In this document: positions 1-64,000 of the stretch, in pieces | How positions within the stretch are numbered: the first letter of the stretch is position 1 | How the letters are laid out: the number at the start of each line of letters is the position of its first letter | Source of the DNA: Dendrobates tinctorius | Lineage: Eukaryota | Assembly: GCF_039654945.1 (NCBI RefSeq) | Contig: NW_027361792.1 | Coordinates: forward strand, 5,456,001 to 5,520,000 | Length of the DNA: 64,000 nt | Direction of reading: 5' to 3' | Program-made: the position numbers and the translations under genes | Notes under the pieces: model-generated | The model's database searches: none | Seen by the model: only the letters and a program-made list of their open reading frames with translations | Told to the model about the DNA's origin: nothing

Positions 1-1439
1 TGAAAAATTATCATATTAAAGGCTAGAGGTCTCCCTCTCTCAGTTCTCCAGAAACTCCAAAACACTAAAAGCACCGTGTCTGGTACGAACCCCGACCTTT
101 ACAGTTATTATTATGAGCAAGTCTCAACTGGTTTCGATCAAGAGTAGACTCTTACCCATATGGTTCCCGGATGGAAATTTCAATAACCGGCACTGCAGAT
201 TTGCATGTTAATTTATGCAATGCAAAATTCAGAGCAACCCCATAGCAATTTTGCAAATAAATCTACAGCGGTTTTCTTTGCCGCTACAGAGTTTCATTTG
301 TGGAAATAACACAGTGGCTATGCCATGTAGGAACATACCCGGAATCATCCGCTCCTGACATACAAATTAAGATCACTCCCTTTTTTTTTTTTTTTTTTTT
401 TTTTTAAGGTTCGCTTGGGGTGTGGAGTTTGTTTTCCAGAAGTTTGCCACCAATTCCTCAAAAGTCACAAAAATGTGGCACAAATGTACTCCACTGCCTC
501 CATGGAGTGATTTTGTATACGCTTTAAATTTTTGCAATAAAATTTTGTGACCTTTTTGTGGGACATGTAATTTTTTGCTCTAAAAAGGCACAAAAGAGGT
601 AAGAGAGAGAAAAAAGAGCATTTTTTTATCTACACAGAATTCATAAAACCGTGTGTGCTATTTTGAAGAATTTAGGGCGTAAAACGTAAATGAACGCTAG
701 ACCAAAAAAAAAGTGACCTACTGTGTAAGAAAAAAAAAAAACAACTGATGAATCCCAAAGTCTTTCTTTTCAGACCCACAAGCTCTCTGGCTTCTTCGGT
801 GATATCTCCGAGGGTCCTCACAATCCCGCTGAATACTTCCATACTTGCCAACTGTCCTGAAATTATTAGATATAGCATACGCTACCGCTGCAGCCAATCA
901 TAGAGTTAAGCACTTGAACCCAAACAGTCTTATATATGGTAGATGTCCTTCAAATATTACAGCCACCCAAAACCAGCCGGATGGGAAATTACAGAACCGT
1001 AAAGCTAAAAATGCCCTATTTCATGCGACTGTCACCCTGTTAGGGTTCAAGATTAGGATCGATCTATATTACCTATGATCCAGAATATATGTACTCACAC
1101 AGTTTCAGTTCATAGGCTTCCTCTTCCTGAAGTGTGCCGGAGAATATGAAGGGAAGTTTATGAACTCTGGCACACCTTATTCTTGTGGACAGACGTACTT
1201 TAGGAGGAAGTTTGAGAACACAACCCAACCTACTCGAGATGTAATCACAGTGTCAGACTGAAGAACATTGGACCCACCAGAGGATTTGATTCTGAAGGCC
1301 CACCTTTCTTATCCACCCAAGAGCCCAATTTCAGTGGTAAGGTTTGCACTATGTAATCTCCTGAAGGAGAAGTGAGGGCCCACCGGAGGATTCTCTGGTA
1401 CTCTGGTGGGCCAGTCCAACCCTGCACAGTGTTCATAAA

Positions 1440-2646
1440 AAACCTACAAAAGACAAAATGAAAAAAACCCTGCAGTAATTAAATAAGTCAAAAGCAAAAG
1501 TGCATTTAAATCATACAGAGTTCTTAGTAATACTGTATTTGATCAAACATAGCATAAAAGCCGTCCCACCATCGACAAGGTGACTCTGTGGTCGGGGCGG
1601 TCCTACCCTGTCTAGTATTAAAAACCTTATCATGTGTCAAAGTTGACGTCTGTGTGAATAAGGGCAGACAAGGACCGGGTTCCAACCACTGTAAGAACTC
1701 TGTATGATTTAAATGCACTTTTGCTTTTTACTTATTTAATTATAGCAGGGTTTTTTTTCATTTTTGTCTTTTGTAGGTTTTGTATGCTTTTTGGCCATGT
1801 CATAAAAAACCTACAAAAGACAAAATGAAAAAAACCCTGCAGTAATTAAATAAGTCAAAAGCAAAAGTGCATTTAAATCACATAGAGTTCTTAGTAATAC
1901 TGTATTTGATCAAGCATAGCATAAAAGCCGTCCCACCATTGACACGGTGACTCTGTGGTCGGGGCGGTCCTACACTGTCTAGTATTAAAAACCTTATCAT
2001 GTGTCAAAGTTGACGTCTGTGTGAATAAGGGCAGACAAGGACCGGGTCCCAACCACCGGACACCAGTCAGGGGAAGCCTTTAAAAACAATTTCCAGCTCA
2101 GGAGAGGGAGGCCACACTCCAGCTTGCACAGAATGCAAAAATACAGAGAAAAAACACAAAAATTGAGCTTGGTTTGAGTTGGTGCACATGCAGCATATAA
2201 ATGCATGTTCACGTGGCCAAAAAGCACAAAAAAACTACAAAAGACAAAAATGAAAAAACCTCCTGTAATAAAATAAGTAAAAAGCAAAAGTGCATTTAAA
2301 TCATACAGAGTTCTTACAGTGGTTGGGACCCGGTCCTTGTCTGCCCTTATTCACACAGACGTCAACGTTGACACATGATAAGGTTATTAATACTAGACCG
2401 TGTAGGACCGCCCCGACCACAGAGTCACCTTGTCGATGGTGGGACGGCTTTTATGCTATGTTTGATCAAATACAGTATTACTAAGAACTCTGTATGATTT
2501 AAATGCACTTTTGCTTTTGACTTATTTAATTACAGGAGTTTTTTTCATTTTGTCTTTTGTAGGTTTTTTATGCTTTTTGGCCATGTGAACATGCATTTAT
2601 ATGCTGCATGTGAACCAACTCAAACCAAGCTCAATTTTTGTGTTTT
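1440..2646. mobile_element. Composite inverted/tandem repeat insertion flanked by a 14-bp direct repeat
   Basis: Three copies of a ~165-bp core (two in one orientation, one inverted) with palindromic AT-rich arms; ACAGTGTTCATAAA at 1426-1439 and 2647-2660. Confidence 0.6.
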
Positions 2647-4168
2647 ACAGTGTTCATAAAGAGAAGGGAAAAATTATCCCCCCCCCCATGACAACCATGA
2701 TAATAAGAATCTATCTGGAGCAATCATGAATGCCAATGTCATACTAGCGGAGGTAAAGCTCCTCTCCTAAAGTTCTATCGGTATGTGCTCTGGTTTGTCA
2801 ATTTGTGCTGTCAAAAATGCAAGTACTTACGGCGGCAGCCTAAAAACCGGTAGTGCGAACACAGTCTGATTATTTCCTTGATATTTTTAGTGATAAATTA
2901 CAATAAAAAAATAATAAAATAAAAATACAATTAGAAATAAAAATAGGAAAAAAAAAAAAAAGAGATACTGATATATATATATTTTTTTGCAGAACTGTTG
3001 AAATAAAATTAATTAAAGAAAAACTAAAGAAAAGCTTTGTAGAGACAAATGACAATAAAACCTAAAATAAATAAGTTAATTAAATAAAGACACAATTAAA
3101 AATACAAATAAAACAAGCATTAAAAAGACTACCGTACTTAAAAAGTTGCAGTGCTTGTTTCCCCCATGTGAGAAAAAAAATAATAAAAAATGCCAATACT
3201 TCTGTCCTTTTTGTCTGAATTCAAACAAGCGTAAAAAATGGTCTGTTTTGCCTCCTAAAAAAAACAACGACATATTTTTCATGTTTTACGCTACTGTTAC
3301 ATCGGTATGTCCTCTGGTTTTACTTACAAATGGAAGATATGTTTTATGTCCTAAATAAAAAAAAAAAATCAAATCAATTTATGCCATTTTTGCAATAGAT
3401 TTGTAAAAAACAAAACAGAGTCCATGTGGTCTCCATTTTTTTTTTGGGGGGGGGGTGGGGGTGGCAGGTATTGAGTTCAAAGAACGAAGCTCGCCTGCAA
3501 ATTAGGGTTAACTAGTGCATGTTTCATTAGGAATTGTGCTTTCCGGGTTGTTTCTTTCCCTGCCATTTGCCACAGAGTGAGTTAACTGAGCATCCAACAG
3601 TGAGCACCTTCTCTTTGTAACCTTTCGTTCTGCCTTCTTCTGAGCTTCTTTGAGCTGATTTATGACTACATCAAAGTTGAATGTGCAGATAAATAAAGAG
3701 CCTGTAAAAGCCAAACGGTGCAAAACTTTTAAGGAAACCCAGTCACAAAATCCTGTTTATTGCAATGCATTTCTAATATTATACTGATATGTTTCTATCA
3801 CCAGGTTGGCCCAAATTTTCACTTTTGTGCTTCAATGACCAACTTCATCCTTTCTATACACAATCAATGCAATCCAATCAATAACTAATTCCAGGCTCAT
3901 AATATGTAAACAAAAATTTAAAAAAAAAGGTATAAAATGCAATATAAATCCTATAAAAATAAATTTTACTAGCACATAATAATTAAAACAGACAAGAGAC
4001 CTTTAAATTGAGTTTATAGCTATTACCCTCTCCCATTCATGAAGACGGACACCCAAATATTTAAAGGGACAGTAACATAAGGTTAGTACCGCCATGATAC
4101 AGTGATAACAAGGACAATGGGTCTAATTAGAGCAAAATTAATTCCCTCTTATGACTACTACCCCTATT

Positions 4169-4199
<31 letters not shown>

Positions 4200-5275
4200 C
4201 CACTAATATTGGTGTATTGATCATTGATTTGTACATGTGAATGTGTGGGTAGACAAAGTGCCCTCGTACTACCATTTCAGGCTCTGGATTAGGGGTCCGT
4301 TGCAGCTGCAACTTTTGCATGCCATGCACACTTAGCAAAATTTTTTTCCAGTAATTTTTGCAGAAAAATTAGACACATAATTTGCAAATCACTAAATGAA
4401 AATATAAACTGGATGGCGCTCACTTAAATAAAAAGAAAAAGTTTTATTGTAGCAATGCAATTTTACAATAGAAATAGTGACACCTACAGACCGTTTTATG
4501 TACAACACATTAAAAACAATAATTTAGAACCTGTCCTGTTACGGTTTCATCCTCCTGTTTTCACTGGATTTTACCAGTAAAACATATTGCAAAGGGGGGC
4601 AATGAATGAAACAACATGTAAAAAGCTTTGACATCACTTCTCGATATCACAAATGGTTAAAATTGCAAAGAGCTTGTAAAACAAGCAACGCTGCAATTCA
4701 CGTTCTCAAAAATATAGGGATTTTTATTTTTATGGTTTACTGTCTTGGTTACCAGTCACTGTGGCGGTCCATCAGCGGTGGTTGATTTCCTAAGTAATGA
4801 GCACAGCACTTACAAGCTCTTTCCAATAGAGCTTGTAAGTGCTGCTGTGAAGCTGGCATCCAGCCGGCCTCGGTGCCCCTGCACTCCAGAACCAAAGCTG
4901 CCTAATCTAGCAACATCAGAGCGCTCACAGATAGGGCCAGTGGCGCCACCATGCTGCTGATCTGAACTGTCAATCATCCCGCTGTCTATTGGGGTATAAA
5001 GACATCATAAAGGGGGCTCCGAGGAGCCATAAAGGAGAGGTGTCCCCTACAAGCAGCTCCAGGACCCTTTGAACATCCATCCATCTGAATGGTCGCCATG
5101 TACAGTTCCTCCAGTGGCTGTCATAAGGGATATTCCTGGCTTTCCGCAGCAAAATCTTCCCCCATTGATGGCGCTGGGATTCCCATTTTGACATCCACTT
5201 TAAATAGGATTTTTAATTAAAGGTCTAGAATGAATCCAGGTCCCCGTCTCGTCCCCATCTTCCCATATGTTGCCC

Positions 5276-5513
5276 TCACACTTCCCCGATGTTGTCAAAT
5301 CCCATGTTACTGTAGTGGGTCTTATAAAAGCTCAAATCCGGTTGAATCGCCGGGAGACCCTTAGCCGGCTTGACCACGTTGTCATAAATGACGTCCTTGC
5401 TCGCGTGACTAATACGTCGGTAAATACTGGTGGTGTTCCACGTGGGTACAGGGGCTTGGGTGGTCTCGGGTGCGTGAGTTCTCTTCTCTCCCATGCAGCA
5501 GATACATTTATTC
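5276..5513 (-). CDS. Link-receptor gene exon 8: cytoplasmic tail and stop
   Basis: ttttattccccag acceptor; NKCICCMGEKR...SIYRRI...VIYDNV...HYSNMGFDNIGEV*; ATTAAA about 60 nt downstream (5212-5217). Confidence 0.8.
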
Positions 5514-7462
5514 CTGGGGAATAAAAATCTATATGTCATGTTCAGAATGATCAGAAAGATTCTTATCTAAGAATTCTAATGAGAAACAGCGCCAGCCTTG
5601 GGCAGAGGTTGCAGCTGGTAATGCAGCTTAGCTCGTTTTATATCATTGCAATACCAGGCAAGACCTATCCTTAGGGGTGGCGCTGTTTCATGAAAAAAAA
5701 AACCCTCCAAAATATATGAAAGTAATAAAGGAGCATGTTCTATTCCAATCCACTCTATTAACGAAAGCAAGGAGTAGCTCCGACTGCCGGATAAAGCCAT
5801 ACAGGTTTTTCATGTTACTCACCCTCTCATGAAGGCAGCGGTTAGAAGTAATACCACAAATATGAAGGCAATGATGCACCCGATGGCGATTTTCTTCCAG
5901 GCTGTAAATAACAAGAAGCAGAAGGGTGAGGAGGAGCCATCAATTTCATGGGAATGCAGATTTTTGCAGGTTTCCGGTTCCCTGATAACAGGGCTCTGAT
6001 CACATTGGATCCTTCCATTGGAGATATATGGAAAGTGTATGGCCGGCGCCACTTTATAGGCATATAATGGCATGTGTGGCCCATAGGCTCCGCTTTACAC
6101 AGGAGCAATCTGTCCCAACGTGTTAAGGGGCAGTCCCGATCCGTTGCGTCATTGCTGAGAAATCAATACTTTTATCCATATGCAAATCAGACTGCAAGTG
6201 CACGGGACGTTGATAATGCACTTGCAGTCCACGACTCCTCTTCAGTTCTCCCTGTCCAGTGTCGTTCTCATCTGCTCGATTGGCAGCTGTTGTAAATGAT
6301 ATTATCTACAAAAAAAAATCATCTGTCTCTGCAGGCAATCGAGCCGTACTGCGTTGGGCAACTGCAGAGAAGCTGTGGACTGCAAGTGCACATGAAACCG
6401 CCCAGTGCACTTGCAGTCAAGTTTACATATGGATAAAAGTAAGGATTTCTCCGCAATAAAACGACCGATCGGGACCATATAGGTGTCCTTTTAATTGACC
6501 AATACATCGCTACCTTCCGTCGACCCCTCAAATGCTCTCTTTGGATATATTCAGCATCTGCAGAAGTTTTAGAGGCTCATATGCCGACTAGACACAGCAA
6601 AGGTAGCCGACGCGTAATCTAGAAACTCAGATAGGACACATCTATCACTTGTCACCAGGGTGGAACTAAATTGCTGACTGTTTCCTGAAGAATTTTTAAA
6701 ATACTTTGTTAATACAAATAGGAAATAGAAACCTAAAATAGATCAAAAACAGCACAAAAACATCAACGGAAAATAATGAAAAAAAAAAAAACAAAAAAAA
6801 CCTTGAACATGCTGTACATGGCTGAATGATGGCGCTGGGCAGGTGGCATAGATTTAGCGCCAAGGCCAGTCCTATATATGTGGCTATGCGCTCGGCGTAA
6901 TGTTTAATGTGGAATTATATAACATACATATATAAAAGCACTAAAAATAATAACAGGAACTTACTTCGATTATCTTTTGTCACGAGGACATCAGATACTG
7001 TAAGAGAACAAAACGCATTACACGATGTTCCTTGCACGGAGTTCATGACATCTTTACCATACGGATTCCTCGCAGGCAGGAGAAACATATACTAAGGCCA
7101 TGTTCCCATGACGCCTTCACGGTTTTATCAAAAATTTCTAAAATTGATGCAAAAACTATGAATTTTTTGACCGTGATTTTGCAAAATTGCATAAAAAAAA
7201 CCTTATTCACGTGACGCTTTTTCTGCTTTACAAGATTTCTTTGACTGCGTTCTCACATTGTGATCTAAAATCACATTCACACATTTCATTTTTTTCTTGT
7301 TTTTTTTTAACCCTTGGTGCATTTTTTTTTTTTAATCTGCAGCATGTCAATTCTTTCATCATTTTTTTAATGAAGTTTTTCTCCATTGAGATCAAAGTGG
7401 GATAGTACAAAAAGAAAAAGGATCAAAATATGCATCTGCGGTTTTCTTGCCACATGTAAAAG

Positions 7463-7498
<36 letters not shown>

Positions 7499-10400
7499 CC
7501 TATGTGTGAACAGGACAAAAACAATGCATTTGTTTCAAAACTCCAGACAAAAAAATAGTGCATCCAAAAAATGCATCATGTGCACAGACCTCTAAAGGGT
7601 GTAGATTAGCCCTAGATTGAGGGATCAGTATTACAGACCTATAGGATGGCCCTGAGAATGAGGTCAATGGCTAAATACACATACATCATTTTTTGGGGGG
7701 CGAGACTGAAACCTTAAAAGGGTCAATAGGTTTAGAAAATCTATTTTCATATATTGTGAATGGTGGATCCTGTGTTATCTACTGTATATAGAGGTGTTAT
7801 CAGTCATTGTACAGGAGGAGGAGGTGAGCTGTGACATCACCTATTGTGAATGGTGGATCATGTGTTATCTACTGTATATAGAAGTGTTATCAGTCATTTT
7901 ACAGGAGGAGGAGGAGGTGAGCTGTGACATCACCTATTGTGAATGGTGGATCCTGTGTTATTAACTGTATATAGAGATGTTATCAGTGATTGTACAGGAG
8001 GGGGAGGATGTGAGCTGTGACATCACCTATTGTGAATGCTGGCTCCTGTGTTGTTATTAGCTGTATATAGAGGTGTTATCAGTCATTGTACAGGAGGAGG
8101 AGGTGAGCTGTGACATCACCTATTGTGAATAGTGGATCCTGTGTTATCTACTGTATATAGAGGTGTTATCAGTCATTGTACAGGAGGAGGAGGTGAGCTG
8201 TGATATCACCTGTTGTGAATGGTGGATCCTGTATTATCTACTGTATATAGAGATGTTATCAGTCATTGTACAGGAGGAGGAGGTGAGCTGTGACATCACC
8301 TATTGTGAATAGTGGATCCTGTATTATCTCCAGTATCTAGAGGTATTATCAGTCATTGTTCAGGAGGAGGAGGTGAGCTGTGACAACACCTATTGTGAAT
8401 AGTGGATCCTGTGTTATCTATATATACGATAGATATTATCAGGTCATTTCCCGATGATAATTCTTGTACTTATTGATTGTCTGGTGAATACTTACAGGCT
8501 GGATTATAGCAGAAGGCTGAACCTTGACTTATCGTATCATCACAGGAATTCTGTTCAAAATTCCCGCCGCTCACCTTTCCCACTCCCCAATTATACCAGG
8601 CAAGACTGCTGGAAGAAAAAGTACCAGCATGGTCACACATCGTATATCGCACGGTGTTACTATATGACACATATAACATGTAGGGATATAGAGACACATG
8701 GCAGTTTTCTAAAAACAGACAAAAGCACAGTGCCCCAGCTGTCCACAGGTTGTGTGCGGTATTGCAGCTAAGCTCCATTCACTTCAATGGAGACCAGAGA
8801 CAAACTGTGGATCGAGTCGGTGCAGTTTCTGGAAGAGAGCAGTCAAGTCTTTTCCTAATTCAAGTCAACGTGTTGCTTTTGAAAAGAATGCTTGAAAAGT
8901 TAGGGCAACAGCCAAAGTTTGTTGCATTTTTAGGATAAATCAGTTTTATTAAGACATTTGGAGACAAGATGCCAGGGTTCCGGCTTTTGTTGACAACAAG
9001 ACGTCTGGCCATACTGGTTGTCAGGTTCACAGCTGTGACTTCTACAGAACATCTATCTGAGATACATGCTGAGGGTCTCAGTAGTTCTGGCAGTTGTGAA
9101 CCAGGAGGATCAGGATGAACAGCACAGAATACCTCTCGTTCTCACACAATGGATCACATCTTACCTGCTGTTTGTTATGAGACCTTTATTCTCCTCCATC
9201 TCCTCTTTGGTGGCTATGGTGAGTCCACTGCCTGTGCAGGTTTTGTTGGCGTTTTCATAGGATGGGACAAGACTGGTAGGTATAGGAAGTATCTGAATCA
9301 TCCCTGAATGTATGGAAAGACCACATTTCATAAATGAACTGGTCCGCTGTGCTCAAACTGGTCCGCTGCGCTCAAACTGGTCTGCTGCTCTCAAACTGAT
9401 CTGTTCTTCTCAAACTGGCCTGCTGTGCTCAAACCGGTCTGCTGCTCTCAAACTGGCCCAATGCTCTCAAACTAGTCTGCTATGCTCAAAATGGTCCACT
9501 GCTCTCAAACTCGCCTGCTGCGCCCAAACTGGCCCGCTGCTCTCAAGCTAGTCTGCTGTGCTCAAAATGGTCCACTGCTCTCAAACTCGCCTGCTGCGCC
9601 CAAACTGGCCCGCTGCTCTCAAACTAGTCTGCTGTGCTCAAAATGGTCCACTGCTCTCAAACTCGCCTGCTGCGCCCAAACTGGCCCGCTGCTCTCAAAC
9701 TGGTGGGCTGTACTCAAACTGGCCCGCTGCAATCAAACTAGTCTGCTGCGCTCAAAATGGTCTGCTGCGCTCAAACTCACCTGCTGTGCTCAAACTGGCC
9801 TGCTGCGCTCAAACTGGCCTGCTGCGCTCAAACTGGCCTGCTGCGCTCAAACTGGCCTGCTGCGCTCAAACTGGTCTGCTGCGCTCAAACTGGTCTGCTG
9901 CGCTCAAACTGGTCTGCTGTGCTCAAAATGGTCCACTGCTCTCAAACTCGCCTGCTGCGCCCAAACTGGCCCGCTGCTCTCAAACTAGTCTGCTGTGCTC
10001 AAAATGGTCCACTGCTCTCAAACTCGCCTGCTGCGCCCAAACTGGCCCGCTGCTCTCAAACTGGTGGGCTGTACTCAAACTGGCCCGCTGCAATCAAACT
10101 AGTCTGCTGCGCTCAAAATGGTCTGCTGCGCTCAAACTCACCTGCTGTGCTCAAACTGGCCTGCTGCGCTCAAACTGGCCTGCTGCGCTCAAACTGGCCT
10201 GCTGCGCTCAAACTGGCCTGCTGCGCTCAAACTGGCCTGCTGCGCTCAAACTGGCCTGCTGCGCTCAAACTGGCCTGCTGCGCTCAAACTGGTCTGCTGC
10301 GCTCAAACTGGTCTGCTGCGCTCAAACTGGTCTGCTGCGCTCAAAATGGTCCACTGCTCTCAAACTCGCCTGCTGCGCCCAAACTGGCCCGCTGCTCTCA

Positions 10401-13400
10401 AACTAGTCTGCTGTGCTCAAAATGGTCCACTGCTCTCAAACTCACCTGCTGCTCTCAAACTGACCCGCTGCTCTCAAACTGGTGGGCTGTACTCAAACTG
10501 GCCCGCTGCACTCAAACTAGTCTGCTGTGCTCAAAATGGTCCACTGCTCTCAAACTGGCCTGCTGCGCTCAAACTGGCCTGCTGTGCTCAAACTGGCCTG
10601 CTGTGCTCAAACTGGCCTGCTGTGCTCAAACTGGCCTGCTGCTCTCAAACTGGTCTGCTGTGCTCAAACTGGTCTGCTGCGCTCAAACTGGTCTGCTGCG
10701 CTCAAACTGGTCTGCTGCGCTCAAACTGGTGGGCTGTACTCAAACTGGCCCGCTGCACTCAAACTAGTCTGCTGTGCTCAAAATGGTCCACTGCTCTCAA
10801 ACTGGTCTGCTGTGCTCAAACTGGCCTGCTGCGTTCAAACTGACCTGCTGCGCTCAAACTGGTCTGCTGCTCTCAAACTGGTCTGCTGTGTTCAGACTGG
10901 TCTGCTGCACTCAAACTGGTCTGCTGTACTCAAACTGGTCTGCTGCACTCAAAATGGTCTGCTGCTCTCAAACTGGCCTGCTGCTCTCAAACTGGCCTGC
11001 TGCCCTCAAACTGGCCTGCTGCTCTCAAACTGGCCTGCTGCTCTCAAACTGGCCTGCTGCTCTCAAACTGGCCTGCTGCGCTCAAACTGGCCTGCTGCGC
11101 TCAAACTGGCCTGCTGCGCTCAAACTGGCCTGCTGCGCTCAAACTGGCCTGCTGCGCTCAAACTGGTCTGCTGCGCTCAAACTGGCCTGATGCGCTCAAA
11201 CTGGCCTGATGCGCTCAAACTGGTCTGCTGCCCTCAAACTGGTCTGCTGCCCTCAAACTGGTCTGCTGCCCTCAAACTGGTCTGCTGCCCTCAAACTGGT
11301 CTGCTGCCCTCAAACTGGCCCACTGCTCTCAAACTGGTGGGCTGTACTCAAACTAGCCCGCTGCACTCAAACTGGCCTGCTGTGCTCAAAATGGTCCACT
11401 GCTCTCAAACTCGCCTGCTGCGCTCAAACTGTCCTGCTGCTCTCAAACTGGTCTGCTGTGTTCAGACTGGTCTGCTGCACTCACACTGGTCTGCTGCGCT
11501 CAAACTGGTCTGCTGCGCTCAAACTGGTCTGCTGCGCTCAAACTGGTCTGCTGCGCTCAAACTGGCCCACTGCTCTCAAACTGGTGGGCTGTGCTCAAAC
11601 TGGTCTGCTGTGCTCAAACTTGCCCGCTGCACTCAAACTGGTCTGCTGTGCTCAAACTGGCCTGCTGCGTTCAAACTGGTCTGCTGCGCTCAAACTGGTC
11701 TGCTGCGCTCAAACTGGTCTGCTGCGCTCAAACTGGTCTGCTGCGCTCAAACTGGTCTGCTGCGCTCAAACTGGCCTGCTGTGCTCAAACTGGCCTGCTG
11801 CGCTCAAACTTGCCCGCTGCGCTCAAACTGGCCTGCTGCGCTCAAACTGGCCTGCTGCGCTCAAACTGGCCTGCTGCGCTCAAACTGGCCTGCTGCGCTC
11901 AAACTGGCCTGCTGCGCTCAAACTGGCCTGATGCGCTCAAACTGGCCTGATGCGCTCAAACTGGCCTGATGCGCTCAAACTGGTCTGCTGCCCTCAAACT
12001 GGTCTGCTGCCCTCAAACTGGTCTGCTGCCCTCAAACTGGTCTGCTGCCCTCAAACTGGTCTGCTGCCCTCAAACTGGCCCACTGCTCTCAAACTGGTGG
12101 GCTGTACTCAAACTAGCCCGCTGCACTCAAACTGGCCTGCTGTGCTCAAAATGGTCCACTGCTCTCAAACTCGCCTGCTGCGCTCAAACTGTCCTGCTGC
12201 TCTCAAACTGGTCTGCTGTGTTCAGACTGGTCTGCTGCACTCACACTGGTCTGCTGCGCTCAAACTGGTCTGCTGCGCTCAAACTGGTCTGCTGCGCTCA
12301 AACTGGTCTGCTGCGCTCAAACTGGCCCACTGCTCTCAAACTGGTGGGCTGTGCTCAAACTGGTCTGCTGTGCTCAAACTTGCCCGCTGCACTCAAACTG
12401 GTCTGCTGTGCTCAAACTGGCCTGCTGCGTTCAAACTGGTCTGCTGCGCTCAAACTGGTCTGCTGCGCTCAAACTGGTCTGCTGCGCTCAAACTGGTCTG
12501 CTGCGCTCAAACTGGCCTGCTGTGCTCAGACTGGTCTGCTGCACTCAAAATGGTCTGCTGCGCTCAAACTGGTCTGCTGCGCTCAAACTGGTCTGCTGCG
12601 CTCAAACTGGTCTGCTGCACTCAAACTGGTCTGCTGTGTTCAGACTGGTCTGCTGCACTCAAACTGGTCTGCTGTACTCAAACTGGTCTGCTGTGTTCAG
12701 ACTGGTCTGCTGCACTCAAAATGGTCTGCTGCTCTCAAACTGGCCTGCTGCTCTCAAACTGGCCTGCTGCTCTCAAACTGGCCTGCTGCTCTCAAACTGG
12801 CCTGCTGCTCTCAAACTGGCCTGCTGCTCTCAAACTGGCCTGCTGCGCTCAAACTGGCCTGCTGCGCTCAAACTGGCCTGCTGCGCTCAAACTGGCCTGC
12901 TGCGCTCAAACTGGTCTGCTGCGCTCAAACTGGCCTGATGCGCTCAAACTGGTCTGCTGCCCTCTAACTGGTCTGCTGCCCTCTAACTGGTCTGCTGCCC
13001 TCTAACTGGTCTGCTGCCCTCAAACTGGTCTGCTGCCCTCAAACTGGTCTGCTGCCCTCAAACTGGTCTGCTGCCCTCAAACTGGTCTGCTGCCCTCAAA
13101 CTGGTCTGCTGCCCTCAAACTGGTCTGCTGCCCTCAAACTGGCCCGCTGCTCTCAAACTGGTGGGCTGTACTCAAACTAGCCCGCTGCACTCAAACTGGC
13201 CTGCTGTGCTCAAAATGGTCCACTGCTCTCAAACTCGCCTGCTGCGCTCAAACTGTCCTGCTGCTCTCAAACTGGTCTGCTGTGTTCAGACTGGTCTGCT
13301 GCACTCACACTGGTCTGCTGCGCTCAAACTGGTCTGCTGCGCTCAAACTGGTCTGCTGCACTCAAACTGGCCCACTGCTCTCAAACTGGTGGGCTGTGCT

Positions 13401-16400
13401 CAAACTGGTCTGCTGTGCTCAAACTTGCCCGCTGCACTCAAACTGGTCTGCTGTGCTCAAACTGGCCTGCTGCGTTCAAACTGGTCTGCTGCGCTCAAAC
13501 TGGTCTGCTGCGCTCAAACTGGTCTGCTGCGCTCAAACTGGTCTGCTGCGCTCAAACTGGTCTGCTGCGCTCAAACTGGCCTGCTGCGCTCAAACTGGCC
13601 TGCTGCGCTCAAACTCACCTGCTGCTCTCAAACTGGTCTGCTGCGCTCAAACTGGTCTGCTGCGCTCAAACTGGCCTGCTGCGCTCAAACTGGTCTGCTG
13701 CGCTCAAACTGGCCTGCTGCGCTCAAACTGGCCTGCTGCGCTCAAACTGGCCTGCTGCGCTCAAACTGGCCTGCTGTGCTCAGACTGGCCTGCTGTGCTC
13801 AGACTGGCCTGCTGTGCTCAGACTGGTCTGCTGTGCTCAGACTGGTCTGCTGCTCTCAAACTGGCCTGCTGCGCTCAAACTGGCCTGCTGCGCTCAAACT
13901 GGCCTGCTGCGCTCAAACTGGTCTGCTGCGTTCAAACTGGCCTGCTGCGCTCAAACTGGTCTGCTGCGCTCAAACTGGCCTGCTGCGCTCAAACTGGCCT
14001 GCTGCGCTCAAACTCACCTGCTGCTCTCAAACTGGTCTGCTGCGCTCAAACTGGTCTGCTGCGCTCAAACTGGTCTGCTGCGCTCAAACTGGTCTGCTGC
14101 GCTCAAACTGGCCTGCTGCGCTCAAACTGGCCTACTGCGCTCAAACTGGCCTGCTGCGCTCAGACTGGCCTGCTGTGCTCAGACTGGCCTGCTGTGCTCA
14201 GACTGGTCTGCTGCTCTCAAACTGGTCTGCTGCGCTCAAACTGGCCTGCTGCGCTCAAACTGGCCTGCTGCGTTCAAACTGGCCTGCTGCGCTCAAACTG
14301 GTCTGCTGCGCTCAAACTGGCCTGCTGCGCTCAAACTGGCCTGCTGCGCTCAAACTCACCTGCTGCTCTCAAACTGGTCTGCTGTGTTCAGACTGGTCTG
14401 CTGCACTCAAACTGGTCTGCTGTGTTCAGACTGGTCTGCTGCACTCAAAATGGTCTGCTGCACTCAAAATGGTCTGCTGCTCTCAAACTGGCCTGCTGCT
14501 CTCAAACTGGCCTGCTGCTCTCAAACTGGCCTGCTGCTCTCAAACTGGCCTGCTGCTCTCAAACTGGCCTGCTGCTCTCAAACTGGCCTGCTGCGCTCAA
14601 ACTGGCCTGCTGCGCTCAAACTGGCCTGCTGCGCTCAAACTGGCCTGCTGCGCTCAAACTGGTCTGCTGCGCTCAAACTGGCCTGCTGCGCTCAAAATGG
14701 CCTGCTGCGCTCAAAATGGCCTGCTGCGCTCAAAATGGCCTGCTGCGCTCAAACTGGCCTGCTGCCCTCAAACTGGCCTGCTGCCCTCAAACTGGCCTGC
14801 TGCCCTCAAACTGGTCTGCTGCCCTCAAACTGGTCTGCTGCCCTCAAACTGGTCTGCTGCCCTCAAACTGGCCCACTGCTCTCAAACTGGTGGGCTGTAC
14901 TCAAACTAGCCCGCTGCACTCAAACTGGCCTGCTGTGCTCAAAATGGTCCACTGCTCTCAAACTCGCCTGCTGCGCTCAAACTGTCCTGCTGCTCTCAAA
15001 CTGGTCTGCTGTGTTCAGACTGGTCTGCTGCGCTCAAACTGGTCTGCTGCGCTCAAACTGGTCTGCTGCGCTCAAACTGGCCCACTGCTCTCAAACTGGT
15101 GGGCTGTGCTCAAACTGGTCTGCTGTGCTCAAACTTGCCCGCTGCACTCAAACTGGTCTGCTGCGCTCAAACTGGCCCACTGCTCTCAAACTGGTCTGCT
15201 GTGCTCAAACTGGCCTGCTGCGCTCAAACTGGCCTGCTGCGCTCAAACTGGCCTGCTGCGTTCAAACTGGCCTGCTGCGCTCAAACTGGTCTGCTGCGTT
15301 CAAACTGGCCTGCTGCGCTCAAACTGGTCTGCTGCGCTCAAACTGGCCTGCTGCGCTCAAACTGGTCTGCTGCGCTCAAACTGGCCTGCTGTGCTCAAAC
15401 TGGCCTGCTGCGCTCAAACTGGCCTGCTGCGCACAAACTGGTCTGCTGCGCTCAAACTGGTCTGCTGCGCTCAAACTGGTCTGCTGTGCTCAAAATGGTC
15501 TGCTGTGCTCAAACTGGCCTGCTGCTCTCAAACTGGCATGCTGCGCTCAAACTGGTCTGCTGTGCTCAAACTGGTCTGCTGCGCTCAAACTGGCATGCTG
15601 CGCTCAAACTGGTCTGCTGCGCTCAAACTGGCATGCTGCGCTCAAACTGGCCTGCTGCGCTCAAACTGGCCTGCTGCGCTCAAAATGGTCTGCTGCGCTC
15701 AGACTGGCCTGCTGCGCTCAGACTAGTGAACCTGTCTGCATCCTACTGACCTCGATACATCCTGTAAGTAGAAAGTTTCGTCTACTATATCAGCAGCGCA
15801 AGGGAAGCTGGCAGGTTGTCTGAGAAGATAATAGTTCTGCAGATACCTCTGTGGATGGACTCACCTGAGGTGCTATTGACACAGAATGTGGATCTGATGT
15901 TCGGACAGTCTCTGATCAAAATACCAACATTATAATCAGAACACGCTTTAAATGGTGTCAGACGGAGCATGACAAGCCTCCTCTCCTCTATCCAGCCCCA
16001 CCTGGTTTAAAAAAGAAAGTTACATATCAGCTTTACTGTACATTTTCCCCCACGAAACAAAACCTCCCACCTCTCATTGCTGCAAACGATAGAGACTAAG
16101 GCTATGTGCACACGGTGCGGATCCTCCCGCCGATTTTTCCTGCGGATTTCTTCCTTTTTTTTGCAGTTTTACTGCGGTTTTCCACCTGCGGATTTGTAGA
16201 ATGGAGCAGGTGAAAAACTGCAGCAAAACCGCACAAAAGAAGTCACATGCTGCTTTTTATTTTCCGCACAAAAACAGCGCGGAAAAATCCGCAGCATGTG
16301 CACCGCGCTTTTTTTTTTTTTACATACGCTATAATGGTACTGTACATCACCTGCAGTTCTGCTGCGGATCCGCAGTAGAAACCGCACCGTGTGCACAGAG

Positions 16401-19400
16401 CCTTAGTGGTCCTCCATCTCTAATAGTAGAGTATCTTTTTAATGCAAAAAGTAACATAGTAACATAGTTATTAAGGTTGAAGGGAGACTTTAAGTCCATC
16501 TAGTTCAAACCATATCCTGTCCTAACTTGCCCTAACATGTTGATCCAGAGGAAGGCAAAAAAAACCCATGTGGCAAACAGTACGCTTCACACTGAGGGAA
16601 AAAATTCCTTCCCGACTCCACATACGGCAATCAGACTAGCTCCCTGGATCAACGCAATATTAATGAGACTAGTGTATATACCCTGTAATATTATACTTTT
16701 CAAGAAAGGCATCCAGTCCCTTCTTAAATTTTATTAGGGAATCACTCATTACAGCATCATATGGCAGAGAGTTCCATAGTCTCACTGCTCGTACAGTAAA
16801 GAATCCGCGTCTGTGAGTATGCTTAAACCTTCTTTCCTCCAGACGTAGAGGATGCCCCCTTGTCCCCGTCACAGGTCTAAGAGTAAAAAGATCATTAGAA
16901 AGGTCTTTGTATTGTCCCCGCATATATTTATACATTGTAATAAGATCACCCCTAAGCCTTCGATTTTCCAAACTAAATAACCCCAAGAGTAATAACCTGT
17001 CTTGGTATTGCAGACCCCCAGTTCCCTAATAACCTTGGTCGCTCTTCTCTGCACCCGCTCCAGTTCAGCTATGTCTTTCTTATACACCGGAGACCAGAAC
17101 TGTACACAGTATTCTAAGTGTGGTCGCACTAGTGACTTATATAGAGGTAAAATTATGTTCTCCTCATGAGCATCTATGCCTCTTTTAATGCATCCCATTA
17201 TTTTATTTGCCTTTGCAGCAGCTGCCTGACACTGGCCACTAAATGTGAGTTTGTCGTCCACCCATACACCCAGGTCCTTTTCAGTGACAGTTTTGCCCAG
17301 TGTTTTACAATTAAGCACATAATTATACATCTTGTTCATTCTACCCAAGTGCATGACCTTACATTTATCCCCATTAAAGCTCATTTGCCATTTATCAGCC
17401 CAAGCTTCTAGTTTACATAAATCCTCCTGTAATATAAAATTGTCCTCCTCTGTATTGATTACCCTGCAGAGTTTAGTGTCATCTGCAAATATTGAAATTC
17501 TACTCTCTATGCCCCCTACAAGGTCATTAATAAATATGTTGAAAAGAAGCAGGCCCAATACTGACCCCTGTGGTACCCCACTGCTAACCGTGACCCAGTC
17601 CGAGTGTGCTCCATTAATAACCACCCTTTGTTTCCTATCCCTGAGCCAGCTGTTAACCCACCTACACATATTTTCCCCTATCCCCAATGTTCTCATTTTA
17701 TGTATCAACCTTTTGTGTGGCACCGCATCAAAAGCTTTTGAAAAGTCCATGTACACCACGTCCACTGCATTCCCTTGGTCCAGTCCTGAACTTACCTCTT
17801 CATAAAAGCTTATCAGATTAGTCTGACAGGAACTGTCCCTTGTAAACCCATGTTGATATTGGGTCATGAGGTTATTCTTCTCTAGATACTCCAGTATAGT
17901 ATCTCTTAGAAAACCCTCCAGGATTTTACCCACAGTTGAGGTTAAACTTACTGGCCCATAATTTCCAAGTTCAGCTTTTGTCCCCTAGAAAAAGCTATTG
18001 AATCACCCTGTATTGAAAATTTAAGGAAAAAGATTGCTTATTCATAGAATCACAGAATGTTAGAGTTGGAAGGGTCCTCCAGGGTCATCGCTTTTAACCC
18101 CCTGCTCAATGCAGGACTCACTAAACCATCTCAGACAGATGTCTGTCCAGCCTCTGAAGACTTCCATTGAAGGAGAACTCACCACCTCACGTGGCCGCCT
18201 GTTTCACTCATTGATCACCCTCACTGTCAAAAAGTTTTTTTCTAATATCTAATCTGTATCTTTCCCCATTCAGTTTCATCCCAGTGCTCCTCATGTTTCC
18301 ATGTGCAAATGAGAATAATGATGATCCTTCTACACGGTGACAGCCCTTCAGATATTTGTAGACAGCTGTTAAGTCTCCTCTTCTTTTTTTGCAAACTAAA
18401 CATTCCCAGATTCTTAAACCGTTCCTCCTAGGACATACTTTGCAGTCCACTCACCATTCTGGTCGCTCTTCTCTGAACTTGCTCCAGTTTTTCAATGTCT
18501 TTTTTAAAATTGTGGTGCCCAGAACTGGACCCAGTATTCCAGATGAGGTCTGACCAAAGAGGAGTAGAGGGGGATAATTACTTCACGTGATCTAGACTCT
18601 ATGCTTCTCTTAATACATCCTAGAACTGTGTTTGCCTTTTTTGCCGCTGCATCACACTGATGACTCATGTGCAGTCTGTGATCAATTAGTATACCCAAGT
18701 CTTTTTCACATGTGCTGTTGCTTAGTTCTATTCCTCCCATTCTGTAGATGTAATTTTCATTTTTCTTGCCCAGATGTAGAATCTTGCATTTCTCCCCATT
18801 AAATACCATTCTACTAGTCGCTGCCCATTGTTCAAGCTTACCTAGATCCTTCTGAATCCTCTCTCTCTTCTATAGTGTTAGCCATCCCTCCTAGCTTTAC
18901 ATCGTTTGCAAATTTGATTAGTTTACCTTCAGTTCCCTTATCTAGATCATTTACAAAAAATGTTGAACAACACTGGTGACAGGACAGAACTTTGTGGTTC
19001 CCCACTGGAAACACTCTTCCAATTGGATGTGCAACCATTTATTACCACTCTTTGAGTACGATGACCGAGCCAGTTATGAACCCACCTAACCATAGTCTTG
19101 TCAATTCCAAACTTGGTCATTTTTTCAATAAATATAAATGAGATACTTCATCAAATGCTTTGCTGAAGTTGAGGTATACAGTACTATATCTACCGCATTT
19201 CCCTGATCCACACAGTCAGTGATTCCATCATAGAAGGAAATTACATTAGTCTGACATGACTTGTTTGCTGCAAACCCTAAATACTGTATTCTTATCCAAG
19301 TATTAACATACATGCTGTTTAATAGTTTGTTCAAATATGTTTCCTAGTATAGAAGTACGGCTCACTGGCCTGTAATTTCCTGGCTCCGTCTTGTTTCCTA

Positions 19401-22400
19401 TTATGAAGATGGGGACAACATTTGCCCTTTTCCAATCTTCTGGTACTTCTCCTGTTCTCCACGATTTTTCAAAGATTCTGGCTAGTGGTTTTGCAATTTC
19501 CTCTGATAACTCTTTCAGTACTCTAGGATGTAATTCTTCTGTACCAGGAGATTGAAATTCAGGTAAATTCGCTAAGTGTTCCTTCACCACCTCTCTGTTT
19601 ATGGATAGCATGGATTCTTTTATTCCTTTGATGGCACCGTGAAGATCAGTCGATGTTACAATTGCTTTCTTAGAGAACACAGAAGCAAAATAGGAATTGA
19701 AAAGTTCAGCCTTCTCAACATCATTTTTGAACACTTCACCCTTTTCATCCTGTAAAGATCAGGTCATAGTTTTCCAACCCACTTAAATAGGACCGGTCTT
19801 TTTAATCTGGTGTAAATACCGCTGTTCTCCTGAATCCGACAACGTTTTTCTTTTGTTCCCGTGACTCTCTGTTCCTGAGATATGGCCTCCTCTTCACTAT
19901 ATATAAATTTAGCCTTAATAGACAACTGGGTGTGGTCCTCAAGTAGACGCCCACAAGGAACATTGTAGACTCTGCCCATTTGGCTAAAAATTCCAGATTT
20001 ATAAACAGGAAAGAGGAGGAGATATCTCAGGAACAGAGAGGCGCAGGAACACAAGAAAAACTTCTCCGGATTCAGGAGAACAGCGGCATTTACATCGGGT
20101 AATTTTTTTTTGTTACATATTTATGGCAGATGACAGATCTTCTGTAAAGCATTTATCACTTATCCACATAAATTTTGGAGGTCTGATGAAATTCCCCAGA
20201 ATTAATTTAATGGAATAAAAAAGTATTTATTAATACAGAGATGTCAGGAAAGGTAGTAAGTTCTCTCCTGACATTTCTGTATGCGAGTGGCGCACAGGGC
20301 GGCACAAATCTGACACACAGCCACGGTCATAAGCAAATTACGGGTTTTCCCATATTGTCGGCCATACTTACTTGCAGAACTCGTAGCCCTTTGTAAACGC
20401 AACAGTGATATTCTCCAGTGTCGCCAGTCTGCTGTAGTGCGCGGCACAGGCCACTTTGGCGCCATCATAGTCTACTGAGATATTATTTGGCATGAACACT
20501 CCGGAAATTACTGGTAGGAAAAAAAAAATTAAGCATATTGACATCATTGGTTTTTTTTTTAAATAAATGTTAAGGGTTAACAATGCAGGAGTTGGTTTAC
20601 ATTTCCCCGTAGAGCCTCTACAGGAGAAACAGAGCATTACAAGCTCCCATTGAAATCTATGGACTCCCTGCGCAATGAATGGACGAAACGGAAAGAAAAG
20701 AAGGTTCATGAGCACAAGATTTAGCACATTGACGGAGAGATGCTGAAATGCATATGTTAGCGTAGCGCCACACTTGGCTGTGTTTGGTATTGCAGCTGAT
20801 CTACAATGCCTGATGCAATCTATGAGCAGAAGTGGAGCTGATATATGGGGACAATCGGCCTCCAGGACCCCTCTTTCCTGGGAATAGTTCTGGCTGTCTC
20901 TTCTGTGCCGTACGCAGCCTTAAACCACCCGTTACCCCATCGTTCTCAGAATCGTAAGGGTTCTCTGATGTTGGACCGCCACTGATTGTAAAATGATGGC
21001 CAATCCTAGAAATATGCTATTGCTTTATAAGATGGAAATAAACATTTTAACTACTTCTTGAACGGTGACGAGCGTGTATGTTGGGAGTGGTAGTAAGAAG
21101 CGAGATCAGGAGTGAAGCATACACCATTCACGGTCCGCACCGGCTGTGTTATACAGCAGCGATCGGAGCTAGCTCTGATCGCTGCTATTTAGCCACAAAG
21201 CAGAGCAATCGCGCCACGTAATTGTTACGGGGGCCCATCGCATGGTCATTTTTTCTATATACCGTAACACAGTCATGTCACAGAATCCAAAATAATCAAA
21301 ACAACTTCAGGTCCCATAAGAGAACTTAAAAATAAATTAAAAATGTACAAAAATATATATAAAATATATAAACACACATGTAAATCACTCTCATAAAAAC
21401 GAGACCCAAAAAAAGAATAGATGAGTTATGGTTTATTTATTTTTTCACGATTTTATCGCACTTGGAATTTTTTTCCTGTTTTTTTTCTCACATTATATGG
21501 TACAATGAATGGCACTATTAAAAAACTGCAATTATATACCTATAACTATATAAAAAAAAAAGTTACGGCTTTGTGAAAAAGGGGAGTAAAAGACGAAAGC
21601 GCAAAAACGCGGTCTTTTTATTTCCCTGTATTTGTATCAGAATAAAGTTGATTGTCCCCCAAACAGAGATCCCCCCCAGCGACCACATACATAGGTACGC
21701 TGGGTCGGGCTTAGCATATACCTATTTTCTACGGGAAGTCAGAAGTTTTCTGCTGACAGTGTCCTCCACCAGCAGCTTATCTTCTCTGAGCACAAAAGGA
21801 TTGGGCATGTTAAAATCTAACAGCCTGATCATTTGCCAAAGGGGGAAAAAAAAAACCTTATGACACCCCTTCCCATTTCTGTTTGGCTGGTTTAAGACCC
21901 CACTGAGTCTTTGAGCCTGACTGCTTAGTTGTTTGGGGCCTTTTTGTCCCAGGGCGGGGGTCTGTGATGACCCATCACGGTTCCCCATTTTGGCGTTTTC
22001 TCCAAAGTCTCCATTGCTTTAGCCACGGAGTATATAATAAAGAAAGAGATGCAAGGTTATTAGACAGGAACCTAATATATAAGATAGACCTGAATGGGAG
22101 GTAATAAGTGTATAAAACACCGGCATACGCCTTTAAGAAGTTACCCTTTAAGGGCTCATGCGGAGTGGGGTTGCAGTATTATTAGTGAGGCAGAGATGGC
22201 GGGTTTTTTTCGTAAGCCATTCTGTCTATTGCAAAACTATAAGAAAATGCTCTTGGGCTCTAATGCAAAATCTATAAAGAGGGGCCGCATTACAACTGGA
22301 TTTTTTATGTGCCGGCATATAATTGGTTCAACCTGGGGCCCAGGAGGTAAGGGGGCCACTAACACCTCCAATGCAGGTGGAATTGTGCATTATGTGGAGC

Positions 22401-22691
22401 TATTGGACTACAGAAGGGCCCATATATTGTTATTTTGCACAGGGGCTTCTTCTGTCTGTGTCCGCCAGTGTGTAGAGGGGCTTTTAGCTCCCCTCTGTTT
22501 TAATTGTTACCTCTGCACCCAATATAGCATAGTCCCTTGGTTACAGCCACAGTTGCCAAAATAGGGTAGAAAAAAAGCAGAGTGCTACGGCCAAGACCTG
22601 GTGGGATCGTCTCACCTTGTATGGGGTCTGCAGACGATGAGATTCCGATGACCGAGATGAGAACGCAGAGGTGTAAGGTTGGGGGAATCAT
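5276..22691 (-). CDS. Uncharacterised type I membrane protein with two tandem Link modules (CD44/LYVE1-like), 8 coding exons, 317 aa
   Basis: Exons 22691-22616, 20510-20372, 16001-15865, 9303-9165, 8608-8496, 6997-6965, 5901-5823, 5513-5276. All introns are GT-AG with compatible phases; total 954 nt, open to TGA. Protein: MIPPTLHLCVLISVIGISSSADPIQ VISGVFMPNNISVDYDGAKVACAAHYSRLATLENITVAFTKGYEFCK WGWIEERRLVMLRLTPFKACSDYNVGILIRDCPNIRSTFCVNSTS GMIQILPIPTSLVPSYENANKTCTGSGLTIATKEEMEENKGLITNSS SLAWYNWGVGKVSGGNFEQNSCDDTISQGSAFCYNPA LSDVLVTKDNR TWKKIAIGCIIAFIFVVLLLTAAFMRG NKCICCMGEK...FDNIGEV. Confidence 0.85.
5823..5901 (-). CDS. Link-receptor gene exon 7: transmembrane helix
   Basis: WKKIAIGCIIAFIFVVLLLTAAFMRG; 79 nt, phase 1->2; ttatttacag acceptor, GG|GTGAGT donor. 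Confidence 0.85.
6122..6495. mobile_element. Palindromic MITE (TTAA-flanked, Kolobok/T2-like)
   Basis: Imperfect inverted arms (tacttttatccatatg / catatggataaaagta); TTAA at both ends. Confidence 0.55.
6965..6997 (-). CDS. Link-receptor gene exon 6: 33-nt stalk micro-exon
   Basis: gttttgttctcttacag acceptor and A|GTAAGT donor; frame-preserving phase 1->1; encodes LSDVLVTKDNR. Confidence 0.65.
7752..8420 (+). repeat. ~90-bp satellite, ~7 copies
   Basis: Unit GTGAGCTGTGACATCACCTATTGTGAATGGTGGATCCTGTG...CAGGAGGAGGAG. Confidence 0.92.
8496..8608 (-). CDS. Link-receptor gene exon 5: divergent Link module 2, C-half
   Basis: SLAWYNWG...SAFCYNP ends with a Link-type AFCY motif; pyrimidine tract plus CAGCAG acceptor, T|GTAAGT donor. 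Confidence 0.8.
9165..9303 (-). CDS. Link-receptor gene exon 4: divergent Link module 2, N-half
   Basis: 139 nt, phase 1->2, same size and phase as exon 2; SYENANKTC....IATKEEM aligns with DYDGAKVAC....LATLENI; cattcag acceptor, AG|GTAAGA donor. Confidence 0.8.
9337..15725. repeat. 19-bp minisatellite (CTCAAACTGGYCTGCTGCG)n, ~335 copies, filling intron 3 of the Link gene
   Basis: Visible periodicity; produces the spurious CCAQTGLLRSNW ORFs in all three + frames. Confidence 0.97.
15865..16001 (-). CDS. Link-receptor gene exon 3: Link module 1, C-half
   Basis: WGWIEERRLVMLRLTPFKAC...VGI...TFCVNS aligns with the Link C-half (cf. CD44 YGFIEGHVVIPRIHPNSIC...GV...TYCFNAS); aaaccag acceptor, G|GTGAGT donor. 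Confidence 0.9.
16097..16405. mobile_element. Palindromic MITE (T2/Kolobok-like); related copies near 7093-7595, 25329-25762 and 46467-46808
   Basis: TIRs aggctatgtgcacacggtgcgg / ccgcaccgtgtgcacagagcct. Confidence 0.65.
16451..17985 (-). mobile_element. CR1 LINE, 5'-truncated, RT domain nearly intact (one frameshift near 17020)
   Basis: ORF 16869-17933 has QHGF, DFSKAFD, GVPQGSVLG, FADD and LVRPHLEY; continues in ORF 16669-16986 (RRLRGDLI, TRGH); 3' (CTATGTTA)n tail at 16451-16470. Confidence 0.93.
18042..19757 (-). mobile_element. Older, degraded CR1 LINE of a different subfamily
   Basis: Fragmented ORF2 (KAELFNSYFASVF, VPEDWKRANVVPI, NYRPVS, LVRPHLEY); 3' ATTCTGTGATTCTATGA tail typical of CR1. 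Confidence 0.9.
19780..20145. mobile_element. Palindromic non-autonomous DNA transposon; second copy at about 49265-49595
   Basis: Inverted arms ccgctgttctcctgaatccg / cggattcaggagaacagcgg in both copies. Confidence 0.65.
20372..20510 (-). CDS. Link-receptor gene exon 2: Link module 1, N-half
   Basis: Poly-T tract plus ctaccag acceptor; GVF...Y..A...C.....LAT......A...GYEFCK matches the Link consensus; donor AA|GTAAGT, phase 2 as in CD44. Confidence 0.9.
22616..22691 (-). CDS. Link-receptor gene coding exon 1: signal peptide
   Basis: gtcagcATG start; MIPPTLHLCVLISVIGISSSADPIQ has a hydrophobic core and small-residue cleavage region; donor G|GTGAGA, phase 1. Confidence 0.75.
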
Positions 22692-25600
22692 GCTGACGGT
22701 CTCCACTCCTCGTCCCGGAGATCTGCTGTCTGGAGGGATCGTGCGTCTTCTGATACTACAGGGAGGATCTGGAGCCAAATCTTGTGTGACACAGACCGGC
22801 CCACCCTCCCCGGGGCTGAACACAGGGCTGTGACGTGAGAACGCACCTGCAGCTGTGTCGTCAGCGTCATTCTGTACCTGACAAGTCACCATGTGGGATC
22901 TGTGACTGCAGCCATCTAAGATGATATCACTGGGTTATCTCATATGCCCTTATACAGCAGATCAGTTTAAAGGGGCTGTCCCATTTAGAAAACCCCCTTA
23001 AATACACCCTAGTCTGAATCTCATCCATTGGACCGAGTAGTTACAAAAAGTGTCTCTCGCCCTGAAGGAGCCAACCTGCTGATGTGAATGGGCACTGTGT
23101 AATGCCTCATTTCTCCAGCGGAAGCGCTGTAGGGAAATCAAACACTTGCATACTGATGAATTGTTCCAAAAAAAAAAAGGTGCATGTCTCTTTAAAATGG
23201 AAAAAAAATTGCAGTATATAGAAAAAAGAGCCACCCGTCCCTTTCCAGAATATTCCATCCCAAATTATTTCAGCCACCCCAAGATCACGTCCCTCTACGG
23301 CACTCATACTGTAATGCTAACAGCCGTCGGCCAACCGAATATTCACTCTCTCTCCCAGTTAATATGGGTGAAAGCTCTGGGTATCGATGGATTATTTAGC
23401 ACTTGTCAGGTATATCGGAAGACATTTGATTCATCAGCCATAAGGTATTTAAGGCTCAGCCATGTTGGGTCCTTGTATGAAGCATTCCTCCTGACGCACG
23501 CGGTGGTTAGACACCCGGGCCGAGGTCACATTCTGTAACATGTCCCACCAACACCCAGATTCGGTGCGGAGTCCCATCAGACATCTGGAATCTGGTGGAA
23601 CAAGTTCTGAAGTTTCTACATCTTGCCTCCAGCGACATCATCATGTAAAACCGCGCTCTTCTGTCTGCGGCTGTTCAGTTGCTGCAAACTACAACTCCCA
23701 GCATTTTCACAGTGGACAAGTTTCCATCGGCTCTTGGTGGCTTCTGGCGTTTCACAATGAGAATAGTCATCGGCTTTGTTCCTGCCATGATGGAAATGTG
23801 ACAAAACCCAATCATCCATGGGATTTAATACTACTCTACCTTGGTCCCCTAAACCACCATAGGGCAATGTTAAACCCCCCCGATAAAAAACAACAAACCT
23901 TCATATATTTTATTGAATTCCTGCCTCCTTTATTAATTACCAGTTGTAATAGAGAAAAATCAAAAGCCATACAGACATCTCCAGAGAAGGAACATATCAC
24001 CTTTACTTTAAACATATGGGATTAATTATAATTTGGGAAGTGAGAAAGAGCTGACACTTCAACCTCCATTGAATTAGGGACCTCTTGCAGTGACCAGGTA
24101 ATTACATCAGGAGATCGTCTCTAAGCATTCATTTACACAGAGGTGATGAATTACACTTCCAGTGTCAGCTCTTCCTCTGTTGAAAGCACTGGTCCTCAGA
24201 CCTTTTGGAAACAGTGGTCAGTGATGAATATTGGGGTTTGCATCTATCCGATATTTATGGGAGATATATTTTTGGCATTATAGAGAAGGGACAAACATAA
24301 TGCATTAACTCACATCACCGCAAGGCCATTCTATCCCCTCCAGCTTAATAATGTTCTGATGAATGATGCTATCCATGCCATGTTTCATATCTTCAGAAAG
24401 GTAAAATCACGATAGGAAAAACGACGACTATATCTACTGCCTGTGACCCCCCCCAGGGAAGGAGATATCCTGAAAGTTGATGATCTCATAACCTTCTCAA
24501 ACACCCAGACCCTGAGTTCACCAAGGGGAGGTATGTGGGTGCATCCTTGATCTAATAAAAAGCAGAATTTGGGTCATTGAATTTTGTTAGTCCTGGAAGG
24601 TGCAGCTTTAAGTAGTTCTCTCCATTTTCCTTAGGAGTACCTCCCTCCGCTAAGCTCTGTGCCATCAGGTATAGTATTTTTTGTTATCCCTTTTATTGTA
24701 TGTAACTGTATATACCTTATTGTTTAGTTCCTATTTTGTAACATCTTGTATATTTTTATAAACACTGCCTACCTTTCCGGATTAAATATGTAAAATTCAA
24801 TAGCTCTATTCCTCTTGTTCTGTAAACTGCACACCTGAAGCCATACGCTACCAGTAACGGGTGTCCGATTGATTTGTATAAATGATTGGTGGTGGCTGCT
24901 AGTGGCTCCTTTTTGCTATTGCGGAGTTGGCAGTGATTGCCCTGGGATATACGGTACATACATATTACGTGTTGGAATCGGAGATGTATATACCATACAC
25001 TTACCATGAGTTCCCCAATAGCCAGTGTAGGAGTAGAAGCAGCCGTGGCCTCGTCCATCACTCGTCAGTCAATTGCGTAATTGTCCTGACGATTGGAGGT
25101 AGCGGACAAACTGACTGATGGATTGAATTCTCCCCAGTGTATTAATCTTACGACGACCACTTGTTTAGTTCACGGTGGAAAGCCTGTCAATCATTGCAGC
25201 TTCCTAAGCATGCGCAGAAGTACACTCAGCCTCACTGTGGATGCCCAGGGAGGTGAAAGTCAGTACGCATGCGCAAACTTTGTACAGCGCGATGTGGGGA
25301 ACATCCCAGTGGCCTGAATTTTGACTCCTAAGGCCACGTTCACACATCCAAAACTGCAATATGTATTTTTTTTTTTTAACCACTGACTTTTTCAATCTGC
25401 TCTGATTATTGCAATTGGAAGAATTTTTTTTTTTTCTTGGTATAGAAAAGGTGGAATTCTGGGATTAAAAGTCCAATCCAACAGAGAAAAATGTGCATCA
25501 AAAAACCGCACTTATCAATTTCTTTAAATGCACAGAGCGCCCGAGGTTTTAATGACGTCACATCCACGCTGATTGAACGGTTAGTGCATTTTCGCAGCAT

Positions 25601-26570
25601 TTTTTTTTTCTACCAACATGAAAAAACAGTTGCGACATACGTTACACACCTTTATAAAAAGAATAACGAATGAGATTTAAGAAATCTCTTATTTATTTTG
25701 CTTTTCCTATAAAAAGTTTTTTTTTTTTCTGCATCAAAAACTGTACGTGTGAACAAGCCCCTAATTGCAGATTTGCACATCAGAAGATGGACTTAGTTTT
25801 CGGGGATCCAGTGCCTCCCACTTGACCGAGAACCGATAAGGATAGGAGGCGCGAACACAACTAGCGGTTTTTTATCTAAAAGTCTGCTGCAAGTTACAGT
25901 AGCAGCGCCGCACGTTAGATTTTAAGAAAGCTCAAGGAAACGCTGCAGAAAATATCCAGCGTCGCGGAGCTGAACTCCCCAGCAGGTTAATCTGTCCGTC
26001 GCAAGCCAAAAAAATTGAAATGTGCCACGGAACTGCTCCGTTTCCGCAAACAAGAAACCGCCGTAAATATCGTGTGTGCACACAATGCAACAAAACCGCA
26101 GGTGAAATACCGCTGTGGATTTGGCTGCGGAAAAGGTGCAGATTTCCATTGCAGGTGGTGACATTCGCATTATAAACTGATAATAGACGCTACTGAGAAA
26201 AAAAAAAAAGGGGGGGGGAAACAAACATTTTAGCGCTTTGAGCCGTGTCGCAATTTCCAGTTGACTCCAGTGTCAGACTGCAATGAAAAAGGCGCGTGTG
26301 AATTCAGCCTGAAGGGTGACGCCGTGTTACATTTCCATGACGAACTTTGCTCTCCAGTCACATTGTGCCCGATGCACCGGCACAACATGTCAGAGCGGTT
26401 ACACAGGACAGAGGGGGTGAGAACATTTGCAGCGTGCAAACACTAAGCCAGGCCGTGTACAACGCAGACGTCATCTCACATAGGGAGTGACGATGAGGAG
26501 GCTGCAGACGATCAGCGGTGGCCGGTCTCCTAGGCAAGGAGCACAATGCTTACGAGCGGATTGCAATGAC

Positions 26571-28235
26571 GTGTTTTGTTATACACAGGTTTATTTCCTT
26601 TGGGGGTATTGGAACAACAACAAAAAAAAAAAAAAAAGAGTAAAAAAAAGGCAAATTGAACATAATTTCACACAACACCCCTAAAATGGGCCGGACAAAA
26701 TTGTTGGCACCCTCAAATTAATATTTGGTTGCACCCCCCTTTGGAATAAATTACTGCAATCAATCGCTATCTTTCTGCTGGAGTTTTGGAGTACTTTTCT
26801 TAAAAAAAAAAACTGCTCCAAGTCTCTCATATGTGGGGGTGCCTTCTCCCAACATCAATTTTCAGATCTCTCCACAGGTGATCAATTATGCAAATAGGCT
26901 CCACAGACTTTATTTGCATATTCGTATTTCCCAGGGAGCAATGCACCTAGGATTTCACTGATTGAGCGCCTTTGCCGGCTGCCGCAGTGTTTTCTTTGAC
27001 TGGTCTCCCTGAGGTCAGTGATTGTTTCGTGACACAGGTGATCAATAGGATTTAGATCTGGTCTCACTGGTGGCCACTTCAGACATCTCCAGCGCTTTGC
27101 TTCTATACATTTCTGGGGGCTTCTTGAAGTATGTTTGGGTACATTGTCCTGCTGGAAGACCCATGATGTAGGATGCAAACCCAAGCTTTCTGACAGTGGG
27201 CACTGCCTTGCCACTGAAAATCCTTTGGTAATCTTCAGATTTTATGATGCCTTTACACAGAGTAAAGGCAGCAAAATAACCCCAAAACATCTTTGAACCT
27301 CCACTATATTTGACTGTAGGTAGTGTATTCTATGTAGGCCACATTCCGTTTTCCGTAAACAGTAAAATAATGTGCTTTCCCAAAAAGCTCTAGCTCTGTC
27401 TCATCTGTCCACAAAACGCCCTCCCAGAATACATTTTGGCGAAATGCAGTTTACATTTTTTATGTCTCTGTCAGTAGTGGGGTCCTCCTGGGTCTCCTGC
27501 CATGAAGTTACATTTCATTCACATCTGGATGAACAGTTTACACTGACACTGATGCCCCCAGAGCAGGCAGGACAGCTTGATTTTCTTTGGACCTTGATTG
27601 GGGCTGCTTATCCACCATCTAGACTATCCTGCGGTACAACCTTTCATCAATTTTTCTCTGCTCTCCATGTCCAGGGAGATTAGCTAATGTTGCATGGGTT
27701 GAAAACTTCATGGTTATGTAGCTCACTGTTGACAAAGGAACATCAAAATCTCTGGAGATGGAAATGTAATCTTGAGATTATGAATATTGTTCTACACTTG
27801 TGGTTCTCAAGTCCTCAGACCGTTCTCTTCTCTTTCTGTTCTCCATACTTAGTGTGGCACACACAGACACACAATGCAAAGATCGAGTCAACTTCTCCCC
27901 TTTTTATCTTCTTTCAGTTGTGATTTCCATATTGCCCACACCTGTTACTTGCCACAGGTGAGGTCGAACGAGCATCACATGCTGGAAGCAAAGCTATTTA
28001 CCCAAAATTTTGGGAAGGTGCCAACAATTTTCTTAGGCCAATCGTTGGGGGTTTGTATGAAATTATGTCCAATTTGTCTTTTTCTCAGTTTTTTTTTTTT
28101 TTTGCTTTGTTCCAATACACACAAAGGAAATAAACAGGTGTATAACAAAACATGTGGAATTGCAATAGTTTACTGGATGAAATACTTATTTTTCTGGAAT
28201 AATTTCAAAGGCGCCAACACTTTCGGCCATGACTG
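26571..28235 (-). mobile_element. Defective Tc1-like DNA transposon
   Basis: Transposase remnants MFWGYFAA, WVFQQDNVPKHT and WPPVRPDLNPIDHL; right end ...GGCCATGACTG followed by TA; left TIR truncated but mirrors 28030-28155. Confidence 0.88.
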
Positions 28236-31200
28236 TATAATGAAGAAAAAAAAAACAAAAAAAAAAAAACATCTCTCAGTGGCCACGTGAAGTTGTTCAT
28301 CATGTGACCGCTGCAGCACATCAGCCGATATTTATTGTTATGTCACATAATGAAAGACCGCACAACATCACTAAAAATGGTCCAAGAGGGGAATACGTTT
28401 TTTTTTTTATAGCATTTAAGAAGTAGTTGCCCATCTGCAAACAATCCCTTTAACTCATTTTGCTAAGTATTGTATTCAAAGCTAGACAACCCCTTTAAAA
28501 AAGATATAGGCTATGTAGACACATTACGTCCATGGTATCCCAACTAATTGGAAGCATGTGGCAGCGGTGACGAGATTCATCCACGTCTCATCCTCAGCGC
28601 TCTCTGGCTGCGATGGATTCTGCCATCATGGAGCTCACGCACCGATGCAGAACCTCTTGAATCTTCACATTTGTTGAAGGCCTTATTCCCAGCTTCCCCA
28701 GGCTGCTGCCATCAGGGTGGACGCTCCTGCTTGACCGACAGCTCATAGCTGCAGCAGAATTGCAGAATTGTGCCGCCAGGGTGAAGGCGCGCGCTCCCGA
28801 CGCGGCTGTAGGTTTGCGGCGCCGTGACCAACCAGCAAGACTTTGGAGCAGGATCCGTTCTATAGACCAGAATGGAGACGGAGCGATCAGGCCGTACACG
28901 GAAACTGCGCATGCATAAGAAATCGGCCCCCCGACACCCCAGCCGGACAGTGTACAAGGAGCAGGAGACAGAAGCTTCCGCTACTGAACTGCAAAAATGG
29001 CGGAAACCCCGAGCCATTGACAACGTATGGGCGATGACTGATTAGCACCTTTTAGAAAACCTTTATAACACGTCCCCATTGGACCCACGGCGCAGTTCAC
29101 ATTGACACCACGTTTCTTAACCCCAAAAGTTTATTATTTTTCATTTACCAAAAATTCTTATGCCGTATGCATCATAAAAGTAAAGTATATAAATTATGTA
29201 AAGGAGCAAAAACAAACCCAAAGCGTTTCTGTAAGCGGGTCTGATCTGACGGAAGCGGCGCGAACTGATCCGTTCTGACGTAATTACCAACAATAGGGAG
29301 GAAAGTAGTCGCGTTGCAGTCAGGTCTCTCACACCAGCGATGGCAGCCACCGAGCTCACTGCAAAAGCTCAAAGATCACAAACAGCCGATAGACTGTAGA
29401 GGATTAGAGAAAACATGGCGACCTTCTTCCAGAAACAGCACCACCCTGCCCCCATTAAAGTGTGCAATACCAAGAAGCGACCTATAAAACAGGGGTGGCG
29501 CTGTGTGCAGAAAAGCCGCAGTGTTTTTGATCCGATATGGGAAGAATCAGACGGACAAGGATCGTAACTCAATGCCTGGACTGGCCGGCAGCTCTCACAA
29601 CCGAAGCAGGACGGCATCTGTTTCTATGCGGCTGGCACTCAGGTCAGGAGAGCCGACAGCCAGTCCGAGCAATGAGTGTGATCCTCATCCGAGTTATATG
29701 GCCAGGTGACTCTTCCTTAAGAATAAAAGGATACGTCCACGTGGGACCGACGCACAGCAGATTCCACGAAGCAGAAAATCTGCAGATTAAATATGGTCCT
29801 GCGGCTGCATAGATTAGGAAATGGGGGTCTCATAGAGTTGAAAACCAAAGTGAAAACAGAAACCCCCCCAAAAAATAACTTATTAACCTTCTTGAGAAGC
29901 ATATAGGACTCAATTCCAAAGCTCATAAAACAGGAATCCTACTGGGCGCCTGGGGAATATGATCAGGGTTAGTCTTGCTTTACCAGATCGGTCCGGTTGT
30001 GGCGCCATCTAGTCCCTATTTGTCCCTTTATCATCTCCCTACCTTGCAGCAGAGGTTGGCAGCGGAGGTTGGTACTCTAAATAATAAGTGTCCGTAACCA
30101 TATCATATGGATGGAGAATCAGCTGCAATTTTCCAAAATTGGGACAGGCCGGCCCCAGCGCTGATTTTTTTTTTTCGAGACACACCTCTAACTTGAAGAG
30201 TACCAACAATGTACATATAGAGTACATAAGATTGTGGTTTTTGCTCAGAAGTGTTTATTTTCATCATCTCTTTCACTATTTGTGTCGTGTTGAATTTGGG
30301 TTTATTCAGGGTGATCGGGGATACAGACTTCGAGCGTGGGCTCCATTTCACAGAAATTAGGGGGCCAACGTCTGCTGCCAGGAACGGAGGAGATAAAAGG
30401 ACGACTAGGTACTCAACAGGTCCAGTATCTGGCATCGCCAGCTGGGAAAACGAGGCTACCCCCGATCATATCCCCCAGACACCCTATAGGATTTCTGTCT
30501 CTATATGATTGGGAAGTATGAGTCCTATATGCTTTAAAAAAAAAAATTAAAGTTATTTTTTAGAGGTCTATATTTTCTCTTTGGTCTCGGTTTTACCAAG
30601 TTTGGTTATTTTTTAATCATGGTTAACCCTTTTTAGGTCGAAGAACCTATAGATTATAGTGTTTGCATGCTCAGAACAACCACTGGATATATTTACAGTG
30701 GGGGGGTCTCAGTATGGTGGTCTTTCAATACATGTTATTAGATGCTGGCAGCTTTCCCTGGCTACATTTGAGTGGGGGTTGTCTTTCATGGACATCCCCT
30801 TTAAGAATTATTGGCACGGTCTGCATAAATCCACCTGACCGATTGGATATATTATAGGTGCATCCCTCGGCCCCCAATCACCTTCATCGCCAAGAGTTCT
30901 GCACCGAAGATAAACCCCGATAATTAAGTCTTAGAAAAGCGAAAATGTTCATTGCTGTGTCTCTTTCAACTGAAGACCCCCAGCTCGGTGGTCACAATAA
31001 GATTTGTACATAAATTAGAAAAATAATGGACCGTCCGCAGCCGGGAGCGCCAGGCCAGGACTCAGCCGGGCGATGAAGGCTTGTGATGTCCGCACCGAGC
31101 AAAATCTCCCTCCACAGTAGTAAGTGACACAAGAGAATACGCAGACCGGACATCACCGCATAGATACGCCGAAAGCAAAGAAAAAAAAAAAAAAAATGGA

Positions 31201-31245
31201 TCCTGGCAGGACGGCTCCACTGGCTGCAGGTACAGCCGGCGCCTC

Positions 31246-31371
31246 TCAGGTGTTGTATCGGGTGCACCGGGCTGGAGGATGGGGCATATTCAGTACTCGC
31301 CTTCTCTCCTCATAATCATCAGTGTCTGTGGAGTCGTCGTCATGTAGAAAACAATCATTGCAGCTCTCCTC
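31246..31371 (-). CDS. FBXO3: FBXO3 exon 11 (acidic tail and stop)
   Basis: EESCNDCFLHDDDSTDTDDYEERRRVLNMPHPPARCTRYNT*; cctgtgcag acceptor. Confidence 0.85.
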   Translation of the reverse strand, partial: EESCNDCFLHDDDSTDTDDYEERRRVLNMPHPPARCTRYNT

Positions 31372-34300
31372 CTGCACAGGAGAAACACAAACGCTCGTCA
31401 GGTGCTGCCCCCGTCAGGAGAAGAGCAGAAACTGCAGTTATATCTATGGTGCACCACAAATGGTTAACACCGAGGAAGCAGACAGTGGATTCCAGGGGTC
31501 TGGTCATACTTATAGTTTATGCTAACATTTTAATAATTGAATTCCAGTTTCACATCTGCCCTCATTGGCCTCTTCTCCCCACCAGTGTATAACATCCAAC
31601 CTTGTTACTGCGCTTACGCCCCAGGTTCCCCTCATCCCGGGGATATTATGTCCAGCCAAATTGGTCGTTATACCTGTGGAATCCAGACCACCTCTAGTAT
31701 CAGCACACACACTGCGCCCCCGCCCGGGAGCTTCATGGCAGAGCAACTGCATGCAGCCGTACATCACCAAGCACAATGCCGAGCGTCGGATAGAGTGGTG
31801 TAACGCCGCCACCACTGGACTCTGGAGGAGACGTGTTCTGTGCAGTGACGGATCGCACTTCTCTATCTGCGTCTGATGGAGGAGTCTGGATTTGGTGATT
31901 CCAGGAGGACGTTACCCCCTGACTGCATTGTGCCCCCTGTACAGATGGTGGAGGGGATACTGCTATGGGCTGTTATCAGGGGGCGGCCTCGGACCCTCAG
32001 CTCCAGTGATGGGAAATCTTCATCTTCAGCACAAGACATTGTGGACAATTGTAGCTTCAGATTTCAAGGAATAGTTTGGGGAAGACCCTTATCTGCCCCC
32101 CATGACTGTGACCAATGCGCAATACAGAAATAGAGGGGGGAGTTTCTTTTATTGGTGACGATAGAACAAATAGTCACGCTGCTACTTACTGTAGAAATGG
32201 TAGACACTCGAAATGTAGGACATTTCATGTGAAATCGGGGAATGGTGACATTAAAGACCTCGCCTCTGTTGTCCATCCGATGGAAGGTGTACGTCCCCTC
32301 CATATACCCCGAGGTTGTGGAGAAAGTCGTGCAGCTGGTGTACTCGTATCCTCGCCCCGGCCTCAGTTGGGGGTAATCACCTGAAAGAACAAAATGAAGA
32401 CTTGCTGTGAACGCCCTAAGGATAAGTCATCAATATGTCATTGGGGGTCCGAGAGACCACTGATCAGCCGTTCTCAGGTCCCAGCACGGCTTTGTACACT
32501 GTAGTTGAAGTTTTCAGTACTGCAGATCAATGATTTGAGATCGGCTTCTACACGGTGTGCAGCGCCACGGTGGCCCAGATATCTGACTGTTTGGAGACTT
32601 CTCATCGTGGAGCTTTGCCTTTTTTGTCCTCCAGCAGAGTTCACGCATGAATGGAGTCAATGCAGAGTTTGATGTAAAGCTTGGAAAAATAGAAGTCTAA
32701 GACAACTGAGCAGATGGCGCACAACATAGTGGGAGCTTTATATGACTCACTTATTGATCGCTGGGGTCCGACCTCTGGAGGCACCACCGATCCTTAGAAC
32801 TAAGGCGATGCTGGGTCCTCTGTACAGTCTTCGCCTGTAGACAGGGACGTTCCCAAGTGTCGGGAAGCCCCAAAACGATCAGGCTGAGCCTCATCATTCG
32901 TGGGATTGGAGAGTGTCCCAGAAGTCAGCGATCAGCCGATACTTATGGAGATGGGAGCATCACTTTAATTTAGCAATTGGGGTAGTGGGATCCGCATTCT
33001 AGTGCAATTTATCTGCGCCAATTAAGGTATGAAGATACTAGAAAATACTCCAACCCAATGACTTCTCAGCAGTAAGCCAAGTTACCCACAATCTGAATAA
33101 AGTGGTTGTCCTGGCACAAGTACTGATGACCTGATCAGATCGATAGAGGTGGCGGGAGTCATACCCCAACCGTTCTGGTGTCATGTTCTCTGGCAGCCGC
33201 CGGATTTATACACTTTGAACAAAGCTGCTGAGCAACAACTGCATTCAAAAGAATAAGAGCTATGCTGCAAGAGAAAATACCGGACTGGCTGGGGTGCCGG
33301 ACTCCAACGTGTACGATACAGATGGTTTATTCTATAGGCCGGGGTCACCCTTGCGAGAAACTCGCACAAGCCTCGCGTCTCAATACCCGGCACTCGGACC
33401 AGAGCAATACATGGAGCCGCACACTCCGGTCCCTAGTGCCAGGTATTGAGATGCGAAACTCGTGCGAGTTTCTTGCAAGTGTGACCCCGGGCATATACAG
33501 GTCATCAATACCAGAGCTCGTTTTGCTCCTATCATCAGCATCTTACACGTGTGTGCATCCTCTGCATGATACATCTGTGACCGCAGCAAACTGTGCGACT
33601 CACCCACCACTCCCGGGCCCTGCACCTCCTCCACATTTCCCTTTGCATCAGTGATTCTCCAGTAGCGGCTATCGAGCTGGCACGCTTTCTCTGGCAATGC
33701 ATTCTTGGCCATCTCCATCCTGGGAAATAAAAGGAACAACAAGAAAAAACTAAAGAAAAAAGGTAAGTCCACCATAGATGCGCAGTCACTCTTCACTGTG
33801 CAGATAAGACTCGGGCTACTACGCTACGTTTATTTTGGGGTTGCATTTTTATGTTTATTGCACGGTAGATGTGACCTGACAATTATGGAGATAAAATAAA
33901 AACAAGCAAACTGTATAAGTTTATCTTATTGCTTCAATCAAATATATATCAGAACTTTTTGTCCTCCATTTTTTGAGACCTAAAAACTTTATTTTCTTTG
34001 TGCTGTGAACTTGTCTTCTGAGTGGCGAGCTGTGAATTTTTTTTGGCACCATACGCCGTTATTTTTTTTTATGTTGCATTTGTTCAGGGAGGTGCGGTGA
34101 CTGAATACTGCAATTCTGCGGTTTTGATTTCGCCTCGGTTAACAGTACGGAGTCATTTTACATTTTTATTGCATTTTTACAGATGTGGGATACAAAATAT
34201 GATTTCATTACATTGTTTTAGTTCTTACCAGGAGACTTGAACCTGTGATCAATCGATGGTTTATAAACTGCAATACTTCAGTGCCAATAACCATCGCCCA

Positions 34301-37300
34301 TGACGCCCCACCATAGGAGTGCCAGGACAGCTGTGACCGGGGGTCTTCGTTAGGTCCCCAGGGTGCTATAATAATGCACTTGTATTGCAGGCGGGTTGCC
34401 AACCGTTGCCCGAATGGACACCAGGATCCTTTCACACCATTAAATGCCGCTGCAGGTGATCGTCAGGAATGAAATAGCAGCGACTGGAGCTAGTCCTGAT
34501 CACTGCTGTTAGAGGCAGGTGCTGGCTGTATGGCGCAGGGCGCACCTGTCCAGGATGGAGCAGACTTCCCTCCCGAGTCATCCTGTATCTGTCACATTTT
34601 GCATCACATACAGCCCCGGCTCCGTGTACTCACCGTATTCTGTAGGTGAAGAAGTAATGTGGAGGGTGGATGGAGCTGAGCTCCGGCAGGAAGGACGTGG
34701 AGACGGATATGGTGATGTCATCAGTAGTGGCCACGCAGTCCTTTTCCCGCTCGTACCTGGCAGAGAGAACAGGGAATAGGTAAAACTAAGGGAGGCCGGT
34801 GACCGATTGCACGTGTACGGCTCTAGGGAATTATGTCACAGCCGCACTAGTGTGCAATAATGACGATATATTCTAAGATCTGAGTCTGGCGCCACCCGGT
34901 GGCTCCATCGCATACTGATCTGATGTCATTTCCAAATTTTTGCACTACCCACGTATGGAAAAAAGCTCAATCACGATAAAAAAAAAAAAAAAGTTTGTCA
35001 ACTTTTCTAATAAAGTTTTGTATGTTAATTGTGCACCAATCAACATTCCAGCTTGCTGTCTTGTCTGTGAATGGAAACCTTTTTTTGGGAAGGGGGGAAA
35101 TTCAATCTAGAAGAAAGAAAAAATGTCCTAAGGCTACATGTCTGAGCTGTGTCAGCGGGACATTATCTGGATTTTCAGCCTCTGGGTGTAATCAATGCAT
35201 TTATTCACTGACAGCAAGCATAGTTATCGAAAATATTCATGAAATTTAGGAAAAACCTTAAAGTACACATGCACACAGTGAAACCGGACCACAGTAGTGA
35301 CGAGATCAATCTGCGATACCTGAAAATCTGGTCCCGGATGATGGGGTAGTCCTTCGAGACGACACGGTTCACATACGACGTAAACCACTGGGTGAAAGAG
35401 GTACCTGCGGCAGGAAACTGACAACATGAAATCACAGCGTTCATGCGGAGCAGTGACGAGCCTATGGCTGCTCCTGCAGAGCCCCCTGGACACACGCATG
35501 ATCATTTCAGCAGAGCGTGCACAATGAGAATGGGGGAGGAAATCGCTTCCATGGTTTCTACTTGCGGTTCTTCCCCACTGGGAACAAAAGGATCAAGCCA
35601 GAAGCAATCCAACTGCTGACTTCTCTCTAGCAGACATGTCATTGTGAGACCCACCCCATAAATAGTCAATGCTTGGCTCAAAATCAGCAGTTATGGCCGA
35701 CCTTAAAGGGGTCGGCTACCTCTGTAATAACACTTTTCAATACCTCCAAGGTCCAAAAGCAGAAAAAAAACAAAAACCTCCCCTCCTGGACCGAGACTGC
35801 TACTTGTGCTGTGCCCCCAGCGACCTTGTGACATTGTTTGTCATATAAGCGCTGCAGCCAATCAGCCACCGATTGTCTGCAGCCTCCACAATTCAATCAC
35901 GAATGATCGGAAATCATAGGATCGCTGGTGGTCACATTGCAGGCCGGCCCAGGGAGGCAATTTGCTTCTTTTTTTTTTTTCCTTACATTTTGTTGTGCAT
36001 AAAGGAAGTATTCACAAGGAGCTGTACAATAGTGAACAACCCCTTTAATATATATATTTTTTTTTACGGGACTTAAGGCCTTTTTTGCCCCTCGCAGATC
36101 CTACCTGTAATAAACATGTCCAGGGCCGCGGGGTTATGCGTCGTCTGGTCCTAAAACACAGAAGGATCCAATTATGTGGAACAACTTTCATCACAAACGT
36201 CCTAATAAATATCACAGTAAGGAACAACGCGAAACCCGGAGCATCAGCAGCAGTGGTACAGCCAGACCATCCTGCTGGGACTTGTAGTCTCTTACCGGAC
36301 ACTGGTAGAAGATCTCATTGCGACACCGGCCTTCCGTGTCCGCCAGAGACAAGTACTGACTGAGGCCGGTGTGGATGCAGAAGGTGATTGGAAGGCACTG
36401 ATTGAGGCCGATCCTGCGCTGGTAGCCGCCCGCCGCCGTGTCTATGTCCAACAAGTCCTCGGACCGGTAGTGGTTGGATAACGCCATGCTGCCCATCAAG
36501 CTGAGGGGAGGTGAAGGGTGAGAGACGCACGACGGTAGGAGGTAAAGCAGCAGCTGCGCCATCGGGTGCCGGCTCTTACCCAGGTACCACAAGCTTCTGT
36601 CCGTTGTGAATCCGCAGGGAGCAGCGATAATCGTCGGGGAGTTTGGAGCCGATCCTTTCCTCGATGGTGTTAAGATCCTCCTCCTGCACGCCGTCTACAG
36701 GAGAGCGGAGGGAGAAGGCGAGGAGAGCGGAGGGAGAAGGCGAGGAGAGCGGAGGGAGAAGGCGAGGAGAGCGGAGGGAGAAGGCGAGGAGAGCGGAGGG
36801 AGAAGGCGAGGAGAGCGGAGGGAGAAGGCGAGGAGAGCGGAGGGAGAAGGCGAGGAGAGCGGAGGGAGAAGGCGAGGAGAGCGGAGGGAGAAGGCGAGGA
36901 GAGCGGAGGGAGAAGGCGAGGAGAGCGGAGGGAGAAGGCGAGGAGAGCGGAGGGAGAAGGCGAGGAGAGCGGAGGGAGAAGGCGAGGAGAGCGGAGGGAA
37001 AAGGCGAGGAGAGCGGAGGGAGAAGGCGAGGAGAGCGGAGGGAGAAGGCGAGGAGAGCGGAGGGAGAAGGCGAGGAGAGCGGAGGGAGAAGGCGAGGAGA
37101 GCGGAGGGAGAAGGCGAGGAGAGCGGAGGGAGAAGGCGAGGAGAGCGGAGGGAGAAGGCGAGGAGAGCGGAGGGAGAAGGCGAGGAGAGCGGAGGGAGAA
37201 GGCGAGGAGAGCGGAGGGAGAAGGCGAGGAGAGCGGAGGGAGAAGGCGAGGAGAGCGGAGGGAGAAGGCGAGGAGAGCGGAGGGAGAAGGCGAGGAGAGC

Positions 37301-40300
37301 GGAGGGAGAAGGCGAGGAGAGCGGAGGGAGAAGGCGAGGAGAGCGGAGGGAGAAGGCGAGGAGAGCGGAGGGAGAAGGCGAGGAGAGCGGAGGGAGAAGG
37401 CGAGGAGAGCGGAGGGAGAAGGCGAGGAGAGCGGAGGGAGAAGGCGAGGAGAGCGGAGGGAGAAGGCGAGGAGAGCGGAGGGAGAAGGCGAGGAGAGCGG
37501 AGGGAGAAGGCGAGGAGAGCGGAGGGAGAAGGCGAGGAGAGCGGAGGGAGAAGGCGAGGAGAGCGGAGGGAGAAGGCGAGGAGAGCGGAGGGAGAAGGCG
37601 AGGAGAGCGGAGGGAGAAGGCGAGGAGAGCGGAGGGAGAAGGCGAGGAGAGCGGAGGGAGAAGGCGAGGAGAGCGGAGGGAGAAGGCGAGGAGAGCGGAG
37701 GGAGAAGGCGAGGAGAGCGGAGGGAGAAGGCGAGGAGAGCGGAGGGAGAAGGCGAGGAGAGCGGAGGGAGAAGGCGAGAAGGGAAGGAGGCTCCGGTTAC
37801 AGTAAGTCACAGCATGAAAAAGTGCCAATATCGCTCATAAATAGAAGCGCTATCATACGGCAGTCACAAAACCCAAACCTTGCAGACAGACCAACATTCT
37901 TGCAAGTTTTCTTTTTGCATCTCATCCTACTGATTGTCTTGGCTTCTAGCCTGTTTTACCATTACCTCCAGAGCTGCATTCAGAAATCTGCAGTATGACA
38001 TCAGTCTGGAAGAAGCATTTTCTGCTGCACTGCATTGTCAGGATGTAGTGAGCACATCGGGCTTGTACCAAACAGTCGGTGACATCCCCAGCACAGTGAT
38101 CAGCGGAAGTTTGAATACAGCTCCGGAGGTGTAACAAAATACTGCTCCTTTATACAATACCTTTCAGAGAACTGATCATCCGGGGGCAGTGTTCTCCCAG
38201 ATAGGCCTTCAGGGTGTCCCAGGCCGCCTTCAGCTTGGCGTAATGATGCATGTACCTTCCCAAATCATTATAATATTCCAAAAATGTCACCTTCCAGCTG
38301 CAGTTCTTCTGGGCCTTCTTGTCCCTGGAAGAAGACACTAGACTTTATTAGCCATCGTTAGAAGCTGAGTTTTTCAGAGGCGCATGCAATAAAAAAAAAA
38401 AAAAAAAAAAATTGGGACCCATAGGTGGACAACCCCTTTAAGAGAAAAAAAGCTGCAAACCACAGAACCTGAGGTCATGGGGTTAAATCCGCTGCAAACA
38501 TGTGACACGTCTGCATGCGACGCCGGGTGGATTTTGCTGCAGGATCCATTGCGCCCACTTACTCGGACACCAGCCAGTACCGCCGGCACGGCCACTTCCA
38601 CAGGGGATCATGGTTGCACAGTTGGTTAAATCTTCTGTTCAGGAGACTGCAGCTGTAATATATAGATAAAGAAGGGGATGGTAACCGGCAGTCGCAGGGT
38701 CAATAAGGGCACAGATCAGATTATTAACCACTTAATGCCTGATCCATCATGCCTCCATGGGATCAGCTCCAACCCCTCTTGTTTAACCCCCTAGGTGCTG
38801 CTGTCCCTACTAACCACAGTGTATGGGGTGGTCAGACAGAGGGGCTCCCCACGTCAGCCCATCGCCCCAGAGAGGGGGGAGCCACAGGAGGAGAGCCGGA
38901 ATGGGGCCGACATGTGGGGGGGGGGGGGGGGGCGGCTGTTTACTGCTCCCAGGATCTGTCCCCACCAGATACCGATCCCTCAGGGGCCTCTAATAACAAC
39001 TGCTTATCTCCGGGCTCCATGTGCAAACACTGACGATGCAGAACCACAGCCCAAAGTAAAGATCAGGAGGAAGACAGAGGGAGAGGAGGCCTCCAGCCAG
39101 CAGAACAGCGCCACCCGAGTGCACGGGCGACGGCCCGAATTACAGCTCCGGCCCCGGACAGGTGGGGGGAGGGGGCGGTGATGGGAAAATAACCCAGATT
39201 TCAGTCTTTGCAATCTGCAGCAAAACGGCAGAGCGGGTGTGTCGCGAGGTTCCGCAGCAGCCGGGGAGCACGTCACAATGTCCGACAGGTAAAAGTCTTG
39301 TGAAACGCACAGTCACGATAAACCTGCCCCACAACCTCCATCTTGCCCTCGGACGGGGTTTTCTTTTGCCATTTCTCAGACACAGAGTCGGACAGATCCA
39401 CGGGGCCCCCCCATACACAGTGCCGGCCGGACCCGCGGGGACCCCCCATACACAGTGCCGGCCGGACGCGCGGGGACCCCCCATACACAGTGCCGGCCGG
39501 ACGCGCGGGGACCCCCCATACACAGTGCCAGCCGGACGCGCGGGGACCCCCATACACAGTGCCAGCCGGACGCGCGGGGACCCCCATACACAGTGCCGGC
39601 CGGACCCGGGGCCCCCATACACAGTGCCGGCTGGACCCACGGGGCCCCCCATACACAGTGCCGGCCGGACCCGTGGGGACCCCCATACACAGTGCCGGCC
39701 GGACCCGGGGCCCCCATACACAGTGCCGGCCGGACCCGCGGGGACCCCCATACACAGTGCCGGCCGGACCCGTGGGGACCCCCATACACAGTGCCGGCCA
39801 GACCCGCGGGGCCCCCATACACAGTGCCGGCCGGACGCGCGGGGACCCCCATACACAGTGCCGGCCGGACGCGCGGGGACCCCCATACACAGTGCCGGCC
39901 GGACCCGCGGGGACCCCCATACACAGTGCCGGCCGGACCCGGGGCCCCCATACTCAGTGCCGGCTGGACCCACGGGGCCCCCCATACACAGTGCCGGCCG
40001 GACCCGCGGGGACCCCCATACACAGTGCCGGCCGGACCCGGGGCCCCCATACTCAGTGCCGGCCGGACCCGTGGGGACCCCCATACACAGTGCCGGCCGG
40101 ACCCGGGGCCCCCATACTCAGTGCCGGCTGGACCCACGGGGCCCCCCATACACAGTGCCGGCCGGACCCGCGGGGACCCCCATACACAGTGCCGGCCGGA
40201 CCCGGGGCCCCCATACTCAGTGCCGGCCGGACCCGTGGGGACCCCCATACACAGTGCCGGCCAGACCCCGCGGGGACCCCCATACACAGTGCCGGCCAGA

Positions 40301-40823
40301 CCCACGGGGCCCCCATACACAGTGCCGGCCGGACCCGCGGGGACCCCCATACACAGTGCCGGCCGGACCCACGGGGACCCTCATACACAGTGCCGGCCGG
40401 ACCCACGGGGACCCCCCCATACACAGTGTCGGCCGGACCCACGGGGACCCTCATACACAGTGTCGGCCGGACCCACGGGGACCCCCCCATACACAGTGCC
40501 GGCCAGACCCCGTGGGGACCCCCATACACAGTGCCGGCCGGACCCGGGCCCCCCCCATACACAGTGCCGGCCGGACCCGGGGCCCCCATACACAGTGCCA
40601 GACAAGGCGTCGTCATGGCGACTATGCTATATCCACACTGATAGCCAGGACTCTCCGCTGTCAGTGGTGACTCGCTGTCCGGCCAGGTCCGGTCCGTGCG
40701 GTGCATAAGGCGGAGCAGCCGCCACTGATACCTCAGCAGGTCCCGGAAGTCCAGGTAGGACAGGATCAGCAGCAGCGGGTCGGACGGCAGCTCCGCCAGA
40801 CTCAGCTCCGTGCTCCCCGCCAT
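31246..40823 (-). CDS. FBXO3: F-box only protein 3 (F-box, SMI1/KNR4-SUKH and ApaG domains), 11 coding exons, 450 aa
   Basis: Exons 40823-40732, 38652-38563, 38324-38161, 36694-36580, 36500-36296, 36150-36105, 35404-35320, 34756-34634, 33719-33604, 32380-32190, 31371-31246; all GT-AG, 1353 nt in frame. Motifs LPSDPLLLILSYLD, GSMALSNHYRSEDLLD, ACQLDSRYWRIT...EEVQGPGVVG and YEYTSCTTF match FBXO3 as I recall it. Confidence 0.97.
31680..32125 (+). mobile_element. Tc1-like transposase remnant in FBXO3 intron 10
   Basis: PYITKHNAERRIEWC...VLCSDGSHFS and LPPDCIVPPV resemble Tc1 motifs (VLWSDES, IVPTVK). Confidence 0.7.
32190..32380 (-). CDS. FBXO3: FBXO3 exon 10
   Basis: DYPQLRPGRGYEYTSCTTFSTTSGYMEG...PRFHMKCPTFRVSTIST. 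Confidence 0.95.
33340..33490. mobile_element. Short palindromic MITE in FBXO3 intron 9
   Basis: gggtcacccttgcgagaaactcgcac... / ...gtgcgagtttcttgcaagtgtgacccc. Confidence 0.6.
33604..33719 (-). CDS. FBXO3: FBXO3 exon 9
   Basis: MEMAKNALPEKACQLDSRYWRITDAKGNVEEVQGPGVV. Confidence 0.96.
34634..34756 (-). CDS. FBXO3: FBXO3 exon 8 (ApaG start)
   Basis: YEREKDCVATTDDITISVSTSFLPELSSIHPPHYFFTYRI. Confidence 0.95.
35320..35404 (-). CDS. FBXO3: FBXO3 exon 7
   Basis: TSFTQWFTSYVNRVVSKDYPIIRDQIF. Confidence 0.95.
36105..36150 (-). CDS. FBXO3: FBXO3 exon 6
   Basis: DQTTHNPAALDMFIT, 46 nt. Confidence 0.92.
36296..36500 (-). CDS. FBXO3: FBXO3 exon 5
   Basis: LMGSMALSNHYRSEDLLDIDTAAGG...EIFYQCP. Confidence 0.96.
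36580..36694 (-). CDS. FBXO3: FBXO3 exon 4
   Basis: GVQEEDLNTIEERIGSKLPDDYRCSLRIHNGQKLVVP. Confidence 0.95.
36698..37778. repeat. 22-bp purine-rich minisatellite (GAGAGCGGAGGGAGAAGGCGAG)n, ~49 near-perfect copies
   Basis: Visible periodicity, one variant unit near 36991; abuts the FBXO3 exon 4 acceptor. Confidence 0.97.
38161..38324 (-). CDS. FBXO3: FBXO3 exon 3
   Basis: DKKAQKNCSWK...LGEHCPRMISSLK. Confidence 0.95.
38563..38652 (-). CDS. FBXO3: FBXO3 exon 2
   Basis: CSLLNRRFNQLCNHDPLWKWPCRRYWLVS; canonical splice sites. Confidence 0.93.
39401..40603. repeat. ~33-bp GC-rich minisatellite in FBXO3 intron 1
   Basis: Unit CCCATACACAGTGCCGGCCGGACCCGCGGGGAC with variants. Confidence 0.95.
40732..40823 (-). 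CDS. FBXO3: FBXO3 exon 1 (F-box start)
   Basis: MAGSTELSLAELPSDPLLLILSYLDFRDLL; aagATGG Kozak context; donor AG|GTATCA. Confidence 0.95.
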
Positions 40824-41223
40824 CTTGCAGCCGAGCAGCTGAGCGGGCGTGACTCCTCCCCTTCCCATTCACAGACTCCGCCCACCTAAACCCGAGACCA
40901 CGCCCTATCCGGCATTCATAACGTTGAAGGTGAGCGAAGGCTCCGCCCTGCATTGACAGGCCACGCCTGCGGGGAAACCGATTCCACGCCCCACACTGGA
41001 TTTCTAATATAAAATGCGAACAGCAGCTCCAGAACGTCTACATCACCGCCTCCTGAGAGGACCGCCCGCTGCACGCTGTGACCCCGCCTCCCCGAGGGTC
41101 CGAACGAGAAGGGCGACACGTAACCCCGCCCTTTCGTAGTGACAGACCACGCCTTCCCCAAAGACACGCCCCTATGTTTGTAGTATGGACCGTCAGATTA
41201 ACCTTCGCCCCTTCTGATTAATG

Positions 41224-41366
41224 GCACGCCCTCTACAAGACTGGGACACGCCCTCTACAAGACTGGGTCACGCCCTCTACAAGATTGGGACACGCCCTCT
41301 ACAAGATTGGGACACGCCCTCTACAAGACTGGGTCACGCCCTCTACAAGACTGGGACACGCCCCCT
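41224..41366. repeat. 22-bp tandem repeat, ~6.5 copies, in the FBXO3 promoter
   Basis: Unit CACGCCCTCTACAAGACTGGGA. Confidence 0.9.
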
Positions 41367-41613
41367 ACCAGGGGAGACTGGCGGCGGAGGCGGCGCCGGT
41401 TTCTCCGCTCTTCTCTCCGCTCGGTCGGGGTCGGCAGTCTCTGTCACGTGTTGGAGATGTTTGTGGTATTTTATTGTATCACAATCTGTAGAGGATGGAA
41501 AAAAAAGCTGTAATCTTGCATTTTTTGCACTGACTTCTAGGGCAAATGTAGACTTATAGGACCTGTACTTAGAGGAAGAGTTTTCAGCAGGTTCATGATC
41601 ATCACAGGCAGGA

Positions 41614-44175
41614 TTACAATGGCTGATAACACCTCTATATACAGTAGATAACACAGGATTCACCATTCACAATAGGTGGTGTCACAGCTCACCTCCCCCT
41701 CCTGCACAATGACTGATAACACCTCTATATACAGCAGATAACACAGGATCCACCATTGACAATAGGCGATATCACAGCTCACCTCCTCCTCCTGTACAAT
41801 GACTGATAACACCTCTATATACAGTAGATAACACAGGATCCACCATTCACAATAGGTGGTGTCACAGCTCACCTCCTCCTCCTGTACAATGACTGATAAC
41901 ACCTCTATATACAGTAGATAACACAGGATCCACCATTCACAATAGGTGGTGTTACAGCTCACCTCCTCCTGTACAATCACAGATAACACCTCTATATACA
42001 GTAGATAACACAGGATCCACCATTGACAATAGGTGATATCACAGCTCACCTCCTCCTCCTGTACAATGGCTGATAACACCTCTATATACAGTAGATAACA
42101 CAGGATCCACCATTCACAATAGGTGATATCACAGCTCACCTCCTCCTCCTGTACAACGACTGATAACACCTCTATATACAGCAGATAACACAGGATCCAC
42201 CATTGACAATAGGTGATATCACAGCTCACCTCCTCCTCCTTTACAATGACTGATAACACCTCTATATACAGCTGATAACACAGGATCCACCATTCACAAA
42301 AGGTGATATCACAGCTCACCTCCTCCTCCTGTACAACGACTGATAACACCTCTATATACAGCAGATAACACAGGATCCACCATTGACAATAAGTGATATC
42401 ACAGCTCACCTCCTCCTCCTTTACAATGACTGATAACACCTCTATATACAGTAGATAACACAGGATCCACCATTCACAGTAGGTGATATCACAGCTCACC
42501 TCCTCCTCCTATACAATGACTGATAACACCTCTATATACAGCTGATAACACAGGATCCACCATTGACAATAGGTGATATCACAGCTCACCTCCTCCTCCT
42601 GTACAATGACTGATATCACCTCTATATACAGCAGATAACACAGGATCCACCATTCACAATAGGTGATATCACAGCTCACCTCCTCCTCCTGTACAACGAC
42701 TGATAACACCTCTATATACAGCAGATAACACAGGATCCACCATTGACAATAGGTGATATCACAGCTCACCTCCTCCTACTGTACAATGACTAATAACACC
42801 TCTATATACAGTACATAACAGAGGATCCACCAATCACAACAAATGATGTCACAGCTCACCTCCTCCTCCTGTACAATGACTGATAACACCTCTATATACA
42901 GTAAGTAACACACGATCCACCATTCACAATAGGTGATGTCACAGTTCACCTCCTCCTCCTCCTGTATAATGACTGATAACACCTCTATATACAGTAGATA
43001 ACACAGGATCCACCATTCACAATAGGTGATATCACAGCTCACCTCCTCCTCCTATACAATGACTGATAACACCTCTACAGTATATACAGTAAGTAACACA
43101 GGATCCACCATTCACAATAGGTGATGTCACAGTTCACCTCCTCCTCCTCCTGTATAATGACTGATAACACCTCTATATACAGTAGATAACACAGGATCCA
43201 CCATTCACAATAGGTGATGTCACAGTTCACCTCCTCCTGTACAATGACTGATAACACCTCTATATACAGTAAGTAACACAGGATCCACCATTCACAATAG
43301 GTGATGTCACAGTTCACCTCCTCCTCCTCCTGTATAATGACTGATAACACCTCTATATACAGTAGATAACACAGGATCCACCATTCACAATAGGTGATAT
43401 CACAGCTCACCTCCTCCTCCTATACAATGACTGATAACACCTCTACAGTATATACAGTAAGTAACACAGGATCCACCATTCACAATAGGTGATGTCACAG
43501 TTCACCTCCTCCTCCTCCTGTATAATGACTGATAACACCTCTATATACAGTAGATAACACAGGATCCACCATTCACAATAGGTGATATCACAGCTCACCT
43601 CCTCCTCCTGTACAATGACTGATAACACCTCTATATACAGTAAGTAACACAGGATCCACCATTCACAATAGGTGATGTCACAGTTCACCTCCTCCTCCTC
43701 CTGTATAATGACTGATAACACCTCTATATACAGTAGATAACACAGGATCCACCATTCACAATAGGTGATATCACAGCTCACCTCCTCCTCCTATACAATG
43801 ACTGATAACACCTCTACAGTATATACAGTAAGTAACACAGGATCCACCATTCACAATAGGTGATGTCACAGTTCACCTCCTCCTCCTCCTGTATAATGAC
43901 TGATAACACCTCTATATACAGTAGATAACACAGGATCCACCATTCACAATAGGTGATGTTACAGCTCACCTCCTCCTCCTGTACAATGACTGATAACACC
44001 TCTATATACAGTAGATAACACAGGATCCACCATTCACAATAGGTGATATCACAGCTCACCTCCTCCTCCTATACAATGACTGATAATACCTCTATATACA
44101 GTAGATAACACAGGATCCACCATTCACAATAGATGATGTCACAGCTCACCTCCTCCTCCTCCTCTTTACACAATG
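41614..44175 (-). repeat. Same ~90-bp satellite in the opposite orientation, ~28 copies
   Basis: Reverse complement of the 7752-8420 unit; spurious SCDITYCEWW ORFs. Confidence 0.95.
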
Positions 44176-44567
44176 ACTTTTGCACACGCTCATTTGATAA
44201 TAATTTTATCATTGTTACATCAATAATCTATCTTTATTATAATAAAACATAAAGGGTCACAGTCTGGTCTTTGCAGATAATATACAGATGGTTTTTTTTT
44301 CCTGAAACAACAGGAAGTTTAGTTTAAAAAGTTATACAAGTCAGTGTGAAAATAGGAAGAAAGAAAAGGGAAAAAAGTAAATAAAAACACATAGAAAATG
44401 TTTGTTTTTTTTTAAAATTAGATTCCAAGTAATATAGATTCCACCTCCAGCTAGCCTCCCAACAGTTTGCAGAGGTGTGCATGTGATTGTAATCGATGCT
44501 AATTGAGTGAAGGGTGGAACCTTTTTTTTTTCCTATATAAATGTGTCTTTTAATAGATATATATGAT

Positions 44568-44615
44568 TTTACCTGATGAAGGCTAATTTCATGTATAGCC
44601 GAAACGCGTTGTGTT
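44568..44615 (+). ncRNA. Minimal hammerhead-ribozyme-like motif (Penelope-type remnant)
   Basis: CTGATGA, then stem GGCTA/TAGCC, then GAAAC and palindromic ACGCGT; stem I is weak. Confidence 0.4.
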
Positions 44616-45905
44616 TTTATGTCTAATAATAAACTGGATATTCCTTTAATTATTCGGAGTAATTAATGAATCAGCCGGAAGCGCTCCATGACAAACTGGA
44701 AATCCTTTTCTGCAGTGTGAAGATAGCGAGATTTCTCATAGTGAAACATGGCGGCCAAGCTGATCTATACAGCAGCCGTTCTCTGACCCTCTCGTTACAT
44801 TTATAACATCAAAAATCTAATAAATATCTAAAAAATACCAGATTGTAAAGTAAATAAATAAATAAGAAACGGGGCGCTCCTGGCAATGATTCCATGCCGG
44901 CGGGGAGCGACAGGCTTCGTAAGGTGCCATAATCTCCACTATATACTGCAATACGGAAATGCTGGCGATCAGATGGCTCTGAGTCCTTTAGAGGGGGGAA
45001 TAAAGTGCAATGTATCAAAAATGTTTAATAAATACAACAGAACAGGGGAAAAAACACACAAAAGATTAAATCACCCAGTGGCAAGAAGTATTCGGTATCC
45101 AAGTCTGTAAAAACGCCCCCCCCCCCCCCCCTTTGTGGAAAAAAAAATATGGATAAGGTGCATTTTTTTTCACTATTCCATTTTTTTTCCGTTTATCAGT
45201 GCACTTTATGGTAAAGTGACTGGTGTCATTCAAAACTACGATTGTCCTGCAAATAGAAAAATAGGGCTGCAGAAGAATAAAAAAATATATAACTCTTGGA
45301 AGAAGGGAAGGAGTAATCAGAAAATGCAGAAGAGGTGCAATATATGAGACTTTCAAAACCTTATAAACTTGTGATGGATCCATTATTTTGCAGATCTGCT
45401 GGAGTTTGCTATCTAGGTCTAGGGGCCTTCTGATCATTGAAAGCGTGCAAATATAATTTCTCTGGTTAGCCAATAAAGGTATCACTCCTTGAATACTTTT
45501 CTCAATTTTTTGGGGGGACATAAGTATTTACATCTACCTGGGTCTGGCATTGCACTGCATACATGAATCTGATGCTGTAGGACCTCATTTCTGCCACTAG
45601 ATGTCAGTCTAGGAGCGCACAGTTATCAGATTGGCGCAGCATAGTGGCGCTGATGGCGGGTGAAGGGACAATAATATGAGCGCTCTTTATTTAGTGATGT
45701 GCACACATGCACCGAAGACGTACTGATAGGGAATCTAGATTGTGAGTCCCATTTGGGACAGAGATGATGATGTCTGTAAAGCAGCGCTGCTGTATAAAAT
45801 AGCGCTATAGAAGTAATAAGCAATGTATAATAAATAAATATGCACAAGAAAAAAGTGTGCCCATTGTGTTTCATCATATGGTGCCGCTGCATTACTGCTT
45901 ACACC

Positions 45906-46147
45906 GGGGCAGCACGGCGGCTCAGTGGTTAGCCTGGGTTCGAATCCCACCAAGGACAACATCTGCAAGGAGTTTGTATGTTCTCCCCGTGTTTGCGTGG
46001 GTTTCCTCCCACATTCCAAAGACATACTGATAGGGAATTTAGATTGTGAGCCCCGTCGGGGACAGCGATGAAAATGTGTGCAAACTGTAAAGTGCTGCGG
46101 AATATGTTAGCGCTATATAAAAATAAAGATTATTATTATTATTATTA

Positions 46148-46185
<38 letters not shown>

Positions 46186-46186
46186 C
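45906..46186 (+). mobile_element. tRNA-derived SINE (V-SINE-like) with (TTA)n tail; a 3' fragment of a related copy lies at 45718-45840
   Basis: A box GGCTCAGTGG, B box GGTTCGAATCC, V-domain-like GGAGTTTGTATGTTCTCCCCGTGTTTGCGTGGGTTTCC, then (TTA)n. Confidence 0.8.
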
Positions 46187-47311
46187 ATCACTGGAGGCAT
46201 CTTCCCTAATGTGAGATTGGATGGAGCATGATATATATATTTTTTATGTTTGCAGAAAATGCGAAAAAAAAATAGTCTGTGTTCCTCCACAAGAAGTAAG
46301 AGGTACAGTTATGCCGTCTGCTTCTTAGTGAGAACTCCATTGGGGTTCTATATAATATAGAGCCATAACAGAGACGTACGTACACAAAGTACGCAGCCCA
46401 AAGATATCGTCTAACCTTTAAAGATGCGTGGAGAATTAAACAAATATATATTTTCCTACAAATTCAGGGTATGTTCACACTTTGCCTAAGGCTGAGTCAG
46501 ACGGACTTTTTCGCCCTGCGGATTTTTCCGCGCAGAATTGAAGAAATCCGCAGGTCGCATGTCCTGCATTTTTCCTGCGGGTTTCTTCCATTTTTAATGC
46601 GGTTTTCTTGCGGTTTTTGTGCGGATTTGGAGACTGGGGAGATGAAAAACCGCACAAAAGAAGTGACATGCTGCGGATTTTGTACCGCAGGAAAACCGCG
46701 CGGAAAAATCCGCAGCGTCTGCACATCGTTTTTTTTCCATTGATTGACATTATACTGTACATGACACTGCGGATCCGCAGCGTTTCTGCATCGTGTGCAC
46801 GCGGCCTTATTGTAGCGTCCCCCCCCCACACTTTCTACGTTACCACGTTGCAGAATTGAGATTTCGGACATCTTGTGCGCCCGCTGCTTACATTTCTCCT
46901 CGCAGTTTTGAAGCAGTCTCACGTCCATTCTTTCAGTATTTTTTGCAGATTTTCACATATTTAAATGAATGCGGCAAAACTGCATTAAAAGCTTTTTTTT
47001 TTTTTTTTCCGCAGCATTTTTTCTGTCAACATTCAATAACACTTTAGGAAAAAGAGAGAGATTCCTCCAAACACTGGGCCCCATTCTCCAGGTTACTGGG
47101 GTGAGGAGGGAGCTCAGCAGTCAGCACCCCCCAGCGGTCAGAACGCGAGCCCCTTTCCTGGGGCTCGGCGATTATAAATCCATATGTTGCTGTGTGTTAC
47201 GCTTTATTTCGTGGTGTGTTTGACGTTACAAATCATGTGCGGATCATCCAATAGGAATCTTAAAAATCACAAGACGTCTCATTTTTAAAAATACCGGTAG
47301 TGAAACACACC

Positions 47312-47621
47312 GGGCCTCATTTTATCAAAACGGTCTAAAAGGTTCATCTTTCTTTGTTGACCATAGCAACAAATCAGAGCTCAGCTTTCATGTCTTAAAC
47401 TGCTCTGGAAAAAATGAACGCTGCTCTCTGATTGGTTGCTATGGACAGGCTAAAAGAAAAAACAAAAACAAAACATGAACTGTCATGGCTGCCCATAGCA
47501 ACCAATCAGGGTTCACCTTGCATTCCGTGAACTGCTCTGGTAAAATGTAATCTGCGCTGTTATTGGTTGCTATGGGCAACTAAGACAACTTTTCTTCTAG
47601 ACGGTTTGGATAAATGAGGCC
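47312..47621. mobile_element. MITE with GGCCTCATTT(T)ATC TIRs and internal AGCAACCAATC repeats
   Basis: ggcctcattttatcaaaacggtct / agacggtttggataaatgaggcc. Confidence 0.55.
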
Positions 47622-50549
47622 TGTGAAATTGAAAAATGGCAGAACTATTGAGTCGTTGTGGGCCGTAATCCATCTTCTGCCATACACCCGCAGCGATTAT
47701 TGACCATCTTGCAGCCCCCTGGAGGGCCAGGGCCTGATAACGTTATCTCTGGGTTATTATCAGGGGTTGGTTCGGCCTCAGCAGGACACATCTTGATGGA
47801 GAAGTGTTGAAGCCTTGGTGGCTGATAACAGAGGACAGTAGTCGGCAGTGAGATCCGGTAGAAGTAGATATTTGGGGGGCTCTCACTCTTCACAAGGTAA
47901 CAACACCTCCGGAAAAAAATGGTGACTGTCACTGCCCCATATTACAGCTCACTGAAGGGCGCCAGGTACCTGAACGGAGGTAAAGGGATTATTCCCATCT
48001 TCACAAATTGGTCCAGTCAGGTTGTGCTGGTAAAAACGGCCAATTTTGCCATTTACGGCTCAATAAAATTTAGATCTGTTCTTGAGATATTAACACTTTT
48101 CTTTATTTCACAGCTCATTGCCAAGGAGACCGACCTCCGCTGCTAAAAAGCAGAACATGCGGAGAGCTCGCAAGCTCTTTTCTAGACAGCTTGTAAGCGC
48201 TGATTTGAAGCTAGCCAGAATCAACGGAGAAAGCTGCAACCTCCTAATCCCAAGCCAGCTTCAGAGCAGCGCTTACAAGCTGTATAGAAAAGAGCTTGTG
48301 AGCACTGCGCATGGTCTACTCTTTAGAAGCGCTGGTCGGTCTCCTAGGAACAGAACTGTGAGCCAAAAGATAAATGCGAATATCTCAAAAACGGCTGCAA
48401 ATTTTAAAAAGCAGTAAATTGCAACAGTAGTTCTTTTTTAAAGCACTTGTCCGACAATATCCGACTGTTAAGATGGGAGTAACCCTTTAATTTTCATACA
48501 TAATAAAAAACAAACAGAGCTGCAGTGTACAGCATGGGGGAGGACCAGAACATCAGACTGCGCCTCGATGAGATATATAAATGTATATTCCTATGTGTTT
48601 AAGGAAGACGTGGCACAAAGTTTAATGTGTTGGCACATTTGTGCCCAATTCCCAAAATCGGGGTGGAGGTGATGGTGGGGGGGAGACACTTGAAGTTCTC
48701 GGATGCAAATAAAAAACTTGTAACAGGGTCATCTTATAATATTGGTCTCATTTTATGGGGAAAAAAAAGAGAACTTTGGGGTTTGCTAATGCTCCAGGAC
48801 CCAGCGCAATCATCAAAAAATACCTCTGTGCTGCTGGAACACGTCCTCCTACTTACTGACGTTCTCCTTCTACTCATTCCGCTTCTTATGTCTTCGCTGA
48901 AATAACTTACGATGAGTATACGGTCACTGTCTCCAGGAACCTCAGCATACTCCTCTCCTGCTGTTGGTATCATTCCAAATGATCTGTAAGTATCAGCGAT
49001 CTTAGGAGCCAATGAGAGCGGTGATCAAGTATCAGCCAGAAGTGAAGCCTGGGTTTGATAAGCTGCAGTCTCTTCTGATCTCACCACATTACTATCACTG
49101 CATCTCTAGAGCACTTTGATGTGGGGATGATACTGGCAGCATTGATGTCCATGCATATATGTCACCTCTTACAGACTCATGGTGACCACAGAGTCCACTG
49201 CTCATCAATCAAACTGAAATAGGGGATTTAAAAAAGCTATTTTCCATAAATTTGCATTTTTGCTTAATCTAGAGTAAATGCCGCTGTTCTCCTGAATCCG
49301 GCGTTGTTTTTCTTTTGTTCCTACGCCTCTCCGTTCCTGAGATATGGCCCTTTGTTCCCTGTATATACATTTAGTCTTTTTTATACAAGAGGGTGTGGTA
49401 CTCAAGAAAGTCTTTTTAGGGGTCACGCCCATTTGGCTAAAAAAGACAAGCTTTATATACAGGTAAAAGTGGTCCATATCTCAGGAACGGAAAGGCGCAG
49501 GAATAAAAGAAAAACATCGCCGGATTCAGGAGAACAGCGGCATTTACAATGAATAACAAAAAATACATATTTATGGCATGTGGCAGATCTTTTTTATGGC
49601 TACTTTCACACTCGCATCGTGTTTTCCATAGTGTCCGAGATATAGTGTAGAGCAGCGTCTCCAGGCACAGAGTTAGAGGTGGTCATTTACTTTATATAAA
49701 TGCAGATTCCAGTGGCGCCATACAGTCATCTAATTTGTGTGGGGTGTTTACTCTTCAAGCGGAAAAAGGATCGGGCTGTTGGATTTCAATATGACCCATC
49801 GTCTTATTAACTGTTAGCGACACAGACTCTGGGTTGCACTGTCTACAGCTGCCTGCAGAATGGGTTAACTGGACATCTTTCAGCGAGCTCCTTCTGATGG
49901 TCTGGCAGGAGACTTTGTAACTCTATCTTTTTCTGAGTTCCACTCAGCTGTTTTATGACCATAGACCACATCAAAGTTGAATGTGCAGGGAAACAAATAA
50001 AAGCAACACTGATTTTTCAGCCCCAAATACATTCATTTAAAGGGGTTGTCCAGAACTTTTGTATTGATCGCCTATCCTTAGGATAGGTTTTCAATATCTA
50101 ATAAGTGGGGATGCAACATCTGCCCCCCCCCACCAATCAGCTATTCCTGACGGCACAACAACCCATCAGATATTGATGATCTACGGCATATCCCCGGCAT
50201 ATGAACGCTGCAGCCAGTGATTGGCTGCAGAGGTCACGTGTATAAAACGGGAACAGGATGTACAGAGCTGCAGATCTGGCCATTCATTGGCTGCAGTAGT
50301 TACATGAACATCCATACAGGACGAGTGGGATCGATAGGTGATGTGATTATTATCTTATTGTCCATGCTGGGACATTTTTTTTTTACATTTTTTTTATTTA
50401 TAGGACTGGGCAACCCCTTTAAGCATGATGATCGATCCTTATTCTCACTGATCCCCCTGCACTCGTGTACTCACACTGCCAGGATTCCCGCTGCTCCGGG
50501 GACACGGATTGCTTCTTTTATGTACGATGTTCTTAAATTAGGGGAAGAA

Positions 50550-50555
50550 TTTATT
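50550..50555 (-). terminator. Candidate LMO2 polyadenylation signal AATAAA
   Basis: First AATAAA or ATTAAA I found on the minus strand after the LMO2 stop. Confidence 0.5.
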
Positions 50556-50990
50556 AGGACAGGATACTGAAAGCAGACAAGACTTTTATACCCGACTAAC
50601 AGAAAATAACATTATTACACACCGTTCACATAGACTCTGTAAAATTCTGTAAATTGTCTGCTGGCACAAAACACATCACATTATACTTAGTATTTCGTTC
50701 TGCTGCTCCTTGTCCTTCTCAGGGTCGGGCCTCATACATATTGACGTATTACAGATCCATGACACAGTGCTCATATGCTTTAACGTGCACTGTATTACGG
50801 CAGCATCATATGGCGGCACACATTGTACTGAACTGCTAAACTGTTGAATGCATAATACATTTTAAGTTTGCTCTGTTATTCCAGAATCTAAAAGTATTTA
50901 TGTTCTGTCCAACTGAGAATCCGTTACCAACCTACATAGAATTCATCTAGATAAAAACTCGGTAACTTTGTAGATACAATGCACTACTTA

Positions 50991-52087
50991 TACTCCAGAG
51001 CTGCATTCACAATTCTGCTGGTGCAGTCACTGTGTACATTACATTACATTACTAATCCTGAGTTACCTCCTGTATTATTCTCCAGAGCTGCACTCACTAT
51101 TCTGCTGGTGCAGTCACTGTGTACATTACATTACATTACTGATCCTGAGTTACATCCTGTATTATACCCCAGAGCTGCACTCACTATTCTGCTGGTGCAG
51201 TCACTGTGTACATACATTACATTACTGATCCTGAGTTACATCCTGTATTATACCCCAGAGCTGCACTCGCTATTCTGCTGGCGCAATCACTGTGTACATA
51301 CATTGCATTATTGATCTTGTACTGATCCTATGCACATAGTGACTGCACCAGAACAGTGAATGCAGCTCTGGAGTATAATACAGGAGGTTAATACAGAAGG
51401 TAACTCAGGATCAGTACAGGATAAGTAATGTAATGTATGTACACAGTGACTGCACCAGCAGAATAGTGAGTGCAGCTCTGGAGTATAATACAGGATGTAA
51501 CTCAGGATCAGTAATGTAATGTATGTACACAGTGACTGCACCAGCAGAATAGTGAGTGCAGCTCTGCAATATAATACAGGATGTAACTCAGGATCAGTAA
51601 TGTAATGTATGTACACAGTGACTGCACCAGCAGAATAGTGAGAGCAGCTCTGGAGTATAATACAGGATGTAACTCGGGATCAGTAATGTAATGTATGTAC
51701 ACAGTGACTGCACCAGCAGAATAGTGAGTGCAGCTCTGGGGTATAATACAGGATGTAACTCAGGATCAGTAATGTAATGTATGTACACAGTGACTGCACC
51801 AGCAGAATAGTGAGTGCAGCTCTGGAGTATAATACAGGATGTAACTCAGGATCAGTAATGTAATGTATGTACACAGTGACTGCACCAGCAGAATAGTGAG
51901 TGCAGCTCTGGAGTATAATACAGGATGTAACTCAGGATCAGTAATGTAATGTATGTACACAGTGACTGCACCAGCAGAATAGTGAGTGCAGCTCTGGAGT
52001 ATAATACAGGATGTAACTCAGGATCAGTAATGTAATGTATGTACACAGTGACTGCACCAGCAGAATAGTGAGTGCAGCTCTGGAGTA
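50991..52087. repeat. 86-bp tandem repeat arranged as two inverted blocks (~4 + ~9 units)
   Basis: TACTCCAGAGCTGCACTCACTATTCTGCTGGTGCAGTCAC... on + up to ~51330, then its reverse complement. Confidence 0.93.
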
Positions 52088-52654
52088 TTAATAAGACATA
52101 ATTCTGCACTCTTGTAAAAAGAATAAAAATTGTGTGAAAGTGCAAATGTGAGCCTAACTTTCTGTAATGCAGTATACATGAGGTCAGTGGTTTCCCTCAC
52201 CCTGGAGCTTCGGAGGATACTGTATAAACCATTCCACGCAGGAAGGAATATGTCAGTTACATTTAGATGGTCATTGACCCTTCAACAACAAAGAAAGATT
52301 AATTTTAAAAATCAAAAAGTGGAAACTAAGGACAGAGATATTCGTATTGCATAGATTATCCGGCATCGGCCAATGATATTTACAAATTATTTTTCCAGTC
52401 CCTGACAAAAATTGCAGCATAGCATGGCACCAGTGTCACCAGATAGCTTTCCTGTAGCTTGTAGGTATCCACCAAAAAATATTGCCCTATTCTTGTCATT
52501 GCAGAAGCACCACGGTGAGGTCTGAAGTAGGAGCATCCTGTGAGTCCGCTGACCGAGACCTTGGAGGAATATCTTGGCTTCAGTGTACTAAGTAACTCAA
52601 TGTCAGTTGCGAATGTCATAGTGTGTGATCTACTTAGAGAGGGTGCATCCGATG

Positions 52655-52874
52655 CTACATCATCCCGTTAAGTTTGGTCCATTCGTAGATGTCCTGCTCG
52701 CACACAATGTCCGAGTTGATGAGCAGGTAACGGTCACCGACACAGAAATGTTTCTGACAAGCCGCGCACTTGAAGCACTCCAGGTGGTAGACTTTGTCCT
52801 TCACCCGCATGGTCATTTCGTAGGCTCGGATCCTCTTGTCACATGAGGCGCACAAACCGTCCTGACCAAAAAGC
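52655..52874 (-). CDS. LMO2: LMO2 LIM2 exon and stop
   Basis: [24 protein letters not shown]...EWTKLNGMM*. Confidence 0.98.
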
Positions 52875-55450
52875 CTGGAAAGAGAATCACAAACAGGATA
52901 CTGTTATGGGGAGCACAAAATGATAGGAGTCATGGCTGCCACCATGGGAATGGTCCAATGGATGATACAATGTGGGATGACCGACTGTACAATGTGGACT
53001 GAAGGACTCTACAATATGTGATGAAGGACTCTACAATGTGGGATGATGGGCTGTACAATGTGGGATGATGGGCTGTACAATGTGGGATGATGGGCTGTAC
53101 GATGGAGGATGACGGGCTGTACGATGGAGGATGACGGGCTGTACGATGGAGGATGACGGGCTGTACGATGGGGATGAAGGACTCTACAATGGGGGATGAA
53201 GGACTCTACGATGGGGGATGACGGACTGTAAGATGGGGGATGACGCACTCTACGATGAGGGATGATGGACTCTACGATGGGGATGACGGACTGTACAATG
53301 GGGGACAATGGACTGTACAATCGGGGATGAAGGACTGTGCAATGGGGGATGAAGGACTGTATGATGTGGGCTGAAGGACTCTACAATATGTGATGATGGA
53401 ATGTACAATGTGGGATGATGGGCTGTACAATGGGGATGACGGACTGTACGATGTGGCATGACGGACTGTACAATGGGGATGAAGGACTCTACAATGGGGG
53501 AAGACGGTCTGTACAATGTGGGATGATGGACTCTACAATGGGGGAAGACGGTCTGTACAATGTGGGATGACGGACTGTACGATGTGGCATGACGGACTGT
53601 ACAATGGGGATGACGGACTGTACGATGTGGCATGACGGACTGTACAATGTGGGATGATGGACTCTACAATGGGGAAAGACGGTCTGTACAATGTGGGATG
53701 ATGGACTCTACAATGGGGGAAGACGGTCTGTACAATGTGGGATGATGGACTCTACAATGGGGGAAGACGGACTGTACAATGTGTGATGACGGACTGTACA
53801 ATGTGGGATAATGGACTGTATAATGGGAGATGATGAACTGTACAGTTGGGGAAGACGGACTGTACAATGTGGGATGATGGACTGGTCAATGTTGGAAGAT
53901 GGGCTGGGATGTACCGTGTGGGATAATGGACTGTACAATGGGGAATGATGGAATGTACGATATTGGATGATGGACTGTACAATGGGGGATGATGGGCTGG
54001 GATGTATCCTGTGGGATGACGGACTGTACAATATGTGATGATGTAGGTGATTACCTATGAAATGTCTGATGATGGACATTACAATCATGTATCGGTTGTA
54101 CTCTACATGTATGATGGTGGCATATAGAGCGTAAACCATTTTCTCTACCTTAAGTAATCTCTCCGGCACAACTTGCGTCCTAATTTGTAGTAAAGTCTCC
54201 TCCCGACTTCCCCTAACCGGCATCCACACAGGTCACAGCTTAGACAGTCCTCGTGCCAATATTGGTCGATGGCCTTTAGGAAGTAGCGGTCCCCAATATT
54301 TTGCTGGCAACCCCCACATGTCAAAAGTGAAGGTGGGATCTGCAGGACTTCATCCACGGGCTCACTGTTGGGAAACAATATTCATAGAGGTCACGGTGTG
54401 TGGACATTGTAAGATGTCTTTCCGTATCACCTGCCATCTGCCAAGCAGAAGTCATTAGCGGAGTAGACCACCAAGTGGCTGTCACCTCTGGATGAGGGTC
54501 ACCCACAGGGTGCAGAATGGCCGAGTGCACACTGCACCACCTGCACTTGTGAATTTTAACACAACAGTGTGGCTTAAATATTTCTCTATCTAATGGGCTA
54601 GTGAGCGTCCTATTCCCGAAGCCATCGGAAAACTTCCTATCCCCCAACCAAAATTCACATATCCAAAAACCAAGATGAGTCCTCAGCCAGCGACACAGAA
54701 AAGCACGTGGCACGATGGAGAAACACATGGCGTCCGCTCTGCATCCTGACCTGTCTACTAATAACCCATTTATGGAGGACTGCCGATATTGGCAAGACAC
54801 ATACACTTTTTAGGAAAACATTCCAAACAGCTACTAAATGTATCACCTCTAGTCTGGGGTCCTCCTGACTAATACTGGGGTACAGAAGGATCGGGCAATG
54901 TTGACTTACCCCCCGGGAGCTTTTCTGCAAAGCAGGCCATCAGTAAATCACTGTGCCTGGGATACAGGGGTATTGGGTCCAGAGGCAAGGACCACCCCTG
55001 GTTCTCACACATCCCCCAGTCATGCATCAGCTCGGAAGATAGGAAAACGATGGGAGCAGCAAAACCGAAAATATGAGTTCTGTTCTCCGCTGATAAGTTG
55101 CTCAAAAGTTTATTCAGCTGCTTCATAAATGTACGGGAAGGACAGTGACCACTAGAATGACGGCATTACAGACCGTGTCGGACTGGGGCCCCCAGAGCTC
55201 ACCAGTAACCATCCCCAAGGCCCCACCTTTCAGCTACATGCAAATGTGACATTATCCTCAATCACAAATTTATATAACAATGAACTGGATGGATTGTTAA
55301 ATGAATAAGATGCCGCCTTTGTATATAGTGACTCATGTATACTGTGCCAAGTACTGCTCATATACGAGGGGGGTGGCCCACCGGAGGATTCTCCTGTTCT
55401 CCTATGGGACAGTCCAGGCCTGATTACAGATCTGGCTGAGGTTGTCACTC

Positions 55451-55496
<46 letters not shown>

Positions 55497-56568
55497 GTAA
55501 TTACTATCTAATCTTTCATATACAGTATGTGTATCTAATACTATCTATGTATCTATGAAGAAATTGTAGAAAATGTAGGCAGCTCTCCTGGAAGTATTCA
55601 ATGCAAAAAGTTCAAAAATATATTCGCCCATGTGTAAAGTTTTACACAAGGTCCAATAAATGGTTGCATTAAATATTGTTTGTGGAAAGCTGCCTACATT
55701 GTTTTGTCTTATATTATTTGTTACCTACAATAATATTCATCTTGTTCTTTCTTCCTCTCTCTCTTTCTTTCCTTTCTCTTTTTCTTGTTTGTTTTATTTC
55801 TTTTTCTCTTTACTTCTATTTTTTCTTACGTTACATTGTTCCTACCTTTACCTCTACTTTCTGTCTGATACCTCACCTTTCTGCCAGGCAATTCAGAGTT
55901 AATAACCTGCACACAGCCAAGGGGAGACTGCATTTTAACCCTTTGGTTTGAGCTCTTTGACTTAAGATAACGGCTACGTTTTACCTGCAATCCCCTCTCG
56001 GGTCTGTATTTCATCGGGATTTCTATGCCAGTGGCTCTGTGTTTTGCAGACACTCCTGGTTCTGGCATAGAAGCACTGATGTGTGAATAAAGCCTTATAA
56101 ATCTCCTACATCTCATCTCCCTGCCCTGTAAACTGGAGACGAGGTATCAATCTCCTGCACTGTGTACAGTGTTGGCATCCCTGACATGAGGCGGTGGGCG
56201 ATATTGGGGTCTTACGTTGCATATTGGGGGTCGCGCATCACAAGATCATTCTATAGAGCCTATTCGTGCGCCAGTCTACTCTTTGCACACCTCAAGCCCC
56301 GTTTAATGTACTGCAGCCCCAATGCAAACCATTGCCCACCATCCTTCATTTCGGCAATCGTCCCCAACTCCGTCCCCGTTGTCAATTCACATCGACGACC
56401 CACTCTATCCCGGCTGTCCCCCCCCCCACAGACCCGTTACCTGGGTCTTACGTCAAGGTGGCACCCCGCACCCAGCTACGCCCCACCATGTGCTCTAACA
56501 ATAAGACCCCCCGCCCCATGTGCTTACTCTGCAGGGTCCAGGCTCTTCCGCTCTATGGCTGATGACAT
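52655..56568 (-). CDS. LMO2: LIM domain only 2 (rhombotin-2), 3 coding exons, 158 aa
   Basis: Exons 56568-56528, 54364-54149, 52874-52655 total 477 nt; [33 protein letters not shown]...[12 protein letters not shown] with two LIM domains. Confidence 0.98.
52960..54045. repeat. Degenerate ~21-bp minisatellite in the last LMO2 intron
   Basis: TGTACAATGTGGGATGACGGAC variants. Confidence 0.9.
54149..54364 (-). CDS. LMO2: LMO2 LIM1 exon
   Basis: [19 protein letters not shown]...LCRRDYL. Confidence 0.98.
55451..55496. repeat. (ATCT)n microsatellite in an LMO2 intron
   Basis: About 11 copies. Confidence 0.9.
56528..56568 (-). CDS. LMO2: LMO2 first coding exon
   Basis: [13 protein letters not shown]; donor GA|GTAAGC. 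Confidence 0.95.
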
Positions 56569-56879
56569 TTGCCTTCTCCGGTGCGTCCCCCCCCCTTATT
56601 ATCCAAATCAACGGTGCGTCGTCTTCTTCGCACCCAGCCACGGTCAAGGGTTTCGCCGTCACGAGTCCGCGCATCGGGGTCCCCTAATGACTGCGCTTGC
56701 CCCCCGACTCCCAGGGTCACTCAGTGGAGATCTCCGCTTGCCCGTCTCCATCGCTGAGCAGCCACATCTGGCAGATGAAGGCGTCCCTGGTACAAGAAGG
56801 GCAGGTCTGGGAGGGAAGCCTGTGTCGCTGTCACTTATATAGCGGATTGCTGTCCCCTCTGCAGCATTGCCGCCTAAGC

Positions 56880-56945
56880 TCAGCCCCTTTGCTTTCATTT
56901 CCTTTTTCCTGATGACCATTCAAATACAATAGAAGGAAATGGTAT
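56880..56945 (-). promoter_or_regulatory. LMO2 proximal promoter, tandem ETS (GGAA) sites
   Basis: CAGGAAAAAGGAAATGAAA at 56911-56893, ~330 nt upstream of the ATG in CpG-rich DNA; matches the human LMO2 proximal-promoter motif as recalled. Confidence 0.55.
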
Positions 56946-58348
56946 TTAAAGCCACAGCTGCTCACATCTCTGTAACTAGCCCTCCAGGGCTCCTACACTG
57001 CAGCTGTCCTATTTATTAACCCCCTGGATCCCTGGGGGGGGAGAAAAACCGAGCGCAGCTTTAAATTGCACGTAGCTTTTAGGATTGCAAAGGTTAATTC
57101 TTCCCGGCTAGTAAGTGGTTGTATGGCGGTGTATATACAGTGCGGCATCATTATAGGAACGCCGTCCTTGCACGCAGCGTGCGGAGGATTGGAGACGGTG
57201 CCGCCATCAGTAAAGTCGCAGCCTGACCTCCCGTCACCGCAGCAGCGATACCTGCTGACGATGCCGCTGTCAGGACGGTGAGCGGTGGCCCCTGGATAGG
57301 GCCACACGCAGAGACCAAGGCAGTTACGGGATACGTCTCATCGTGACACTTTTTTTTTTCCAACCATTTCTTGATTTTGTTTTTATTTTGTGACTGATGC
57401 GTCTTTTATCGTATGGTGTAAAGGTTTAGCGGTCGTTGTTACTGCCACCTAGCAGAAATAAGAACGGAAATAATGGAAATTCAGAGAGCCGAACCTTCCG
57501 ATAGATATAATGCCAAACAGTACAACCACTCGGTAGCCAAATACGACTTCCACATGGTGCCAAAATAATAACGTAATCCACTGACCGTATAATAATGCCA
57601 GGCGGTATCCAAATAGTGCCATGATAATACCGTCATACAGTAGCCAAATAATACATCCATGTAGGGCCCACATAATACATCAATTCAATGGCTAAAAAAT
57701 ACCGCCAAGTAGTAGCCAAAAATACTTCCACATAGTAACAGCCTTTTCCTGGGCAAATAATACTGCGATACAGTTGTTAAATAATACTCCCTTGATTCCA
57801 CACAATAGTGTCTAAATAATGCCGCCATAAAGGAGCAAAATGGTAGTTCCAGATCGCGCCCACATAATGAAGTGATGTAGCCATCCTCCCATATGGAGTC
57901 CACACGATATATGTATCCAGTGACTAAATAATACTGCCATCCCAAAAATGATGCAGTTTAGTGCCGGCATAATATTGCTAAATATTCCCACACAACACTG
58001 CCATTAGTAGTGTTTTTCCACTCCACAGGGGGCTATGCTCCCACACGGCTGTCATTGAGTTCCAGACTAAGTGAAGTTTTGCCTAAATGTAAGTCATACG
58101 TACAGACGGCAACTTGTCTGATAGCACAGGTGTCACTCAGCGGCGCGGGGCTCGGGCGCCGGATACAGGACCTCTTCTGTTCAGCAACTGATGGGTTTCA
58201 TTCCAAAACTTTGTATTATATGACATGTGCAAAACATTGGCCCCAACAGGCACTAATCACAACCGCTATGTGATCTGACTGCAGGACTGTGACGCCCCGT
58301 CTGTCAGAGGGTGGCACAGTGACCACATAGATCAGCACCGGACTGAGG

Positions 58349-61300
58349 ATCTGTCCCGATAGACTGCAACCACCAACCAACTGGGCCAAATACTGCAACC
58401 ACCAAGCATCTGTCCCGATAGACTGTAACCACCAACCAACTGGGCCAAATACTGCAACCACCAAGCATCTGTGCTGATATACTGTAACCACCAACCAACT
58501 GTGCCAAATACTGCAACAACCAAGCATCTGTGCTGATATACTGTAACCACCAACCAACTGGGCCAAATACTGCAACCACCAAGCATCTGTGCCAATAGAC
58601 TGCAACCACCAACCAACTGGGCCAAATACTGCAACCACCAAGCATCTGTGCTGATATACTGTAACCACCAACCAACTGGGCCAAATACTGCAACAACCAA
58701 GCATCTGTGCCGATAGACTGTAACCACCAACCAACTGGGCCAAATACTGCAACCACCAAGCATCTGTCCCGATAGACTGTAACCACCAACCAACTGGGCC
58801 AAATACTGCAACCACCAAGCATCTGTGCTGATATACTGTAACCACCAACCAACTGTGCCAAATACTGCAACAACCAAGCATCTGTGCTGATATACTGTAA
58901 CCACCAACCAACTGGGCCAAATACTGCAACCACCAAGCATCTGTGCCAATAGACTGCAACCACCAACCAACTGGGCCAAATACTGCAACCACCAAGCATC
59001 TGTGCTGATATACTGTAACCACCAACCAACTGTGCCAAATACTGCAACAACCAAGCATCTGTGCCGATAGACTGTAACCACCAACCAACTGGGCCAAATA
59101 CTGCAACAACCAAGCATCTGTGCCGATAGACTGTAACCACCAACCAACTGGGCCAAATACTGCAACAACCAAGCATCTGTGCCGATAGACTGTAACCACC
59201 AACCAACTGGGCCAAATACTGCAACCACCAAGCATCTGTGCTGATATACTGTAACCACCAACCAACTGGGCCAAATACTGCAACCACCAAGCATCTGTGC
59301 CGATAGACTGTAACCACCAACCAACTGGGCCAAATACTGCAACAACCAAGCATCTGTGCCGATAGACTGTAACCACCAACCAACTGGGCCAAATACTGCA
59401 ACAACCAAGCATCTGTGCCGATAGACTGTAACCACCAACCAACTGGGCCAAATACTGCAACCACCAAGCATCTGTGCTGATATACTGTAACCACCAACCA
59501 ACTGGGCCAAATACTGCAACCACCAAGCATCTGTGCCGATAGACTGTAACCACCAACCAACTGGGCCAAATACTGCAACCACCAAGCATCTGTGCTGATA
59601 TACTGTAACCACCAACCAACTGTGCCAAATACTGCAACAACCAAGCATCTGTGCCGATAGACTGTAACCACCAACCAACTGGGCCAAATACTGCAACCAC
59701 CAAGCATCTGTGCTGATATACTGTAACCACCAACCAACTGGGCCAAATACTGCAACCACCAAGCATCTGTGCCAATAGACTGCAACCACCAACCAACTGG
59801 GCCAAATACTGCAACCACCAAGCATCTGTGCCAATAGACTGCAACCACCAACCAACTGGGCCAAATACTGCAACCACCAAGCATCTGTGCCGATAGACTG
59901 CAACCACCAACCAACTGGGCCAAATACTGTAAACACCAAGCATCTGTGCCGATAGACTGTAACCACCAACCAACTGGGCCAAATACTGCAACCACCAAGC
60001 ATCTGTGCCGATAGACTGTAACCACCAACCAACTGGGCCAAATACTGCAACCACCAAGCATCTGTGCCAATAGACTGCAACCACCAACCAACTGGGCCAA
60101 ATACTGCAACCACCAAGCATCTGTGCCGATAGACTGCAACCACCAACCAACTGGGCCAAATACTGTAAACACCAAGCATCTGTGCCGATAGACTGTAACC
60201 ACCAACCAACTGGGCCAAATACTGCAACCACCAAGCATCTGTGCCGATAGACTGTAACCACCAACCAACTGGGCCAAATACTGCAACCACCAAGCATCTG
60301 TGCCAATAGACTGCAACCACCAACCAACTGGGCCAAATACTGCAACCACCAAGCATCTGTGCCGATAGACTGTAACCACCAACCAACTGGGCCAAATACT
60401 GTAAACACCAAGCATCTGTGCCGATAGACTATAACCACCAACCAACTGGGCCAAATACTGCAACCACCAAGCATCTGTGCTGATAGACTGTAACCACCAA
60501 CTAACTGGGCCAAATACTGTAACCACCAAGCATCTGTGCCGATAGACTGTAACCACCAACCAACTGGGCCAAATACTGCAACCACCAAGCATCTGTGCTG
60601 ATATACTGTAACCACCAACCAACTGGGCCAATTACTGTAACCACCAAGCATCTGTGTCGATAGACTGTAACCACCAAGCATCTGTACCGATAGACTGTAG
60701 CCACCAACCAACTGGGCCAAATACTGCAAAAACCAAGCATCTCTGCTGATATACTGTAACCACTAACCAACTGGGCCAAAAACTGCAACCACCAAGCATC
60801 TCTGCTGATATACTGTAACCACCAACCAACTGGGCCAAATACTGCAACCACCAAGCATCTGTGCTGATATACTGTAACCACCAACCAACTGGGCCAAATA
60901 CTGTAACTACCAAGCATCTGTGCCGATAGACTGTAACCACCAACCAACTTGGCCAAATACTGCAACCACCAAGCATCTGTGCTGATATACTGTAACCACC
61001 AACCAACTGGGCCAAATACTGTAACTAACAAGCATCTGTGCCAATAGACTGTAACCACCAAGCATCTGTACCGATAGACTGTAACCACCAACCAACTGGG
61101 CCAAATACTGCAACCACCAAGCATCTGTGCTGATATACTGTAACCACCAACTGGGCCAAATACTGCAACCACCAAGCATCTGTGCTGATATACTGTAACC
61201 ACCAACCAACTGGGCCAAATACTGTAACCACCAAGCATCTGTGCCGATAGACTATAACCACCAACCAACTGGGCCAAATACTGCAACCACCAAGCATCTG

Positions 61301-61535
61301 TGCCGATAGACTATAACCACCAACCAACTGGGCCAAATACTGCAACCACCAAGAATCTGTGCCGATAGACTGTAACCACCAACCGACTGGGCCAAATACT
61401 GCAACCACCAAGCATCTGTGCCGATAGACTGCAACCACCAACCAACTGGGCCAAATACTGCAACCACCAAGCATCTGTGCCGATAGACTGTAACCACCAA
61501 CCAACTGGGCCAAATACTGCAACCACCAAGCATCT
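58349..61535. repeat. 59-bp satellite (dimer of ~30-bp subunits), ~54 copies, upstream of LMO2
   Basis: GATAGACTGTAACCACCAACCAACTGGGCCAAATACTGCAACCACCAAGCATCTGTGCC. Confidence 0.96.
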
Positions 61536-62819
61536 ATGTCATAGGCTGTTATATGTTTGATAAGAGTGTTGCATTTTATACTTATGGCTGGCTTGTGTCT
61601 CGGTTCTCTGGGAGACTCTGACTCAACGCTGTCCCTGGAAATAGGGGGATTCCTGTCCACTAGGGGAATCTGAGGATCTGACTGCTAGGACCCCAACTGA
61701 TCAGAGATCGGGGCTCGGGAACAAAGCTTCAGCCGTATCTTGAAGAGAGCGGATTTGCTCCTGCTCCATTCCGGTCTATGGGACTGTCGAGCACAGCGCT
61801 CGCTTCATTCAGGACGGGGTTGCAGTTCCTCGTTTTTGTTATTGCTGTTCTGTGTCAGATCCCCATAAATCAGCAAGTTATCTCCAGCCTACAGATGGGG
61901 GATGAATTGTATATATATATTTTTTTTTTTTTTTGCAGTGTCTGTTTACTCACTAATGATTTTTGCAGGAAAGTATTTGGTCTTCAGCACCAAAAAGAGC
62001 TTGAATCCGGCATCTGATCCGGACCCAGAGAAGGTCCGCATCACACAAAACCTAATTATGGTAAGACGCTTGTTAATATTCTGACAGCCTGCAGCCACCA
62101 CTAGGGGGAGCTCTCACTGACCTCAGTGTACAGGCCCCATTGATGTCTGTGTGGAAGCTCCACTGCTCCCCCTAGTGGAAGACGGATGCATATCTTTGGT
62201 GATGAAAACGGAGGTGTTACAGCTTGGTATGAGGACAATAATCTCCAGCTAGAAAAGATATATCATGAAATGAATCTGTTCTGATTACCGGACTTTCTGC
62301 AGTCTGTTCTGATCACAAGTGAGTTTTCTGCTGCATTATCACCCTAATCTATGACACAAGACGCCATTACCCTGGGGAAGGGCGGCCGTCCGCCATGGTT
62401 CCTGGAGGTTTTGTCCACGCCGGCTTTTCCTCTGACCACGGAAGAAGCCTACATTTCTACAGGGCGCATTAGAGCGTCTGGACTTGTCTTCTATTTCTGA
62501 ATGTCGGTTGTGTCAATCCAAATGTCAGACTGACAGATAAGTGTGATGGCGGCTTTATGGATCGATTCATTGAAGCCGCTTATTTCGCTAAACTTTTAAT
62601 CGCGGCTTTAAAATGTCAGTGTTTTTCTGCTCGCAAAGTTCATGTTGGTTCAGCTGAAATGTCAGAACCTGGTGTGAGAAGGAGACACAATATCCTGGAA
62701 GCCGATGGGAGCATTCCTGGCACTTTTATCCTTTCTCTTGGGACTATACCGAAGCTGCACCGTCCACTAAAGGCTCAGTGTCCTGTAGTGCTCTGCACCC
62801 CATGAAAAGCTGCATTGTA

Positions 62820-64000
62820 ATGTCTATAGTACTAGTGGTGGCACACGCTCACTACCGCTCCATTCACTGTCTACAGTAGTGGTGGTCACACACGCTCACT
62901 ACCGCTCCATTCACTGTCTATAGTACTGGTGGTGGCACTTGCTCACTACCGCTCCATTCACTGTCTATAGTAGTGGTGGTGGCACTCGCTCATGACCGCT
63001 CAATTCACTGTCTATAGTACTGGTGGTGGTGCTCGCTCACTACCGCTCCATTCACTGTCTATAGGAGGTGGTCGCACTCGCTCAATTCACTGTCTATAGT
63101 ACTAGTGGTGGCACACGCTCACTACCGCTCCATTCACTGTCTACAGTAGTGGTGGTCACACACGCTCACTACCGCTCCATTCACTGTCTATAGTACTGGT
63201 GGTGGCACTTGCTCACTACCGCTCCATTCCCTGTCTATAGTAGTGGTGGTGGCACTCGCTCATGACCGCTCAATTCACTGTCTATAGTACTGGTGGTGGC
63301 ACTCGCTCACTACTGCTCCATTCACTGTCTATAGTAGTGGTGGTCGCACATACTCATTACCGCTCCAGTCACTGTCTATAGTAGTGGTGGTCGCACATGC
63401 TCATGACCGCTTCATTCACTGTCTATAGTAGTGGTGGTAGCACTTGTTCACTACCACCCCATTCACTGTCTATAGTAGTTGAGGTGACTCTCACTCACTA
63501 CCACCCCAGTCACTGTCTATAGTAATGCTGGTAGCACTCGCTCACTACCGCCCCAGTCACTGTCTATAGTAGTGGTAGTCACACACGCTCACTACCGCCC
63601 CAGTCACTGTCTATAGTAGTGGTGGTGACACTTGCTCACTACCGCTCCATTCACTGTCTATAGTAGTGGTGGTGACACTTGCTCACTACCGCTCCATTCA
63701 CTGTCTATAGTAGAGGTGGCCACACTCGATCACTACTGCTCCATTCACTGTCTATAGTAGTGGTGGTAGCACTCGCTCACAACCGCTCCATTTACTGTCT
63801 ATAGTAGTGGTGGTGACACTCGCTCACTACCGCCCCAGTCACTGTCTATAGTAGTGGTGGTCACACACGCTCACTACCGCCCCAGTCACTTTCTATAGTA
63901 GTGGTGGTGACACACGCGCACTACCGCTCCATTCACTGTCTATAGTAGTGGTGGTCGCACATGCTCATTACCGCTCCAGTCACTGTCTATAGTAGTGGTG
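62820..64000. repeat. ~47-50-bp minisatellite running off the window end
   Basis: TTCACTGTCTATAGTAGTGGTGGTGGCACTCGCTCACTACCGCTCCA variants. Confidence 0.93.

What the first reader, a model, noticed from the sequence alone, without database searches (positions are those of the whole stretch)
5276..22691. Unrecognised single-pass receptor with two tandem Link modules
Seen: eight exons scattered among satellites and LINEs splice with GT-AG sites and matching phases into a 317-aa ORF with signal peptide, Link1, divergent Link2, short stalk, TM helix and a ~79-aa tail. No single ORF in the track shows it. Known: membrane Link proteins (CD44, LYVE1, stabilins, SUSD5) carry one Link module, and tandem Links occur in the secreted HAPLNs and lecticans. 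The phase-2 intron after C(K/R) and the 79-nt phase 1->2 TM exon match CD44/LYVE1 gene structure as I recall it, but the mucin stalk is absent. Inference: a lineage-restricted CD44/LYVE1 paralogue with a new architecture, possibly a glycosaminoglycan or pathogen-glycan sensor.
Basis: partly seen in the sequence, partly recalled or inferred. Interest (0 to 1): 0.92.

Follow-up and report, generated by a model that had tools for sequence, protein, structure and literature searches.

The report
Two-Link membrane receptor gene, unnamed family
The eight scattered exons are a real, expressed poison-frog gene for a single-pass membrane protein with two Link (sugar-binding type) modules; it belongs to an old, unnamed vertebrate family related to CD44 and LYVE1 that nobody seems to have studied.

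Summary
Eight minus-strand exons (22691-5276) with GT-AG sites and matching phases give a 954-nt ORF of 317 aa. Spliced RNA contigs from three runs confirm four of the seven junctions. The protein matches a RefSeq model, "uncharacterized protein" of Dendrobates tinctorius, apart from a NAGNAG serine and a dubious 67-aa N-terminal extension.

Link1 is a canonical Link module (Pfam E about 1e-13). Link2 escapes Pfam but is a true, shortened Link module: hhalign probability 97.7%, E 2e-12; LYVE-1, TSG-6 and aggrecan hits at 1e-9 to 1e-11; AlphaFold pLDDT 92.5.

Intron positions and phases match bird CD44 and eel lyve1b, which I mapped here, including CD44's 137-nt exon and 79-nt membrane exon. 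The Link tree places the modules outside the CD44, LYVE1 and lectican/HAPLN clades.

The gene is neither unannotated nor frog-restricted. Relatives with the same membrane helix and tail occur in about 30 frogs, salamanders, caecilians, bichir, sturgeon, paddlefish and probably lamprey. Most non-frog members carry three Link modules, so frogs lost the middle one.

The ligand is unknown, and CD44's hyaluronan-contact residues are mostly replaced. The tail keeps a Cys cluster and an invariant C-terminal YxN motif. No paper on the family was found.

The parts
22692..22759 (-). 5' UTR (approximate start)
   Evidence: RNA contigs X1 and X20 hold 559 nt upstream of E5, which is 491 nt of CDS plus 68 nt. 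The limit is a contig end, not a mapped transcription start.
22616..22691 (-). Exon 1: ATG and signal peptide MIPPTLHLCVLISVIGISSSA|DPIQ; ends in phase 1; donor gtgaga
   Evidence: Orthologues in other frogs start at this Met. No SignalP run was possible.
20372..20510 (-). Exon 2: first half of Link1, 139 nt, phase 1 to 2, ending in the codon after the second Cys (EFC|K)
   Evidence: Pfam Xlink half-domain, E 7e-5. Splice sites. All 12 sampled words present in RNA runs.
15865..16001 (-). Exon 3: second half of Link1 (WGWIEERR...TFCVNSTS), 137 nt, phase 2 to 1
   Evidence: Same length and phases as bird CD44 exon 3.
9165..9303 (-). Exon 4: first half of Link2, 139 nt, phase 1 to 2 (same size and phases as exon 2)
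   Evidence: The donor at 9165 is fixed by the RNA joint 8608/9165 in three runs.
8496..8608 (-). Exon 5: second half of Link2, 113 nt, phase 2 to 1; NAGNAG acceptor (alternative start at 8605 removes one Ser)
   Evidence: RNA joints 8608/9165 and 6997/8496. The 8605 form is the RefSeq isoform P0179.
6965..6997 (-). Exon 6: 33-nt stalk exon (LSDVLVTKDNR), phase 1 to 1
   Evidence: RNA joints 5901/6965 and 6997/8496; sequence.
5823..5901 (-). Exon 7: 79-nt transmembrane exon (WKKIAIGCIIAFIFVVLLLTAAFMR), phase 1 to 2
   Evidence: RNA joints. Kyte-Doolittle maximum of 2.97 at residues 217-235. Same length and phases as the bird CD44 membrane exon.
5276..5513 (-). Exon 8, coding part: cytoplasmic tail with the CICC cluster, PTWNTTSIY, VIYDNV and C-terminal HYSNMGFD, then the stop
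   Evidence: Conservation of the motifs.
4420..5275 (-). 3' UTR (approximate end), poly(A) signal at 4448
   Evidence: RNA contigs run 516-598 nt beyond position 5000. Hexamer at 4448.
9337..15724 (.). Intron 3 filler: 19-nt satellite, 336 copies, ending 34 nt before the exon 4 acceptor

Best explanation
This is an intact, transcribed gene of Dendrobates tinctorius for a type I single-pass membrane glycoprotein of 316-317 aa. In order it has a signal peptide, a canonical Link module (module A) and a shortened, divergent Link module (module D). An 11-residue stalk, one membrane helix and a 78-residue cytoplasmic tail follow.

It belongs to an old, unnamed vertebrate family. The family shares exon-intron design with CD44 and LYVE1 but forms its own branch. 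The ancestral form had three modules (A-B-D), and frogs lost B.

Inferred mechanism, not shown: the paired Link modules form one compact glycan-binding head close to the membrane. An inter-module disulfide between an extra Cys in A and the homologous Cys in D probably staples the two together. The head binds an extracellular glycan that may not be hyaluronan. Ligand-driven clustering is then read out through the tail, via a palmitoylatable GNxxxCC cluster and conserved tyrosines. The main candidate is the invariant C-terminal YxN, which fits the Grb2-type SH2 docking consensus.
For: Gene reality. The ORF and splice sites are and the spliced contigs in three runs. E2 is present in the RNA runs. 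The protein is identical to RefSeq model P0179 and collinear with frog orthologues at 58-89% identity.

Link1. Pfam Xlink scores 49-60 bits against a cut-off of 27 in the orthologues. LYVE-1 and CD44 chains match at E 1e-7 over the whole module.

Link2. hhalign of the module D profile against canonical Link modules gives probability 97.7%, E 1.9e-12 over 75 columns. The module D profile finds aggrecan G1 at 7.6e-11, LYVE-1 at 1.2e-10 and TSG-6 at 7.3e-9 over the whole module. The AlphaFold ectodomain model has pLDDT 92.5. Both halves of it align in order to the tandem Link pairs of aggrecan, brevican and HAPLN. Exons 4/5 repeat the size and phases of exons 2/3.

Kinship. Introns are shared with bird CD44 and eel lyve1b. 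In the IQ-TREE tree, module A plus one lamprey protein form a clade at 96/95, module B at 98/95 and module D at 100/98. All three lie outside CD44, LYVE1 and the lectican/HAPLN clade, which has 99/97 support.

Family spread and tail. The lamprey protein P0056 has A-, B- and D-like modules, a membrane helix and a C-terminal YDNIAYED.

Disulfide inference. Frogs have 5 + 3 ectodomain Cys. The extra Cys of A and the matching Cys of D are lost together in Spea and in Microcaecilia. hhalign places the two at homologous positions.
Against: No ligand, cell type or signalling partner was tested. CD44's hyaluronan contacts are mostly changed in Link1: R41 to N, Y42 to I, N94 to F, Y105 to L; only R78 to K and Y79 to W are conservative (residue roles from my knowledge of the CD44-HA8 structure). 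Pfam does not recognise Link2 from single sequences, and a shallow profile gave only 8% hhalign probability. I could not inspect model coordinates, so the inter-module disulfide rests on Cys counts and co-loss alone. The ITIM-like flanks of two tail tyrosines are kept only in neobatrachian frogs. Three junctions (E1/E2, E2/E3, E3/E4) rest on contig length, conservation and the RefSeq model rather than on laid reads.
Confidence: 0.8

Rival explanations
1. It is simply the frog orthologue of CD44 or of LYVE1, carrying an odd extra domain.
For: Link1's best solved relatives are LYVE-1 and CD44. The exon design is identical to theirs. FBXO3 is the neighbour. Automatic pipelines named some family members CD44 or LYVE1.
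Against: In the Link tree the modules fall outside the CD44 clade (81/85) and the LYVE1 clade (83/76). The membrane-plus-tail profile hits only this family among 1.84 billion representative proteins. There is no mucin stalk and no CD44-type tail. Lamprey has a separate LYVE1-like protein and sturgeon a CD44-like one beside members of this family. Papers cited in PMC7504301 study CD44 in Xenopus, but I did not check whether that gene is a different locus from the family member found here, and my database search for a frog CD44 returned only sauropsid proteins.
Confidence: 0.04
2. The second 'Link' is not a Link module but an unrelated or C-type-lectin-like domain, so the protein is a single-Link receptor with a novel membrane-proximal domain.
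For: Pfam misses it. It lacks the second and third canonical Cys and about 10-13 residues of the beta4-beta5 region. Structural Z scores are middling at 7.1 or less.
Against: Profile-profile probability is 97.7%, E 1.9e-12. Its profile finds LYVE-1, TSG-6 and aggrecan Link modules end to end. All top structural matches are Link modules, well above the lectins. The two-exon unit has the same size, phases and intron position as Link1's.
Confidence: 0.06
3. It is a membrane-anchored offshoot of the HAPLN/lectican tandem Link pair, as the 'aggrecan core protein-like' labels suggest.
For: It has tandem Link modules. Foldseek aligns the whole ectodomain to lectican and HAPLN Link pairs. Some records are auto-named aggrecan-like.
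Against: Pfam finds no Ig domain in any member scanned. Lectican/HAPLN modules form a separate clade at 99/97 that excludes all three family modules. Each module here is split by the CD44-type phase-2 intron, whereas lectican and HAPLN Link modules are single exons. That last point is from memory and was not tested.
Confidence: 0.03
4. It is a decaying or non-functional transcribed locus.
For: Introns are flooded with satellite and LINE sequence. Link2 is degenerate.
Against: The ORF is intact, splice sites are strong and assembled mRNAs are present. All parts are conserved across frogs, and module D and the tail are conserved across fishes and amphibians.
Confidence: 0.02

Closest known systems
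LYVE1 (lymphatic vessel endothelial hyaluronan receptor 1)
   Same: Both are type I single-pass proteins with an N-terminal Link module. LYVE-1 is the best solved-structure match for Link1: E 1e-7 by sequence and Z 15.7 by fold. The intron positions and phases in eel lyve1b are the same: signal exon ending in phase 1, Link exons 1-to-2 and 2-to-1, stalk 1-to-1, membrane exon 1-to-2.
   Different: LYVE1 has one Link module plus a long mucin stalk (a 510-nt exon in eel). This protein has two modules and an 11-residue stalk. It lies outside the LYVE1 clade. The tails are unrelated. The positions I recall as LYVE-1's hyaluronan contacts are changed.
CD44
   Same: The exon design is the same, down to a 137-nt second Link exon and a 79-nt phase 1-to-2 membrane exon in bird CD44. 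Both have Cys residues next to the membrane helix. The locus lies beside FBXO3, which in human is in the 11p13 region that also holds CD44 (from my own knowledge).
   Different: There are no N- and C-terminal extension lobes with a third disulfide, no variable stalk exons, and none of CD44's basic ERM-binding stretch or KIGV-type tail. R41, Y42, N94 and Y105 equivalents are not kept. It lies outside the CD44 clade.
HAPLN1-4 and lectican G1 domains (aggrecan, versican, neurocan, brevican)
   Same: Two Link modules sit in tandem. Foldseek aligns both modules in order.
   Different: Those proteins are secreted and have an Ig domain in front of the Link pair. Their modules form a separate, well-supported clade. 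The tandem arrangement here arose independently.
TSG-6 Link module
   Same: Both are minimal Link folds without extension lobes. The module D profile matches TSG-6 end to end at E 7e-9 and Z 7.1.
   Different: TSG-6 is secreted, has a single Link plus a CUB domain, and keeps both disulfides and the hyaluronan-binding Lys/Tyr residues.

Membership tests
Link module superfamily (Pfam PF00193 Xlink) | Sequence passes the Pfam gathering score | tested here: met
   Link1 in the orthologues scores 49.5-59.8 bits against a cut-off of 27. Exon 2 alone gives a half-domain hit at E 7e-5.
Link module superfamily (Pfam PF00193 Xlink) | Four conserved Cys forming the C1-C4 and C2-C3 disulfides | tested here: met
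   Link1 has all four plus one extra Cys. Link2 keeps only C1 and C4 plus the extra position. Actual pairing was not tested.
Link module superfamily (Pfam PF00193 Xlink) | The second module is homologous to Link modules | tested here: met
   Single sequences fail Pfam. The diverse module D profile gives hhalign probability 97.7%, E 1.9e-12. It hits LYVE-1 at 1.2e-10, TSG-6 at 7.3e-9 and aggrecan at 7.6e-11.
Link module superfamily (Pfam PF00193 Xlink) | Alpha/beta Link fold | tested here: met
   The AlphaFold ectodomain model has pLDDT 92.5. The whole model matches LYVE-1 at Z 15.7 and TSG-6 at Z 14.0, the aligned part being mainly Link1. Link2 alone reaches Z 7.1 against TSG-6 and aggrecan. 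These are predictions, not solved structures.
CD44/LYVE1-type membrane Link receptors | Type I topology: signal peptide, one membrane helix, cytoplasmic tail | tested here: met
Hydrophobic N-terminus and one 19-residue window at 2.97 Kyte-Doolittle. SignalP and DeepTMHMM were not available.
CD44/LYVE1-type membrane Link receptors | Shared intron positions and phases (phase-2 intron after the second Cys; phase 1-to-2 membrane exon) | tested here: met
   The frog model was compared with bird CD44 locus L001 and eel lyve1b locus L002, mapped here.
CD44/LYVE1-type membrane Link receptors | Placement inside the CD44 or the LYVE1 clade | tested here: not met
   In an IQ-TREE tree of 78 modules, family modules A, B and D each form their own clade outside CD44 and LYVE1. 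Deeper branching is unresolved.
CD44/LYVE1-type membrane Link receptors | Single extended Link domain followed by a mucin-like stalk | tested here: not met
   There are two modules and an 11-residue stalk with no Ser/Thr/Pro-rich region.
CD44/LYVE1-type membrane Link receptors | Hyaluronan-contact residues and hyaluronan binding | tested here: inconclusive
   By alignment, four of six key CD44 contacts are replaced and two are conservative changes. Binding itself cannot be tested here.
HAPLN/lectican tandem Link proteins | Ig-like domain before the Link pair; secreted | tested here: not met
   Pfam finds no Ig domain in any member scanned. A membrane helix is present.
HAPLN/lectican tandem Link proteins | Modules group with lectican/HAPLN Link1 and Link2 | tested here: not met
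   The lectican/HAPLN clade has 99/97 support and excludes the family.
ITIM-type inhibitory immunoreceptors | Conserved [S/I/V/L]xYxx[I/V/L] motif in the tail | tested here: inconclusive
   SIYRRI and VIYDNV fit the motif in D. tinctorius. Outside neobatrachian frogs only the tyrosines are kept, not the flanks. Phosphatase recruitment cannot be tested here.

The most novel reading that the evidence does not exclude
This is a third, ancient lineage of vertebrate membrane Link receptors, alongside CD44 and LYVE1 and older than the lamprey-gnathostome split. Its original head had three modules (A-B-D). It survives in lamprey, non-teleost ray-finned fishes and amphibians, but was lost in amniotes and teleosts. 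It binds a glycan other than hyaluronan and signals through phospho-YxN docking, for example as an immune or endothelial sensor.
Probability: 0.3. Interest if true: 0.75.

Novelty: new variant of a known kind. Interest (0 to 1): 0.58.

Why it matters
Textbook lists of Link-module (hyaladherin) receptors contain CD44, LYVE1, the stabilins and a few others, each with one Link module. Tandem Links are treated as a mark of the secreted HAPLN and lectican proteins.

This locus shows a further membrane receptor family with two to three Link modules. It has a conserved degenerate membrane-proximal module and its own tyrosine-bearing tail. It apparently dates back to early vertebrates and was not found in mammals or teleosts in this search.

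That gives a concrete gene to test in Xenopus or axolotl for glycan sensing, lymphatic or immune function. It also shows a Link module that has lost one disulfide and a hairpin yet stays conserved. Finally, it flags misleading automatic names (CD44, LYVE1, aggrecan-like) now attached to family members in public records.

Tried and rejected
1. My first alternative was a single-Link gene joining E2 directly to the exon at 8608-8496, giving 214 aa in frame. The RNA joint 8608/9165 rejects it.

2. I considered the candidate exons 'MARRLVVNK...' (about 9012-8900) and 'ENCHVSLYPY...' (about 8709-8609). They have no usable donor or give a stop, and have no RNA support.

3. The first AlphaFold run used 11 close orthologues and was poor (pLDDT 47). 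Foldseek on that model was uninformative. It was still useful later, because only Link2 had folded.

4. The shallow Link1 versus Link2 profile comparison gave 8% probability. The diverse profiles replaced it.

5. The look-up of encoding contigs for the Bufo orthologue returned no DNA.

6. A search with tegu CD44, meant to list a separate frog CD44, returned only sauropsid proteins in its top 120. Whether frogs carry a separate CD44 or LYVE1 beside this gene therefore stays unshown here. I have only the titles of cited papers that study CD44 in Xenopus and my own memory.

7. Paper searches for six LOC identifiers and for multi-Link membrane receptors found nothing on this family.

8. AFDB cluster search found no named protein with the whole architecture.

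9. tblastn of fish and caecilian members against the window found no relic of the lost middle module in the introns.
Full report
**The sequence**

The finding lies on the minus strand. Reading the candidate regions and joining them in a script gives eight exons:

| Exon | Coordinates | Length (nt) | Content |
|---|---|---|---|
| E1 | 22691-22616 | 76 | start codon, signal peptide |
| E2 | 20510-20372 | 139 | Link1, first half |
| E3 | 16001-15865 | 137 | Link1, second half |
| E4 | 9303-9165 | 139 | Link2, first half |
| E5 | 8608-8496 | 113 | Link2, second half |
| E6 | 6997-6965 | 33 | stalk |
| E7 | 5901-5823 | 79 | membrane helix |
| E8 | 5513-5276 | 238 | tail and stop |

All seven introns start with GT and end with AG behind a pyrimidine tract.

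The introns hold LINE reverse-transcriptase ORFs (16.9-19.7 kb). They also hold a 6.4-kb satellite of 19-nt units at 9337-15724 and a 90-nt tandem repeat at 7752-8420.

**Transcription**

RNA runs of the same species hold the last exon and all sampled words of exon 2. I laid four runs on 5000-9200. Three of them, from the same species, each gave a spliced contig of 1.8-1.9 kb. The joints were 5512/5822 (cut +1), 5901/6965, 6997/8496 and 8608/9165, which are E8/E7, E7/E6, E6/E5 and E5/E4.

This refuted my own first alternative, a single-Link gene that spliced E2 straight to E5. It also led me to the true exon 4.

The contigs carry 545-559 nt upstream of E5, matching 491 nt of E1-E4 plus about 54-68 nt of 5' UTR. 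They run on to about 4400-4480, near a poly(A) signal at 4448.

A run of a related species (X5) shows two of the same joints.

**Annotation status**

A search seeded from exon 2 found 310-316-aa 'uncharacterized' proteins in nine other frogs. They align end to end with the model at 58-89% identity.

A profile search then returned P0179, 'uncharacterized protein isoform X2 [Dendrobates tinctorius]'. It is identical to the model apart from two differences:
- One Ser is missing, because the NAGNAG acceptor is used at 8605 instead of 8608.
- It has 67 extra N-terminal residues from an upstream in-frame ATG at 22892. No other frog has these residues, and the RNA contigs do not reach that ATG.

So the window is D. 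tinctorius, and the gene is already predicted in public annotation but is unnamed.

**Link1**

Pfam Xlink is significant in the orthologues (E 1e-13 to 3e-16). Solved LYVE-1 and CD44 domains match the whole module at E 1e-7.

**Link2**

Pfam fails on single sequences. A shallow profile comparison gave only 8% probability. A profile of 20 copies of the module, from lamprey to frogs (A5), changes the picture:
- hhalign against canonical Link modules (A6) gives probability 97.7%, E 1.9e-12 over 75 columns.
- The same profile finds aggrecan G1 (7.6e-11), LYVE-1 (1.2e-10) and TSG-6 (7.3e-9) end to end.

The AlphaFold model of the ectodomain, built with a 73-row alignment, has pLDDT 92.5. Foldseek aligns its two halves in order to the tandem Link pairs of aggrecan, brevican, neurocan and HAPLN, while CD44 and LYVE1 cover only the first half.

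In an earlier poor model only Link2 had folded. There, residues 114-192 matched Link modules of TSG-6 and aggrecan at Z 7.1, LYVE-1 at 6.2 and CD44 at 5.4, against 3.6 or less for C-type lectins.

Exons 4/5 also repeat the size and phases of exons 2/3, with the intron at the homologous codon.

Link2 lacks the second and third canonical Cys and roughly ten residues of the beta4-beta5 region.

**Gene structure compared with CD44 and LYVE1**

I fetched a bird CD44 locus (L001) and an eel lyve1b locus (L002) and mapped their exons. Both share the following with the frog gene:
- The signal exon ends in phase 1.
- The first Link exon runs phase 1 to 2 and ends in the codon after the second Cys.
- The second Link exon runs phase 2 to 1. 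It is 137 nt in CD44, as in the frog, and 140 nt in lyve1b.
- The stalk exons run phase 1 to 1.
- The membrane exon runs phase 1 to 2. It is 79 nt in CD44, as in the frog, and 70 nt in lyve1b.

FBXO3 exons lie on the same strand at about 32-41 kb, just upstream. That FBXO3 and CD44 share human 11p13 is my own knowledge.

**Family and tree**

A full-length profile search of 1.84 billion representative proteins gave 17 hits below 1e-30. The names show members in these groups:
- Many frogs, including Xenopus, Bombina and Discoglossus.
- Salamanders: Pleurodeles and axolotl.
- Caecilians.
- Bichirs, sturgeon and paddlefish.

Domain mapping shows that bichir, sturgeon, paddlefish and one caecilian carry three modules (A, B, D). 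Another caecilian carries five, and in the salamanders the middle module is weak or not detected. All share the same membrane helix and tail.

The membrane-plus-tail profile hits nothing outside this family except one weak lamprey match. That lamprey protein (P0056) has A-, B- and D-like modules, a membrane helix and a C-terminal YDNIAYED.

In an IQ-TREE tree of 78 modules the clades are:

| Clade | Support (ultrafast bootstrap / SH-aLRT) |
|---|---|
| Module A plus lamprey P0056 | 96/95 |
| Module B | 98/95 |
| Module D | 100/98 |
| CD44 | 81/85 |
| LYVE1 | 83/76 |
| Lectican/HAPLN | 99/97 |

The order of these clades is unresolved. Frog Link1 is module A, frog Link2 is module D, and frogs lack B. 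No relic of B was found in the introns. No amniote or teleost member appeared, which suggests loss but does not prove it.

**Function (inference)**

CD44's hyaluronan contacts are mostly replaced in Link1, so the ligand is open.

The frog ectodomain has eight Cys. The extra Cys of A and the homologous Cys of D are lost together in Spea and in Microcaecilia.

Across the family the tail keeps GNxxxCC next to the membrane, P-x-W-N-x-x-G-x-Y, and an invariant C-terminal Y-x-N. The Y-x-N fits the Grb2-type SH2 consensus, which is established knowledge and not tested here. The ITIM-like flanks are limited to neobatrachian frogs.

**Literature**

Searches for six locus identifiers and for multi-Link membrane receptors found nothing on this family.

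**Verdict**

The architecture and the kinship with CD44/LYVE1 by gene structure hold. The gene is, however, already predicted. It is ancient rather than lineage-restricted. Its two-module form is a reduction of a three-module ancestor. The ligand is untested.

Noticed in passing
window 9337-15724: A 19-nt satellite (336 copies, 6.4 kb) fills intron 3 and ends only 34 nt before the exon 4 acceptor at 9303. The branch point must therefore lie in that short gap or in the last repeat units.
   Followed up: partly
window 7752-8420: A 90-nt tandem repeat (7.3 copies) in intron 5 has RNA-contig word depths in the thousands to tens of thousands in all four runs, including the related species. It looks like a repeat family transcribed from elsewhere, not part of this mRNA.
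   Followed up: no
window 8605-8611: Exon 5 has a NAGNAG acceptor (cag|cag). The RNA contigs carry the 8608 form (317 aa). RefSeq isoform X2 carries the 8605 form (316 aa), and the orthologues in other frogs are likewise one residue shorter at this point.
   Followed up: partly
window 22692-22892: The public model P0179 starts at an upstream in-frame ATG (22892), which puts 67 residues in front of the signal peptide. No other frog has them, and the RNA contigs reach only about 68 nt upstream of the ATG at 22691. This is probably a mis-called start.
   Followed up: partly
window about 32000-40900, minus strand: FBXO3 exons (F-box LPSDPLLLILSYLDFRDL, RIHNGQKLVVPG, HYFFTYRIR, RYWRIT, YEYTSCTTF...PRFHMKCPTFRV) lie head-to-tail upstream of the Link gene.
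   Followed up: partly
proteins P0175 (Protopterus annectens, 1189 aa) and P0024 (Rhinatrema bivittatum, 1317 aa): These are giant unnamed proteins with 9-12 Link modules, a membrane helix and a very short tail. They are among the best hits to Link1. They may be an expansion of the same stock or merged tandem gene models.
   Followed up: no
proteins P0023, P0025 (Pelobates cultripes), P0013, P0016, P0018, P0021: Family members carry misleading automatic names in public records: 'CD44 antigen', 'LYVE1' and 'aggrecan core protein-like'. Pelobates appears to have two paralogues, one with a divergent tail.
   Followed up: partly
window 16869-19734, minus strand: LINE-type reverse-transcriptase ORFs (up to 371 aa without a stop) sit in intron 2, in the same orientation as the gene.
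   Followed up: no

What the first reader, a model, noticed from the sequence alone, without database searches (positions are those of the whole stretch)
5276..5513. Tail of the Link receptor carries paired immunoreceptor tyrosine motifs and a palmitoylation-like cluster
Seen: juxtamembrane KCICC, then SIYRRI and VIYDNV. Both fit the ITIM consensus (S/I/V/L-x-Y-x-x-I/V/L), and together they form YRRI-x8-YDNV with ITAM-like spacing. YDN and YSN fit the Grb2 YxN motif and YSNM fits the PI3K p85 YxxM motif. Known: CD44 signals through ERM/ankyrin binding rather than ITIMs. Inference: a Link ectodomain coupled directly to SH2-domain signalling, as in an immune receptor. Short motifs can arise by chance.
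Basis: partly seen in the sequence, partly recalled or inferred. Interest (0 to 1): 0.7.

Follow-up and report, generated by a model that had tools for sequence, protein, structure and literature searches.

The report
Conserved tyrosine tail of frog Link receptor
The stretch is the real, transcribed last coding exon of an uncharacterised poison-frog membrane receptor with two Link (hyaluronan-binding type) modules; its cytoplasmic tail carries cysteines and tyrosine motifs conserved across amphibians and old fish lineages, which points to phosphotyrosine or sorting signals rather than classical ITIMs.

Summary
Window 5276-5513 (minus strand) is exon 8, the last coding exon, of an 8-exon gene. 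The 316-aa product equals residues 68-383 of a Dendrobates tinctorius RefSeq "uncharacterized protein". It has a signal peptide, two Link-like modules, a TM helix and a 79-aa disordered tail.

Spliced RNA contigs from four runs of two species join the TM exon to this exon with GT-AG ends. The "different last exon" refutation therefore fails.

Relatives occur in all three amphibian orders, bichirs and sturgeon/paddlefish, with a looser relative in lamprey. In bichir and paddlefish the gene also lies just downstream of FBXO3, and in paddlefish just upstream of CD59. No amniote or teleost protein with this tail was among the listed hits.

Across 25 amphibian sequences the invariant tail residues are G238, N239, C243, C244, W263, N264, Y269, Y305 and N307.
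- The ITIM consensus holds in only 14/25 (Y269) and 6/25 (Y281).
- A strict ITAM holds in 6/25.
- Y281-x-N holds in 19/25.
- The C-terminal Y-x-N holds in every member found with a complete tail.

My reading is a palmitoyl-anchored docking tail like those of LAT or CD28 (Grb2-type YxN, and YxNM in most frogs), with endocytic sorting as the main rival. No binding has been shown. The scan also noted the whole gene on this same window.

The parts
22616..22691 (-). Exon 1 coding part: ATG at 22691 and the signal peptide (25 aa + 1 nt, phase 1).
   Evidence: tblastn of the Ranitomeya orthologue P0003. GT donor seen. All orthologues start at this Met. RefSeq isoforms start 67 aa further upstream, at ATG 22892.
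20372..20510 (-). Exon 2: N-terminal half of Link module 1 (139 nt).
   Evidence: Pfam Xlink E=1e-4 on this half alone. AG and GT sites seen. tblastn.
15865..16001 (-). Exon 3: C-terminal half of Link module 1 (137 nt).
   Evidence: tblastn. Splice-site scan. The assembled CDS translates to P0010[68-383].
9165..9303 (-). Exon 4: N-terminal half of Link-like module 2 (139 nt, same length and phases as exon 2).
8496..8608 (-). Exon 5: C-terminal half of Link-like module 2. It has a NAGNAG tandem acceptor (8608 or 8605) that explains RefSeq isoforms X1 (384 aa) and X2 (383 aa).
   Evidence: Sequence. RNA joint 6997/8496 in four runs. Isoform lengths.
6965..6997 (-). Exon 6: 33-nt micro-exon encoding the stalk (LSDVLVTKDNR).
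   Evidence: RNA joints 5901/6965 (X1, X17) and 6997/8496 (all four runs). tblastn.
5823..5901 (-). Exon 7: transmembrane helix (residues about 213-237).
   Evidence: Sequence. RNA joint 5512/5822 in all four runs. AF2 helix 210-238.
5276..5513 (-). Exon 8 (the finding): the 78-aa cytoplasmic tail from N239 to V316, plus the stop codon at 5276-5278.
   Evidence: AF2 pLDDT is below 50 over 239-316, i.e. predicted disordered.
5495..5512 (-). Juxtamembrane N239-K-C241-I-C243-C244. G238, N239, C243 and C244 are invariant; C241 is F in 19/25. Candidate S-palmitoylation site.
   Evidence: Palmitoylation is inferred from the position next to the TM helix, not tested.
5435..5440 (-). W263-N264, an invariant pair of unknown role within P-T-W-N-x-T.
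5411..5428 (-). S-I-Y269-R-R-I. The Tyr is invariant in 25 amphibians (F in Ascaphus). Y-x-x-I/V/M holds in 23/25; the ITIM fit holds in 14/25.
5375..5392 (-). V-I-Y281-D-N-V. A Tyr is present in all 25, and Y-x-N in 19/25. The ITIM fit holds in 6/25. It lies 12 residues after Y269 in neobatrachian frogs and Discoglossus, and 11 in Pelodytes, Spea, Ascaphus, the caecilians and both salamanders (Xenopus has no clear equivalent).
5324..5326 (-). Y301 (F-Y-K-T-H). Y in 22/25; F in Bufo.
5294..5314 (-). Y305-S-N307-M-G-F-D, the C-terminal motif Y-x-N-x-x-[F/Y]-[D/E]. Y and N are invariant in every family member found with a complete tail, including bichir, sturgeon, paddlefish and a lamprey relative (MYDNIAYED).
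4443..5275 (-). 3' UTR (about 0.83 kb) with an AATAAA signal at 4448-4443.
   Evidence: RNA contigs cover 4462-5512 without a gap. Sequence.

Best explanation
Window 5276-5513 (minus strand) encodes the intrinsically disordered cytoplasmic tail of an uncharacterised type I receptor of Dendrobates tinctorius. The protein has a signal peptide, two tandem Link-like modules, an 11-aa stalk and a TM helix. The gene family is old: it sits between FBXO3 and CD59 in paddlefish.

My proposed mechanism is as follows. The invariant Cys pair next to the membrane is S-acylated and holds the tail at the inner leaflet. When the ectodomain is clustered by a glycosaminoglycan-type ligand, Src-family kinases phosphorylate the conserved tyrosines. 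The invariant C-terminal Y-x-N, and the mostly conserved Y281-x-N, then dock Grb2-family SH2 adaptors. In most frogs the Y-x-N-M form could also dock PI3K p85, as in CD28. The Y269/Y281 pair, 11-12 residues apart, may bind a tandem-SH2 protein in lineages where it is a canonical ITAM.

The tail would thus work like a transmembrane adaptor or co-stimulatory tail (LAT, NTAL, SIT or CD28 type), not like a classical ITIM receptor.

Shown here: the exon, its splicing and transcription, the protein architecture, conservation and synteny. Inferred: acylation, phosphorylation, the partners and the ligand.
For: Exon use:
- Spliced contigs join 5513 to 5823 in four runs of two species.
- The assembled CDS equals P0010[68-383].

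Architecture:
- Pfam Xlink scores 51 bits against a cut-off of 27.
- The AF2 model shows two alpha/beta modules, a TM helix and a disordered tail.
- Foldseek hits are aggrecan G1, LYVE-1, CD44 and TSG-6.

Conservation:
- Invariant tail residues in 25 amphibians are G238, N239, C243, C244, W263, N264, Y269, Y305 and N307.
- Tail identity is about equal to or higher than that of Link module 2 in most comparisons, which fits purifying selection.
- Y-x-N at the C-terminus is kept in caecilians, salamanders, bichirs, sturgeon/paddlefish and lamprey. It never becomes F-x-N in the last copy.
- A second Y-x-N (Y281) without an aromatic at N+3 is kept in 19/25. This favours YxN itself as the selected unit.

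Orthology:
- FBXO3 lies directly upstream in Dendrobates (ApaG exon), bichir and paddlefish, where CD59 follows.

Established knowledge (mine, not tested here): pY-x-N is the Grb2/Gads SH2 motif, pY-x-x-M the p85 motif, CD28 uses YMNM, and LAT-type adaptors carry juxtamembrane palmitoylated Cys plus several YxN.
Against: - There is no biochemical evidence of phosphorylation, acylation or any partner.
- The tissue or cell type of expression is unknown, because run descriptions are coded or not on record.
- The C-terminal motif also fits [F/Y]-x-N-x-x-[F/Y], a PTB or endocytic signal.
- Y269-x-x-hydrophobic fits an AP-2 sorting signal equally well.
- Y269 is F in Ascaphus.
- Y281-x-N is lost in Bufo, Hyperolius, Mixophyes, Pelodytes, Spea and Xenopus.
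- Transmembrane adaptors have tiny ectodomains, unlike this protein.
- Some of the motif-level conservation could reflect general constraint on the tail.
Confidence: 0.5

Rival explanations
1. The tail is an endocytic or sorting tail. The conserved tyrosines act unphosphorylated: Y269-x-x-I/V/M as an AP-2 YxxPhi signal, and the C-terminal Y-x-N-x-x-[F/Y] as an [F/Y]xNxx[Y/F] signal read by PTB adaptors of the Dab2, ARH or Numb kind. The protein would then be a clearance receptor for hyaluronan or another glycosaminoglycan, comparable to stabilin-2/HARE.
For: Y269 is followed by a hydrophobic residue at +3 in 23/25 sequences, while the ITIM -2 position is not kept. The aromatic at N+3 of the C-terminal motif is kept: F in 18 and Y in 7 of 25, and Y or F in salamanders, sturgeon and lamprey. 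From my own knowledge, stabilin-2/HARE internalises hyaluronan through NPLY and Y-based motifs, and LDLR uses FxNPxY.
Against: The residue after N is never Pro in any member. Bichir has L at N+3. A second conserved YxN (Y281) has no aromatic at N+3, which a PTB signal does not explain. Strict invariance of Tyr (never Phe) at 305 in all taxa fits a need for phosphorylation better, since FxNPxY signals tolerate Phe at the first position.
Confidence: 0.27
2. One reading: a paired ITIM (or ITIM/ITSM) inhibitory tail, or a bona fide ITAM, recruits SHP-1/SHP-2/SHIP or Syk, making this a classical immunoreceptor.
For: The window sequence has two exact ITIM fits (SIYRRI and VIYDNV). At least two fits arise in only 0.65% of shuffles. 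The Y-to-Y spacing is fixed at 11-12 residues in nearly all members. A strict ITAM is present in 6/25, namely Lithobates and its Logan relative, Pyxicephalus, Gastrophryne and Rhinoderma.
Against: Only 2/25 sequences have both ITIM fits. Y269 fits in 14/25 and Y281 in 6/25. Non-neobatrachian frogs, caecilians, salamanders and fishes fit neither ITIM nor strict ITAM. The window's own second motif ends in V, which is non-canonical for an ITAM. The residues under the strongest constraint, N at +2 of Y281 and of Y305, are not part of either consensus.
Confidence: 0.13
3. The motifs are chance matches. The tail is conserved for another reason, such as binding an unknown partner through the P-T-W-N and P-x-I-R-P-E-M segments or a structural role, and the tyrosines have no special function.
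For: Short motifs are common, and the motif set was chosen after seeing the sequence. Non-tyrosine segments are just as conserved: W263 and N264 are invariant, and I294 and P296 are kept in 24/25. No Pfam family or solved structure matches the tail.
Against: Y269 and Y305 share first rank among 79 tail positions for conservation. Y305 and N307 together persist across lineages as far apart as frogs and ray-finned fishes, and in a lamprey relative.
Confidence: 0.1

Closest known systems
CD44 and LYVE-1 (single-pass Link-module hyaluronan receptors)
   Same: Type I membrane topology with an N-terminal Link module carrying the four canonical cysteines. They are the best solved-structure matches to the model's modules (LYVE-1 TM 0.62, CD44 about 0.48, 28-30% identity). 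The best PDB sequence hit of exon 2 is CD44.
   Different: This protein has two tandem Link-like modules, and no mucin-like stalk (11 residues only). The tail shows no detectable similarity to the CD44 or LYVE-1 tails. The basic ERM-binding cluster of CD44 is not seen (my knowledge of CD44). The gene lies next to FBXO3/CD59, not at the CD44 or LYVE1 loci.
Lectican / HAPLN G1 domains (tandem Link modules, e.g. aggrecan G1)
   Same: Two consecutive Link modules. The top Foldseek hit is aggrecan G1 bound to hyaluronan (E=6e-6). After the family itself, the next best profile hits are mostly long multi-stretch proteins of lectican size. Several databases even name family members "aggrecan core protein-like".
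   Different: There is no Ig (V-set) module. The protein is membrane-anchored rather than secreted. Module 2 is shortened and lacks the C2 cysteine of the inner C2-C3 disulfide pair. The relative orientation of the modules in the model differs (rmsd about 18 A over 209 columns).
Transmembrane adaptor / co-stimulatory tails (LAT, NTAL/LAT2, SIT, CD28)
   Same: Juxtamembrane Cys pair, a disordered tail, and several Y-x-N motifs. One is Y-x-N-M, as in the YMNM of CD28. This is a functional resemblance recalled from established knowledge.
   Different: No sequence homology was found: the tail-only search returns only Link-family proteins. This protein has a large folded ligand-binding ectodomain. 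The Cys motif is xxCC rather than the CxxC of LAT. No binding data exist.
Stabilin-2/HARE (endocytic hyaluronan receptor with a Link module)
   Same: A Link module on a single-pass receptor whose tail works through tyrosine- and N-x-x-Y-type motifs (my knowledge).
   Different: Stabilin-2 is a protein of more than 2500 aa with EGF and fasciclin domains and one Link module. No tail similarity was detected.

Membership tests
Link-module (Xlink, PF00193) superfamily | Sequence match to the Xlink profile above Pfam's gathering score | tested here: met
   51.3 bits against a cut-off of 27 for the 316-aa protein, matching module 1 at residues 36-100. Exon 2 alone gives E=1e-4. Module 2 is not detected by Pfam.
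Link-module (Xlink, PF00193) superfamily | Four cysteines forming the C1-C4 and C2-C3 disulfides | tested here: met
   In module 1, C47 (C1), C92 (C3) and C112 (C4) are invariant and C71 (C2) is kept in at least 90% of 25 sequences. Module 2 keeps only C140 and C196 as invariant; it has no C2, and C185 varies. Module 2 is therefore a degenerate Link-like module.
Link-module (Xlink, PF00193) superfamily | Alpha/beta Link fold | tested here: met
   The AF2 model has pLDDT 76-92 over most of the ectodomain. Foldseek hits with probability 1.00 are LYVE-1, CD44, TSG-6 and aggrecan G1.
Link-module (Xlink, PF00193) superfamily | Hyaluronan binding | not testable with these tools
   By the CD44 alignment and my knowledge of CD44, K72-W73 stand where CD44 has R78-Y79, and no basic residue stands at R41. 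The ligand is unknown.
ITIM-bearing inhibitory receptors | (I/V/L/S)-x-Y-x-x-(I/V/L) conserved in orthologues | tested here: not met
   The window has two fits. Across 25 amphibians Y269 fits in 14, Y281 fits in 6, and both fit in 2. Discoglossus, Pelodytes, Spea, Xenopus and both caecilians fit neither. By eye, the salamander, bichir and sturgeon tails do not fit either.
ITIM-bearing inhibitory receptors | Recruitment of SHP-1, SHP-2 or SHIP on phosphorylation | not testable with these tools
   Needs phosphopeptide binding assays.
ITAM-bearing activating receptors | Y-x-x-(L/I)-x6-8-Y-x-x-(L/I) | tested here: not met
   The window has YRRI-x8-YDNV, with V at the second +3. The strict form occurs in 6/25 only. 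The spacing itself is conserved.
Grb2-docking adaptor-like tails (LAT/SIT/CD28 type): works-like comparison, not homology | One or more conserved Y-x-N motifs | tested here: met
   Y305-x-N307 holds in 25/25 amphibians and in all distant members with a complete tail. Y281-x-N holds in 19/25.
Grb2-docking adaptor-like tails (LAT/SIT/CD28 type): works-like comparison, not homology | Juxtamembrane cysteines available for palmitoylation | tested here: inconclusive
   The invariant C243-C244 lie 6-7 residues after the TM helix. Acylation itself was not tested.
Grb2-docking adaptor-like tails (LAT/SIT/CD28 type): works-like comparison, not homology | Minimal ectodomain (adaptor with no ligand binding) | tested here: not met
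   About 185 residues of folded Link modules. It is therefore a receptor with an adaptor-like tail, not a member of that class.
CD44 family | CD44-type cytoplasmic tail | tested here: not met
   BLASTP of the tail against a teleost CD44 gives E=6.2, which is not significant. Against lungfish LYVE-1 it gives E=0.06, and that match falls outside the LYVE-1 tail.

The most novel reading that the evidence does not exclude
This is an ancient vertebrate glycosaminoglycan-sensing immunoreceptor. Its tandem Link modules are wired directly to LAT/CD28-like Grb2/PI3K signalling, with a true ITAM in ranoid frogs. It lies between FBXO3 and CD59, has been retained in amphibians and non-teleost fishes, and was lost in amniotes and teleosts. 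That would make it a previously unrecognised class of matrix- or damage-sensing activating receptor.
Probability: 0.2. Interest if true: 0.75.

Novelty: new variant of a known kind. Interest (0 to 1): 0.55.

Why it matters
The known membrane hyaluronan receptors act through cytoskeletal linkers or endocytosis: CD44, LYVE-1 and stabilin-2. A Link-module receptor whose tail is built from conserved YxN, YxNM and ITAM-like tyrosines would be a direct route from matrix glycosaminoglycans to SH2 signalling.

The family is old. It is syntenic with FBXO3 in bichir and with FBXO3 and CD59 in paddlefish. It is annotated only as "uncharacterized", or mislabelled "aggrecan-like", "LYVE1-like" or "CD44". 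No amniote or teleost member was found here. It is therefore a candidate lineage-lost receptor that can be studied in Xenopus (LOC116410282) or axolotl.

For annotation, the data also argue that the RefSeq start codon of the Dendrobates models is 67 codons too far upstream.

Tried and rejected
1. My first gene model was wrong. It had five exons and one Link module, splicing exon 2 directly to 8608 and exon 5 directly to the TM exon. All phases matched, but orthologous proteins and RNA joints show eight exons, two modules and a 33-nt micro-exon. The phases matched because the two modules are exon-structure duplicates.

2. Pfam on the tail alone gave nothing. The PDB sequence search on the tail gave only chance hits to acyl carrier protein at E about 1.

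3. A tail-only word search for the tail attached to other ectodomains returned only Link-family proteins. That search needs shared 5-residue words, so it is not sensitive to distant tails.

4. Four literature searches found no paper on this family: Link domain plus ITAM or amphibian terms, paralogues, hyaladherin evolution, and six LOC identifiers.

5. I could not learn the tissue of expression. Run, sample and organism names are coded and the library descriptions are not on record.

6. The lamprey relative is not next to FBXO3; its neighbour is a DENN-domain gene. Its orthology is left open.

7. The lungfish (P0034, P0185) and Rhinatrema (P0029) multi-module relatives lack this tail.

8. An LC3-interacting F-D-x-I reading of the C-terminus was rejected, because several species have FDTT.

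Full report
**Observation.** Read on the minus strand, 5513-5279 encodes (G)NKCICC...SIYRRI...VIYDNV...FYKTHYSNMGFDNIGEV, followed by a stop at 5278-5276. An AG acceptor sits at 5515-5514. About 310 nt upstream in transcript sense lies a hydrophobic exon, 5823-5901, with a GT donor. The reading frame closes across the junction (GG|G), giving ...AAFMRG-NKCICC.

**Gene model.** My first model spliced exon 2 straight to 8608 and had one Link module. All phases fitted, but the model was wrong. A word search seeded on the Link exon returned 310-316-aa frog proteins. tblastn of the Ranitomeya orthologue against the window then located eight coding exons. Their GT-AG boundaries were fixed:
- 22616-22691
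- 20372-20510
- 15865-16001
- 9165-9303
- 8496-8605 (or 8608)
- 6965-6997
- 5823-5901
- 5276-5513

The spliced CDS is 951 nt. Its 316-aa product is identical to residues 68-383 of XP_073397885.1, a Dendrobates tinctorius "uncharacterized protein isoform X2", so the window is from that frog. Isoform X1 is one residue longer, which fits the NAGNAG acceptor at 8608/8605. RefSeq starts both isoforms at an in-frame ATG at 22892. All orthologues start at the Met of 22691, which heads a signal peptide. The X1 RNA contig has only about 140 nt of exon 1. The 67-aa N-terminal extension is therefore probably an annotation artefact.

**Transcription and the last exon.** Read laying on 2800-8700 (5901 letters) placed spliced contigs from four runs:
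- Two runs of organism A, which is near-identical to the window (contigs of 1836 and 1800 nt).
- Two runs of organism B, a close relative (contigs of 1779 and 575 nt).

All four carry the joint 5512/5822 with CT..AC ends, which is GT..AG on the minus strand. All four also carry 6997/8496. The two organism-A runs carry 5901/6965 as well, which revealed the 33-nt micro-exon. The contigs continue without a gap from 5512 down to 4462-4494. An AATAAA signal lies at 4448-4443. No listed joint links the TM exon to any other acceptor. Contigs cannot give expression level or strand, and the tissue is not on record.

**The protein.** Pfam Xlink is passed at 51.3 bits against a cut-off of 27. The AlphaFold2 model, built on a 25-sequence alignment, has mean pLDDT 67.7, with 76-92 over most of the ectodomain. 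It shows two alpha/beta modules, a helix at 210-238, and pLDDT below 50 for 239-316. Foldseek against the PDB returns aggrecan G1 with hyaluronan, LYVE-1, CD44 and TSG-6 Link modules at probability 1.00.

Module 1 keeps the four canonical cysteines. Module 2 keeps only the outer pair as invariant and is shorter. The two modules are encoded by exon pairs of 139+137 nt and 139+110 nt with the same phases, which points to an internal duplication. This agrees with the scan's other note on this window (s1-364455: "two tandem Link modules").

**Distribution and orthology.** A profile of nine frog proteins found the family in Neobatrachia, Pelobatoidea, Discoglossus, Xenopus tropicalis, Rhinophrynus and two caecilians. 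The exhaustive profile search, with names, added:
- Ascaphus and Bombina
- salamanders (Pleurodeles, Ambystoma)
- bichirs (Erpetoichthys, Polypterus)
- sturgeons and paddlefish (Huso, Acipenser, Polyodon)
- a sea-lamprey protein
- multi-module relatives in lungfish and Rhinatrema that lack this tail

All are named "uncharacterized", or mislabelled "aggrecan core protein-like", "LYVE1-like" or "CD44 antigen". Among the 150 best representatives, no amniote or teleost protein has this tail or its C-terminal motif. Direct inspection of those genomes was not possible.

Synteny is as follows. In the window, an FBXO3 ApaG exon lies upstream on the same strand, at 33383-33823 (DUF525, E=7e-10). In bichir, an F-box/SMI1_KNR4/DUF525 gene ends about 10 kb upstream on the same strand. 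In paddlefish the order is FBXO3-like, then this gene, then CD59, all on one strand. The lamprey gene has a DENN-domain neighbour instead, so its orthology is open. From memory, human FBXO3 and CD59 are neighbours at 11p13 with no such gene between them. This was not tested.

**The tail across species.** In the 25-sequence amphibian alignment, the invariant tail residues are G238, N239, C243, C244, W263, N264, Y269, Y305 and N307. P261, I294 and P296 are kept in 24/25 and H304 in 23/25. Mean identity to the window residue over the tail is 57%. Y269 and Y305 share first rank of 79 positions. Y301 is Y in 22/25, and is F in Bufo. Y281 is Y in 19/25 columns, and five of the other six carry a Y one column away (Xenopus three columns away). 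Tail identity to the window protein is similar to or higher than that of Link module 2 in most comparisons.

Motif by motif:
- Y269-x-x-(I/V/M) holds in 23/25, but the ITIM -2 residue is present in only 14/25. In older lineages -2 is mostly G.
- Y281 fits an ITIM in 6/25. Both sites fit in only 2/25: Dendrobates and Gastrophryne.
- A strict ITAM holds in 6/25: Lithobates and its Logan relative, Pyxicephalus, Gastrophryne and Rhinoderma.
- Y281-x-N holds in 19/25.
- Y305-x-N holds in 25/25.

In the wider tail alignment, the C-terminal motif Y-x-N-x-(G/A/S)-(F/Y/L)-(D/E) is present in salamanders (YDNLGY), caecilians (YDNLSY), bichir (YDNLAL), sturgeon/paddlefish (YINTAF, YSNAAF) and lamprey (YDNIAY). 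Ascaphus has F at the Y269 position. Sturgeons carry two copies of the H-[Y/F]-x-N-x-G-F-[D/E] unit. In organism B's transcripts, the changes listed within the tail exon alter three residues (S to N, YDNV to YDNM, L to M) and leave all four tyrosines intact.

**Chance.** In 200,000 composition-preserving shuffles of the tail, at least 2 ITIM fits occur in 0.65%, an ITAM-like pair in 1.0% and at least 2 YxN in 1.8%. The motif list was chosen after seeing the sequence, so these are only indicative. The argument rests on conservation.

**Interpretation.** The tail is cytoplasmic, since it follows an N-terminal signal peptide, disulfide-bonded modules and a single TM helix. It is predicted disordered and is under constraint at a few short motifs. 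This is the pattern of a linear-motif docking tail. What selection has kept is the following:
- the Cys pair beside the membrane
- W-N
- a Tyr with a hydrophobic +3
- a Tyr 11-12 residues later that usually has N at +2
- a C-terminal Tyr that always has N at +2

By established knowledge (not tested here), pY-x-N is the signature of Grb2-family SH2 domains and pY-x-x-M that of PI3K p85. CD28 combines both in YMNM. LAT-type adaptors combine palmitoylated juxtamembrane cysteines with several YxN sites. I therefore read the tail as a LAT/CD28-like docking tail on a Link-module receptor (confidence about 0.5).

The main rival (about 0.27) is that the same residues are unphosphorylated sorting signals: YxxPhi for AP-2 and [F/Y]xNxx[F/Y] for PTB adaptors. 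The protein would then be a clearance receptor. The conserved aromatic at N+3 supports this. The absence of Pro after N, the second YxN without that aromatic, and the strict Tyr at 305 argue against it.

Pure chance or some other constraint gets about 0.1. The readings are not mutually exclusive.

**Comparison with known systems.** The ectodomain is a member of the Link-module superfamily by profile, cysteines and fold, all tested and met. It is not a CD44 or LYVE-1 orthologue: it has a different locus, two modules and an unrelated tail. It resembles lectican/HAPLN G1 in having tandem modules, but lacks the Ig module and is membrane-bound. The tail has no detectable homologue outside the family. 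The similarity to LAT, SIT or CD28 is functional analogy only. No paper on the family was found.

**Verdict.**
"Paired ITIMs" does not survive the conservation test.
- The gene models exist in public databases but are uncharacterised. The combination of tandem Link modules with a conserved YxN tyrosine tail, and the gene's apparent absence from amniotes and teleosts, make it a new variant of a known kind.
- Interest is moderate (0.55).

Noticed in passing
window 9337-15724: A 6.4-kb satellite of a 19-nt unit, about 336 copies at 87% match and GC about 0.57. It fills most of the intron between exons 3 and 4 of the Link receptor gene. On the plus strand it creates long spurious ORFs with a 19-aa period.
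   Followed up: partly
window 7752-8420: A 90-nt tandem repeat (7.3 copies) in the intron between exons 5 and 6. RNA/DNA contigs pile up here at very high summed depth (thousands) with many rearranged joints. It is therefore a dispersed, abundant repeat family in both frog species.
   Followed up: partly
window 16669-19734 (minus strand): Reverse-transcriptase ORFs of CR1/L2-type LINE fragments, the longest 354-371 aa at 16869-17984. They lie in the intron between exons 2 and 3.
   Followed up: no
window 22692-22892 (minus strand): RefSeq isoforms X1 and X2 of this gene start at an in-frame ATG at 22892, adding 67 residues ahead of the signal peptide. Orthologues all start at the Met of 22691, and the RNA contig carries only about 65 nt upstream of it. 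The extension is probably an annotation artefact.
   Followed up: partly
window 8605-8610 (minus strand): A NAGNAG tandem acceptor (cag|cag) at the start of exon 5. It accounts for the one-residue difference between RefSeq isoforms X1 (384 aa) and X2 (383 aa).
   Followed up: partly
window 33383-33823 (minus strand): An FBXO3 exon encoding part of the ApaG/DUF525 domain (E=7e-10). FBXO3 lies upstream of the Link receptor gene on the same strand, the same arrangement as in bichir (L001) and paddlefish (L003, where CD59 follows).
   Followed up: yes
window 1511-1718, 1878-2052 (minus) and 2290-2497 (plus): Three copies of a repeat of about 200 nt, two in one orientation and one inverted. They give near-identical 53-64-aa ORFs and look like a short interspersed or MITE-like element downstream of the gene.
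   Followed up: no
P0174 (Polyodon spathula isoform X2), locus L003: The predicted paddlefish isoform X2 (404 aa) ends shortly after the Y269-equivalent region and lacks the C-terminal YxN motifs. Alternative tail exons may therefore exist in some species.
   Followed up: no
Acipenser ruthenus proteins P0046, P0176-P0183: The sterlet has many near-identical short paralogues of 209-210 aa. Each has one Link-like half-module, a TM helix and a tail with HYSNHGFE plus EYSNAAFD. Most lie on one 117-Mb contig, which indicates a local gene expansion.
   Followed up: no

Follow-up and report, generated by a model that had tools for sequence, protein, structure and literature searches.

How can an intron be spliced when the last 1.1 kb before its acceptor do not contain a single adenosine? 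This question is raised by intron 3 of FBXO3 in a 64,000-nucleotide stretch of Dendrobates tinctorius DNA, the whole of which is called the window below. The sequence derives from an error-checked hifiasm assembly of HiFi reads longer than 10 kb (bioRxiv 10.1101/2023.11.06.565769), and in D. tinctorius the gene span of XP_073397883.1 shows complete identity to the window. Base counting confirmed the statement of the first-pass annotation that the + strand carries no T between 36697 and 37791 (T 0, A 351, C 100, G 644; 1095 nt), and the FBXO3 pre-mRNA, which corresponds to the - strand, has neither A nor AG over this run (C 644, U 351, G 100; 98 CpG). The runner-up T-free run on the + strand of the 64-kb window is 43 nt long. 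Read along the gene, the run closes with ...CTCTCCTGTAG directly before exon 4, and no adenosine is found within 1097 nt 5' of the acceptor. The tract had also been called polypyrimidine; it is indeed free of A and AG, but it is C-rich (59% C, 32% U, 9% G) rather than pure C/U, with 100 G and an uninterrupted C/U stretch of at most 15 nt.

Tandem Repeats Finder reported one array from 36699 to 37778 (period 22, 49.1 copies, 99% matches), in which 47 of the 49 units are identical and a variant unit lies near 37000. The unit, CGCCTTCTCCCTCCGCTCTCCT on the gene strand, is repeated head to tail and falls within the 10-100 bp range of minisatellites. As the unit itself has no A, its repetition alone accounts for the length of the A-free run, and what makes the run notable is where it lies, not its statistics. 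Neither the 64-kb window nor 100 kb of related loci held further copies of the 22-bp unit, and a dispersed repeat family was rejected on these grounds. Minisatellites account for ~29% of the window, and much longer arrays elsewhere in it were resolved by the same assembly. An MFE fold of exon 3-intron 3-exon 4 paired 26% of the array nucleotides and shortened the path from the branch sites to the acceptor from ~1100 to ~240 steps; this fold was uncontrolled, concerns low-complexity sequence and is not relied on here.

Protein search and tblastn bore out the identification of the gene as FBXO3 and of the exon as its coding exon 4. The exon 4 translation matches FBXO3 of 45 vertebrates, human and other mammals included, and orthology is further indicated by 11 exons matching annotated FBXO3, by the F-box, SMI1_KNR4 and ApaG (DUF525) domains, and by the gene neighbourhood. 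Open reading frames near FBXO3, at 52655-54378, are by eye presumably LMO2 exons. The features of the locus are collected in the table below; the acceptor end, the 115-nt length of exon 4 and the GTGAC, CTTAC and GTAAC motifs at 37810-37796 read as had been claimed. As exon 4 is 115 nt long, its skipping would shift the reading frame. The donor of intron 3, GUAUUG, is weak and U2-type; a U12-type intron was considered and rejected, because this donor does not match RUAUCCUU.

Table. Features of the FBXO3 exon 3-exon 5 region (positions in the window)
Feature	Position	Strand	Basis
FBXO3 coding exon 5	36295..36500	-	RNA contig joints; tblastn
FBXO3 coding exon 4, 115 nt, part of SMI1_KNR4 domain	36580..36694	-	tblastn; exon 4-exon 5 joint in contigs
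Synonymous difference: assembly T on gene strand (CCT)	36582	-	RNA contigs and other species
Purine-rich AGGAGGAGGA, exon 4 start	36676..36685	-	invariant across dendrobatid orthologues
Acceptor AG (UGUAG/A), used in mature mRNA	36695..36696	-	RNA contigs
Intron 3, 1466 nt, GT..AG	36695..38160	-	sequence; exon 3/exon 4 junction inferred from contig loose ends
A-free, AG-free pre-mRNA stretch	36697..37791	-	base count
22-bp minisatellite, 49.1 copies, 99% identical	36699..37778	-	Tandem Repeats Finder; unit comparison
GAG, last AG before acceptor, 5' edge of AG-free zone	37791..37793	-	AG-free zone scan (1096 nt)
Retained branch-site-like cluster GUGACUUACUGUAAC (GTGAC, CTTAC, GTAAC)	37796..37810	-	sequence; block conserved in relatives
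FBXO3 coding exon 3, ends ...TCTCTGAAAG at donor	38161..38329	-	tblastn, Ranitomeya FBXO3 residues 75-133

Use of the acceptor was judged from assembled RNA contigs of four runs, three from D. tinctorius studies (X6, X15, X36) and one from a relative (X20). In all four, contigs traverse exon 4 as far as the boundary set by the AG 3' of the array and continue there with the last bases of exon 3, in agreement with the earlier claim that this AG is the acceptor. The loose end of the mRNA contigs is the 3' end of exon 3. The first-pass annotation had proposed exon 4 inclusion as a check: the exon was present in contigs of all four runs, and no skipped or intron-retained form was found among these contigs, which drop rare forms. 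Judged by the contigs, exon 4 looks constitutive. Two further arrangements were rejected: inclusion of the array as an exon from the upstream GAG, since 1096 is not divisible by 3 and none of the contigs has this form, and recursive splicing within the array, which without A offers no internal AG/GU site.

Near-perfect tandem arrays are usually variable in length, and the mRNAs seen might accordingly stem from shorter alleles, with the 49-copy allele rare, poorly spliced (its transcripts retained or skipped and then decayed) or an over-expansion of the assembly. At 36582, C or another base was found in all four RNA runs and in every other species (contigs CG, window CA), so the RNA represents haplotypes other than the assembled one; in addition, X6 and X15 yielded no array contig. 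Against this, HiFi reads of more than 10 kb cover 1.1 kb many times over in an error-checked assembly that resolved far longer arrays of the window. Moreover X36, from another individual and another study, contains a 52-nt contig identical to the array unit, the size expected when a perfect 22-nt repeat closes into a cycle at k=31. This contig has a depth of 55, vs. 2.3 for a contig of another intron and 22.6 for the mRNA; the ~24-fold ratio over the other intron points to tens of array copies there too, although the estimate is rough and other loci may contribute. The relative sampled in X20 has related contigs with periods of 19 and 24 nt. We therefore consider it doubtful that the transcripts bypass the long array in this way. 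Provided that the assembled allele undergoes splicing, either a distant adenosine or a non-adenosine branch has to serve it.

To place the array in the history of the intron, we compared the same intron in relatives. Two Ranitomeya species, Phyllobates, Anomaloglossus and Hyla all have a conventional intron end with an A-free run of 12-21 nt, and the AG-free zone is 19-47 nt in five related species vs. 1096 nt in D. tinctorius. Dendrobatoid intron 3 measures 346-437 nt, vs. 1466 nt in D. tinctorius, whose 5' 369 nt share 87-92% identity with the entire Ranitomeya or Phyllobates intron. In the alignments the array lies precisely in the interval from the conserved block GCTGTGACT...GGAGCC to the acceptor. 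It is absent from four related genera; Phyllobates terribilis, however, has a single-copy proto-unit just upstream of the acceptor, identical to the array unit at 18 of 22 positions. Given the conventional intron ends of the relatives and this proto-unit, the array is an expansion, within the Dendrobates lineage, of the pyrimidine tract present in the ancestor. As read from the aligned introns, the comparison shows a ~22-nt piece of that tract tandemly amplified to 49 near-identical copies in the lineage of D. tinctorius. Because the unit lacks A, its amplification brought in no AG, and neither an acceptor nor an adenosine branch site was added. As the array grew, 1.1 kb came to separate the ancestral branch-site block from an acceptor still in use; the proposal that expansion of a pyrimidine tract had separated the two by ~1.1 kb is thus upheld by the orthologous introns.

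The candidate branch adenosines lie directly upstream of the array, at 37809 (-1115), 37803 (CUUAC, -1109) and 37798/37797 (GUAAC, -1104/-1103). CUUAC is the sole yUnAy within the cluster, and within 15 nt upstream of the AG-free zone, which is where the rule of Gooding et al. searches for such a motif (PMC1431707). Ranitomeya and Phyllobates have conserved the block GCTGTGACT..A..AC, a candidate branch site that the alignments put 25-60 nt from the acceptor in these frogs. Another conserved motif of the relatives, CUGAU, may have been the ancestral branch site; it was lost in D. tinctorius, hence continuity of the branch site is not assured. Between the cluster and the array, a GGAG at 37794-37791 contributes the last AG, its GAG 6-12 nt downstream of the CUUAC/GUAAC adenosines. 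The same GAG occurs in Ranitomeya and Phyllobates and is unused there, the gene models aligning to exon 4 only from the downstream CAG.

We propose that the branch forms at the retained CUUAC/GUAAC (-1109/-1103) and that the second step takes the first downstream AG, a reading to which we give a probability of about one half. SF1/U2AF and then U2 snRNP would assemble at these motifs, which directly precede pyrimidine-rich sequence as they did in the ancestor. The lariat would be made upstream in an AG-independent first step, possibly ahead of transcription of the acceptor, and the second step would use the next suitable AG on the 3' side. At 6-12 nt, the GAG would be too close and too poor, as in the relatives, which would leave the authentic AG as the first usable one. 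Exon definition would help to deliver this AG to the spliceosome through the strong GUAAGA donor of exon 4 and its purine-rich start, where AGGAGGAGGA is possibly an exonic enhancer.

The intron shows three features of the distant-branch class. Its AG-free zone is 1096 nt, where Gooding et al. require at least 150 nt; consensus branch motifs stand within 15 nt upstream of the zone edge at -1097 (CUUAC at -1109, GUAAC at -1104/-1103); and the sequence is C/U-rich from 6 nt past GUAAC. Being C-rich with short U runs, the array should be a weak U2AF2 substrate, and the quality of this tract as a U2AF2 site is uncertain. U2AF2 binding coincides with adjacent distal branch sites (PMC5378181), and A is strongly preferred as the branch nucleotide (78-83%; PMC4315302; PMC5959240). 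As the longest mapped distances are ~400 nt, a branch distance of 1.1 kb is an extrapolation. We also counted against the distant branch that the RNA comes from haplotypes other than the assembled one and that the branch position is read from sequence.

The other way to splice this intron is a non-adenosine branch inside the array. With U2AF bound to the last units, next to the AG, U2 would use a C, U or G at a conventional spacing from the acceptor, such as the bracketed C of UUCUC[C]C (-17 or -39) or the bracketed U of CGCUC[U]C (-30), and the upstream adenosines would be irrelevant; the lariat tail would be short, and a C-branched lariat could resist debranching. Of the branch points mapped in human, 17-23% are not adenosines, and nearness to the acceptor, not U2 complementarity, best predicts which site is used (PMC4315302; PMC5959240). 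The conventional 18-40 nt zone of FBXO3 intron 3 contains no adenosine, yet it offers C, U and G sites of equal U2 pairing count: in a count of U2 snRNA pairing along the intron, CUUAC tied with the array heptamers at -17, -30 and -39, so this measure does not tell the candidate branch sites apart. Vertebrate cells are known to contain stable C-branched lariats, but no C bias was seen among stable lariats in frog (PMC6112733). Non-adenosine branches are also less efficient (PMC4315302), and some such calls in lariat data are suspected errors (PMC5959240). In FBXO3 an A-containing site is left intact, has a pyrimidine tract beside it and emerges first during transcription, and the array depth in X36, as a rough measure, fits 49 collapsed copies of ordinary intron signal with no sign of a stable lariat. 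Taken together, a branch within the array appears possible but rather unlikely.

The distant adenosine branch thus remains our preferred reading, and whether the spacer itself has a function is a separate matter. C-rich repeats may recruit poly-C- or pyrimidine-tract-binding proteins, and array length, as a selected regulator, would then set exon 4 inclusion and FBXO3 dose. The array contains 50 CCCU/UCCC patches and 49 UUCUC motifs, skipping of the 115-nt exon would cause a frameshift, and an excess of distal branch points is known ahead of regulated exons and in retained introns (PMC5959240; PMC5378181). However, high-affinity PTB motifs are missing from the array (UCUU 0, CUCUCU 0), on which ground a strong PTB-binding array was rejected, and the contigs of the four runs showed no skipped or retained form. 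The absence of the array from four related genera and the near-identity of its units fit recent neutral growth, and with ~29% of the window in minisatellites such arrays arise everywhere in the genome. A regulatory role is accordingly improbable, and the best reading of the array is an accident tolerated in a minisatellite-rich genome rather than a designed regulator. At the same even odds as the distant branch itself, a natural, apparently constitutive vertebrate intron would ligate with a branch adenosine ~1100 nt upstream of the acceptor, across an unstructured, C/U-rich minisatellite spacer.

Comparison with known systems shows how far this arrangement departs from them. In alpha-tropomyosin exon 3, PTBP1 exon 11 and the HTR4 exons, as in FBXO3, a long AG-free stretch runs from a consensus branch site to the acceptor, the sequence right after the branch site is pyrimidine-rich, and a close AG is bypassed. 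Their distances are 100-400 nt, vs. ~1100 nt to the candidate branch of FBXO3, and their zones contain adenosines and are conserved and regulatory, whereas that of FBXO3 is A-free and a young, lineage-specific minisatellite. A length-variable repeat between branch site and acceptor is familiar from the (TG)m(T)n tract before exon 9 in CFTR intron 8, where inclusion of the exon likewise matters; that tract varies by tens of nt with a measured effect on skipping, while the FBXO3 array is 1.1 kb of a 22-nt unit.

Mapped distant branches lie at 100-400 nt, that of PTBP1 exon 11 at -351 being confirmed by mutation, and one at -566 was predicted in Fugu (Gooding et al. 2006, PMC1431707). The same survey lists a human PTPRS intron whose AG-free zone, 1126 nt, is of similar size to that of FBXO3, but PTPRS keeps candidate adenosine sites at -171 and -288. 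It also lists a 369-nt AG-free zone caused by a repeat, a precedent for an AG-less repeat creating a long AG-free zone before a working acceptor; there a good branch site was left at -17. With no adenosine within 1097 nt, this conventional escape route is closed to FBXO3. Work on non-adenosine branching and on stable lariats with a C branch (Mercer et al. 2015; Talhouarne and Gall 2018) becomes relevant if the branch lies inside the array; the known examples are minor or alternative and their introns also hold adenosines, whereas in FBXO3 such a branch would be obligatory for the proximal kilobase.

FBXO3 intron 3 presents the known distant-branch-point architecture in a new and extreme form, with a 1.1-kb spacer free of A and AG before a frame-critical exon of a conserved ubiquitin-ligase gene. 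Its nearest candidate branch adenosine, 1.1 kb off, is about three times as far away as the longest mapped distance; should the branch fall within the array after all, FBXO3 intron 3 would be the first known intron wholly reliant on non-adenosine branch points. Either outcome makes it a natural substrate for how the spliceosome locates the 3' AG, as most work on the reach of the second step and on the sole use of a non-adenosine branch has so far relied on artificial constructs and on a small number of regulated exons with distances up to 400 nt. The sister genera provide controls without the insert, and Phyllobates a one-unit intermediate. The locus suggests a rule of tolerance, by which expansions between branch site and acceptor survive only if they are AG-free, and this rule may shape intron growth in the giant genomes of amphibians.

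Eleven coding exons of FBXO3 were located on the - strand by tblastn, and the 115 nt that the first-pass annotation had given exon 4 were confirmed. Its in-frame translation matches FBXO3 in 45 vertebrates in the protein search, with poison frogs as the top matches; the best match of the protein is Dendrobates tinctorius FBXO3. The earlier claim that the + strand has no T, and the pre-mRNA no A, for 1095 nt upstream of this exon was borne out by base count (A 351, C 100, G 644); the second-longest T-free run of the 64-kb window is 43 nt. The run terminates ...CTCTCCTGTAG/ACGGCGTG on the - strand, the slash marking the intron 3/exon 4 border. Tandem Repeats Finder reports one array in it, of period 22, with 49.1 copies and 99% matches; 47 of the 49 units are identical, and the unit reads CGCCTTCTCCCTCCGCTCTCCT on the - strand. 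Its description as a polypyrimidine tract held only in part: the stretch lacks A and AG and is pyrimidine-rich (59% C, 32% U in the RNA), yet it is no pure polypyrimidine tract because it contains 9% G and no pure C/U run above 15 nt.

The stretch holds 98 CpG, two per array unit (observed/expected about 1.7, G+C 68%), formally the density of a CpG island, within an intron. The array shows neither CpG-to-CpA nor CpG-to-TpG decay save one C-to-T unit variant near 37000, and the intact CpG sites fit an array that is very young or continually homogenised. Were the G in the CpG of the last full unit replaced by A, CUCGC would become CUCAC, which is a perfect yUnAy at about -25 (negative positions count from the intron 3 acceptor on the pre-mRNA); such a change occurs at 0 of the array's 98 CpG sites.

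Coordinates of FBXO3 features, candidate branch sites and neighbouring elements in the window
Feature	Position	Size or distance	Strand	Remark
FBXO3 exon 1	40868-40734		-	tblastn
FBXO3 exon 2	38654-38562		-	tblastn
FBXO3 exon 3	38329-38161		-	tblastn
FBXO3 intron 3	38160-36695	1466 nt	-	GUAUUG...UGUAG
FBXO3 exon 4	36694-36580	115 nt	-	tblastn
FBXO3 exon 5	36500-36295		-	tblastn
T-free run	36697-37791	1095 nt	+	
22-bp array, intron 3	36699-37778			
GUGAC candidate	A at 37809	-1115	-	
CUUAC candidate	A at 37803	-1109	-	sole yUnAy nearby
GUAAC candidate	A at 37798/37797	-1104/-1103	-	
90-bp array	7752-8420			
19-mer array	9337-15724	6.4 kb		
34-mer array	39408-40599	1.2 kb		within FBXO3 intron 1
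90-mer array	41615-44160	2.5 kb		
Putative LMO2 exons	52655-52855, 54145-54378		-	open reading frames
22-bp array	52966-54041			between putative LMO2 exons
59-mer array	58349-61549	3.2 kb		

Assembled RNA contigs of three D. tinctorius runs from three studies (X6, X15, X36) and of one run from a relative (X20) were compared with 35000-36920. Each run has a spliced contig through exons 7, 6, 5 and 4, that of X20 with five differences from the window in exon 4. Past 36696, all four continue with TTCAGAGAACTGATCATCCGGGGGCAGTGT, which is the 3' end of exon 3 in reverse complement; the junction of exon 3 with exon 4 therefore falls precisely at the AG next to the array, and the acceptor proposed there is in use. 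Neither exon 4 skipping nor read-through from exon 4 into the array was found among the contigs of the four runs, which drop rare forms.

FBXO3 loci of six other assemblies were fetched and intron 3 was measured in each.

Intron 3 of FBXO3 in D. tinctorius and relatives (nt)
Species	Intron 3	A-free run before AG	AG-free zone
D. tinctorius (window)	1466	1095	1096
Ranitomeya variabilis	435	12	19
R. imitator (two assemblies)	430	12	19
Phyllobates terribilis	437	13	47
Anomaloglossus baeobatrachus	346	21	38
Hyla sarda	2007	21	32

Over its first 369 nt, the intron of D. tinctorius shows 87-92% identity to the entire Ranitomeya or Phyllobates intron, and the block GCTGTGACTTA.T.TAAC.GGAGCC is conserved across the three genera (alignments A1, A2). 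Ranitomeya has this block, then TGATTCCCTTYGTGCAG up to the border, then exon 4. Phyllobates carries one added segment (..CCTCCGCTCCCATCGTCTTC..) between block and acceptor, with 18/22 identity to the D. tinctorius unit, and 49 units occupy that site in D. tinctorius. This alignment and the single segment indicate that the array arose in place, by tandem amplification of a piece of the ancestral pyrimidine tract, once the lineage had separated from Phyllobates and Ranitomeya. No further copies of the unit were found in the window or the fetched relatives' loci. The closer relative sampled in X20 may carry a related array somewhere in its genome: contigs of 49 and 54 nt resemble the unit (matched at 36714-36755 and 36870-36912), of which one lacks 3 nt and the other has an inserted CG, and perfect repeats with periods of 19 and 24 would give closed cycles of these lengths.

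Adenosines precede the acceptor at -15 to -36 in Ranitomeya and -16 to -60 in Phyllobates, and the yUnAy CUGAU occurs in three genera (Ranitomeya -15, Phyllobates -43, Anomaloglossus -29). In D. tinctorius the site reads CUCCU (37785-37789, vs. 4857-4861 and 4611-4615 of the relatives' loci L001 and L004), its adenosine lost; a probable ancestral branch adenosine is gone from the array-bearing lineage.

Only a far-upstream branch or a non-A branch can splice the assembled allele. As first proposed, GTGAC, CTTAC and GTAAC are the closest adenosine motifs upstream of the array, with a GAG near them. This lies in the GGAG after GUAAC (AG at -1098/-1097), 6-12 nt downstream of the adenosines of CUUAC and GUAAC; the relatives share this GAG, and their gene models do not take it as acceptor. 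By the rule of Gooding et al. 2006 (PMC1431707), CUUAC or GUAAC is the predicted branch.

We favour, at a probability of about 0.5, a branch at this retained adenosine site, ~1.1 kb from the acceptor, because the layout of branch site then pyrimidine-rich tract is the ancestor's, the upstream site is transcribed about 1.1 kb ahead of the acceptor, branching shows a strong preference for adenosine, and the lack of AG would leave the authentic acceptor as the first one available for the second step. A 3' splice site is usable without a close tether to the branch, as in bimolecular exon-ligation experiments. The branch nucleotide is adenosine in 78% of cases (Mercer et al., PMC4315302), or 83% in constitutive introns (Pineda and Bradley, PMC5959240). 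Against a distant branch, mapped branch-acceptor distances extend only to about 400 nt (PMC1431707), nearness to the acceptor best predicts branch use (PMC5959240), 17-23% of mapped branch points are non-A (PMC4315302, PMC5959240), and the tract is C-rich. A non-A branch inside the array is a weaker contender. By a simple U2 pairing count the upstream candidates are no better than array sites such as UUCUC[C]C (-17, -39) and CGCUC[U]C (-30). A minimum-free-energy fold, run without a control sequence, predicted little pairing in the array and was given no weight.

Judged by sequence, the architecture resembles the distant-branch-point, AG-exclusion-zone class. Of its four criteria, an AG-free zone, a branch consensus at the zone edge and a downstream pyrimidine tract were all found; as to the fourth, absence of a conventional branch site, there is no adenosine within 1097 nt, and C, U and G sites of equal U2 count lie at -17, -30 and -39. 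The candidate branch lies at about 1100 nt, compared with 400 nt or less mapped in known cases and 566 nt predicted in Fugu (PMC1431707). In human, one AG-free zone reaches 1126 nt and contains candidate adenosines (PMC1431707), whereas the FBXO3 stretch has none. Unlike known cases, the FBXO3 zone is wholly without adenosine, stems from recent minisatellite expansion and precedes an apparently constitutive, frame-critical exon. The proposal that repeat length tunes FBXO3 output has no support yet: PTB core motifs are absent from the array, alternative exon 4 forms are absent among the contigs of the four runs, and relatives lack the array.

Minisatellites make up about 18.5 kb of the 64-kb window (29%). 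The units of the two 90-bp arrays are mutually reverse-complementary; the arrays therefore form one family in inverted orientation, 33 kb apart and flanking FBXO3. Another 22-bp array lies between two open reading frames that we take, by eye, to be LIM-domain exons of LMO2, a gene that adjoins FBXO3 in other vertebrates.

At 36582 the + strand of the window has A, giving the gene-strand codon CCT (Pro), and all four RNA runs have G (CCC, synonymous). The RNA was therefore transcribed from haplotypes that differ from the assembled one and may carry arrays of a length other than 49 copies. A long allele that is rare, poorly spliced or mis-assembled seems improbable to us. The gene span of the D. 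tinctorius FBXO3 record (GCA_039654945.1, JAYMGB010000159.1) equals the window letter for letter, and since that assembly was built with hifiasm from >10-kb PacBio HiFi reads and Inspector-checked (bioRxiv 10.1101/2023.11.06.565769), over-expansion of the 1.1-kb array is unlikely. X36 also yields a contig of 52 nt that matches the array without a difference; at k=31, a perfect 22-nt repeat closed into a cycle would have that length. The contig has a depth of 55 (another intron contig 2.3, mRNA 22.6), which fits, as a rough argument, a second individual with tens of copies collapsed together and intron signal at its ordinary level. In the six other assemblies 36582 is G or C, never A; the A is derived and synonymous, lies 3 nt from the donor of exon 4, and could serve as a tag for the haplotype with the long array.
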